Positions 1 to 64,000 of a DNA stretch of 64,000 nt are shown here, piece after piece (positions within the stretch are counted from its first letter, which is position 1; each line of letters starts with the position of its first letter). A program made the translations under genes and the position numbers. The notes beneath the pieces are model-generated. The model ran no database searches, was not told where the DNA came from, and saw only the letters and a program-made list of their open reading frames with translations. Source of the stretch: Antedon mediterranea (Eukaryota; Animalia; Echinodermata); contig NC_092676.1 of assembly GCF_964355755.1 (NCBI RefSeq), positions 23,578,871 to 23,642,870 on the forward strand. The letters are read 5' to 3'.

Positions 1-399
1 TAGGGGTTCTATTGTATGTACAGGTATAGTTTAGTATGTTATGAACAGTATAGAACTTGATGTCAACTACTGTTGAATAAGTACCGTAATGAACTTTAAG
101 ATATTGTCCCATTCAAAAGGTCGCAAGCTTCTATGATTAAATGTATAAAATCCTTGATGAATTTCCTGGGGTATTCTTTATTAATTAAGTGGCCACCAAG
201 GAGACAAAAAAATACCCATGACCTAATGAACATTATACAGTTTTAGAATAAAAATCAGTATATTAAATTCATATTATTTTATATTATTTGCAATAGCATA
301 CATATTGTAGCCATGACCATACAAAAAATAAAAGCCTGCTTCTTGTGGTACTCCCAAAAGGGTTGCGCCAGTCATTGGCCCCTCAACACTTGCACAGAC

Positions 400-602
400 C
401 TTTTTCTTGAGCTTCTTTTAGTTTAACCTCTGCAGCATTCAAATTAGTGACATAGGTCTGGTGATGTTTCTTGTGGTGTAGTTCCATGATATCTGCACTA
501 ATAATAGGTGACAAGGCTGAATAATCATATGGAAGACTAGGAAGGGTGTGCTCACCCCGAACAGAGAGATGTGCAGTAAATTGCAGTGTTGGCCTAAGTA
601 TA
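400..602 (-). CDS. SOD2: Mitochondrial Mn-superoxide dismutase, coding exon 2 (gene continues beyond the window start)
   Basis: Manual translation of the minus strand gives [68 protein letters not shown], matching the MnSOD N-terminal signature HxLPxLPYDY...MxLHHxKHH. The exon has a ttttcAG acceptor (603-604) and GT donor (398-399) and is 203 nt long. Confidence 0.95.
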
Positions 603-1031
603 CTGAAAAGATGAAAATCAACCCATTGAATATTGTCTTATGAGGGCATATCTAAGAAAAGATGGGAAATAAAATAGTATTTCTTCTAGGCTACTCCTTC
701 TGTCTTGCTGTGCGTGCACAGTTACAAAAATAATATCAAAAACATATTTAATTAATAACTATACTTTTTTCTGTACTGTATGATAAGAATAGTACGATTG
801 AGTTCTTACATGCTGACAAACATTGTGATAATACTATGTCGCACAAACCTGAACCATCCTAGGCCTAGGTATACTATAGTAAACATGTGCGCAATTCATC
901 CAGGTCAGTCGTAAATAAAAGACGCAGCTGACCTTCTTGCTTGTTGGCAGCAGGCCTAGGCCTAGCCTATGCCTAAAACCTGGGCCTATATTTAATTGTT
1001 TTTACTATGTAAGACAACAATACATACATAC

Positions 1032-1060
1032 CACTTTAATCCGACAGTTCTAGACAACAT
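1032..1060 (-). CDS. SOD2: SOD2 coding exon 1 (MLSRTVGLK-C, start of the mitochondrial transit peptide)
   Basis: ATG at 1060-1058 and a GTATGT donor at 1031. The 29-nt phase-2 exon joins exon 2 in frame. The MLSR start is typical of SOD2 presequences. Confidence 0.85.
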
Positions 1061-1236
1061 AGTGCTATTATTCTGTCCAATACACAGATGTATTGAAGTA
1101 TTTGCGTGTCGAAAAGTTCCACTTTTTGTCAAATCTCTCGATGCCCGATCGGTTTTATGCAGGGATTAGGGCGCCCTCACATTTTCTCGTCGCTTTATTG
1201 TGTGCCCTCATTGTTAGTACTGTATAGCCACAAACT

Positions 1237-1246
1237 TGGAATTCCC
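1237..1246 (-). promoter_or_regulatory. NF-kB-like site (GGGAATTCCA) upstream of SOD2
   Basis: Close match to the kB consensus about 180 bp upstream of the SOD2 ATG. SOD2 is an established NF-kB target in other animals. Confidence 0.45.
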
Positions 1247-2426
1247 AACCGCTTTACATTTCCTTAGATTCCAGAGTCGGAAAACATTTCTTGATGTATA
1301 GAACGCTCTTTATCATTGTCTGTCATCACATTATCTTTATCATACTCTGGATAGACATATCTTTTGTTATCAATATAATCTTCATAATTATCCTCATTTT
1401 ATTATGTCTCTTCATCACTCAGCATGTTAAAATATGGATCATCAATCATCAACGTTCATAGCATTTTTATATTGAGTATAACACGACAGTATTATATGAA
1501 TAATAACAGAATATATGTGACTTTATGAGTGACACAAAAAATGACACTCTCTTTATTCGCATTTTAAAATAGTACATTTTGGACTTATTATATATCTTCG
1601 AAATATGAAACACAAATCTCCAGGACCAGGATTACCATGGCTGGGACTGAGCTAAGAACATTTTGAAATAGTGTTGTCATTAGGTCAGCGGAAAATGAAC
1701 TTATTATACTTCGAGATATGAAAAGAAATGTATTATGCAGGACCAGCTCTGTGGTGTTTAGGGCTGAGCTAAGAAAACTATTGTTACGTTACAAATACTA
1801 AAATGAGTAGGCCTAGCAAAGGAGCGATAATATTCTTCACAATACACAACAAGGCATGGTTTACATAGTGGCATAAGAAAAGAAACTAAGCGGATCGAAG
1901 AGGATATTAACACATTTTTTTACTCTATGGTCCGACTCCTTAAAAAAAACTCGGACTAGACATCTCTAAAATAATATACGGTAGTTACCACGAAATATCA
2001 TAATCAAAACGTGCATAATTAAATTGATTAATTAAAAGTAAGTAAACCAAACCTATGGAATAATCTTTAAGATAATAATTGTTCCTCTGAACAAATTTTT
2101 TTTTTAATGTTATGTTTAATGTCACATAGTTATTTACTTTGACCAAAAAATATTTACTTGAAAACTGTAATTTAAAGCCAAAAAAATAGTGGTCATTTTT
2201 TCTTTTTATAAGTGAAATTTTTTTTTTCTTTTAAAACTGCGAAATGGCAGTCTGTGGCGAAAGTCTATTTTAGTAAGCTTCATTTTCCATGCTTTTTTGG
2301 GGACAATACATCTTTAAAAGTCCTATTTATGAAATAATTAATACAAGTTACTAACATACGATGACATATATTATTATAGGTGTTGCCATCATTGGATATA
2401 GGTTATGCCGTATTACCACCGTATCC

Positions 2427-2762
2427 TTAGTTATAATCCATGCGGTGAATATTTACGTTTTTGGCGGCAGCATGGCTCCTGACGTCGTCCGATACTCCAG
2501 AATCTCTTCCAACTGCGAGATGTGCGCTTCCCTGTCCAGAAGCGATTCTTTCTGCTTGGTCTACATGGGCTGTGGTAATTTTCTGGGATGACTTCGATTC
2601 CCAAACCTGGGCTCTTCCTGACCCACTATCAACAACAAAATCTGCTCGGCCTCCGGGTAGGTTCACTTCAGAACGAACTTGGGCGTTCGGATGTTGAGAT
2701 GTTATGTGGCTTTTAACTTGGCCAGCAAAAGACCCGCCATGATTCTGTGAAGTGTTGGACAT
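2427..2762 (-). CDS. Small stand-alone PD-(D/E)xK (Mrr-like restriction endonuclease fold) protein, copy 1, 111 aa
   Basis: The true start is MSNTSQ at 2762, as shown by the paralog at 61391-61732 and a splice acceptor at 2787-2788. Motifs: G-x-x-F helix, SEV, GRADFVV, WESK (E-x-K), VDQ, and a terminal A...VNI segment, in the order and spacing of Mrr_cat-type domains. The ORF is intact and about 49% GC by hand count. Confidence 0.75.
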   Translation of the reverse strand: MSNTSQNHGGSFAGQVKSHITSQHPNAQVRSEVNLPGGRADFVVDSGSGRAQVWESKSSQKITTAHVDQAERIASGQGSAHLAVGRDSGVSDDVRSHAAAKNVNIHRMDYN

Positions 2763-2786
2763 TCTGCAGAATAATTTGTTCTTATT

Positions 2787-3034
2787 CTGAAATAGTACAA
2801 TCAAAGTAAATGTCAATTTTGAATGTTTTTTCCTAATTTTTATTTTTAATTTAAGCTTAAATTCACGCTCCTTATCAGACATTATTGGCATTAATTTAAG
2901 GCCTATCTAGCAACTACAAGGTTTAAAACCTAAAACAAAATTCTGAAATAAAAATGTACATCTCGTTCATGTCAATGTAGCCTATACACCAACAGTGATG
3001 GAATATAAATTAAAACCTAAGGCATCATTCTTAC
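2787..3034 (-). other. 5'-UTR intron of nuclease-like gene copy 1 (non-coding exon 1 from about 3035 upward)
   Basis: AAG|GTAAG donor at 3034 and tttcAG acceptor at 2787. The same architecture occurs in copy 2 (61758-62514). Confidence 0.65.
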
Positions 3035-3160
3035 CTTTGAAGAAATATGTTTCTATTTTTTCTAAACAAAATTATTAGCGTCTGGTTCGTAACTGATCAA
3101 ACATCCAAATAAATTTTATTTGCGGGTAGTGTGTTAATGTATTAAAAAATAATAATTTGT

Positions 3161-3303
3161 AATTGGATAACATTATCCACGTGATACAAAATATGCAAAG
3201 TGTTTTCCAAATTTGAACATTACATCATGTTGGAAAAACCAATACTTTGTAATCAATAGAGAATTAACGAGATAATAGTTCAACGCGGTAATGGTAAAAT
3301 CCC
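3161..3303 (-). promoter_or_regulatory. Promoter of nuclease-like gene copy 1: CCAAT box, TGATGTAA (C/EBP-ATF-like), kB-like GGTTTTTCC and GGGATTTTACC
   Basis: The blocks attggataa, cattacatcat..ggaaaaacc.ata..tttgtaatcaa.aga and ggtaaaatcc are conserved in the same order at 62771-62902, upstream of copy 2. Confidence 0.6.
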
Positions 3304-5717
3304 AGAAGAATTGGTCAATACTTCACCAGAATATGACAAAATAAGATAAGATAAGATAAATCTTTATTGTCATTAACACAACAAGGCAAACATGAAAGTT
3401 GAATAAAAATACAATATTTTAATCTATCATTGAAGACAATATTATTTGAAAAAGGATCTAGATATTACACATTAAAATTCCATGAACATTTATATTCACA
3501 GTCACAGTCTTGGGTAGGCTACGTCTTGGAAGGGAAATATGAATTTGTACTAACTAACAAACCCATTTTTATTTGATTAAATTAGCTAAAGAAGATCTTC
3601 TCTCGTTTATTTAATAAAATAAAATGTATACCCGCCCCAGAGGAACCCAACTCTCTCCTGCACTCTACCACAACATAACATCTTTCCAGTATTCCGGTAC
3701 TTTTGATACCCGATGTGTATTGATGCGTGCAAATAACAAACATTGTAGTACAGGTACAATGTATGGCATACAAATTCTAATAATGTAAGTAAGTGCGAGT
3801 ATAGCCTACAGTAGAAAAACACAATCTTCATTATATAAAGAATAACACTGCTGAATTGTACTATGAAATAAAAAGTATGCAACTTTTTAAAATCAATCAA
3901 TAGTTGCAGCACGTTATGCTAAAATGTAACGCCTTTTAAATATTTAATAATTGTCTTGAGGTGTCGATACTATCTATAAACCTAATTTTTAGTTTTAATT
4001 AAAATCACATATACTGAGTAGTATGAAGTTTAAGCTTTACTGTACAATGTCATAGCAAACATGGTAAGCTTCTTAATTAGTATTAGTTATCAATTATTAT
4101 AAGTTAGTGATTCCAACAAAAAGCAGGACGAGTTATAAATAAACAATTTTCTTTATAACATAACATAATAATTATAACATAATATAGTCATACTACGGTT
4201 ACTTTGATTTGTTTTTATTGTTCAACTATGGTTTAACAATATGTAACAGTATAATGTATAGCATTTGTAATTCATTTACCGGAGTTCTTTAACAATTTTA
4301 AACAGTGATATAGTTTAGATTGTAATTGATACTAAATATTAATAATGATCTTTGTAATGAGACATTTAACTGTGATGTTATTCATTAGAATGAATTGAAT
4401 TATGTATCTACTTAGGACTTCCGATATAAAGTATCCATAGTATATACCATACTCACACAACAGTCACTGATATTTTGATATTAAGCAAGACACTATTATA
4501 TAAAATGTAAGTGTGCTTCAGTACGAAAAAAATGTTTTACCAGCTATAGTTTAAATGTTAATTTTTAAACATTTTGTGTATTTCTGTTCTTATATTAAAG
4601 TAAATGCGAGTAATTTGGGACTAAAATTATAACTTTCTGACTAGTGGTTGCTGAGATATTTATAATGTCCATTTTCTTTACCAATGGTCAAAAATAAGTT
4701 TCACGGTCTATTTTGGCAAAAGTTGTCCATTAAAGTGAATAGAAATATGTATTTCCTGAGTATTTTTGACCATATCCGCCCAACAATTTCTGAGATATAA
4801 AAAGTGTGCTCTAAGCCAAAAATTTTGGTGCCGGCTAGATGTCAAAGATCAAAATTAGTTTTATGATTTTTATTACATTAGAATAAATATAAACATATGC
4901 TTTGCGAGTAATTTGAGACCACAATTATCACTTTCTGATCAGTAGTTGCTGAGATATTCATATGGCCAATTTCTTGACCAGTGGTCAGAAAAGGGTTTCC
5001 ATCCATTTTTGGCAAAAGTTTTCTATTAGAGTGAATAGACATAAGGGTCTGAGTAGTTTGGCATCACAAATATTCCAATACACCCAGTAAGTTACCAAGT
5101 TTCGCAAAGTCTTAACTTTAACCATTTGACCTTTTGGCCCCTGTACTGACCAAGCATCCCAATTTTTTTTTCGGCCAACAGCAAAAAATTGATTTGTATT
5201 GATATAAGGAAGCAAAAAACATTGTTAGCATAGTTTGCTCGAGGGTGCAGGTAACCCCTTTCTGGCTCCCCAAACTATTAGTATCGGTCGGCAAGCGATC
5301 AATCGTAGCATGAAGATCAAAATGATATTTATTTGGAGTTCACACTTTTACAACAGTGGCACTCAAGGAAGAGGAAGGTGCATCCATAGGAAATAATAAT
5401 AAAAATACACATACTGTACACGTATATCGCTACCATATTTGGGTACATCACACTTTTTTTGTCAAACTAGTTTGACAATGTAGACGAATCTTTACAGATA
5501 GTTGCTTTACAATGATCGTAGCAAAACATATTGTCGGGTGCAGGGAAAACATTTCTTTTGACCATAATTATTCCAAAAATGTTCAACCAATACTTCCTTA
5601 TACTTTAGATAGTTATTTTCGCACTGTACCAAAATTAGTGTCTTAAACCACTGGCTTTCTAATGTGGTCGAATCATAAGAATGTAATGATGACGATCATT
5701 TGTGATTAATAATTTTT

Positions 5718-7510
5718 CAGTACATAAAAAAGACTGTAAACAGGTCTATAATGATCAGCAAGAAAGAGTAACCTCTGAATATTTATTTGGAGAAATCCTT
5801 CCATATTGTTTGATCAAACCAAGATAACCTATTTTTAAAAAACCTGTTTGTGCCTGCGGCGCTTATAAACGATGGGAATAAACTGTTATAGAATGATTTT
5901 TAGTAGTTTCTTTTGTATCGATAACGAAACAGAATATACCTGTCTTTCACCTTATTTCAATAGAAAATAATAGCATATGCCTTACTTCTATTACCCAGAG
6001 GCTACGTTTGTGTAAGCAAACAAAAATCAATTTTATTTGTTAATCTACAGATATGCCTATATTTTGTACCGTCATCCAAAACTAATCACTCAGTCTGAAA
6101 CGAATTTTTGAACACAATGAAACAAATGCGACGGGAATACGAAAAGTTTAATACATGCTCATAAATATTATGTTTAAAACTAAAGCTATTATTGGTTTTA
6201 CTGATTTGAGGTTACTTGTCCGACGAGGGACTAACATGAGATTGATAGAAAAGGCGATATTTATTGAACCGTCAAAATGAAGACAGGAACATGTTCATTG
6301 CTAGGTATATTAAGACATCGTGTACTGTTAGGATTTAGTGTTTCCATGTCTTTCCATGAGCTGGGTTCTTGTCTTCATTTTGATGGTCATAATAGTTATA
6401 TAGGGCCAAATTTATCTAACGTGACAAAAACATAAACTAAGAAATCATTCTGGAAAAAAGAATATAGTAACGGAGATAATAGTTGAATGTGTTACTTTAT
6501 CCGCCATAATGACAACATCGTAATGGGGACAATATATTTGAACAAAAGAAAAAAATATATACCAATATGACCAGTTGAGTACAGGAATATTATATTCCGC
6601 ATTTAAAAATGTGAGTGTGAGCTCCGTATATAGGCCTAAAGCCTAATGAAGAAACATTATTAAAATTGTATTTTTTTGTATAACTTCATTTTTTTAATGA
6701 ATCATTTGTACCATTTATCGATTTTGGAGAGATGACGCTGAGTAGTAAGTTCGAATTAATCGATTGTTCAGTGAGTTCAGTACATACAAAAGACTGTAAA
6801 CAGGTCTATAATTATCAACAAGAAAGAGTAACCCCTGAATATAGTATACAGTTATTTGGAGAAATCTTTCCATATTGTTTGATCAACCAAGATAACATAT
6901 TTTTTAAAAACCTGTTTGCGCTTGCGGCGCTTATAAACGATGGGGAATGAACTGTTATGGAATTACTTTTAGCAGTTTCTTTTGTATCGATAACGAAACA
7001 TCAGTAAATGAATACACCTGTCTTTCACCTCATTTCAATAGCAAATAATTGCATAGGCCTTACTTCTATTACCCGGAGGCCACGTTTGTGTAAGCAAACA
7101 AAAATCAATTTTATTTCTTAATCTACAGATATGCCTATTGTACCGTCATCAAAACTAATCACTCAGGCTGAAACGAATTTTTTAACACAATGAAACAATG
7201 AGACGAGAATATGAAGAGTTTAATACATGCTGATAATTTTATGTTTAAAACTAAAGCTATTATTGGTTTTACTGATTTGAGGTTACTTAATTGTCCGACG
7301 AGGGATGAGATTGATAGAAAAGGCGATATTTATTGACATCAAAATGAAGACTGGAACATGTTCATTGCTAGGTATATTAAGACATCGTGTACTGTTAGGA
7401 TTGAGTGTTTCCATGTCTTTCCATGAGCTGGGTTCTTGTCTTCATTTTGATGGTCATAATAATTATATAGGGCCAAATTTATCTAACGTGACAAAAACAA
7501 ACTAAGAAAT
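5718..7510 (+). repeat. Direct duplication of a non-coding segment of about 720 bp (5718-6445 and 6778-7510)
   Basis: Near-identical text from cagtacata-aaaagactgtaaacaggtc through ctaacgtgacaaaaac-aactaagaaatc. Confidence 0.9.
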
Positions 7511-9816
7511 CCAAAATCTGTTAAGTTAAGGAGTGGTTTGTCCCTAAAGATAGGCCCCTACATAGTATAAGTGTCTTGATATGGTTTAATAGGCTCAAAT
7601 ATAAAACACCTTTATACAATTCATGTATAGGCCTACTTCTAATTGGTGTGCAATCGCACATGACTCTATTAATATGCTAATATCGTAAATGGCGCGTTTC
7701 ATAATGCTTATTATATTAGATGGCATAGCTACGCCAGGACTCGATATGTTTTTATATACTGGCGTCATGATGAATCCTTTCACAAAACAGACATTGCAGA
7801 TTTTTACTCGTCGGTGGTGAATATTTCAAGGTATGTTCATAATTTATATAGGAATATAATGCTATCCGTATATAATTTTTGTTTATTAGGCCTACAATAG
7901 GCCTACTTATAATAATAAGTGCTGAAATAGAGGTGCAATACTTTTTTTAACTTATGAAGATGGCTACATACAAAAAGGAGTCAATTCCACTATTTAAATT
8001 CAGAGATAATGTTTTTATCATCTGAATTTTCTTTGCGTTGTTTAGGTCTATAGCATACATTGTGTTAAATCTCTATTTATCTATGATCTTTATACTATAA
8101 TTTGATGTATTTTAGTTAAATTTATAGAGGAACCCTTATTACCTGTTCTTTTGTAATGAAAAACTGCACGGGTTGTCCTCTCTAAAGATTGTACCTGTCT
8201 TTTCCATACTATTTCTTTATTTATTTTTTAAGGCTCGCGCAACACAAAATGTTTGTCTTCATCTTTCCGGGCATCTGCCTTCATTCTTTGACCCAGTATC
8301 ATTATTATTATATTCATAGTATTTTTCCTCATTTTTTACAATTTCATCGAAAAGGTTTCAACGCAAAAATAAATACAATACATTTAATCGATAAGTTCGT
8401 TTTATGAACCTTGATGTACATGAATAAAATGTTTAGATTGCCTTTGTACAGTTTTAATGTTTTACATGACAAAAATTGTATTTGAAAATATGCACCTGTA
8501 TTCGGTATATTATTCTGAAATCACAATTATTTTCAATACAACATATTACTACTGGAACTAAGGTAACTGTACGACTATAGAAATGAACCTTATTGCGTAT
8601 TCAGGACACGGCGCGTGAACAAAATTTATGGGGTGTGGTACATTACTACTTTTGATTTGTTTTCCGAGGCACATGATGTTATTGATATGCTAATATCGTG
8701 AAGTGAATTAAGGGTAACTTTACAAATGTGAAATCTGCTTTGTATGCCTGCTTAGCAAGGGGCCGAATTTATCAAGCATGTACATAGCCTGAATAGTACA
8801 AAGACAATTAAGGCCCATTTACACTAGGACGATAAAAATCGACGATAAATAGATAAAACAACGTTTTAGTTCCGTCACTTATAATAAAATAGCGAGGCGC
8901 TTATTTGATTTACAAAAGAATATGTAATGCTTATAATGCAATTGTGTTAATCTATATATAGCTTAGGCAATTTTTTAGTTTACTAATTTACACATGCTTT
9001 TTTCTTGTTAATCTGCTAATAATTTATTATTAATTATTTAAAGCCGAAATGAAAAGGTAATTATTATGAAGAAGAAAAAAATCGAAAAAGAACAAACACA
9101 GTATCGTTTAAAATATGTTTTTCGAATTGATCGAGCAAATATATTGTTCATAACATCGGTATGCATGTGCCTAATTATTCAAATAAACATTTATTCCATA
9201 AAGCTGTTTATATTTATGAACAGAACATCATTAAAAGTTATGGAAAAGAGAATCAAAGCTTTTAAGAAGAGACCCTCAAAAACAATTAAGCAATTATATA
9301 TAATATAAATACAACAGGCAAAGAACATTAATTCTAAACCGAACTCGATTGGATAGCGACTCTTTAACATTCTCGGCGTGTTACGGCGGAACAGCACTAG
9401 TCCTCAGTTGTACGCACGCGCAACAGAGATCAAATTGATACGCCCTCATCTTTCAGTATTTTTATTCACGAGGCGGGATCTCCGAAGAGATACTTTTATA
9501 TATATAAACACAACAGGCAAAGAACATTAATTCTAAACCGCCCGATGATATACTGAAATTTAATTAATTAATTTGAAACGATTATATATATATATATATA
9601 TATATATATTAGGCCTATACTAAAATATTAACAATAAAGAAATTGAAAGAATGTTTCCATGTTCAATTGTTGTAAAATTGAGTAGAATTACGGAATACCG
9701 CTAGCAGATAATGAAGTATGTTCAGTGTATTGAAAAGTGAAATTCTTTTTATTTAATAACCTTCTGTGTTTGTTAAGTGCTGTGATCTTTAAGGACGGGG
9801 TGTTTTGTTATGTAAA

Positions 9817-11453
9817 ACAAGGCCATATACATGGCTGCAGTCGCGTGCTCAAATTTGTTTACCGACCGACCGACCAACCGACCGACATAGTGAACTGTAG
9901 AGTCACGTTTGCACGCAACTAAAAATATTCGAAAAGAAAAAAAAATAACAGGAATAACAACAATAAAAACAAAACAAGAATAAATTACTTAAAGAAGATA
10001 GTAAGTGAAAAGTTGACCAATAAAAGTTTAAAGCTGTATCCAAATAGTACAGTCACATATGTAAGGAAAACTAGCTCCATCTCGATATTTGTGCCAAAAT
10101 AGATTTTATTGGCTAAATTTGTTATTCTTGAGTTGCTGAATTTAAAAAAGTTAGGTGCCATTTGTTTCGACCACTCCTTCAGCCGCCATTTTGTATTTCA
10201 AAATGGCCGACATTCCACACTAAACTTTGTCATCCATGGTATCATCGGAAAGTGAATGTAATACTGATCATTTTATCCCATTACATCCATATCAAAAAAT
10301 GCATAGTTACATAGTTATTTAACAATAAATCAAGTCACGTAACCAATAAAGGTCAAAAGGTCAACATTTTAATTTCCTCAAATACTTTACTGTTTGGTAT
10401 CGTAGGATAGCTTTTTTTTTTATTCTGAATACAGTTTTACTAATATCTATTCAATTGTTTATTGTCATAATTTTCCAATTATGTAAATAAACTGTTTTTA
10501 AATGTACAATAAAAAAGGTCTCCTTCGTATTAAAATAAATACGGTTTTCTTATTGGTTTTACAATTCATTCAAATGTTGGTAACATTTATCTGGTTATAA
10601 TAACAATTTCAGTGTGTGAAAATATTTTAGTATAAGTTTAGTTTAACTATCAAGATCCTCGATATGCCCGGTTTTCGCATTGCAAGTAAACAAGGCCAAC
10701 AGCCATTAAGTCGCGTGCTACAATGCATAGTGATACCGGACCGACAGACAGACCGACAGACAGACCGACAGACAGACAGACCGACCGACCGACATAGTGA
10801 ACTATACTGACCGAAATTACTGAACATGATTAAAAATGTTGAAATGTTTAAAAACATTTATATTTTCTTAATTTACACGTGCGTAGCCTGTCACTTTTGA
10901 CGTGCGTTATAACGTAATTTCGAGTTGAAAAGGAAGTCAAGAAAACAGAAATCGGACAAAAAGAGTGCGCAATAACATTTAACGCGCAGTGCGCGCAAAA
11001 AAATATGCGCACTCATGGCAATTTTGTAAACGCTTAAAATTGCCTGAAACGTACTCTTATTTCATCGAAAATAAATTTTGAATATTTTAAGCGCGCGTAC
11101 GCATGCGTTACATGCGCTACGCACGTAATTGTATTGCCATATGATGATTTATGCCCTGAAATTTATGAGTACCAAATTTTATTTAATTGTGATTCATGGT
11201 TGTGAAGATATGATTACAAACGTGATTTCGTTAAATCGTGCGTAGACCGCGTAATTTTTTATTGCGCACCGTGAAAACATAACCACATCGATTCCTGGCC
11301 ATAAGGAATATACTGTGAAAAATTGACCTAGCTAGATTAAACTGTGATATCAAGATAAGGTCAGAAAGCGATAAAACGCATAGTGATACCGGACCGACAG
11401 ACCGACAGACCGACCGACATAGTGAACTATAGAGTCGCTTCCACGCGACTAAA
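9817..11453 (+). mobile_element. DINE-1/HINE-like (Helentron-derived) non-autonomous elements with (GACC/GACA)n core; copies at 9817-9925 and 10690-11453
   Basis: ACAAGGCCA...GTCGCGTGC start, (GACC/GACA)n microsatellite, and terminal stem-loop AGTCGCGT..ACGCGACT followed by AAAAA. Further copies at about 29080-29200, 46662, 48680-48770 (minus), 59822-59883 and 61960-62086. Confidence 0.65.
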
Positions 11454-11949
11454 AACAAGATCAAACAACCATTGCTTTGCAGGTAAATTAGTTGCAACGC
11501 AAACATGATCTTGGAGGTAAAGTAATTGATTTTAGTACCTTTATTTGAGCAAGTTCATACAACTACTACGGCAGAAACGTAACTTTGAAAAGTAATTTAG
11601 ATTTCTCTTAATTATGCTAGTTAATGTAGTTTTATTTATAACTATATCCAGTGCAGTGGCGTCTATGTCGCTATTTTTCCAACATGGTTTTCTGCAAATA
11701 GCATGGTTGCATGTTGTAAGCCTAGGCCTATACTGTATATATATAAAGTAAATCGATAAAAAAAGTTGTTGCTTATTTAAATTAATTTATGTACACATTC
11801 TTATATTATAAATATATATTGGATATTTGTGTGACCATAAAGGCAGGATAGAAAGCAGCTCATCTATACTGTGTATAAGTAGTCGAATAATCTTCCACCG
11901 TTTCAGATGATAACATAATTATTGAATATACAATTAAATCGGTGGCATA

Positions 11950-12340
11950 TGCCCATACTCATAAGAATACAAATACTAACAACAAACGGATGCAATGGGA
12001 TCATGCCCAAGAACAAGCCTCTAAAAGATTTTATTATAATGCTATTAAAGACTGGAATGATCTACCTTCCGATATCAAGAGTATACACAAATTAATTGAA
12101 TATAAACGTGCGTTAAAGGTTCACTTTGGTATTGTGCATTAACCATGCTGATGATGATTGTTGTATTTTGTATATGGATGTTTTCGTTTATTGTATTAGT
12201 ATGCATTTATGATGTACACATTATTATCTAACTTGCTTGTTTAAAGGACCCCATTGGAATTAAGCTGTTTCAGCTTTATGGGTCATCCTGGTATTTTTGT
12301 TGTATTTCTTGAGTACCGAATAAAACAAACAAACAAACAA
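11950..12340 (+). mobile_element. 3' end of a CR1/L2-type LINE
   Basis: Translation FYYNAIKDWNDLPSDIKSI..EYKRALK matches the LINE ORF2 C-terminus. It is followed by a stem-loop, AATAAA and an (AAAC)n tail. A related tail lies on the minus strand at about 38640-38800. Confidence 0.7.
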
Positions 12341-12697
12341 TAAAATAATAATAATTCAAAACGCATCGATGACTGAAAAGCCGATTCCATCCCCTACCGG
12401 TGTGTGGTCGCAAAAAAACAAAAAAACACTACATTTTTGATAAATATAACTGAGACATGCAGTAAAAGTAACAAAATTAAAATACAAATTTATAAAAGGG
12501 AATTCAATAACATAAATCGTTACATACGGTACATATTTATAAAGTATCTGTAGTTAAAAGATTTCGTTTTTCTCAAACTAATTTGAATATTATTGCTGGA
12601 AAGTGGATATTGTTTCCATTTTTTCCGATAAGTTCTTAAAGTTAAGTTACCACAAACAAGTATAGTTTGATTAATTATTCTATGTGACTTTTGATAA

Positions 12698-14024
12698 CTA
12701 GATGGTACGCTCGCTTCGCTCGCGTACCATCTAGGTCGTGCCCACAGATGGTTCTCGAATACACAGTAATTTCAGCGTAACAAAACTGGCGATTTCAATT
12801 GTACGTACCGCAGGACTATAAGACATTGTCGTTTACAGAAACGAATAAATAGACACGATGATTTATGTAGTCAACTAAAATTAGCACCCTGGGAATTACT
12901 TCCGAAGGAGAAACTTATCACAAAATGAGTCCAAATTTTTGATTTGGACTCATTTAAAGAAACCCAATTTGTGTTTTGTATGTAACATTAGGGTTGAGGG
13001 ATGGGGGAAGAAGATAGGTACAAAGAGGAAAAATTTTAAATATATTCTTTATCCACTCAGTAACGAAATATTTTGTTCATGTTTTGTTGGCCTATAAATA
13101 ATATACCTCTAAATACAGTAAACCATTTGCGATTTAATACTTTGTTAAAACTGTCACTGTCATAATCGATTGAAATATTAAAGTACATGTCACGATACAC
13201 CACTACGACGTTTATATTATTGGTAATTATTAATTAATACAAACGTTGAGAAGGAACTGTCAGTATAAAGTTTATTTGTATATAATAATGTGTTTATATA
13301 TCTAACAGTAGAACAGTAGAGCCTAACCACAATCTCAGTAATAAAGTTTGTTTGTATATATTTTTATATTACATCTAACAGTACGAACATTCACAGTAAG
13401 AAATGTTCGATTCAAATGAGGACCAAAAATAGTTAATAGGTATTTACAGTATTGTCAAAGTATTGCAAGTTTATTCTCAAAGGGCCCATATATTTACCTC
13501 CGTATGTGTTACACCAAGGGCTCATAAATTTACCTACTTGTGTTAAACCAAACTCTGGCAGACTGAGAGATTGGGATGTTCCATTCATCGCAAATCAATA
13601 CATTTGTATAATCTTATATTAAATCTATCAAAATAGTATTTTTTAAAGAAAATCGGCCTGTCTTCAACATTATGATGCTGTACTCTAGCTGTTCAACCGG
13701 TTTTCAGCTATTAAAAACCATTATCGTAGGAGGAGATAGGAAAATGCGAAGCCTCCTCGCATTTTTGTGGCGGGTATTTTTCAAGATGGACATCCATTAG
13801 ACAGTGTATACCACGATCGGAAAACACTCCTATTTGGGGCAAATCGTTGAACCTAAATTCGTTTTAATCGTCAATAACTAATTATCTAACTTAATTTAAT
13901 TAGTAAACAGGGTTACATCAGGTGGTTAAAATCAGTACCGAAAGTACGAACCAACTTTATATACCATCGAGTAAAAATTCTAGAAGTAAGGCGCGATTTA
14001 CCGAATTTTGCCCTTACGTAAATT

Positions 14025-14057
<33 letters not shown>

Positions 14058-16310
14058 ATTAATACAAACGTTGAGAAGGAACTGTCAGTATAAAGTTTAT
14101 TTGTATATAATAATGTGTATTTACAGTATTGTCAAAGTATTGCAAGAAGTTTATTCTCAAAGGGCCCATATATTTACCTACCGTATGTGTTAAACCAAGG
14201 GCTTCGCTCGCGTACCGTCTAGGTCGTGCCCACAGATGGTTCTCGAATACACAGTATTTTCCAGCGAGAAAAAAATGGAGATTTCAAATGTACGTAGGCC
14301 TACTGCAGGACTATAATACATTGTCGTTTACAGAAACGAATAAATATACACGATGATTTATGTAGTCAGCTAAAATTAGCACCCTGGGAATTACTTCCGA
14401 GAAGGAAACAAAATGAGTCAAATTTTTTTATTTGGACTCATTATTAAACAAACCCAATTTGTGTTTTGTATGTAACATTAAGGGTTGAGGGATGGGAGAA
14501 GAAGATAGGTACAAAGAGGAAACATTTTAAAATATATTCTTATCCACTCAGTAACGAAATATTGTTTTTAATGTTTTATAGGCCTATAAATAATATACCA
14601 ATAAATACAGTAAAACATTTACGATTTAATACTTTGTTAAAACTCTCACTGTCATAGTCGATTGAAATAGTAAAGTACATGTAACGATGCACCACTACGT
14701 ACGTTTATATATTTTTAAATTATTAATTAATACAAACGTTGAGAAGCAACTGTCAGTAATAACGTTTATTTATTTGTATATTATATGTTTATAATCTAAC
14801 AGTAGGGCCTACCCACACTCACAGTAGTAAAGTTTATTTGTATATTTGTTTATATTATATCTAACAGTACCAACACTCACAGTAAGAAATTTGCGATTCA
14901 AATTGCGATCAAAAGTGGTTAATACCTTAACAGTATTGTACAGCATTGCAATACTATTATGTTTATTCTCCAAGGTGGCCCATAAATCTAAATCTATACC
15001 TCTATGGTTAAACCAAATAATTTGGAATGTTCCATTCATCGCAAATCAATACATTTGTATAAACGTATATTAAATCTATCAAAATAGTATTTTTTTAAAG
15101 AAAATCGGCCTGTCTTCAACATTATGATGCTGTACTCGAGCTGTTCAACCGGTTTTCAGCCATTAAAAACAATTATCGTAGGAGGAGATAGGAAAATGCG
15201 AAGCATCCTCGTATTATCGTCTGCGGGTATTTTTCAAGACGGACATCCATTAGACAGTGTATACCACGATCGAAAAACACCCCTATTTGGGGCAAATCGT
15301 TGAACCTAAATTCGTTTTAATCGTCAATAACTAATTATCGAACTCAATTTAATTAGTAAACAGGGTTACATCAGGCGGTTAAAATCAGTACCGAAAGTAC
15401 GAACCCACTTTATATACCATCGAGTAAACATTCTAGAAGTAACGCGCGATTTATCGAATTTTGCCCTTACGTAAATTTATATATAGATATCATAATGGAT
15501 TTGATGCAGCAACGGTCGCTGTACAGGTAGTTCAAAATACGGAAGTGGAACGACATTGCCACGTCAGCCAATCAGCGACTCACAACAGTTACCGAAGATT
15601 CAGCCAATCAAATCTAAGTCCAAGCTTGTTAATTTTTTAGTGAAATATGTTACGATAATTATCAAAGCCATTATGGCATATGCATAATTGATAACAACTC
15701 GCTTCGCTCGCGTACCATCTAGGTCATGCCCACAGATTGTTCTCGAATACATAATAATTTCAGCGTTAAAAAACTGGCGATTTCAAATGTACGTACCGCA
15801 GGACAATAATACATGTCGTTTACAGGAACGAATAAATAGACACTGTGATTTATGTACTCAACTAAAATTAGCACCCTGGGAATTACTTCCGAAAGAGAAA
15901 CTTGAGAAAATGAGACCAATTGTTTAAGTCAAATTTAAACAAACTTAATTTGTGTTTTGTATGTAACATTAGGGCTGAGGGATGGGGAAGGGGAAAGGGA
16001 TGGGGAAGAAGATGGGTGCAAAGAGGAACAATTTATAAATATATTCTTTGTCCATTTAGTAATGAAATATTAATTGTTTTCACGTTTTACAAATAATATA
16101 CCACTAAACACATTGCGATGTAATACTTTGTTGAAACTATCACCGTCCTAGTCGATTGAAATAGTACAGTACATGTAACGATACATCACTACGACGTGTA
16201 TGTTTATATAATGTAAAACAATTTGTGAAAACCACCTCTATTCGGGGAAAATCATAAATTTGATTTAATCGTCAATAAATATTAAATTATCTAACTCAAC
16301 TTAAATAGTA
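12698..16310 (-). mobile_element. Tandem/compound array of non-autonomous Helitron units
   Basis: On the minus strand the element begins TC(TATATATAAATTTACG) at 15487 and ends with a hairpin plus CTAG at 12698-12734 (ctagatggtacgc...gcgtaccatctag). The unit repeats at 12698-14030, about 14055-15487 and partially at 15698-16310. Confidence 0.75.
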
Positions 16311-17271
16311 AGCCTAATGGTTTTCAATTGTTTCTTAGAGCCAATTCATACTTAAGTTGGTTCCTACCCTACCCACCAAAGTTGTTCTGCGTTTAGGGCA
16401 TGTGATGCACCGTAGGCCTATCCTCTACTGGCTTAACAACGCTACTCATGCCAGTGAGGGAAGGGTGATGATGTGGGTGGTTTAACTGCAATAATAAAGA
16501 TTTGTACATAATATACGGCGACTGAAAACGCTAGCTCATTATCCGTTTAAAAAAAAATTATATCCAACCTCTACAGCACAGATTGAAACAAGAAATATTT
16601 CTTACAAAAAACGCTGCTCGCTTATTGAAAAATATTTTTTATTTCAAAAGTTTTTTAATGTGTCATTTTATTGTCACATAATAGTTATTTTACCTGAAAA
16701 AAATGTAATTTAAAGCAACAAATACTTAAATTGTCTGTCAGACAATGGTTTTTGGGTTTCTTTTCTTTTTTTATATGTGAATAAATATTATATTTTTGTT
16801 ACAACAGAAGTGAATACTAAATTTCTGTTACTTTTGTTAATTTTATTGCTAAGGTCAAATCTGGGGGTCACTTCATCACCCTAGATATTTCAATTGTGAA
16901 GTATCCTATTACAAACACAAACTTTATTGGACGGTTTCGATAATAATTCAATGAATATCTGACAGTGAATATACCAGAAATGCTTAGGGATTTGTAATTT
17001 TAGCATGACATGTCCTAATAGACTCTTTCCCAGACGTTTTTTGGGTCTACTGTAGCAGCTGGAATCAATAAATCATAGTGGAGTTTCCATTTTCACAAAA
17101 CTGTCTGTCCTTAGAACTATAACTGCTGCTTGCTTTAGCTTCTGATTGAGTAGTCCTAATGGGACGTAGCGGGCTAGAGCAGCAGCGTGAAAAAAATGGA
17201 TCGAATTTCTGTTATGAGTATACAGTACTTGCTTTTACGACGCCTGAGGGAATAGACACTTGTGGAACAGA

Positions 17272-17734
17272 GATTGGAATACTCCATTCATCGCAAATCA
17301 ATACATTTGTATAAACGTATATTAAATCTATCAAAATATTATTTTTTAAAGAAAATCGGCCTGTCTTCAACATTATGATGCTGTACTCGAGCTGTTCAGC
17401 CGGTTTTCAGCCATTAAAAACAATTATCGTAGGAGGAGATAGGAAAATGCGAAGCATCCTCGTATTATTGCCTGCGGGTATTTTTCAAGACGGACATCCA
17501 TTAGACAGTGTATACCACGATCGAAAAACACCCCTATTTTGGGCAAATCGTTGAACCTAAATTCGTTTTAATTGTCAATAACTAATTATCTAACTAAATT
17601 TAATTCGTAAACAGGGTTACATCAGGTGGTTAAAATCAGTACCTAGATAACCAACTTTATATACCATCGAGTAAACATTCTAGAAATAACGCGCGATTTA
17701 CCGAATTTTGCCCTTACATAAATTTATATATAGA
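17272..17734 (-). mobile_element. 5' portion of the same Helitron family
   Basis: Near-identical to 15020-15487, with the TC terminus at 17733-17734. Confidence 0.8.
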
Positions 17735-18504
17735 TTCTGACATAGGCGAGCACAATGCAAAAACTTCGGTACAAATCTCCGCCTTGGATACCTACCTTAT
17801 CTATCAGAGATGTACCGCGAAACGTAGATTTGATAACATTAGTTTTCACATCGACGCTATTGTTCCATATTTCTATCTTAGGAAGATATTATAAAGGGTT
17901 TTATAAGAAATTTTCTGATTTCAATCGGTAAATTTTAACTCTATGCGCGGTAGAAGTAATTTTCGGGTTCACAGTAAGGTGTTGGTTTCAACCAGGGAGT
18001 TGTAAAACAACTACCTGTTTCAACTAAGTTGGCCGTTGGTGCTTGGTGGCGATAGCCATTTTGTTTTTTTGTTTATTTTCGGACCGCGCGTGTGAAGGTA
18101 TATAATAGTAGTACATAAACCCCGATAGCCGAGTTGTTGAGTAAGCTGCCAAGACTTTATGTATACTGTGCGCTATCTGTGTCCCGTCAGGATCCTGGGA
18201 TACTGCCCATGTTGCAAGCCGTCTAAAACGTCTTTCTTCTTAGGCCACTGTATCGCGGAATAATGTATTCATTATACCAATTAGGATGGTATTTATTTGA
18301 ATAAACGCTCGGAACACCTCCCCAATAAAACATCATCTAAAATAATTATCTCGCTACTCAACCCCACCCCAAATACATCTAATAAACGCCCATCCACAAT
18401 ATTATATTTATAACCCAATTATACTATTTTTAGTAGATTTCTTCGGACTGTTATCTACAATTTACCAAGCATTTGTTATTCTTTTTTACCACTTTTCATA
18501 TCTA

Positions 18505-18938
18505 CAATAAACACTATACGCCTAAAACGCTATTAATCATCTAAGACACTTAGGTTAGTGAGGACGTTTAGTTTTACGAATATCAAAAGCATTTAAATAA
18601 TGGTAACCGACCGAAATTGTCCAGGCCAGAATGTCCTTCTAAAACTGTTTACGTCCCGAGTCATTATCATTCCGAGAACCATCGTCTACACTTCCTAGAG
18701 GGGGAGCGAGCGAATAAACACTATACGCCTAAAACGCTATTAATCATCTAAGACACTTAGGTTAGTGAGGAAGTTTAGTTTTACGAATATCAAAAGCATT
18801 TAAATAATGGTAACCGACCGAAATTGTCCAGGCCAGAATGTCCTTCTAAAACTGTTTACGTCCCGAGTCATTATCATTCCGAGAACCATCGTCTACACTT
18901 CCTAGAGGGGGAGCGAGCGAAGCGAGCTCACCCTCTAG
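18505..18938 (+). mobile_element. Helitron 3' end with internal tandem duplication of about 208 bp
   Basis: The segment aataaacactatacgcc...ctagagggggagcgagcgaa occurs twice. It ends in the hairpin ctagaggg..gcgagcgaagcgagc..ccctCTAG followed by T. Confidence 0.7.
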
Positions 18939-19344
18939 TAATATAAAACAATACTATTATTGGCATACAATTGATAATATTATTAAGTCTGGTACGCGTC
19001 TATTTCAAATATTATACTAATAATCGTCTTATTCAAAAGCGATATATCGATCGAGCACAAATATCCAACAGATAGCGGTTGTTGTTCAAACAGAGGCAGT
19101 TTATAAATGTTAATAATTATTCATACAGAATCGTTGGACGCCATTGTGCATTGAGTTTTACCACGGAAGAGTGGTATCGCGGAATAATGTATTAATTAAT
19201 CACACTACACAATGTTAGTGTGGTCGAATTAAACATTAAAAGAGTAACGGCGATCAATTAATGATATTCATACTTTATATTCGATATTTCATCATATCAT
19301 TTTTTGATCAAACACGTATGGAAACATTAGAATATTGATCTAAC

Positions 19345-19495
19345 CGGGTACCCATTTATACACCTGGGTGGAGAGCGACAAACGCAAGTAAAGTATCTTG
19401 CCTAGGAATATAAGCAATGCGGCGAGAGTTGCATTCGAACCTGGGTCTCACATCAGTAGTCCAACGTCCAACACCCTGCGCCACACGCCCTCACG
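19345..19495 (-). mobile_element. tRNA-derived CORE-type SINE
   Basis: Minus strand shows A box TGGCGCAGGG, B box GGTTCGAATGC, then a core-like ggcaagatacttt...ctctccacccaggtgtataaatgggtacc segment. Confidence 0.7.
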
Positions 19496-20059
19496 TATAT
19501 GACATTTGTTTTTTTAGATTCTTGTATGATCATAATATTACCTAGTGAAGAGCAATGTACAATCTTAATGTGGTCGAATTATAAGAGTAATGACAATTAT
19601 TTATTGATAATATTCATACTTAATATAAGTTATTTATTTTTTTAACTGTTGTATACGACTTTTGGGGATATTGTATTAAAACTATCAGGGCTGTGATTAA
19701 TTGTCCAAGAGGCAATATTTTTTAGTTATTTTGATATGTAGCTTATCTTTATTTTAAAACTACATTGTACATTAACTTTCTTTCTTTTTTATTTGTTTGT
19801 AACAAATTAGCTTATTTGTTGGTCGTTTCCCCGTCTTCCTTTTTTTTATTTTGTAAAATTTGTACCCTTAGGAAAAACAAGATATTTTCTTTTATGTAAT
19901 TTGGGGTCTCTTCCTTCCTGGGACCCTATTAAACATTGTAAATACCATACTACTATCCTTTTACTATGATTTTGATAAATAAAGGTTTTCGTATTCGTCT
20001 TATATTTAATACGCTCCAATGCACTTTAGGGAGAAACACACATTTACAATACCCACCTG

Positions 20060-20332
20060 GATTCCTGATTGGCGTGACACCGCACATGACGTTAATGATA
20101 TGCTAATTGTAAAGCGCGCGTCCACATTATATTACATTATAATATTATATTATAATATTATTATTATTATATTATTATTGTTATTATTAATATTATATGT
20201 TTCTACGTTGGAATTATTAATTACGGCCTATTAAGCCAGAACAACGATACTTGTGAATACAGTACGGCGTTGCGACGAATCTTTTCACAAAAAGAGATTT
20301 CATTTCGGTGGGCATTTTAACAAAAGGTAGGT
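20060..20332 (+). promoter_or_regulatory. Candidate promoter and non-coding first exon of the sialyltransferase
   Basis: ATTGG (reverse CCAAT), CACATG and ATGCTAAT motifs, followed by an AAAG|GTAGGT donor at about 20327. A homologous module occurs at 7640-7836. The first coding exon has an acceptor 3 nt before its ATG and therefore needs an upstream exon. Confidence 0.4.
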
Positions 20333-20770
20333 TCACACGTTATTAGGGCCTATGCCTATTTATGTTAAACATACATAATTCTTTGTTTGATATCATGTGC
20401 TGAAATACTAATAAATGTGTAGGCCCTAATGGTCTCAATTCGGCTACACATTAAAATTGAAATTGAAAAAAAATTGACTCAGATTTTCATAATAGAAAAA
20501 CTAAATTCTCCTGCCAAAATTCATTTTATTTAGAAGTTTGTTTTATGAACAATGTTTAAACATAGTTTTCTCATTTTTTGTTTTAATAACATGTTGAATC
20601 TTTGATTTTAAAATGTAGTTCTATTTTTATTAGGGATAAGTTCTGAAATCAAAATACTATACATGTGGTTTTCTCGAAATACGACATGGCAATTTAAAAA
20701 GTACGGTAACTTGTTTGTGTTCGAACCCAAGGAGTATACAGAGCTCCTTGTATGCCGAGACGATGTGGAC

Positions 20771-21340
20771 AAACATACCTTTGCCAGTAAGAAAAGCTTC
20801 CATGCTAAAATGCTGATTTTACTTCTGTATTGAAAATAATTGTATTCCTCTGTATATGTTTGAAGTAATAAGAATAAAATATAATATGTTTGGTAATTTT
20901 TTCAATTCACTTGGCCAGTCATTTAGATGTTTTGAGTTTGTGCTCGTTTATTTTAATGTTTTTATATGATGTATTGTGTGGTTCTCAATTTTTTATGTTA
21001 TTTTATGCTATCTTTTTAAAACATTTCAAATATTTTAAGTACCTTTTAATAATTTAAAAAATTGTCACAATTCAGTTTTTTTGTGAAGATGATTTTAATA
21101 AATATACCATTATGAATGAATGAATGAATGCTCATTGTTCTCTCCAAAAAAGGATTCATTTGAGTAAGCAGCAGATATTTGTTTAACTCGGCTTGCTAGT
21201 TGCTGGTTGCAAGAATACATATTGAATGTACTGAAAGTAAAACTAAACAGTGAAGAGATGGTGTCACAAAACATATACATTAAATGCGTGCGCAGTAAAT
21301 ACCAATATGTGCTAGAATTAATAACCAACGCTTGTAAGAA
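20771..21340 (+). pseudogene. Relic of a GVIN/URGCP-like GTPase C-terminal region (copy D), split by a LINE-tail insertion at about 20820-21127
   Basis: KHTFASKKSFHAKMLI (20771-20818) and MLIVLSKK/DSFE*...CWLQEYILNVLKVKLNSEEMVSQNIYIKCVRSKYQYVLELITNAC match the C-terminal regions of copies A, B and C. Confidence 0.8.
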
Positions 21341-21519
21341 GAATAATGGACCATCGTCTACGTTAACGTAGTCATTCATATTAATAGCTTGGTTCTCTTA
21401 CGCTCTTTCTAAATCAATAACCTCAATCATTTCACTTTGTTATCTTACCTCATCTATTATTCGCACGAGTTCTCAATCAAGATTAAACTGCATGTATGAA
21501 TCAAATTGCATTATCTTTG

Positions 21520-22560
21520 ATATATAAATTTACGTAAGGGCAAAATTAGGTAAATTGCGCGTTATTTATAGAATGTTTACTCGATAGTTAATAAAGTTCG
21601 TTCGTACTTTCGTTACTGATTTTATCTACCTGATGTAACCCTGTTTACTAATTAAATTGAGTTCAAAAATTAGTTATTGACAATTAAAACGAATTTAGGT
21701 TCAACGATTTGCCCCAAATAAGGTTGTTTTCCTATCGTGGTATACACTGTCTAATGGATGTCCATCTTGAAAAAATATCAGCACACAATAAAAATACGAA
21801 GATGCTTCGCATGCTCCTCCTACGATAATTGTTTTTAATAGCTGAAAATCAATTGAACAGCTCGAGTACAGCATCGTAATGTTGAAGACAGGCCAATTTT
21901 CTTTAAAAAATACTTTTTTAATATTTTATACAAATGTATTGATTTTCGATGAATGGAACATTCCAAATTATTTGGTTTAACCGTTAAGGTATACCTCCAT
22001 GGTTTAACACAAGTAGGTAAATTTATGGGCTCTTGGAGAATAAACATAATATTAATAATATTGCAATGCTATACAATACTGTAAATAGGTATTAACCACT
22101 TTTTATCGCCATTTGAATCGCACATTTCTTATTGTGAGTGTTGGTACTGTTAGATATAATATAAACGAATACAAGTACACTTTATATTACTGTGAGTGTG
22201 GGTAGCCCCTACTGTTAGATTATAAACACATAATATACTACGTCGTAGTGATGTATCATAATAATAATAATAAACAGTATTTATATAGCGCCTAATGGAT
22301 CACTGACCCCTCTAGGTGCTTTACATAGGACCTTAACTAATGGTAATAAACTATCCCCCGCCGGACACCATTCCAGTATTTCTTAGTCGAGGTTTCTACA
22401 TTACATGTACTTTATTATTTCAATCGACTATGACAGTGGCAGTTTTAACAAAGTATTAAATCGCAAATGTTTTACTGTATTTAGTGGTATATTATTCATA
22501 GGCCTATAAACATTTTAAAAAAAATCGTTATGCCTACTGAGTGGATAGAAAATATTAAAA
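21520..22560 (+). mobile_element. Inverted copy of the Helitron family, interrupted by an L2 tail (22259-22398, minus)
   Basis: Reverse complement of about 14520-15485. The insert is the reverse complement of 52265-52403. Confidence 0.75.
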
Positions 22561-22880
22561 CATTGTTCCGGTACAGGTACTAAAGATCAAGCTACCACAG
22601 CTAGAGAGAACTTTGCAGCAGGAAAAAGAATGAAACTCACTGAAAGTGGAAAAAAAAGCGCAGAAAAAAGGACAAGAAATCTGACTCTAAGTTAAAATTG
22701 CTTGTCTGGTTCTACTGATATTATATAGTTGTCATTTTCAACTTTGACATTTTTATTTTATTAAATAACTTTAAAAAAAAACAAAAAAATAATAGTGTTT
22801 AAAAAAAATATCGAAAGAAACACACGCGTGTTTGATAATTTATGTATTATGTGTTTGGTCATCCAATGGGTATATAAGTT

Positions 22881-23090
22881 GTGTCTGCATATATAATAAG
22901 AAGAAAGTTCGACATTGTTTTTCTACAAGAAACGCATCTTGATAAAAATGTTGTAAACTATAATAAGACGTTGTGGAAAGGCGCATCGTATCATAGTTTT
23001 GGAACGACGAAAAGTAGAGGTGTCTCAATATTTTTTGGAGCGACTATTATTCAAAGTGATGTTTTATTGGGGAAGCTTTTATTAAATTAA
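22881..23090 (+). mobile_element. L1/Tx1-type LINE ORF2 endonuclease fragment
   Basis: DIVFLQETH...WKG..YHSFGT.KSRGVSI is the N-terminal AP-endonuclease motif of L1/Tx1 elements. Confidence 0.75.
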
Positions 23091-23425
23091 AAATTCTGTG
23101 CTCAGAATTAACCATAATTTATATTTAGATACGATTCCATCTTCCTTTTTTAATTTCTAATTCTAATAGACCTAGCCTTGGCTAAGTCATAATTTGTCTA
23201 TTTATAATTGTTGTTATTTTGATCCTGGAGGTATTAATTAATGCTTTACATTAAGAGCATATAGTCAAAGCAGCTAATATCGGTACTAAACGAGTTATTC
23301 TATAACATGCTTCTACTGTAGGTGTATGCCCAAGCAACTTTTTCCATAATGATTTACTTTAGAAAGACTTTTCAAATAATCATTTCCTAAAAATACTAAA
23401 ACAAACTATATTTATGTTTTAGGCG

Positions 23426-26400
23426 ATGGGGTATCTATATCAACAAAGAGTTTTTTTATTTTTATTCATTATTTCTTTGCTGTTTCTGGTGTATAGCTCA
23501 CATTTTTCATCCCCAAAGTAAGTATCGCTAACAAAATGGATATTAAATTATAATGATAATATATAATAAAATAAAAAATTAAATAATATAATGAAATATA
23601 TATATATATATATAAACACATCAGGCAAAGAACATTAATTCTAAACCGTCCGCTGATATATACTGAAATTTAATTAATTAATTTGAAACGATAAAGATGA
23701 GGAAATCTGTGAGAATAAGAAAAAGTCGCCCCAACCGAGACTCTAACTCGGAACGTCTGCTTGATATGCAGCTGTCCCAACCATTAGACCACTGGGGCTT
23801 TCATATATATCCATCCAAAGGTAAATTACTGAAAAAATGACAATGCTGTGGGTATCAGTGGCTGGATCTCAATAGAGATACAAAAAAAAAGCGAAAACTA
23901 AATCAAAACGAAAAGTAAAACAGCCAGAAAAGTTAGCAGATTTCCTTATCTTTCTCGTTTCAAATTAATCAAGTGAAGTTAAAATTGCCTTCATATTCAA
24001 CACAAAATTATACCGTGTATTCTCTTTCTAAAAATGATTATATTACTTATTAGATAAATATCTGCATATCTGTGTTTTACAGGCTAATAAAAGTGCAATT
24101 GATGGGAGTGAACAGAAATATGTCCAGTCAATCGGAAGAAATACTTACGCCTACACAAACAAAAGCAATGTACAAGAATGATTCAATTAGGCCTATATTC
24201 AATTCAACTGTATTTATTCACGGAGCTCAAAATCATTCGGTTCTCAAAGCCACTTCTACAAGTTTTGGAAAACTGGTTCATTTCGGACCAAAAGGTCGAG
24301 AATTTGACTTCCGGATAAATATAGATGTTAAGCCTTCGGTAAGAAACTGCTATTCTATTGTTTGGCATAAAGACACATCATCAATAAAATTGAACGCATC
24401 TAGTCAGTTAGATAGTATTCATTCACGATGTTGACATTTGAAGAATCGTTGATTTAGTAACATTAAACGACGTAACTCTGTGTTAATCACACTCCTTCAC
24501 AAATCATAAAAATTCAAAGATCATGCTTTGAAAAAAGGTATATACATTTCTAAAGTTAAACAATTCCCGCTTCAACAGTTCAGTTGGTTTTTTTTTTCAG
24601 ACTTGCGCAACATCCATTCAGAAAAAGTTCCAGGGAAGTAAATGGGCATCAAATATGTTCCTGCGCAATATCACCATGGTGATGCATCAGGGTGCGATGT
24701 CAAATGCAGAGTATAAAAGACTGCATGCTTTTGGTATGCCTTATGGTCTAAAGGGCTATAAACGTTCTGACTTGTCTTACAAAGGTACATACAGTAATTG
24801 TATTTCCATGCGAGTGCGCCCGGGTAAAATGATGAGTTCTTAGGACTCGCCTGGACAATCATTTTGTACATTAATATATGATGGTTATGACTTGTTTTTG
24901 AAAATAAAAAATACTCAGATACACATTCCTAATAATCATGATAATTATAAAAGAGATGCTTCGGCTTATGAAATAGATTTTATCGGCGTTTTATTAAGCA
25001 AAGTCTAGACGTGATGCTACTGAAAGTATTAATATATATACAAATCAAAATAATATGGTTTTAATATTAATCCAACATATTAATTTGGTTGCGACTCCAT
25101 ACAATTATATTACAGTACTGAATAAAAAGTATATAAAAACAATTTCTGATTTTAATGTAGATCTGCAAGCAATACTATCAAAGCTACCGCATGAATACAG
25201 TATATTAGACTTTTCTAGTAAAGAGAAGCCGACATGTTTAAGCTGTGCTGTTATTGGTAATGGTGGTATTCTTAATGGTTCTAAACTTGGTAAAGAAATA
25301 GACGGACATGATCTTGTATTTCGGTAATTTATTAATTATTGTATTTAGTCATTCATAAACGGATGCAGTTTTATGGTTATTAATAGAGAATCTGAATTGA
25401 CTGCAAGATTTCATCAGATTCTCGTATGGTGACAATATACATTGGGCTCTACATAGTTCATAATTGGTTAACGGTACCCATTTCAATTTTTAGGTGTTAG
25501 TTTGTCATGTATTACATGGAGTTTCGTCATTTGATTCTATTTAGGAAAGCTACATATCACAACCAAGTAGGCCTAACATTATTCTCTAATTGTGATTACT
25601 GTTTTCCTTTTCATAAGTGTGAACCACGCAATTCGAAGAGGGTTTGAAGAAGATGTAGGTAATAAAACTACACATTACGTAATGATGGACAGATCACTAA
25701 TACACACAAGTAAAGAAGACGTTCCACGAGATAAGGTATATGTTTAAAAAAAGAGTTACTAATAATGGTGATGACAACGAAGGCAAGGTTTCCAATTTTA
25801 GGTTTTGAATGGCTTGTGTACTAGTCATATTTCATTTCTTGATGAATCTTAGTTTTATTCTCCGCTTTATATATATGGAACAATCTAAATCGAGAACATA
25901 ATACTCCTAATTCAACTCATAAAAACATTCGAAAACCCCTTTGTAATAATTTTAGACAACAATCACATAAAGTTACAATTTATTAGAGCCAACTATTTTG
26001 GAGCATTAGGCCTATCAAATAAGTTACCCAAAATACAAGATCATCTATTTCTTCTCAAGAAACCAGTACTATCGAAAATAAAACATTTTAAACAGTCTTT
26101 TTTTATGAATAAAATCACAATATTGATAACGAAAATCTAATTATTTACTTTTTCAGGAAATTAAGTATGTGTTCTTACCATGCAGAAGATTAGACTACAG
26201 TTATATAAAAGATGCTATTGGACGGCCTAACCCAAAGCTGAAGTTAGTTACTGATGCAAACAATGTTAGAATACTTCACCCGGATTTCGTTCGTTACATT
26301 AACAAAATGTAAGTAAATTGATAGAGACCAAACAATCTGTACTGTAAGATACTTTACAAGAATATACAGAATTAGTACAGCGTACTCTGTATCTTAATCA

Positions 26401-27036
26401 AAGAGGTTCTGTAACTAGATGATCCCGAATGTAAACGATGCTTAAAAGACTATAATTTACCATAGAGAGTGAACATGGAATATGAAATCCTATCTATATA
26501 TCTTCTTCCTTTTTTTCGACTATAAATTATAATTGTAATAACAATAATATTGTTACAGGACACATATATTTAAGATAACAAGAGAAGTAATGTTAACTCA
26601 TCATGATTATGTTATGCTTACCTGTGCATTATCTCGGAAAACACGTCTGCCCATCCAGCGCAGATCAATTTTATCAGTATGCTACGATACTATACAATTA
26701 ACTTTTATTAATTGTCTTTACTAAAATAATAATTGGGTAGGTCGTATTAAATAGTCGTATGTTTCACTTTTTAGTTGGATTCGACGAAAGCGTTTCTTTC
26801 GGCCAACAACTGGTGGTATTATGTTCATGTCAGCACTCCATTGTGGATGTGACTCTGTTGATGTGTACGGTATGGGAATTAATAAACAATACTCTGCTCA
26901 TTACTATGATTTAGAACATCAAAGATATAAGTACAACCGGGGTCATGACTTCGGACGAGAGGTTGAAATTCTGAAAGCATTAGACAATGAAGGCATCATT
27001 AATTGGTACAAGCGAGATGTTAATTTGTTTAAGTAA
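23426..27036 (+). CDS. Alpha-N-acetylgalactosaminide alpha-2,6-sialyltransferase (GT29, ST6GalNAc I/II-like), about 408 aa, 7 coding exons: 23426-23517, 24083-24338, 24601-24784, 25161-25323, 25618-25735, 26157-26308, 26775-27036
   Basis: All introns are GT-AG with matching phases (1227 nt total). The protein has a type II membrane anchor ([15 protein letters not shown]), sialylmotif L ([29 protein letters not shown]...[10 protein letters not shown]), LHPDFVRY, motif S ([24 protein letters not shown]), motif III (HYYD) and VS (HDFGRE). The exon 3 donor is the least certain. Confidence 0.92.
23727..23798 (-). pseudogene. Degenerate tRNA-Asp-like sequence inside an intronic repeat
   Basis: Cloverleaf with acceptor GCCCCAG/TTGGGGC, anticodon arm CTGC-ATATCAA-GCAG (ATC), T arm CCGAG-TTAGAGT-CTCGG (mutated TTC), followed by TTTTT. 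Flanks match a repeat family at 9310, 9508 and 40846-40990. Confidence 0.55.
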
Positions 27037-30000
27037 ACACAGAAGGTAGCCTATACACACGCGTATTACACGTATAACGCATTTGTTGCATTCGTACCGA
27101 TACGAGAGGCATTGTTGAGCCCTGAAATGTGCAAACAACCACATTGTGCATACATGGCACCCTCAAATGTGCATGGAGGTATAAAATTAGAAAATGTGCA
27201 AATCTTTAAAAATGTATAATCCACTAATGTGCTAACATCACGCCGTTAAATGTAAAAACGAATAGTTTTGACGTTAAATGTACAAATGAAATTCTACAAA
27301 ATGTGCAAATCATTTTTGTTCAACCTAAATCGTTTATTAAAATTGATAACTTAATTCTAAACAGTCACGGGTTTTTCTAACAATGTTTTAAAGATATAGC
27401 CACTGTGACATACTTAATTGTAGTACAGGCTGAAATAATCTGTTTTGAAGAAACCACAATCATGTCCAGGGATGCAGGATTGGTCGCTGCTTGCTGGAGA
27501 TGGAGACCTCCATACCATTGAAAGGTCCTCTTATTTTAAAGGAAATTAAAAAGAATTTCAATTTCCGTTAAAATAAGAAGACAACTTATTTATATTATTT
27601 ATTTAAAATGTATTGTTGTTATGCGCGATATGAACAGTTTATGTAATTTTAAATTGTGAGGATTTCCTTACGCAAATCACTTTCTTTAACAAAATTAATT
27701 AACAGGAAAATAATGTAGATGAAGTAGGTATATGAATATGGTATAATATTTGCGCAAACATTTTATTCTTTTACCTGCATTTTTTATAAATATATACGGA
27801 TTTTAATGAGCTTTGGTTTTATCAAACACTGAAAATACCATGAGCAATTTGAATATTGATTCAATTTGCGCAAGAAAATCGTCAATGAATTTCAAATTGC
27901 ACCCGATTCTGTGGCTGTCATCAGACTCAGTGTTGTAGACTGTAGCCAGTCTACCAAACACCTATCTAACTGTATTAAATACTTTTAATACACGATATTA
28001 TCTCTGTCATTAGGTTCCTATCTAGAGACAATGTGTAACGTAAAATGTGTATTCAATATCAATTCCAGAATAGTAGCAGGTTTATCGTACTGCCATGCAA
28101 GAATATAATGGATAAGTGTTTTCCGCCGCTTTTAGGCCTTCTAGTCAATTATTAATCATATGAATTACTTAATTAGTTTAGTAGCTCATCTACCTGTTTA
28201 GCAGGGCATAATCAATATCGTATAGCTAGGCCTACTAGTTTGGAGGAAAATAAAAAAAAACAACTAGAATTTAATTCGTCACTTTGACGAATTATAGGTG
28301 ATCATTTTTATAATTTTATTGATATTAATATTTTTTAAACATGCACGTATGTTAACATACGATCGGAAAATGTTGATGTATGCCATCCTAATACCTGATG
28401 CATATGCTTATGGTGCTGATTGATGCCTAATATGTGTTATAGAATATAATACTCTATACGGTACAGTGTATGTACAGTATATCTATATACAGTGTAACAT
28501 AGGTGAAATTACGGGAACCACACCATGTTCTAATTTTTTGGTATGATGACATTGTTAAAAAAAACTTGAAGATCACAATTTCGAAAGATAATAAATTGAG
28601 CAAATAAATATAAGATTTGGAAGAAAATTTGACACGTAGAAGCGCAGTGCGCCCTATTTGAGCAGGGGTCGTCAAATACACGGCCAGCCTGTGGTTCTTT
28701 TTTGGCCAGTCTGTGGTTCGAGGGCGCTAGACATTTGGCCAGCCTGTGGTCCCGAGGGCGCTAGACATTTCGGTCAGCCAGCAGAGAGCCATAGACAGAG
28801 AGAGATGTAATAAGAACACCAGAGGGCGTACTCCAGACTGAAAGGTGATTCCAACAAGAGGGAGAACCAACAACATGGCGGCCGTGTGTTTGACGACCCC
28901 TTTAGCCCTATTTGAAAATTGTATAACTTTGACGAAAGAGATGAAAAAACTATTCTGTAACTTCAACTGGCCATCTGATAACTTTACAACATCCGATAGG
29001 CTTAATTTTTATATGAATTCATATCTAAATTTCTTCAGCTTTTTTAATAAATTATAATCATCAAGGTCATCTTTAATTCAACAAGGCCAACAGCCATAAG
29101 TCGCGTGCTAAAACGCATAGTGATACCGGACCGACAGACAGACCGACAGACCGACCGACCGACATAGTGAACTATAGAGTCGCGTCCACGCGACTAAAAA
29201 TATGGTGTAGTTGAAATTACACGACCTATTTTATTCACGTTTTTACGCGTGATGAGGTCATCAAAATGAAAATATTGACAACTCATAAGAAAAATAATTA
29301 ATTGAGCAATCATATACTAAAATTTGAACGAAAATCGGACACAAAATAACCGAGAAGCGCTTTTTTGTGATAATGTAATAATGATATATATGATATGTGA
29401 TAATCTATGACAAAAGAGGAAAAAATCTAATTTTTTAATTCAAGTGGCCATTTGATGACGTCACAGCATTTTGTACATGAAATGTGTACATGAATTCATA
29501 TCTACAACTTAATGGCTTCCAGAATAAGTTAAACAAATTGGGGGTCATCTTGCATTCAGAAGAATTATTTTCATTTTAAAAATGTCTTATTTTTCACCAT
29601 TTTCAGCACTTGGATGCAATTAATATGCGCATTTTGTCATTTTTAACCTGCTCGTATAGCGTTATTTTAAGTCGGAACAGACTCAAATTTGATGAATGTG
29701 CTAAGGATGGTGAGTAGAATGCAATTTGTACAAAAGATTCGTATTTTTAGGCTTTTTAAGTATCGCGCGTGCAGAAACGTATTTTGAGCTTTTTAACGCG
29801 CGATTTCACGCACATGACATTACGTGTGCGTGCGTTTTTATTTGCTAATATTTTTACCTTTGACCTGAAGTTTACGTGTAGTGAATTGCATTAATTATGT
29901 GATAATGAATTATGGAGATATGATTGCATGATAATGTGATTTCACAAAATGGCGTATAAATGACATCACGGATGAGTGATCACGCTGAAAAGCTTATTAG

Positions 30001-30415
30001 GACTAAGTTAAAGTATTTTGAAAGACATTGCGAAATGTTAGTAATCATTGACATTAGACTTTTTGAGATATTTGTCACACAAAATCTGTACAGAGAGAAA
30101 TAAAGAATCATAAGAATAAAGATTTCATACAATAACAATAGGTGATCATTTTATTTTAAATGATCACCTAATCATTTGGGTGGTACGAGTTTAGGGTAGG
30201 AAGTTAAGTACGAGTTGGCATGTGTACGAGTCGACCAGGGGTAAATCAGCCAGAGTACACCCGCTAGCTCTACTAGAGCATAGACTATAGGTCTGCGGGA
30301 ATGGGAAATCTGGCCTATCTAGGCACAGGCCTACATTGAGTACGTCCAAAAAAAATTCATTGGTCTGAGCATGAAAAGGCCTCGTAGAGCCAGGCGTGTT
30401 AGCCTACTACGGATC

Positions 30416-30605
30416 GGGTGTTTCGAAACTAGAGACCCGAGACCAGGGAACCCAGACCCAATACGAAAAGGGAGACCCCACTATACGAAAAGGGAGACCC
30501 AAATATACGAAAAGGGAGACCCCAAATATACAAAAAGAGAGACCCAAATATACGCAATTTGCGAAAGGGAGACCCAAATATACGAAAAGGGAGACCCAAA
30601 TATAC
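30416..30605 (+). repeat. About 22-bp tandem repeat (ATACGAAAAGGGAGACCCAAAT) following a GGGTGTTTCGAAAC terminus; probable end of a foldback-type DNA transposon
   Basis: About six units are visible. The terminus resembles GGGTGTCACGAAAC of the element at 32208. Confidence 0.7.
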
Positions 30606-31235
30606 AGGAACAATAAGTGAGTGTTTCCAAATAGATGGAACAACTGATAAACTAAGCGACATTTGAAAAATGTGCTGAAAAATGTATGCCAATTCCGGAG
30701 CACAACTTCCAATCAGTTTTCCACCAAGTATGTCAGTGCCTGCGGCTTTATTCGATTTAGTCCTGTGGAAAAGATTTCTTACCTCATCTAAGGTTATCAA
30801 TGGGTTACTCTCAGAAACTAAATTATTACAAATCTCAGTTGACCTACTCTCGAAGTTTGACTCATAGAATTTATTTAAGGATTCCGCTAGGCTTGCTTCA
30901 TCAAACCTGGGAGCCTTCTTTTTAGAACCTGTCATCAATCTTATATCATTCCATGCTTTTCTCGTGTTTTTATCCTGAAAGTGTTTTTCAACATTTTTTT
31001 AGAATTTATTTTTACTCTTTTTAATACTGTTTTTTAACTGGTGTTTTGCTTGTATTAATTTATTTTATCATTACATTTGAATGCTAACCCTTTGTTTCTG
31101 AGAGCAACTTTAACGCTCTTATCTACCCACGGTTTATCATTAGAAAACACTTTGACACATTTACATGGAATGGTCAAGTCTTCACAGACGTTGATGTAAG
31201 ACGAGACAGATTCAGTTAGTTCATTGAAAAGTACG
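30606..31235 (-). mobile_element. Degraded non-LTR retrotransposon ORF2 fragment (Rex1/Babar-like)
   Basis: SYINVCEDLTIPCKCVKVFSNDKPW and KAAGTDILGGKLI..CAPELAYIFQHIFQMSL..VVPSIWKHSLIVPV are motifs preceding and beginning the RT domain. The fragment contains stops and frameshifts. Confidence 0.85.
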
Positions 31236-31269
31236 TAAACTACTGACAACGGCACCAAATTCGAATAGT

Positions 31270-33602
31270 ATTTCATTTACATGTGAAGGAATAGCTAAGT
31301 ATACATAATTGTCTTCTATGGAAAGTATTACCAGAATTAAAAGATCTTCAGAAAGCGTTTAAGAAGCTAAATGATCCTAGACTCATTATGCTTTCTCAGA
31401 GGGGGAACCTATGGCAAGTATTTCAAAACGAGTGCATCAAAGTTGGAAAGGCATTGACGACAGCTTTTAAGATATCCTTGGCATTAAAGGATGTCACTGA
31501 CAAAGCAATTCATCTAGAGTTGTTGAATATTTCAGGACCTCGTTTGACCACAAGCATACGTTTGTCAGTAAGAAAAGCTTTCATGCTAATTAATCTCGCC
31601 GAAAAGGATTCATTTGAGTTAGCTAAAATATACTTGCTTACCCCGGCATACGGAATGTTTTGCTGGTTACAGGAATACATCTTCAGCGCACTGCAAGTAA
31701 ACACAGACAATGGCAAAACGGTGTTACAAAACATCTACAACAGATGTGTACGTAGGAAATACCAAGAAGTTTTAGAAACAATAACCAACGTTTGTAGGAA
31801 CGTTGGGCAAACTTGCAAAGTTAACAAGTTGTGGCAAAATATTATTTCAAGTGTTGATATGACAATGATGACACCAGTAATGACTAATCAGGTACACATT
31901 GTATGTGACAATGATGACATTGAAATTGAAGATTTTCTTCGTGAGCTCTCTGTCGAACTAAAGAAAGCAGAAGATACACTGACACGTTGTAAAACTAATT
32001 TGGAGAAAGTTGTAAAATGTGAAATTGGAGAAGTTGTTAAATTTTTTGCGAAAGATCTTGTTGGTTGTGAAGAGGTGTGCCCGTTTTGCAAGGCCCCATG
32101 CGATAACTTTGCCGGATGTACAACTCATCGAACTGAGTGCCATCGACCTCAAGGGATTGCAGGCCAGAACTGGAACTGGTGGAACTGGTAATGGAAACGT
32201 GGCAAACGGGTGTCACGAAACCTAAGACCACGAAAGCTAAGACCCCCTAAGACCTAAGATCACGAAAGCTAAGACCCAAGACCTAAGATTGCAAATCATA
32301 AGATATACTACAGCTTAAAAACAATACTTGTTTATCCATACATAATTTTAAACATAGTAGATTTCATTTATTACCATAAATATAATTTTAATTATACTAC
32401 CGCAAAACATAGATAAACTCACATTATTTTCGCCCGTTGAGTAAATGTATATTTTTTCTTTACAACAAACAAACTTGACTGGTTGTTTGTTGGTAAATAT
32501 TTACTCCATTGTGTTGGTTCAGAGGATGTTTTTCTTTCGCACCTGCCTTTCTTGTATTTTGACTCCAAATTTGTTAACTGACTTTATTCTGAATATCACA
32601 CTTTAAAATTAGGACTTATATAAGAACTTTCAGGAGGAAAAACACATAAAAACAAATAAATAAATCCTTTAAATTGATGTTTTTACAGACGTGTTTCTTA
32701 ATACTGTAACTCCTCATGCTCAATGTTTTTTTGTTTCTATGAAGCGCCAAAAGAGCAACAATAATAGTACAAGTATAAAAACAGAAAGAAAACGAAACAA
32801 AAAAACTTTAATTATCATGATTTTAAATTAAAATTTATTTGCGAGTATTTATTTCTTCGTACTAGCATGATTATACTATTATTATTACAATTTTAATTTT
32901 ACATTGTTCCATCCACACTGTAGATGGACTCCACAGAGTTTTCAGCACTCTATATAATTTTTGCTCTTTTGACGTTCCATAGAATCAAAAACATTGAACA
33001 TGATGTAGGCCTAAATAGTGTAGGCTAGTCATGCGAAATTCGCAAACAGTATGTGTGCGAGAAAAACGTCTGTAAAATCATCAATTTAAAAATGTATTTG
33101 TTACTTTTTATGTGATTCTTTTTCATAAAGTGCTAATTCTAAGGTGTGGTATTCAGAATAAATGTTGAGAGTTAAAATACAAGGCAGGTGCGAAAGATAA
33201 ATATTTGTAATCTTAGGTCTTGGGTCTTAGCTTTCGTGATCTTAGGTCTTAGGGGGTCTTAGCTTTCGTGGTCTTAGGTTTCGTGACACCCCGTGGCAAA
33301 CAACTTGTCATAGAATTATGTACGACAGCAGTTGCCGAAAACAAAATGCAATTCAGAAAAAGCGATGTTGATAACAATTGGCATAAATATCGTGAATATC
33401 GTACTGTTTACAAATCATGGGCGATTCCACCAATATTGATACAAACACACAGCTGTACTGGAAATGGTTCATGGCAAAATACAACAAAGAGTTGGCAGAA
33501 TTTTATGGATGCAAGAAAGCTAAAATTTCAGATAGTTGGAAAGAAATCACATGGGAAGCAGCAAAGCAGGATCTGATTAACTTATACAATCTAAGAACAT
33601 AA
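31270..33602 (+). pseudogene. 5'-truncated GVIN/URGCP-like GTPase pseudogene (copy C, C-terminal region only)
   Basis: Homologous to 44700-45959 (CPFCKAPCD..H..HRPQG, YWKWFMAKYN). It has a stop at 32189-32191, a transposon insertion at 32208-33291 and a frameshift near 33437. Confidence 0.9.
32208..33291. mobile_element. Non-autonomous foldback/MULE-like DNA transposon, 1084 bp
   Basis: Perfect TIRs of about 83 bp (GGGTGTCACGAAACCTAAGACC... with CTAAGA sub-repeats). 10-bp TSD CGTGGCAAAC at 32198-32207 and 33292-33301. Additional internal inverted repeat at 32530-32700 / 33060-33200. Confidence 0.9.
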
Positions 33603-34848
33603 ATATATAATAGTTCATTATTAATATAAAATTCTTTATTATGCACTATTAATATTTAAATTTGTAATGTTATTATTCATTAATATTGTGAGAATGGAAA
33701 ATCGTTGGAATAATTTACCTTAGTTTCTGGCCACTATTTTTTGTTTACACTAGCAAGTCATTAAAACCAGACTAAAGGATAGACCAAAACAATAAAAAAA
33801 AAACTGGATTGGTAATCAATGATTGTTGCATAGTTGCCTGAATTGATAATTTCAATCTAAATTTTAATATAATTTATAATCCTATCTGTATTTGCAATTC
33901 AGGATTACGTTTGTATAAGTAAAATAACGATAATGAATATTAAACTCAACAGATTCGGTTCTATGATTTCTAATTGATTTTCGATACACGGTTGTTCTAC
34001 CTACCTGTCTATCTGCAGTATAGAAAGCTACACAATAATCGACGCATTTTATTTTCTAATCAATACCAGTCGTGGATGATTCGTAAACAAGAAAGTAAAA
34101 CGATCAATTCAAAACAGTCCACAATCGAAAATGAGATGATTTTATAATACAAACAATCGCACAGTTAGATTTATTTATTTTTGGTTATTTGATATCATTC
34201 TACATTGCACAATAGTTATTTATTTTCAGTTATATTGCTTTCAGGTATAATATTATATATGGTGGTAATAGATGGTAGTAAATATATATACATTTTAACA
34301 ATTAACCTACTATTAACCTCAATTCCTATTTATCATTTCTGAGAAATATTACCTGAAATGTTGATTTATGATTTCGATTATTGATTATCTTCCTGGTTGC
34401 ATTAGGTTAGTATAGGGGTACAGCATACTGAGAATGCTCAATCCTCAACGAAGCTGGGAAAGTATCGATAACTGACAATTATTCAAAAGTTGTTTTTGCG
34501 TTTGAGGGATTCTAAGCTACTCTTTCTAGGTACTTCATCAAACTAATTAAATACTTCACTAAACTAATTCATTACTAATTACATTAATTTAAAATGGTAT
34601 GATAGAATAGAATCCATTACATTAATTATGGTATCATGCATAGTTTTTGATTATAAATTAGTTTGGCGTTACTTAGTTTGCATGGATGTTCATGTTTACA
34701 GCGGTTAGTGGCCAAGCATGTGAAAGACATAAAGCAAGTATTATATACTCTAGCCTTGTCCAAAACCTATCCTACCAACAACATCACATGTGAAATACAT
34801 AGGATGCTGTTTTACGGAAAAGACCAGAGAAATATTATTGATAAATTG

Positions 34849-35175
34849 AGAGCGAGTGAGTGACCGAGTGGTTAAGACAGTGGAACCGCAATACCTTGCC
34901 ATATTAAAATCGGCAAGGGTTCGAGCCTCACTCGCTCCATGGTTCTGGTGGCAGAACGAGTCTTCTCGGATAAGGGCTATAACCGTAGGTCCAGTGTACA
35001 CATCTGGCTCATGTGCACTTTAAAGAACCTAGTACATCTTTCGAGATGAGTAGGGGGTTACCCCGGTGTACTAGTATACACACAACCACTGTCACTCATC
35101 AATAGGGCCCCTTGATTGTCAGCATACGCTGTTTAGGTTCACCCTCTATAAATAAGGTATAATAAAATTAAAATA
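34849..35175 (+). mobile_element. tRNA-derived SINE
   Basis: A box TGACCGAGTGG, B box GGTTCGAGCC, acceptor-like GAGCGAGTGAG/CTCACTCGCTC pairing, a SINE-type central domain and an A-rich tail. Confidence 0.75.
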
Positions 35176-35679
35176 AATAGTGTGTTAGGCCGGCTTAATA
35201 TAATACAGCATGTATTCGTTGTAGTGTTTAATAGAGACATTTATTAGCACTTACGTTTAGGTTAAATAACAATTTTACAACACTATATTGTGTATCGACA
35301 TGTACGTAAATATGCCATAATTGGGTTGAGAAATTATACTTACAATGATTTATTATTCATTAACATGAGCAGCGATTGCATCAAATAATTTTTCAGATTT
35401 TCAAGAAAGAAGAGATTGTCTTTCATACGTGATTGTATTGCGCCAGCAACACAATAATGAATGAAATTAAAATGGTTAAAAATATTACAAATTTTTGAAA
35501 TTTGTCAAATCAATTATGGCTTTTAATGATGATTCATATCTCTTATTATTCCATTTTCAATATTATTCTTTTTCATATATTATTGTGTTTTAATGATTAG
35601 TTATAGATTGACGTTATAATATTGTTTTATTGCTCTTAGTTTTTGTGTTGACACACATTCAATAGATATCTTATCATGT

Positions 35680-35762
35680 AATCTTAGGTCTTGGGTCTTA
35701 TCTTTCGTGATCTTAGGTCTTAGGGGGTCTTAGCTTTCGTGGTCTTAGGTTTCGTGACACCC
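35680..35762. mobile_element. Solo terminal inverted repeat of the 32208-33291 transposon family
   Basis: Near-identical to 33209-33291 and flanked by the direct repeat CATTCAATAGATATCTTA (35656-35673, 35763-35780). Confidence 0.85.
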
Positions 35763-36187
35763 CATTCAATAGATATCTTAGTATCTTATCACGTTAAAAT
35801 GTGTGAAATTAGCACTCAGTGATTTTGTATAATGATATGACTCATGGCATTGAATGAGGTGTAGAGGTTGTTACCTCTGGGTTCAATCCCCCACCTTTCA
35901 ACACACTCTCTCCAGAATTGTGGTTTTGATTTACATCGTTAACAATTCGTACCTTATAACTTTCACTAACCGCAGAAAATGTTGATTGCGCCTGAAATGT
36001 GTGAAATGACAATAACAACCGTAGCCCCAAGTCTGTACTTATTGTCTTTTTTTATTTATTTGTTTTTATTTCGACCGCGATTTTTGTCTGAAAATACAAA
36101 CTCAAGTAATACACATATGAAACGCCATATGTGCAAAAATATTTATATTTTTACTAATATTAAGACAAAACTCCGTCTGGAGCCCAG

Positions 36188-36698
36188 GGGCGGATTGCTA
36201 TAAGCGGTCTATAACCGGTCTTAGCGCTTAGCCGGCTATAATTCATGACGTAGCAAGTAGTCTTTATTTATAGACCATTGCTATACCGCGGTCTAACCTG
36301 TAAACGGTCTTTAAAATTAAAGCCTGCTCGAAGGAGTCTTAAAACAGTCTTAAACCTCTATTTTTGTTGCTTTTACGTATTATTTATCGTCAAAGACAAC
36401 CAATTGAACGATAATAACGGTGATTTTATTCTTATATAGGCCTAGAATGGATTTTCTCGCGTAGAAATGTACGTACTGTTATGATTGTGAATTGAACAAG
36501 CGTGACGAACATTACCTTATTTGGTATTCTACGCGCAAAGTACGCCCTCAATTTGTTACTTTACGTGGTCTTATTTAAGACTGTTTTATAGCAATGGTCT
36601 ATCAGGGAATGGCTTTAATAAGACCGTCTATCTGATAAAGCCGGCTTTAATCGGGGAGTTAAGACCATCAGTTAAGACTGTTTTATAGCAATCCACCC
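36188..36698. mobile_element. PIF/Harbinger-like MITE
   Basis: TIRs GGGCGGATTGCTATA / TATAGCAATCCACCC with 3-bp TSD CAG. A related empty site (aaaactccgtatggaacccagacta) lies at 40025-40049. Confidence 0.8.
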
Positions 36699-39600
36699 CA
36701 GACTATAACAACCATGGCTACGTATGAGATTCTAAGCCCGAAAGCGGGGAGCACGTCGACATGATATCCTTCAAAGTGTGTTTTAATATCCAAATCTACT
36801 ATAGATACCAATACAAAAATGTGATATTCCACTTAGTCTAGCCATATCTTGTCCCTCTTGGTTTAAAACAAAATATTAATCTGATATTTAAAAAATATTT
36901 AACTCTTCAAATCCCAAAAGTGGAAACAAAAATGTTATTATTAGTTTTGCTATAGGCCGACTGTTGACTACTGAGGAGATAGCTGATACCGTATTATCTG
37001 ATAAATTTGAATTTCATTGAGTAAAAAAGACTGAACAAGTACAGTGTACATATTCATATATCTAATTTTACAAATTGCCTCCATGCTATCAAACACGATA
37101 ATGAGATTACAAACACGGAACGATATTTTGCAGAAACGTTCAGTACCAATTCTAATCGAGGCAATTTAAATAATAAAGGCTTGTATTCTTTAAACATATA
37201 GTCTGTAAATCAACAGTAGATGGTATAGAATAACATTGTAATCCTTAAGCCTCCCTTGTGAACAAGAGCAATAAAATGAGTAAGAATCATGTACAATTGT
37301 TTGTTTTCTCTGTTGTAAGTAAACACTTAGTAGATTCTGATGACATTTCAAATAATAAGTATACGGATGAACCTGGATGGACCAAATTTAACCTGTAAAA
37401 TTGTACGAGATTTTAACGACCACGTTGGTCATGTTTTAATTACGGGCTAGCCTAGTCTAGGAGACAATTATACAAACCATTATTTTAGCAGTGATAATAT
37501 AATGTATTACAGTATGCATACAAGGGTGTACCGTGGATATAAGGAACAAATGGAAAATTGTACTTCTTTTTTGAAAAAATAAATAAAGATTGTTGCTTTT
37601 TATACGTATAGCAATTCTAATTCCATCAAGCATAGCCTAACATTTTGGAATCGGTTTCGGAGATGACGTCGAGTAAGATCAACAGCGGTTTTGCTCCTTG
37701 CAACATACTACTCCTATTCAAACACTCATATTTCTCTAGATAGTTCTTTTCCTGTTTTCGATTGTCCATTTTATATTGTTCAGTTTACACACGAGTTAGC
37801 AATACAAAATATATTTCAAACATGACGGAAGTTGACAATGAAGCGTGTATCGTGTCAGTTGGTTAAGCCTACCTACTTGGCATTCGATCATATTAATGCT
37901 TATGAAAAATAATTACCCAAACCAGATTAAATAATTTGGAGTTAATAAATGTTATAATTTCTGCCTTTCCTCCGACCATGCTCAGACTAACCTGCTTGTT
38001 CTATTTTTACGTTTTTTTTTCAATTGTTTTAACTTTTGTTCGTTAACATTTGTAAATAGACACATTTTAATGAAACTATTGCAATTTAATTTAAGTTTAC
38101 GATTAACTTTATATGTTTATATTCAATGCTAGGAGAGCGACTGTTCATTTGAGCAGCCGTTACCCATCATGTATTTTTGTTGAATTGAATGTTATTGTAT
38201 GACATGATTAGCATTGAAATAAACGAAACAAAACTGGGCTAAACACAATTTGGCATTTAAAAACCTTGCCCATGGAATACACGAATACACTGTTTGTGTT
38301 ACAGTAGCAGTTCCTTTGCGTCATATAGTGATTGCAAACATAATTGATTTGGATGTTCTTTTCATTTGTCTCTCTCATTAATTTGTAATTTATACAAAAA
38401 TGTTTGTATTGTTCTTTTCCTTTATATTATTATTGTAGGCCTATTTTGTTGACCTGGGTTTAAAAATATCAACTGAAGATCAAGACAATGTTGTTATAAA
38501 TCCGCTTGAGAGTAGCCTGCAGTAAGTTATAACAGTTAAACAAATAAAAATGCAGTAAAGGTATAGTTATGAAAATATATGGTTGTATCGTATTTAATAT
38601 AACAAAAATTCAAGAAAAGGTATAAAAACTTTTTTGAATTGATTGAATTTATTTGATGCTCAACTTTAAAATAACAAACAGACAAAAGACAAAATAACGA
38701 GCATCAGGAACACCCATTAGGCCGGAAAAACCAGCCCATTTCCAATGGGGTCCAAATTGCACATAACAAACAAGAGAAAATACATTTATAAAAACTATAT
38801 ATATATATATATATACATTAAAATAAAGCCCAGTAAAACAGAAAAAAACAATCGCCATACAGTGCCTCGATTACTGATTACTGTTACACAGCACGTGACG
38901 CTTCTACTAATCGTTTCCTTAGGGAGCTTGTTTCCTCATATACATTTACAAGAGCACTACCGGTGTACCGCAGTTAGGCTGCAGATGTTCTAGAACTACA
39001 ACGGAATGTAATAACTACCTGACAAAAAGTAAGTTTTTAAACGCTATTTTATCTACTTTTATTACAATTTGTTGGGGGGATGTAAGTTTGTGGATAATAA
39101 TCTACACTAGTCTACTGTGGAAAGTTTTAAGACCTATCTATCCGAGCATAGGTCAACTAGCTAAACGTTTTTCTGAGGTTTCAATAATGTCGTTTTAAAT
39201 AAGTCTACACACACAACGAGTTATATTTTCATAGAAGGTGACAGTATTTAATCAAAATAACATTCTTTCTTGTCAACAATAATTCTTAACTAAAGATGTC
39301 GTGCCGTGGTACATTAAAATCCCTTCTCCAGGCCATGCCTTCAATACAAGCACTGCATGTTAGCCAAAGTAATTGTACCTGGTCATTTTGCTAACACCTT
39401 CTAACAACATCTATGAATGTACGGGTAGCCCCTTTCATCTGACCAGACGTAGACTTGCCCCATGTCTGTATTTTTTTAATTTATTTGTTTCTATCCCTTT
39501 GTCAAATTCCAAAAAAATAAAAATAAAAAGATTTCGAAAAAAAGTGGGTCATTTTGAAGTATCATAATAGTTATTAACTTTCACCAAAAAATAGTCGGAA

Positions 39601-40710
39601 AAAAAATCATTTAACTGAAATACTGACGTTTTTTGGTTCAAAAACTAACTTTGACTTCCAGTCAAAGTTTTAGATCAAAACATATCTCATAATGCAATGC
39701 GCATATTTGGCTGCTCTGTATGCATAATCATAAAACTTCCTTGAGATCTGTGTGAAAACACCTTCTCAACCGTGACAAGTTGTAAACAATCCTAATTAGC
39801 ATCATGCATGTATACTCATGGTTTGAAATCATTGTTTACTTTGTTTTCCAGACGAAATGTAATCAAATTAATTTAGCTAATAATTACGTAAAATTGTTGT
39901 TTTTGTCTTGAATTTTCGACTTAAAGTGAATAACTTTAATATTACGTTGATATGGCCAATTAAAATTTAGTATATTTTGACCTTCATTTTTATGTGTTTC
40001 AAGAGACAATACATCTTTAAGACAAAACTCCGTATGGAACCCAGACTAGACCAGACGCAACACATGGCATTTATCTCTAGTTCCGAAAACTCTGGAAACA
40101 CCGTCAGGGCACGGAGGTATATTAGTACCACCTCCATGGTCTGGGCAAACACGTACAATTCATATGTGGTTCAGAATTCTTGGTGCATGCGATTATCCGG
40201 TTTATTAGTTTCAGACGCATGCGATTGGCTAACTCATTCGAAAATATTTGAATATGTATAATATTTGGAAATTTCAACGATTGAACAACTAAGATGATGC
40301 GCATGCGCTGTTACGTTTTGACGCAGTTTGACGGTTTTGACGCAGGCAGTATATATTATAAATATTTTGTGTAATTTGTTTTATAAGTATTTTAAATGTA
40401 TATGGTCTTTTTATATCTATATTCTTGTCAGGGAAGACAATTTTCAAAATGTAATTTTATTTATTTTATGACGAATAAAATGTTATCTATCTATCTATCG
40501 TTATATGATAGAACGGTGTTTCACGTTAAACGATCTTCAGATAGACTGAACAATACCGTATCTCGAGGTGTTATAAGGCTTTAGTCAGGTGCTATGTAAA
40601 TTTTCTTGTTATGACGACATTTTTAAATCAGTTCAGACCTTTTGTTTAACAAATTTGTTTTGTTTGCATTTAGAATACATAGCTTTTCATCTAAACAAAG
40701 ACTACAACGC

Positions 40711-40848
<138 letters not shown>

Positions 40849-40989
40849 CCAAAGGCAAATTACTGAAAAAAATTACAATGCTGTGGGTATCAGTGGCTGG
40901 ATCTCAATAGAGATACAAAAAAAAAGCTAAATCAAAACGATAAAGTAAACAGCCAGAAAAGTTAGCAGAGCTTTCGGGCAACACTAGCA

Positions 40990-41321
40990 TATAAATCGTG
41001 TCTTTTATCCACCAGAAAAAGGAATTAATAGTTGGAAAATGGCGGTTAAACGATAAAAGTCTCCGGCAGAATCATTAACTGTTCTGTATTATTTGTTTTA
41101 TATGCTGACCTACGGTATATATATATAACAAAATCGTGTCTTTTATCTACCAGAAAAAGGAATTAATAGCTGGAAAATGGCGGTTAAACGATAAAAGTCT
41201 CTGGCAGAATCATTAACTGTTCTGTATTATTTGTTTTATATGCTGACCTACGGTATATATATAACAAAATTGTGTCTTTTTTCCACCAGAAAAAGGAATT
41301 GATAGTTGGAAAATGGCGGTT
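40990..41321 (+). repeat. About 137-bp tandem repeat triplicating the splice acceptor and start codon of GVIN copy A
   Basis: CAG acceptors end at 41015, 41153 and 41289. ATGGCGGTT occurs at 41039, 41177 and 41313. Confidence 0.9.
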
Positions 41322-44300
41322 CCACACTTTGAACAATGTCTTAGTATTTTAAAATTATTGGAACTACATGTGTATTATCCAAAGAAAATTACAAGGGAAA
41401 TGGCACTAACAGTTCCGGGGGAAGTTATTGCACGGAAAGATCTAAACAAGACATGTAACCAACCCTGGTTTATGCTACAAAATATTATTGCAGGCAACTA
41501 TGAAGGAATGTCATTTGCAATAAATACGCAGACATCCGTATCAGAGAGTAGAGGACCTGAAACTTTACTGTCAAATTATTTGCAGGGAAGAAAGCCTACT
41601 GACAGTGGATGCCTGGTAAATCCTCTAGATGTATTAACGTCTTTATTTATATGCTGTGACGATTTTCTAAGGCAGATGTTAGTAGAAAAACTATCTAATT
41701 GTCAGTTAGGCATTCCATTGCTACTTCCAGTAATAGACGCCACTCCACAAACGTCTGGCGTTGAGATGCTTTCTTGGGCAACGAGTACAATACGAAAACA
41801 ATGGAAAACTGCCTCGGGGCAACCTGTTGAGCAATCAATGGCGGTGCATCCGTTACCAATCGTTTCTGCTCTCCGTATAGGAAGACCTAGGCTATCAAAG
41901 TCAAAAATACTCAATGAAACAATGAACTCCAAACATGACCATTTTTTTCACTCTAAATGTACAGGTGGAAGTGTACGAAAAATTGTTTCCAATGGTATAG
42001 TAGAACTTATGTGGTATCTTCCAGTAGGCAGTGATAGAGACAGCTTTCCAGGTGCATTTGGGGTCATGAACCTGCGTGGCAATGCAGTGAATCATTCACT
42101 ACAACGAACCTTTTTGACAAAGGCATCATCAACAGCTATTATCTTCTGTCAACGTGACATGTCTAACAAGGAAGAGATTTATTCGATAACATCTCGGAAT
42201 GATCAACATAGTCACCTTATCCTGGTATTTGATGAAAATCCAAATGAAGAATGGTTTAAAACTTTAGAACATGTCCTACCGGCGTATAAAAATGAGGGGA
42301 AACAAGTTCACGTGTTAACAGATAATTACACAAATAATGTGGCTGATAAAGTTAGAGAGGCTATTAACATGTGCATGTCAAATGATTTCGCTGATCAAAC
42401 AACTTCTAAAAGTCTAGAAGACTGCGAAATAATCGCCAGTCATGCCGATATTCGAATCGATGAAAAAGATTATGGGGATAATTATGAATGTAAGCTGAAG
42501 GCAGTGGATTTGTTGGTATGTCTTCAAGCGGAACATGACAAAGATAAACATTTACCATTACAGGCTATATCGCGTAAAATTGCTTTGAAAACATATGAAC
42601 AAATTGACATGAAATTTAAGGATATGTCAACAGAATCTTATATTTATAAGATGGATTCAGAAATAATGGATTTGCGTAAAAAACAATCTGATTTATGGAA
42701 AGATAAATCCGAAATGATTATGGTCAAGAAGTTTTTAGAATCAGTTGCGTTTACGTCTCTCGGGAGGTCATACTTTTATAACTGGATGGGTACTATGTTG
42801 GACAGGCACAGCATTCATAATTTACAGCTCATACGTGAAAATAAACCTACAAGTATGAATAATTCTGAAATTGTTGAAGAATTCCAACGGAAACTATCCA
42901 ATGCAAGTCTGGGCTTAGAACATTTAAATAGAGAAATCGCCCAAATCTACGAGATGGCATCAGAATTGTCAAGGATGGAAAGTGACATTCAAACATTTCC
43001 AGAAATAGCTGCTCACATGTTAATTGATGGACAACCACTTGAGATTATGGATGGAGATGCGACGTATGTTCCTACAACGTGGTTAAAGGCAGTTTTCAAT
43101 TGCCTAAAGGCAAGGATTGGAAATAAGAAACTATTTGTTTTATCAGTAGTTGGTGTGCAAGGAAGTGGAAAATCAACCATGCTGAATACGATGTTCGGCT
43201 TAAAGTTTGCAGTTGGTGCTGGCAGATGTACCAGAGGCGCATTTGCACAGTTGGTTCCACTTGATGAGGATCTTAAAAAAAAGTACAAGAGTGATTACAT
43301 CATGGTGATTGACACAGAAGGGTTATGCGCTCCTGAATTTGCTGGAATTGATGACAACAATAAACGTGATAACAAATTGGCCACGTTCATAATCGCGTTA
43401 GCAGATTGTACAATTATAAATGTTATGGCTGATAACCAAGCTGGCATTCAGGACATCCTACAGATTGCTGTGTACGCGTTGATGAAAATGGAATCAACTA
43501 ATATAAAGCCTAGCTGCATATTTGTTCATCAGTGTAAAGGTGATTTATTGACTTCGGAGAAGAATATAACATCAGATTTCCATCTGAAAAAAGTACTGGA
43601 CAAATCTACAAGAATTGCCGCAGATATACAAAAAACATCTTTCAAATCGTTTGAAGAAGTGATCAGTTTTCAGCCGGAAAAGCATGTAGTTTATATTCCA
43701 AATCTCTGGCAAGAACATCCGCCAATGGCAACTACGAATCCGGAATATATTCGAAATGTTCTTGAACTCCGAAATCTTGCGTTTTCTGTTATGGGAGGAC
43801 ATTCGAATAGTATTGATGAATTTAGTTTCAAATTTACCGGTGTGTCGAAAGCTGTTCTTTACGAAGAATTTGCCTTTTCTTTCATTCATGCTGTAGAGAT
43901 ACACTCTTACAATGGCTTAGAAAATGAGTATATTGATGCATCAAGAGATTTTAGACGAACATGTATGAGCAACCAGCATGCCTTTGTCAATGCTTGTAAA
44001 AATATGTCGGCTGCAAAGATTAAAGAAGAAGGTACACAAATACTCGAAGTCTACACACGAAAGCTAGATAAATGCTCCGAAATACTTAGAAATCGGATGA
44101 AAGAATACATATGCAAGAACCCCAAAGCGGCACAATGGGAAGCACGTATAAACAGCAGACTGTATGAACTGATTTTGGAAATGCGTAAAACACTTCGAAA
44201 AGAATTTGAAATTGTCAAACAGGCTGTCATTTGGAAAACAAAAATTGAAAAAGGCTACTTACAAGAAATTTATCAAAAGTCGGGTGAACTCGCCAAAAAA

Positions 44301-45959
44301 TTAAGAGCAGATGGTACAAGTGAATCGGAACTAGAAACGGAATTCAACAGATGTTGGGAAGAGTGGATTAACAATACCCCTAAATTGACCGAACTTATAG
44401 ATATCGAGACCACACTTGAAGGAATACTCCGTAAAACAGGTTTGGATGACAAATTTCTAACACAGAACATACTATCGATGTTGACGAAGAAACAAAACGT
44501 TGATGTGTCACTGGATGATGTAATCGAGAATTGTTCTGCTTCTAAGTGCGACCTCCGCAATATAATTTCGAATATTCAAGAAATGGCAATTGCTTCCATA
44601 GATGATTATAGAGACAAAGGAAGTAGTTGCGATGAATCTATCATACAAGATGTCGTCAATGTAGTTTATAACGTTTTACAAAATCCATGACCTTCTGATA
44701 AGTATGTATTTACACGTAAAGCAGTGGTTAAACATACATGTCATATTCTATGGAAATCAATTCCAAAATTCAAAGCTCTTCAGGAAGCCTCCATGGATCA
44801 GAATGACCCCAAAACACTTATGCTTTCTCATAAGGAGATCTTAAGGCAAGAATTCTATAGCGAATTCACCAAAGTAGAAAAATCATTGAAAATAGCTTCA
44901 AATATTGTCATGCATTTGAAAGATGCCAGTACCGAAGCAATTAATCTACAGTTCTTTTTAAGAGCTGTTGAATATTTCAGAACCTCACCTGATCACAAGC
45001 ATATAATTGACAGTAAGACAAGCTTTCATGTCAAAATGCTCATTGATGTCGCCGAAATAAATTCATTTGAGTTAGCTACAAGATACTTGCGAAATCCGTC
45101 AACATTTATGTCTTCTTGGGTGCAAGAGTACATTTTTAATGCACTGCAAGTAAATATAAATGACCAGGGGACCGTGCTACAAAATATTTACTACATCTGC
45201 GTGCGTAGTAAATTCAACGAAATGTTAGTAGCAACCAGAAACGCTTTTACTAAAATCGAAGCAAAGTACTGCAAAGTAAATGAGTTGTGGCAAAAAATAA
45301 ATTCACATTTAGAGCTAACAATGATAGCACCAGTCATGACTATCCCGACAATTGGAAATGAACAAATTCAGGTGGAGAAAGTATGTGAGGAGATCTCTAG
45401 TGAACTAAATGAAGCAAGATATTACTTAACAATGAGAAGTAACGCCGATTTGAAGAAAGATTTAAGACGTGAAATTGAAAAAGTTGTTGAATATTTTGAG
45501 AAAGATCTTGTTGGTTGTAAAGAGTTGTGCCCGTTTTGCGGAGGCCCATGCGATAACACTGCTGGATGTACATCACACCTTACTAGGTGTCATCGACCTC
45601 AAGGTATTTCAGGCCAAAACTGGCACTGGTGGAACTGGAAAAGAAAACGTGGCAACGAACTTGTCGTAGACTTGTGCACAACATCAGTTGCTGACAAAAA
45701 ACAACAATTTAAAAAAAGCGATGTCGATAACAAATGGCATAAATATCACGAATATCGTACTGTTTACGAATCATGGATGATTCCACCAATAGTTGATACA
45801 AACACACAGCTGTACTGGAAATGGTTCATGGCAAAATACAACAAAGAGTTCGCAGATTTTCATGGATGCTTGGAAGCTGAAATTCCAGATAGTTGGAAAC
45901 AAATTACATGGGAAGAAGCAAAGCAGGATCTGATTAACTTATACAAACCAAGAACATAA
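41313..45959 (+). CDS. Very large inducible GTPase / URGCP-like protein (VLIG-type G domain), copy A; single coding exon of 1548 codons with one in-frame TGA at 44688-44690 (truncated allele, young pseudogene or readthrough)
   Basis: G1 GVQGSGKS, G2 RCTRG, G3 DTEG. URGCP/GVIN N-terminal motifs (NPLD..F.CCDDFLRQ...KLS.CQ..IPLLLP; SKSKILN; G.VELMWYLP; NLRG) and C-terminal CPFC..CD..H..HRPQG. ORFs 41313-44690 and 44724-45959 are in the same frame. Confidence 0.9.
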
Positions 45960-47807
45960 AGGTAAGAGTTTATTAATCATGAAAATGTATTAGCATGCTC
46001 TCATTTCATTCGTAGTGCTGTTTATAATTTTAAAAATAGGATTCATTATTATGTCTAAAAACATATTTTATGATTGTACTATTTTGTTTACAAAATGAAA
46101 TATTCTTGTATAGCTCTTTGACGACTTGACGCTTATTAGGCGTATTGTAAACCGTGGAATCTATTCTAAAACAGAGTACAGGAGAGTGAGCAGTTTGTAG
46201 TATGATTATAAAAAATAATTTCCAGGTTATAATTATACAGTATTAAGAATATTTTCATAATTTAGGCTTCAATTTTTCAAAATAAAAAAAGAAACCTTGA
46301 TTTTTTTTTTTTTATTAATTTTTTACTAACAAGATTTTTTTTTCATTAACAGCTTTGGTTTGATGACTGGACGCAATTTTTCTTAATCACAAGAACTAAA
46401 CACATTTGTTTATTAGTCGACCCAATATGACATGAATTATTCAAAATTCGGGCATTTCGCATAAGGGTGTGGTGGGTTTGTTATTATAAAACTTAGTATA
46501 TATATAGTAGTATAGTAAACGAAGTATGTAAATAAGACAGATACATTATAGGTGTATTTGACGAAGAGATTTTAACATTCAGATTTTGTGTCTAAGGTTG
46601 ATTGGAAAATCATCCACTAAATTACACTAAAGACATTACGAATAATAATATGAATTGTTATCAAGGCCATATACATGGCTGGCCAAGTCGCGTGCACCAA
46701 AAATCGACAATTTTTGCACCAATGAGTTTGCAACTTTTCTCTCTTCGAATGAATTTGTCGCGGTAGATTAAAAAGAGCATATTGATTATAACATTATATA
46801 GCTGTGTTATTATGTATGGCCATTGTATATTAGAAATGAAACAGCCATTACTTTAGCAGATAGTGTAGTATTATACCTATATAGTAGATTGTAGTTTGTG
46901 TTTAGAGAGACATTTTATTAGCACTTCGTTGTTTGGTAAACCGTATAGATAGAAAGCCTTATTTCATATTAAGGTCGTTTGGTAATAACAACTTAAGCCT
47001 AACAGGCAATTTTACCAGGAGGAATAATTAGAACACACTTTTAACACGTTTTAACTGACCAATATCAATAAAACTCAATTAGTAGAATCAAAGACTAAGT
47101 TTTACAGTTGTTTGTGTTAACTTTGTTGTTGTTAATAATCTCTCAATATATTCGATCAATGCGATCTAACAAATAGGATGAGGAGCTCACTCTGACATTC
47201 AAGATAAGAATGTGTAACAGTACCTATCCGATACACTTGACTTGTGTCGTATAACAAAGTACAATACATAGTTACTGAAGTTAGTATTACAATCTCGTCA
47301 ATGAAAACACAAATATGTATATGCTTATTCACTTATTTATGAAAACGACGCATACTATAAAGTTTCGTTTGTCTGTAAAATGATGTAATCAAGCTGTTTA
47401 CAGGCGTAATTAAAAACCAAATTGTAGTTGGAGAATTATTATTTATTATTATTATTATTATTATATATATATATTATATGATGCCTATTATAATATACTC
47501 TACGATAATCATTTGATTTAATAACTTTTTATTTGATGTTGTATGAGTAGGCCTAATAAAGTTTATTTTGTATTCTTGTAGGTCTAATTCGCTGTTTGGA
47601 TGGTAACCGAAAACGTGAGCTATAGCCGCAAAAAATGACATAGCCTAACTACACTCCCATTTATCGGTCGTATAATTATCCGAAAGCCACTCATAGTGTT
47701 GATTAAGTTTACTGTTCTGCATACAACACCCAACACTATTTCTAATCTAAGCATTTTGTCGAAATAATGCGCCCTCTATTTACCGAGGAATTTGAAGCTT
47801 CAAATAC

Positions 47808-48275
47808 AGATTGGAATGTTCCATTCAACGCAAATCAATACATTTGTAATGTATATTAAATCTATCAAAATAATAGTTTTTTAAGAAAATCGGCCTGTCT
47901 TCAACATTATATTGCTGTACTCTTGTTCAACCGGTTTTCAGCTATTAAAAACAATTATCGTAGGAGGAGATAGGAAAATGCGAAGCATTCTCGTATTATT
48001 GTGTGCGGGTATTTTTCAAGATGAACATCCATTTGGCCTAGACAGTGTATACCACGATCAGAAAACACCCCTATTTAGGGCAAATCGTTGAACCTAAATT
48101 CATTTTAATTGTCAATAACTAATTATCTAACTCAATTTAATTAGTAAACAGGGTTACATCAGATTGTTAAAATCAGTACCGAAAGTACGAACCAACTTTA
48201 TATACCATCGAGTAAAAATTCTAGAAATAACCCGCGATTTACCGAATTTTGCCCTTACGTGAATTTATATATAGA
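47808..48275 (-). mobile_element. 5' portion of the Helitron family
   Basis: Near-identical to 17272-17734. Confidence 0.8.
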
Positions 48276-49691
48276 TAACCAAACTATGATTATTAAAAAA
48301 TTAACATTTTGCATAAGATAAAAGTCATATGATTCATGGTTTTGTAGTGTATTGAAATTGTGCAAATGGTACCATTCATAATGCACAATTCTTTTTGTGG
48401 ATCCATAAATTGCGGTCCATCTATCCCATAAATTAAGAGCGCATGCGCAACCTAAATAGGTGCCCTGACGACTGAGATGTAGACTCGTCCATGTGACTGC
48501 TGCATGCATGACATCACACTGTGGGAACCGGTAATATGGAAACAGAATAACGTTCCTGTTTTGTTATCCAAATTTAAGTTTGATATGCTTATATCATCAC
48601 AAAAAGTAGTATATCGATATGAACTAATGCAATATTTAGCATCGTGCAATCTCACATTATTCTTAATAACTCTACAGCTCACTATGTCGGTCGGCTGGTC
48701 GGTCGGTCGGTCGGTCGGTCGGTCGGTCGGTCGGTAAACACTAACTTGAGCACGTGACTGCAGCCATCTATATTGTTACTTAAAGGTTTACTGTATTCTC
48801 CTCAATCGGAACGCAAATATGAAGTTGTATTGTTAATAGGCCAACGACGGTTTAACGTTTGCGGTTGCTTACGTAAAATTGCATTTCATTGAGTATATTA
48901 TATTATGCTTGTACTTCTCATGTCCTCACATCGCTCCATCTTTGCCAACCATAAAAAGATAATTATTTTAGGGCTACAGAAAAAATAATGATACTTTCAA
49001 CTTACCGTAGGCCTACCTATAAAAGCAAGTTAAATAAAGTTTCTGCTTGCACATCTGTAGAAGTGACCATGAATGCGTACATACCAGCAGCAGACCAGAT
49101 GAATGAACACAATACCATGGTAACCCCCTCACCACCATAAAATGAAGTCAATGTACAATTTGTCGACTTTTTTTCTAGTAAACATATTTGTATGACATTG
49201 TATACGTACATGAGTACTTTAAATCATGTATAGACTGATGAATTTAAAGTGTTTGGAAAAGTAGAAACAAAACACTTATAGTACTACTGTATACTATTTA
49301 TAATAAAGGTACAAATTAAATTCAAGCTTTAATATTTGTGTTTATTAAACCGACGAGCGAGTGAGATCATTCTTCTTTGATTAAACCCATTTTTAAAGCG
49401 TTCATTCATACCTTGTCATCTTGTGTTTTTTCTAATTCACTGTTAAGGCAACAAAATATTAGTAAGCAATATTAGTGTTGCTAGATTTTCTTAGGCTTTA
49501 GGCCTATGTGTCAGAATTATTTATTATCTTGTCAGCAGGGGTTTATTCGAGGGCATTAATAGTTCGTCACCCAATGTCAGCTGGTTACATCGTTAACATG
49601 TATTATGCCAAACAATGTAAACAGAAACACAAGTGCTTTGGTAAAATTATATTGTATGATAAAATTCATAAAGATAATGCAATTGACTGAT

Positions 49692-50364
49692 AACGCCGTT
49701 TACGCAACATTTCGATGATATGAATTTTATGACGCGATATGCATCAATATGAATTGAATGGCGCGATATGTGAATGAAATGTTTTGTAATAAATTCTTTG
49801 AATTGAATGTTTTGAATGAAATGTTTTGAATGAAATGTTTTGAATGAAATGTTTTGAATGAAATGTTTTGAATGAAATTTTTGAATGAAATGTTTTGAAT
49901 GAAATGTTTTGAATGAAATGTTTTGAATGAAATGTTTTGAATTGAATGTTTTGAATAAAATGTTTTGAATGAAATGTTTAAAGAGAATCCTAACAGACTT
50001 GAAACAGTGGAATGCATATTTCCAAACCCAGGTCTGTTAGGAGTCTCTGTAAAGGATCCATATTGATGACAGCGTGGAAAGGAGATGAGTACCCAGGCTT
50101 AAGAGGTTAAGAAAAAATCGCGATCAGGAATGACATACGCCGCCAATAGTTTGACTTTTCAATTCAATTCAAACATTTCATTCAAAACATTTCGTTCAAA
50201 ACGTTTCATTCAAAACATTTTATTCAAAACATTTCATTCAAAACATTTCATTCAAAACATTCAATTCAAAGCATTCAATGCAAAACATTTTATTCATATA
50301 TCGCATTTCATTCACATATCGCGTCATAAAATTCATATCATCGAAATGTTGCGTAAACGGCGTT
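49692..50364. mobile_element. Foldback-type element with long inverted arms containing 14-bp tandem repeats (GAATGAAATGTTTT)n
   Basis: AACGCCGTTTACGCAACATTTCGATGATATGAATTTTATGACGCGATATG at 49692 has its reverse complement ending at 50364. The repeat arrays are in opposite orientation, with an internal hairpin at 49978-50053. Confidence 0.85.
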
Positions 50365-51839
50365 CCATATACGTCCCCGTTTACTATCCTATATACATAC
50401 CTGGACTTACCCTGCGCCTAGCTCGAATCCAGGTATGTGATGCTTATTTTAGCAAACCTTGTGTGTCAAGGGTAATCAAAAACAACTTAAGCCAACAATT
50501 AGGTGGTTCCTTGCATGTAATCGCAAAACAAACACTTTAAGAAAAAGCACAAGCAAACAAATAACATTAAAATGCAAGATAATCTACAAACAATAAAATT
50601 GTGTCCAATAAATCACAAGTAGGCTTGTTGAGATAGGCTAAAGTAATTTATTATGGGCATAATTTAGTAAAAACAAAATTAGGCCTAATTTATGTTATAA
50701 AGTTTCCTTTCAGATATAGCCTCTTGATTACACAATGAACTTTCACCTGAACGCAGACGGACTTTATTTGTGCCTTTGTAATTGAATTTAAAAAAAAATG
50801 TTATACTGTATATAACAAATACATATCAAATTTTGTAGCCATTTTAGTAGGCCTGCTACTACTAGGCCTACGTCTGTGTAACTAAGAACAAGCTGCGACA
50901 TCGGTTAGGCTGTAATTCAGAACGATACAAAACTTTACAAGACAATAATTGCATTGATTGTATAGAACGATATTGATGCGTTTGTGTCTATAGCTGTCCA
51001 AAGAAGCAATGACAATCGTCGGGCTGGTTTTTCCGCTTTTAGATAAATACCTTCTTGTATGATACTAGTTACATTTTGTACATTGGTTTTTTTTATATTT
51101 GATAAATGAAGGATGATTTGGGGCATGCTCATTAATATGGAGCTCATTTGAATAGAGTTTTCGTGACTACTAAAATGTGGAAATGTTACGAAATTGCTGC
51201 GTAATTGGTTCGCACAGGCAAATTCAGTACTTTCTAACAAAAATTAATCTCGCTGACCACATCTTTTTTTTTCTATTTAATTATCTAATCCGCCTACTCT
51301 TAATGACCGTTCATGTTCAATATCATGTGATATTTCATTTATTAAAACCTTGATAAAAAATCATGACGAATGAGTTATAAAGTTACAACGAAACCGATTG
51401 GTTGATAACTACGATAAAGTGCGATGACGTAAAATAAGACGCCGTGAAAAGGTGGGACTGATACCACAATCATCATTCTGGGAGACCCATCCAGCGTTTA
51501 CTAAAATTCTGCTGTGAAAAAAGAGTTAAGTCGTGGTAAGTAACTTTGTAACTTAAATATATAGATTTTGAATAAATACTGTAATGCAAAGTTAGAAGTC
51601 ATATTTTTGCGACGTAATTTCTTGCATAATACAGTTTTATTCAGCGAAATTAGTACTGTATCATAATTATCATCAATGTTATTACGCTGCATCATACGCA
51701 AATTCTGTGAGACAGTAATTTTATATAGGCCTAACACATGGCCTAAATAATAGCATTTGGTGAATGATGAAAGGTGATATTTCAACGAGGCTTGAAATAT
51801 AAACTTTCATCATTCACCTCATGTCTTTATTATGATACT

Positions 51840-52403
51840 CGACGTTCTTCTAACATTACCAAAATCATCCACTGCTTATGGTAGAAGGTCTTTTGCAGCA
51901 ATAGCACCTTCATTATGGAACAAACTTCCACTCTTTGTGAGACTTGCTCCTTCAGTCAGTATTTTTAAATCACGACTGAAAGCCCATCTGTTCTCATCCG
52001 GTATTAATTAAATTATTCATTCATTCATTTATTCCTTCCCCGAAACCTTGACTCAGAAATACCGGGATGGTGTCCGGCGGGGGATAGTTTAACCCAAGCT
52101 TAAGTTGTGCATGCTTCATTTACTCTCTATTCTTAATTCTGGCCCTGAAACCTTGACTCAGAAATACTGGGATGGTGTCCGGCGGGGGATAGTTTTACCT
52201 TAGTTAAGCATAGTTAAGCTTTGTTACATTTTTTTTTTCACATTATTGATTGTCTCCATCCCCGAAACCTCGACTAAGAAATACCGGAATGGTGTCCGGC
52301 GGGGGATAGTTTATTACCATTAGTTAAGGTCCTATGTAAAGCACCTAGAGGGGTCAGTGATCCATTAGGCGCTATATAAATACTGTTTATTGTTTATTAT
52401 TAT
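51840..52403 (+). mobile_element. 3' end of an L2-type LINE with a triplicated structured 3'-UTR motif
   Basis: Translation YGRRSFAAIAPSLWNKLPLFVRLAPSVSIFKSRLKAHLF, followed by an L2-type tail gtaaagcacctagag...aggcgctatataaat(tta)n. Confidence 0.85.
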
Positions 52404-53384
52404 AATGCTATACGTTGAGATACAGTACAGAAAACCGAATGCCTTGTAAAAGAATGTTAAACTTTGTGTTAGATTTTCAAAAATATTTTTTTTTAATCAT
52501 ATAAAAAGTTTCTCTCTTTTCATCACCCGGGAAAGCATTGTCAAACTATTATGCTCTGCGGTTTAATAATGCTCATAATGTACAACAAGAATTCATCCAA
52601 TTATACATACGATCGTCGTCGTTTCATCAGCATATAAAAACCGGATATTACGTCTTCATATACGTTAACGTAGTCATTCTTATTAGGGAGTTTGGGCAAC
52701 CTCCGTACGTATACGTATCTATATATAAAAAAATATGGTTAATTCTGACATAGGCGAGCACAATGGAAAAACTTCGGGACAAATCTCTGCCTTGGATACC
52801 TACCTGATCTATCTCAGATGTACCGCGAAATGTAAATTTGATAACATTAGTTTTCACTATTACGATATTTTTTCATATTTCTATCTTAGGAAGATATTAT
52901 AAAGTGTTTAAAAAAAATTGATTTTATCGGTAGATTTTCAATTAAATTTCAATTGTACGCGGTCAAATTAATCGGGTTCATCTTGCAGTTTCCTGGCCGT
53001 TAGTGGATAATAGCCATTTTAGTTTTTTGTTTATTTTCGGATCGAACCGAAGGTACAGTAGTTAAAAAATAAACATTATACTGCAAATTAATAAAGATCA
53101 AATTAAATATACGTCATAAAGCATCGGAGTATATTGTGGGGAATAGTATTATAAAATTACATAAGGAGATCTTATGATAAGACCTTTTGTTTAAAATCAA
53201 GTGAAATCCCGATAGTCGAGTTTTATTGAGTAAGCTGGCAGGAATAACTGTGGGCTAATAATAAGTGTCCCGTTAGGACCGGGATACGTCTGCCCATGTT
53301 GCAAGCCGTCTAAAACATCTTCCTTCTTCTTGGGCCGAAACTGCCCACTCTGTCGTGGAAGTTACTTTCAAAAGATTTTTTTTT

Positions 53385-53715
53385 TTTATTTCATCATATA
53401 ATACATTACAAAGGAAAATCATAATTAAATAAAAAATTAAAAGCAAACAAAAACAACAAAGATATACATCTAAAAAATTAAATAACGGTTCATAAAAATT
53501 ATTCTAATCTCTAACAATTTCATATTTGATTTATAAATGCTTCTAATTTTATCCATTTTGTATTAAAAATAATGTCCTCAAAATTCTGATGATAAATACA
53601 TTTTTCCGTTTCATAAAACCTTTTTAACTCGTTCATTTTAAATAATTGTTCATTTGTTGCAATTATTCTATTTAAAATTTTATATTGAAAATATATTAAA
53701 ACAATATTCATTGTA
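53385..53715 (-). mobile_element. Degraded L1/Tx1-type LINE 3' fragment
   Basis: FQYKILNRIIATN..LFKM motif, with a poly(A) end at about 53376-53390. Confidence 0.55.
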
Positions 53716-54485
53716 CACGTATGTGGAGCTAGGTAGATTGTTATTCGTTATTGACTACAACACTTACAAAATATGTTTAAATTAAATAATGTATTAATTA
53801 TTAGGATGGTATTTATTTGAATGCCCAACGCCTCCCCAATAAAACATCACTTTGAATAATAATCGCCCCCAACCCAACTATCTAATAAGCGCCTATCCAC
53901 ATTTATACACACAATATTGTAATAGGCTTATATTTATAATAACACATACTACAGTATTTGTAGTAGAATTCATCGCACTGTTATTTACAATTTACCAAGC
54001 ATTTGTTATTCCTTTTTACCACTTTTCATATCTATTAGATAATTTTATTTGATTATAAATGTTACCATATTATTAAAACTAAAAAATTAAACATATCCCT
54101 CTAATAAGCACCTCCCTTTATATCATTTAAATTTAACATCGTCATCGTCTTCATTTCCCTTTGTTACGGTCTTTCTAAATCAATAACCTCAATCATTTAA
54201 CTTTCTTATCTTATCCTCATCTATTATTCGCACGAGTTCTAAATCAAGATTAAACTGCATGTATGAATCAAATTGCATTCTTAATACAATTCATTTATAA
54301 CATAAGTTCGTTTAGACGAATAATTGTTTAAAACAACGTTAAAAAAGTAAATTATAAAAAGAAGGATGAATGGGTTTTTTTGAAAGAGGAAAACACATGC
54401 TACTAATCGTCATTGTCTGATGACATAACTTGCTTTCTTTTTCCCCAGAACATCTCACGAACATATACAGAATAATTGTTGAACA

Positions 54486-57400
54486 ATGGCACTTCCTAAT
54501 TATGAAAAAAACATAAATGTTTTAAAATTATTGGAAATACATAAATATTTTCCAAAGAAAATTACAAGAAAGGAGGCTTTAACAGTTCCTGGCGATATTA
54601 TTAAAAGGAAGGATCTCGACCACACACGTGAACTCCCCTGGTTTATGCTAGAAAATATTATTGCAGGCAACTATAAAGGTGTTTCGTTTGTAATCAACAC
54701 TCAAGATACTAAAACTCAATCAGTTGACACTCAAACTCAAGTTGAACAGTCAGATTTGTGGGAGGATGAAGATCAGTTTACTGGTAATGAAGTAAATCCT
54801 CTAGATGTATTGACGTCTTTATTTATATGCTGTGATGATTTTCTAAGGCAGATATTAGTAGAAAAACTGTCTAATTGTCAGTTGGCCATTCCGTTGCTTT
54901 TGCCAGTTATAGACGCCGCGCCACAAATGTCCTGTGTTGAGATGCTATCTTCGGCAACGAGTACTATACGAAAACAATGGAAGACTATCTCAGGGTCAGC
55001 TCAGGAGCGTTCAATGGCGGTGCATCCGTTACCTCTAGTGTCTGCTCTTCGTATAGGAAGACCTAAAGTATCGAAGTCAAAAACACTCAATGAAACAATT
55101 AACTCAGGACTGGACCATTTTTTTCACTTTAGACTTACAGGTGGAAATGCACAAAAAGTTGTTTCTAATGGCGTAGTAGAACTGATGTGGTATCTTCCAA
55201 CAGGCAATGATGAAGATAATTTTCCACGTGCATTTGGAATCATGAACCTACGAGGCAAAGTAGTTAATCATTCACTACAAAAAACCTTTATGACAAAGGC
55301 ATCATCAGTAACTGTTATCTTCTGTCAAAGCGACATATCTAAAAAGAAAGAGATGGACGTAATATCATCTTGGAATGATCAACAGAGTCATCTTATTCTT
55401 GTATTTGATGGAACACCAACTGATGAATGGAAGAAAACTGTAGAAAACGTCCGCGCCACCTACAATATGAAGCAAATAGTGAAAGTTATAACAACCTCTC
55501 ATAAGATCAATCTGGCTGAGAAACTTAAACAAGAACTTAAAAAATGTATGTCAGTTGATTTTCCTGGTCAAGTCACTCCTAAATGTTTGGAAGACTGCGA
55601 AACAATCGCGAATCTTTTCAATATTAGAATTGATGACAAAGATACAGGTAGTAATTATGAATGTAAGCTGAAGGCAATGGATATGTTGGTATGTCTTAAA
55701 GCGGAACATGACAAAGATAAACATTTACCATTACAGGCTATATCACGTGAAATTGCTTTAAAAAAATGTGAACAAATTGACATGAAATTTAAGGATATGT
55801 CAACAGAATCTTATATTGATAAGATCAAATCAGAAATAATGGATTTGCGAAAAAAACAATCTGATTTATGGAAAGATCCATCCAAGATGATTATGGTCAA
55901 GCAGTTTTTAGAATCCGTTGCTTTTATGTCTCTCGCGAGGTCATACTTTTATAATTGGACGGGTACCTTGTTAGACAGGCACTGCATACATAATTTACAG
56001 CTCATACGTGAAAAAAACCCTACATGTATGAAGAAAGATAATTCTGAAATAGTTGAAGAATTCCAAAAGAAACTATTCGATGCAAGTCTGGGCTTAGAAC
56101 ATTTGAAAAGAGAAATCGCTCAAATCTACGAGATGGCATCAGAATTGTCACGGATGGAAAGTGACATTCAGAAATTTCCAGAAAAAGCTGCTGACTTGTT
56201 AATCGATGGACAGACACTTGAGATTATGGATGGAGATGCGACTTATATTCCTACAACGTGGTTAAATGCAGTTTTTAACTGCCTTAAGGCAAAGATTAGA
56301 AATAAGAAACTATTTGTTTTATCAGTAGTTGGTGTACAAGGAAGTGGAAAATCAACCATGCTGAATACGATGTTTGGGCTGAAGTTCGCAGTTGATGCTG
56401 GCAGATGTACCAAAGGGGCATTTGCACAATTAGTTCCACTTGATGAAAATCTTTGAATAAGGTACAATAGTGACTACATCATGGTGGTTGACACAGAGGG
56501 GTTATGTGCTCCTGAATTCGCTGGAGTTGATCAAAATAAACGTGATAACAAATTGGCGACATTCATAATCGCGTTAGCTGATTGTACAATTATCAATTTT
56601 ATGGCAGATAACCAATCTGGCATTCAGGACATCCTACAGATTGCTGTGTACGCGTTGATGAAAATGAAGTTAACTAATCTAAAGCCTAGCTGCATATTTG
56701 TTCATCAGTGTAAAAGTGATTTAATGACTTCTGAGAAGAATGTAACAGCGGAGTTCAAACTGAAAGAACTACTGGACAAAGCTACAAGTACTGCTGCATA
56801 TGAACAAGGAAAATCTTTCAAATTGTTTGAAGAAGTGATCAGTTTTCATCCTGAGAAACATGTAGTCTATATTCCAAACCTATGGCTAGGAAGTATACCA
56901 AGACCAATGGCAACTATGAATCCAGAATACATCAGAAATGTTCTTAAACTCCGAAATATTGTGTTTTCTGTCATGGAAGGACGGTCGACCAGAATTGATG
57001 AATTTAGTCTCAAATTTGCTGGTGTGTCAAACGCTGTTCTTTACGAAGAATTTTCTTTTTCTTTCATACATGCTGTAGAGATACAATCTTACAATGCCTT
57101 AGAAACCGAGTATATTGATTTTTAGACAAACATGTACGAGCTACCATCATGCCTTTGCCAATGCTTGTAAAAATATTTCGGCAGAAAACATAGAAGGAAA
57201 AGCTACAGGAATACTCAAAACCTACCAACTAAAGCTGCAGCAAAGCTACGAAATACTTTGTCGTCGGATGAATGAATACATCAGCAAGAACCCAAAGTCC
57301 GCACAATGGGAAGCACAAATAAACAACAAACTGTCTATACTGAATTCGGAAATGACAAAAACATTTCAAAGTGAATTTGAAATTTTCGAAAAATCTGTCA

Positions 57401-59136
57401 TTTGGAAAACAAAAATTAACAAAGACTACTTACCAGAAATTTATAAAAAATCATGTAAACTTGCCAAAACATTAAGGAGAAACGTTCGTGAGATTGATTC
57501 GGAAGAATTGGTATCGCAGTTTAACAGAAGTTGGGAAGAATGGATTAACGATACCCCACCGATTGAACATATAAATATCGAGACCAAACTTGAAGAAATA
57601 CTCTATGATGCATTTCCTGGATACAAAAGTGTTATAGACAGCATACTGCAGAAGCTAAAGAACAAACAACAAGTTGATGTCTCAGTGGATGATGTAAACG
57701 TAGATTTTATGTCTCACTTCCCCAACTCCGCAATGTAATTTCAAAGTTTCAAGAAAAAGCAGTCATAGATACTGAAAGACGCAAAGGACGTAATTGCAAT
57801 GTATCTATCATACATGAAATCTTCAGTTTAGTACATAGTAATTTGAAAGAAGGAGATAAGTTTGAATTTACACGAGAAGGAGTAGCTAAACATACGTGCT
57901 GTGTTCTTTGGAAATCAATACCTAAATTGAAAGTTCTTCAGGAAGCCTTCATGGATCAGAATGACCCAAAAACGCTTATGCTTTCTCATAGACAGACCCT
58001 ATGGCTAGAATTCCATGACGAATTCCACAAAGTAGAAACATCACTGAAAATAGCTTCTATACTTTCTTTGCAATTGAAAGATGCCGCTACCGAAGTTTGT
58101 TTGTTTGTTTGTTTGTTTGTTTGTTTGTTTGTTGTTTGTTTTAAACGTTGTTGAATACTTAAGAACCTCACCTGAGCACAAGAATACATTTGTCAGTAAG
58201 AATAGCTTTCATGCAAAAATGCTCATTGATCTCGCCGAAGAGGAGTCATTTGAGTTAGCTAAAGGATACTTGCTAAATCCGTCATTCCGTATGTCTTCTT
58301 GGGTGGAAGAATACATCTTAAAAGCACTGCTGCAATTAGTAAAGACAAACGGTAAAGAGACGATGCTAGAAAACATTTACTACGGATGCGTGCGTAGTAA
58401 ATACAAAGACGTGCTAGAAGCAACAACCAGCGCTTGCACAAACGTCGGGCCTACTTGCAGAGTAAGCAAGTTGTGGCGAGAAATAAATTCAGGTTTTGAG
58501 CTAACAATGACACCAGTCATTGTTCGCCCTAAACACATTGACAATGATGAAATTCAAATTGACAAAATATTTGATGAGCTCTCTAGTGAACTAACAAAAA
58601 GCATGACAAAGAGAAGTAAAATTGATTTAAATAAAGATTTAAGACGTGAAATTGGAAAAGTTGTTGAATATTTTGAGAAAGATCTTGTTGGTTGTGAAGA
58701 GGTATGCCCGTTTTGCGGAGCCCTATGTGATAACACTGTCGGATGTACAACTCATCAAACTGAGTGTCATCGACCACAGGGGATTGCAGGCCAGAACTGG
58801 AACTGGTGGAACTGGAAAGGAAAGCGTGGCAATGAACTTGTAGTAGACTTATGCACAACATCAGTTGCCGACACCAAACAAAAATTTAAAAAAATCGATG
58901 TTGATAACAAATGGCATAAATACCATAAATATCATACTGTTTACAAATCATGGATGATTCCACCAATAGTGGATACAACCACACAGCTCTACTGAAAATG
59001 GTTCATGGCAACGTACAACAAAGAGTTGGCAGAAATGCATGGATGCAAGAAAGCTGAAATTCCAGATAGTTGGTACAAAATCACACGGGAAGAAGCAAAG
59101 CAGGATCTGATTAAGTTATACAACATAACAACATAA
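54486..59136 (+). pseudogene. Full-length GVIN/URGCP-like GTPase pseudogene (copy B)
   Basis: Colinear with copy A. It has an in-frame TGA at 56454-56456 within the G domain, frameshifts near 57120 and 57720, a (TTTG)n insertion at about 58095-58140, and TGG>TGA at 58993-58995. 3' flank 59137-60480 is homologous to 45960-47200. Confidence 0.92.
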
Positions 59137-61390
59137 AGGTAAGACGTTATTAATGTATGATGATGATTAATGAAATGTATTAGGATGCTCTTTTTTAGTT
59201 TGTATTGTTTGTAATTTCAAAAATAGTGGTCATTATTATGCCTAAAAAAATATTTATGATTGTATTATTTTGTTTACGAAATGAATTATTCTTTTACATC
59301 TCTTTGACGATTTTGCCGCTTAGTAAGCGTATTGTAAAATACAATCTATTCTAAAACGGAGTACAGGAGATTGAACCATTTTGTGATATGATTATAATAA
59401 ATAATGTCCAAGTTATAACTAAACAGCAAATCTCTAGGACTATTTTCATAATTTTTCAAAATTCTGAAAAACTTCTTAAACAAGAAAGAAACCTTAATTT
59501 TTTTAAATGTAATGTTACTAACAAGATTTTTTTCATTATTAACAGCTTTGGTTTGATGCCTGAACGCTTATCCACCAGTACTAAACACATTTTTGTTTAT
59601 TATTCGACCCAATATGAATTATTCAGAATTCGGAAATTTAGCATAGGGGCATGGTGGGATTGTTATAAAAACTTAAACGAAGTACGTAAATAATACAGAT
59701 AAATGGTAGGCGTATAATGCGTGAAGAGAATTTAAAATTTAGATTTTGTGTCTAAGGTTGATTGGAAAATCAGCCACTAAATTACACTAAAGAAATTACG
59801 AATAATAATATGAATTGTTATCAAGGCCATATACATGGCTGCCCCAAGTCGCGTGCACCAAAATGTTTGAACGCGACTAAAAATGTGTCGTCACGGGGAT
59901 TGTCTTGCACCAATGAGTTTGAAACTTCTCTCTCTTCGAATGGATCGGTTGCGGTAGATTAAAAAGAGCATATCGATTATAACATTACATAGCTGTGTTA
60001 TTATGTATGGCTATTGTATATTAGAAATGAAACAGCCATTACTTTAGCAGATCGTGTAGTATTATACCTATTGCAGTAGATTGCAATTTGTGTTTTTAGA
60101 GACATTTTATTAGCACTTCGTTGTTTGGTAAACCGTATAGATAGAAAGCCTTATTTTATATTAAGGTCGTTTATTGGTAATATTTGAATCAACTTAAGCC
60201 TAACTTGTTATGATGACTTATCTAAATTGTAATGTTTTATGTATGTCATTGGGTTATAATTTCAAATGTGTATTGCTCAAGAGAATTATTTTTGTGAGAA
60301 ATAACCCTGGCATTGCCATGAGATGCCTTCCCTGATAACGCAGAAAGAATCACCAATAGCAATAAATCTCAATTAGTAGGAATCATGTACAGTTGTTTGT
60401 GTTAACTTTGTTGTTGTTGATAATCACTCAATATATTTGACCAAAGCAATCAAACAATAGGATGATGAGCTCACTCTGCTAAAATATCAGTCCTTTGATC
60501 TATGATTGGCTGCGACAAATTCATACTTATAGTTGCGGCGGTTCCCGGGTGACATTTAAATCAAACGTGTCGCAACCACAGTTGAAACAATTGATCTAAC
60601 GAAGCTCAGCATCCTGTTGTTAGATTGCCATGATTCGACTGCCAGATAACATTCCGCATTACAAATAGGATGAATATGAACACACCAAAAACATGTAGGC
60701 CTACAACTTTGTGTTTAAAATGTGTTGGTCTCAATATGTGAGATTGAGCGCGTTCATGTCAACATTCCTTGTTGTTGCCCCTCCACTTCCACTCCCTACC
60801 CCCTGCCTTGTGTTTGATATTGATATTCCACCCCCCCCCCCCCCCTACGACTCTTACAATGCAGAGGTGTTACTTTTACTTGTGGAATATCAATTTTATG
60901 CCTTCTTCACTTCCTTATCAATTTTAAAATCGACAATGTCCACTTTTATCAGCATCAGTTAATTTTCTCATCAACAATCATCAATGTATTTGTGGCTTGC
61001 ATTGACATACAAATTGAACACAGAAACACATAATTTTATTTAAATTTGCACAAAATCTGAAATACATACAATTGTTAAACTATATAATATGTTGGAAAAA
61101 AAACGTTTTATATGTCTACAAAATCTTCCCCGCTTCCCTTAATTCAACATTAAAAAAATAATTTTAAGATTTATAATTATATACATAGGCCTATATATTA
61201 ATATCATTCTTGTATTTGAGCAACTTGCTGATGTGTTGTGTCGACTGTGTCGACAATTAGAAATAATTAATTATATTTAACTTTGAATTATCTGAAAACA
61301 TATGTTCCTATGATGACATAATTAATATAGGCGTTAATATTGAATACGGATTGTATATCGACCGCCATACGTTGGATATGCTATAATACA

Positions 61391-61732
61391 TTAGTTATAT
61401 TCCATACGGCGAATATTCACTCCGCTGCCCTTAGCATTAGCACTGACGGTCTTCGATACGCTAGCATCTTTTCCGACTGCAAGGTATGCGTTACCACCCG
61501 GCCCAGCATTCCTTGCTGCTTGGTTCACATGAGCTGTGGTAATTTTCTGAGATGACTTCGATTCCCAAACCTGTGGCCTTCCTGACCTACTACTAACAAC
61601 AAAATCTGCTCGGCCTCCTCCTCCTGGTACCGTAACTTCAGAACGAACTTGAGCATTCGGGTTTTGAGATGTTATGTGGCTCTTAACTTGGCCAGCAAAT
61701 GACCCGCCATGATTCTGTGAAGTGTTGGACAT
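61391..61732 (-). CDS. Small stand-alone PD-(D/E)xK (Mrr-like) protein, copy 2, 113 aa
   Basis: Intact paralog of 2427-2762 with RADFVV and WESK retained. 5'-UTR intron 61758-62514 has a GTAAG donor and tttcAG acceptor. 3'-UTR similarity to copy 1 and a candidate AATAAA at 61035-61040. Confidence 0.75.
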   Translation of the reverse strand: MSNTSQNHGGSFAGQVKSHITSQNPNAQVRSEVTVPGGGGRADFVVSSRSGRPQVWESKSSQKITTAHVNQAARNAGPGGNAYLAVGKDASVSKTVSANAKGSGVNIRRMEYN

Positions 61733-62196
61733 CTTGCAAATAGTGTCGTATAGTATTCTGAAATGTAATCATAAATTAACTGTACAACTAATTTAAATAC
61801 AAATGTTACCATTTTAAAATGTTGTTTTTTACCTTTTTGCCACAAAACACTCTTATAAAGCTTGATTTAGACGTTTCTTAATTAATTAATGGTTTGATAT
61901 CATTAAATAAACTTCTTTTTTTTTCAATTATTGCTCTATTTAGGCCTATTTAGTTATAACAAGGCCATTATAGATGGCTGCAGTCTAGTCGCATGCTCAA
62001 GTTAGTGTTTACCGACCAACCAATCGACCGACCAACCGACCGACCGACATAGTGAGATGTAGAGTCGCGTTGCACGTGACTAAAAACATTAAAATAATTC
62101 ATATTTTCATTGGAATTTGTGACTTATTAATAAAAAGTCAGTGACATAGACTGTTTATAAATGTATACATAAAGCCTTATATTAGCAACAAACAGT

Positions 62197-62420
62197 GGAA
62201 CTGTAGCTTGGTGGTTGACGTGCTCGCCTTCTAATCTAAAGGTCTGGGTTCAATCCTGACCTAGTACCAGGGTTGTTAGGGCCTACTTTCAACTCCACTT
62301 CCAAGCATCAAATGAGACTTAGTTTATAAGCACGATAAACTAGCTATAACATATAGTTTACCTCATCCTGTAATGGACGAGTTTTTGCTCGCTGTTGGAT
62401 GAGTATGAAATAAATAAATG
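62197..62420 (+). mobile_element. tRNA-derived SINE within the intron of nuclease-like copy 2
   Basis: A box TAGCTTGGTGG, B box GGTTCAATCC, (TAAA)n tail. Confidence 0.6.
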
Positions 62421-62639
62421 AAAGTATCTCGTCAATGTGATTGAATGCCGCTGTAGTACTACAAGCTAAAATAACACCAATTCTGGTAAAACATGACTGA
62501 AGCAGTAAACTTACCTTTAAAAATTATTGTAAGATTGTGATTCTAGAATTGTCGCCTTCGATGGTTCACAACTCAAGTTAGTCAATCAAATGTATATTTT
62601 CTGTGCGAATTATAAGTTAAATTCTAGTAGTGCTGAAAT

Positions 62640-62930
62640 CTGATTGGATAATTCGGTTTTCTAAAATCGAATTATTCTGGAAAAACCAACACTGATACCA
62701 TTTTAAAAAAACACTTGAAAATTGAATCTTCTGTGAAGATAAAAAGTTAATCAATAGCGCTCTAAACTCTGATTGGATAATATCTCCGCCTTTTTCATTA
62801 CATCATTCGGGAAAAACCTATATATTTGTAATCAACAGACGTGTAAATATCTTAGAGGGCTCAATATTTGACTTAGAGAGATACAAGATACGGGTAAAAT
62901 CCGCGGGAATTTACACATAAGTTTTTCCAT
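62640..62930 (-). promoter_or_regulatory. Promoter of nuclease-like copy 2 with duplicated CCAAT + kB-like module
   Basis: gattggataa at 62642 and 62771; ggaaaaacc at 62679 and 62810; gggtaaaatcc at 62892; gggaatttac at 62905; ttacatca at 62798. Confidence 0.6.
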
Positions 62931-63259
62931 CCATAATTGTAGAGACATTTCACCACTATACTGAATTTTTACAGTAGGCCTATTTAAAACATTAAAATGT
63001 TCACAGCTATAAGAAAAACCTATAGAATAATAACATGATGTGACTACTAGAATCTAGTAGTCGGGTAAAAATATGAAAATATAGGGCCTAACCCCAAAAA
63101 AATTGCAAGAAAATGTTTTTTGATGAATTACAATAAAAAATGGTCTCAAAAAACATATATCAAAAGTTTACCAAAATCGGACTACCGCAAAGGTTCAAAA
63201 TTTGACGTTAAAAAAGATGGCCGCCAATTTTTAAATCGGTAACCGCTTGTAGTAGACAG

Positions 63260-63690
63260 CTGTATTTGGTGTCAAATTGTTCAAAATATATATGTTTATA
63301 TTTACACTTTTTGAACATTTTGTTGAAACATGACCGGAAATTCCATTTTGTGACCTTTGACATATACGGCATGACGTTTAATATATCTACGTAACTGCAA
63401 ATCACAGAGTCTTGATATTGGTGTCAAAATGTTCAGAACATACATATTTATATTTACCCTTTTTAAACATTTTTTCAAACATGACCGGAAATTCCATTTT
63501 GTGACCTTTGACCCATATATGACATAAAAAAATGTTCATATCTACGTAACTAAAAATCATAGAACCTTGATATTGGTGTCAAAATGTTCGGAACATACAT
63601 ATTTATATTTACTGTTTTTGAAATTTTTTTTCAAAAATACCCGAAAACATAAGGTTTTGACCTTTGATACTTATGGCATGATATATTTTC
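63260..63690. repeat. Three degenerate tandem units of about 150 bp, probably DNA-transposon derived
   Basis: ttggtgtcaaaatgttc...tttgtgacctttgac recurs at about 63267, 63417 and 63573. Confidence 0.7.
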
Positions 63691-64000
63691 ACATACATGT
63701 ACATGAGGTATGTTTTACGCGAATGATATTTTCATGCAGAGCCTGTAATAATCAGCTTTTACGCACTTAGACACACAGCGTGTTGAAGATTCAAACGTAG
63801 TGTTTTATAAAAATTGTTAAATATAAAATACCTAAATTATTCCTAACTTGATTACAGATTAATATAGAGGAATCTTTATTTGTAATAACTGCCAGGTTTG
63901 TGGACGTTCAGTTTAATTGTTTGTTCCGACATATACCACTCTTCTGCTACTTTGTAATTTCGTCCTCGTATAAATGCTCCACACACTTTCCAAAAAAAAT

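Follow-up and report, generated by a model that had tools for sequence, protein, structure and literature searches.

A spliced and duplicated crinoid gene predicted to encode a stand-alone PD-(D/E)xK nuclease-fold domain

Introduction

A free restriction-type nuclease threatens an animal's own genome, and no animal is known to use such enzymes against invaders. A first-pass annotation made from the letters alone proposed a domesticated gene of this kind in DNA of the feather star Antedon mediterranea. The locus lies near one end of a 64,000-nucleotide window (NC_092676.1, positions 23,578,871 to 23,642,870) and raises three questions: is this a genuine animal gene, what fold and family does its product belong to, and what might a crinoid do with it? 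Here, we address these in turn by comparison of the two copies in the window, searches for relatives, structure prediction and profile alignment. In the literature searched at the level of titles and abstracts we found no description of the family, and an earlier mention may exist; in the accessible part of one source naming the crinoid Anneissia (PMC8195603), that genus figures only for NCOA6.

Results

Two intact gene copies, each with a predicted leader intron

The reading frame was first described as intact, free of Cys, lacking a signal peptide and duplicated elsewhere in the window. Translation confirms this: the N-terminus has no hydrophobic stretch as judged by eye, the duplicate is an open frame with 75% amino acid identity to copy 1 (Table 1), and every motif originally listed, from GSFAGQV to AAAKNVNI, is present. 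The key residues of copy 1 are A13 (at the position of the helix-1 Glu), E32, D41, E55-x-K57 and Q69. A third copy was not found within the 64-kb window by tblastn. Alignment between the two copies is confined to the coding sequence, the splice acceptor and small patches beside them, including a little sequence past the stop codon, so the duplication is old and the reading frame is the conserved part. No convincing terminal repeats surround the copies in the window.

Table 1 Features of the 64,000-nucleotide window, in order of position.
Feature	Positions	Strand	Remarks
Fe/Mn superoxide dismutase (SOD2) exon	386..553	minus	~1 kb past the likely copy 1 transcript end, same strand
Copy 1, likely 3' UTR	1518..2426	minus	~0.9 kb; X1 contigs 1518-1799 and 2244-2531
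Copy 1, CDS	2427..2762	minus	111 aa, predicted stand-alone PD-(D/E)xK domain
Copy 1, 5' untranslated part of exon 2	2763..2786	minus	24 nt
Copy 1, 5' leader intron	2787..3034	minus	248 nt, GT-AG; bridged by an X1 contig
Copy 1, non-coding exon 1	3035..3130	minus	upstream end approximate; 46 letters at the contig joint
Family-29 glycosyltransferase (sialyltransferase) exons	24998-27033	plus	between copy 1 and most GVIN pieces
GVIN1/URGCP-type giant GTPase	41313..45959	plus	1548 codons, one in-frame TGA at 44688-44690
Second GVIN/URGCP copy	54486..59137	plus	broken by stops and frameshifts; ~2 kb from copy 2 and convergent with it
Copy 2, CDS	61391..61732	minus	113 aa; catalytic residues as in copy 1; pI 10.7
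Copy 2, predicted leader intron	61758..62514	minus	conserved acceptor; AAG/GTAAG donor at 62515/62514

Exon 1 of copy 1 holds a 9-codon out-of-frame uORF starting at 3104, and a polyadenylation-type signal, AATAAA, lies at 1552-1557 on the minus strand. In the spliced leader an in-frame stop is found seven codons upstream of the junction; therefore the frame begins at the ATG at 2762, and no longer protein can run into the ORF through this junction.

Five sequencing runs from two studies contain the stretch. None is recorded as RNA, and one, X1, was guessed to be RNA by the tool. At copy 1, X1 does resemble RNA, with exon 2 and pieces of the 3' region covered and a depth of 0 in the intron bin 2837-3003; the 3' cover comes in separate pieces on either side of 2000-2244 and ends near the AATAAA signal. 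One X1 contig links 2776 to 3035 with 10 diverged letters replacing 2777-2786, which supports the 2786/3035 junction in an allele that has diverged or in a close paralog. Two DNA-like runs, X2 and X4, continue through the intron with 0-2 differences and without the joint. The spliced non-coding first exon of the first-pass annotation, with its 3035/2786 junction, is supported: the splice sites are canonical (donor AAG/GTAAGA at 3035/3034, acceptor TTTCAG at 2787/2786) and an X1 contig makes the join, although that contig is diverged and the RNA type of the run is a guess.

For copy 2, one contig of X1 is identical to 61363-61730, which speaks for presence, not expression. X1 depth over this copy is as shallow as over non-coding stretches and so uninformative on expression, and none of the X1 joints listed crosses its leader intron. 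Diverged contigs (26 differences in 185 letters near copy 1, and 37 in ~235 letters near copy 2) indicate at least one further putative paralog elsewhere.

Selection on the coding sequence

Between the two copies, dN/dS is 0.43 overall. Over codons 1-72, pN is 0.053 against a pS of 0.25 (Fisher p=5e-4), and this core is under purifying selection. In the last 40 codons pN (0.34) still falls below pS (0.44), so the C-terminal divergence is not above neutral. The divergence is mosaic, with 88% amino acid identity in the core (codons 1-72) versus 49% in the C-terminal third (codons 73-111), a level like that between species (44-54%), a pattern that suggests either 5' gene conversion or a fast-changing C-terminal surface.

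A family found only in crinoids

A profile built from the two copies was used for the full protein-library search and gave five matches among 1.84 billion representative proteins. Two of these are true homologs (E-values 1.9e-26 and 1.6e-19), both from crinoids and both full-length: XP_071944466.1 from Antedon mediterranea itself and XP_033097926.1 from Anneissia japonica (LOC117101921), with 52% and 45-47% identity to the query over 95% of its length. The other three were discarded as multi-stretch matches to repeat proteins. Both homologs are annotated as uncharacterized, with no domain assigned by Pfam. The extra length at their N-termini is probably an artefact of the gene models; in XP_071944466.1, residues 15-50 repeat the protein's own C-terminal region (44% over 36 aa), which points to a tandem copy fused into the model. 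The predicted pI of all four family proteins is basic, at 8.3-10.7, as suits nucleic-acid binding.

A word-based search with the four-sequence profile recovered the same two crinoid proteins among 3846 candidates, and word-based homolog searching found none among 4 candidates and none among 4931 longer ones. Scans of viral, genome and metagenome contigs returned 0 loci. Of 1604 sampled prokaryotic genomes, 6 gave a match at E<=0.01, which is chance level. No significant relative was found in phages and plasmids by tblastn; a Burkholderia plasmid match (E 1e-3) was dropped, as it lacks the D and ExK motif. Sequence searches of the PDB gave 0 matches, then one at E 0.39. Pfam, NCBIfam and PHROGs gave nothing above cut-off, with sub-threshold hints of Cas4, PDDEXK_9 and SfsA (E 0.06-0.2), and PADLOC gave nothing for the window copies. 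Within the sequences searched, then, the family is restricted to crinoids, and these scans revealed no prokaryotic or viral donor.

Predicted fold and candidate catalytic residues

The AlphaFold model built with an alignment has a pLDDT of 87 and a pTM of 0.80; the single-sequence model, at pLDDT 59, already matched NucS and AF1548. DSSP assigns to the model H12-23, E28-35, E38-45, E51-57, H64-74, E78-84, H92-100 and E103-107, giving the predicted order helix1-b1-b2-b3-helix2-b4-helix3-b5, in which the alpha-beta-beta-beta-alpha-beta core of the superfamily is present. In the VIA structure comparison, 14 chains scored Z>=8, led by NucS (2vld; Z 12.4, rmsd 2.5, 96 residues aligned) and AF1548 (1y88; Z 11.6, rmsd 2.4, 97 aligned), then Cdn1, Can2, VC1899 and SfsA. 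All four Foldseek matches in the PDB at E<=1e-3 are SfsA, NucS or Card1. Against viral models Foldseek gave nine at E<=1e-3, of which the best (4.8e-6) is an unnamed 118-aa protein with 20% identity and an rmsd of 6.8. An independent Atlas model of the Anneissia protein shows TM scores of 0.72-0.83 to PDDEXK_3, Mrr_cat, Card1 and RmuC clusters.

Residues invariant in all four members include G9, S11, F12, D41, E55, K57 and Q69; the members' cores share 45-56% identity in pairwise comparisons between species. D41 falls in predicted strand 2 and E55/K57 in predicted strand 3, as expected of motifs II and III. From these strand positions and the structural matches we infer that D41, E55 and K57 would cluster at a metal site. 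The helix-1 position is Ala13 in both window copies and Glu (GxSFE) in both crinoid homologs.

The fold and the conserved D, E and K, both proposed in the first-pass annotation, are thus upheld, the fold by the model and its structural neighbours NucS, AF1548 and Card1, the residues by their presence in both copies and in every member. Its replacement of the helix-1 Glu by Ala holds for the window copies and does not extend to the whole family. In PMC2790908, as far as its accessible text goes, the helix-1 acidic residue is secondary in several PD-(D/E)xK enzymes: LlaGI with the E38A change at this Glu retains partial activity, as nicking, and comparable changes abolish some enzymes while merely weakening others. 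By predicted fold and triad, membership of the PD-(D/E)xK superfamily is secure. The claim of a real host gene is also sustained, by the spliced leader, two intact copies, crinoid homologs and purifying selection, and we are highly confident of real gene and fold together. Putative nuclease activity in at least some members is likely.

Placement within the superfamily

The protein had been labelled Mrr-type. For a profile comparison we aligned a query profile of the four sequences to member alignments of seven families, each with 40 column shuffles. The nuclease end of DUF4143 gave the best hhalign score of the seven (39.9; shuffled maximum 16.7), followed by GxxExxY (24.6 over 36 columns; 16.7), Tox-REase-7 (22.2 over 59 columns; 20.7), Mrr_cat (15.1 with an 18-sequence alignment; 15.3) and NucS (15.0; 18.0). 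DUF234 (9.7 with 17 sequences; 16.5) and Card1 (9.1 with 4 sequences; 13.9) scored below their shuffled maxima and were rejected as the family.

Mrr and the crinoid family belong to the same fold subgroup; the crinoid homologs have the F-E motif I, and the TM score to Mrr_cat (PF04471) clusters is 0.79. However, Mrr has an extra motif-II Asp, a QxK motif and an N-terminal domain, and the crinoid family has none of the three. The first two are the hallmark of Mrr according to the accessible text of PMC2790908, the extra Asp lying four residues ahead of the catalytic Asp, to which Gly links it. In all four members the position four before D41 is Gly or Asn, and motif III reads ESK or EAK. With both Mrr-defining motifs absent, no Pfam hit and a score within the shuffles, the Mrr label does not hold, and nothing in the family points to methyl-DNA specificity.

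Against full-length ORFs the DUF4143 match scored 40.5 (shuffles at most 17.7; reversed query 12.9). Its probability is 91% forward and 58% in reverse (score 29.9), for a family that was picked post hoc after a weak hit. In this match G..FE, D and ExK of DUF4143/COG1373 (PF13635) fall in register with the crinoid profile over 61-78 columns. In DUF4143 proteins, however, this domain ends a protein of 360-440 aa with an N-terminal ATPase, whereas the crinoid domain stands alone and has an extra C-terminal helix and strand; the in-frame stop in the spliced leader and, more weakly, the lack of any match among the 4931 longer candidates speak against such an N-terminal part here. Pfam made no DUF4143 call on the family. 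We take the relation as a promising pointer and stop short of placing the family in DUF4143. The part of PMC3424549 available records DUF4143 from prokaryotes only, and a DUF4143-related REase is named among the effector domains of predicted prokaryotic immune systems in the available part of a preprint (bioRxiv 10.64898/2026.10.19.760177).

The nearest Atlas cluster for both queries (0.93, 131 aa, TM 0.77; PF13366 on 54% of its members) is that of the small stand-alone prokaryotic and viral GxxExxY/PDDEXK_3 proteins, and the local match covers D..ExK..H..Q over 36 columns; however, the crinoid family lacks the GxxExxY tyrosine, and its 149 and 135 shared Atlas features of 256 fall below the 170 typical of true members of this cluster. 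Tox-REase-7 (PF15649; genomes of 5 of the 20 members in our alignment were checked against this profile, and all 5 passed) shares a GxxxE, xD, ExK, Q signature and a similar C-terminal strand-helix-strand. Polymorphic toxins of this sort form the C-terminal tip of a secreted protein and have an immunity gene next to them, whereas the crinoid ORF stands alone without RHS, ankyrin or export module, and its neighbours are SOD, sialyltransferase and GVIN genes, with no immunity gene. NucS/EndoMS (2vld, 5gke) and AF1548 (1y88) have the same order of elements (rmsd ~2.5 A over 96-97 residues) at 10-14% identity. In NucS, an N-terminal domain for mismatch binding and dimerisation precedes the nuclease domain; the crinoid family has no N-terminal recognition domain, and the 111-aa protein aligns to 2vld residues 126-233 only.

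Genomic neighbourhood

Copy 1 sits beside SOD2 and 18 kb from the closest GVIN fragment. The window holds four GVIN/URGCP pieces (~21, 31-34, 41-46 and 54-59 kb), and each of them is interrupted in the assembly. Those at 21127-21397, 31267-33620 and 54486-59137, all on the plus strand, are fragmentary or frameshifted. The 41313-45959 frame is broken by its TGA at a position where the paralog reads through; it would be a null allele or a pseudogene of recent date, unless the assembly is in error. An insert divides the piece at 31-33.6 kb; its two ends, 32208-32296 and 33203-33291, form inverted repeats with 99% identity, and this repeat sequence recurs at 35666-35763. A repeat family of 0.5-1.4 kb, in tandem and inverted arrangement with 79-95% identity, occupies 12710-17735, 21511-22569 and 47808-48278 and has no Pfam match.

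The first-pass annotation had seen no adjacent transposase or reverse transcriptase. The window has 172 open stretches of >=62 aa; a Pfam scan that covered 134 of them and 11 ORFs besides (the 38 omitted overlie the copies or GVIN ORFs) found neither. Together with the absence of viral loci in the contig scans, this bears out that the gene belongs to no recognisable transposon or virus. A 168-codon ORF at 30429-30935 on the minus strand, far from both copies, has no Pfam match, and its first part looks by eye like a piece of a non-LTR retroelement. A nuclease borne by a transposon or virus, of the R2-type RLE kind, was rejected on the absence of a Cys knuckle and of any transposase, reverse transcriptase or viral locus, and on flanks that the copies do not share.

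Discussion

What sets this case apart is that crinoids keep a bare domain of ~105 residues as a host gene that is spliced and present in several copies; it is apparently an undescribed stand-alone family of the REase fold. For its role we tentatively favour, at a little short of an even chance, a nuclease domain from a prokaryote or virus that would now work as a metal-dependent, low-specificity enzyme of cell-autonomous defence. The domain would have been taken up and then kept as a spliced and duplicated host gene. D41 in b2 and E55/K57 in b3 would form the catalytic triad, with Q69 in the next helix; by analogy to other superfamily members, D41 and E55 would bind Mg and K57 would position the attacking water. 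The Glu-bearing crinoid homologs would be fully equipped, and the Ala-bearing window copies would have weaker activity or only nick, unless E32 compensates. By the register of the hairpin, in which 35 pairs with 38, E32 should lie opposite D41, where it could in part stand in for the missing Glu; its counterpart in the Antedon protein, which retains the helix-1 Glu, is Gln. No sensor, targeting or export domain is found in the family protein. Lacking a recognition domain, the enzyme would be of low specificity, and its control would have to come via expression, location or a partner in trans.

An origin in a prokaryote or virus, through horizontal transfer, is somewhat favoured. Many transfers of PD-(D/E)xK domains from prokaryotes to eukaryotes are described in PMC3424549, in the part accessible. 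The same portion places DUF2034/Mrr_cat, as well as inactive or RNA-acting PD-(D/E)xK proteins, already in eukaryotes, and so descent inside eukaryotes is possible. A precedent for transfer into animals, likened here by description, is Tox-REase-8, which reached arthropods and Trichoplax and whose bacterial form usually comes with ankyrin repeats (PMC3482391, accessible text).

The defence role is the weakest step of the proposal. A role in conflict is favoured by the narrow range, the turnover of paralogs, the fast C-terminal third and the GVIN neighbours, human GVIN1 being described as antimicrobial in the part of the source available; these traits also have dull alternatives, namely gene conversion, chance proximity and decaying GVIN copies. 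The same gene and fold could instead do a non-immune job, as a pseudo-nuclease that binds nucleic acids or in the processing or clearance of RNA or DNA, comparable to Rpb5-N, Sen15, NARG2 or Rai1-type proteins. The Ala in place of the helix-1 Glu in both window copies would fit, as would the deep contigs over copy 1 in a run without known challenge, depth being a poor measure, and eukaryotes have repeatedly made this fold structural or RNA-acting (PMC3424549, accessible part). However, D, ExK and Q are invariant in four of four members, Glu is kept in both crinoid homologs, and narrow range with paralog turnover is unlike housekeeping genes; we regard a non-immune job as rather unlikely, though still a serious contender.

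Less plausible again, and in our view distinctly unlikely, is that the gene is a selfish toxin or travels with a virus or mobile element, as cargo that kills cells or cuts genomes and persists through its own spread or a toxin-antidote scheme without benefit to the host. Dispersed paralogs exist, the crinoid consensus fits the Tox-REase-7 signature GxxxE, IxD, ExK, Q (PMC3482391, accessible text), the movement of Tox-REase-8 into animals would be a parallel, and a toxin-derived selfish gene has been reported in free-living eukaryotes (PMC12957317, in the part available). Yet the Tox-REase-7 score barely exceeds its shuffled maximum, the flanks of the copies do not align past the splice acceptor and the short stretch after the stop, and no antidote candidate was seen near the copies, nor any convincing terminal repeat, transposase, reverse transcriptase or viral locus. 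We consider it highly improbable that the protein is a NucS/EndoMS-like repair or structure-specific nuclease, one that supplies catalysis while another subunit does the recognition. NucS gives the closest structural match, and an alignment over 82 columns follows the order RxE..G..D..ExK..Q..DYN, but the alignment score lies within the shuffles, the N-terminal mismatch-binding domain is absent, and one would not expect a repair gene to be limited to crinoids or present in multiple copies. An artefact, be it contamination by bacteria, an ORF arisen by chance or a dead pseudogene, is almost certainly not the answer and is largely refuted, for although coding GC is 48% in a window of ~33% and the exact protein sequences are absent from the protein collection, the ORF sits among intron-containing animal genes, DNA contigs extend from it into both flanks with 0 differences, GC3 (0.37-0.39) is near that of host GVIN (0.32), and the gene is spliced, under purifying selection and has homologs on 39-Mb and 3-Mb crinoid scaffolds.

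Returning to the nuclease of cell-autonomous defence, a bolder form of the proposal is that crinoids captured a DUF4143-like effector from a prokaryotic ATPase-REase conflict system, dropped its sensor, added a spliced leader and run it as a stand-alone innate-immune nuclease family switched by expression or a partner, possibly the neighbouring GVIN GTPases; this we judge unlikely. If that capture were true, an animal would have rebuilt a restriction-type nuclease out of a bacterial component, and any immune role would add one more module to those shared between animals and prokaryotes. With a 111-residue version under selection, one can ask directly how such a nuclease is tamed and put to use in an animal. 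It is also a very small scaffold for minimal PD-(D/E)xK catalysis, in which the natural Glu/Ala variants at motif I can be set against each other. Should there be no immune role, the analysis still provides a fold and a likely chemistry for two uncharacterized crinoid proteins.
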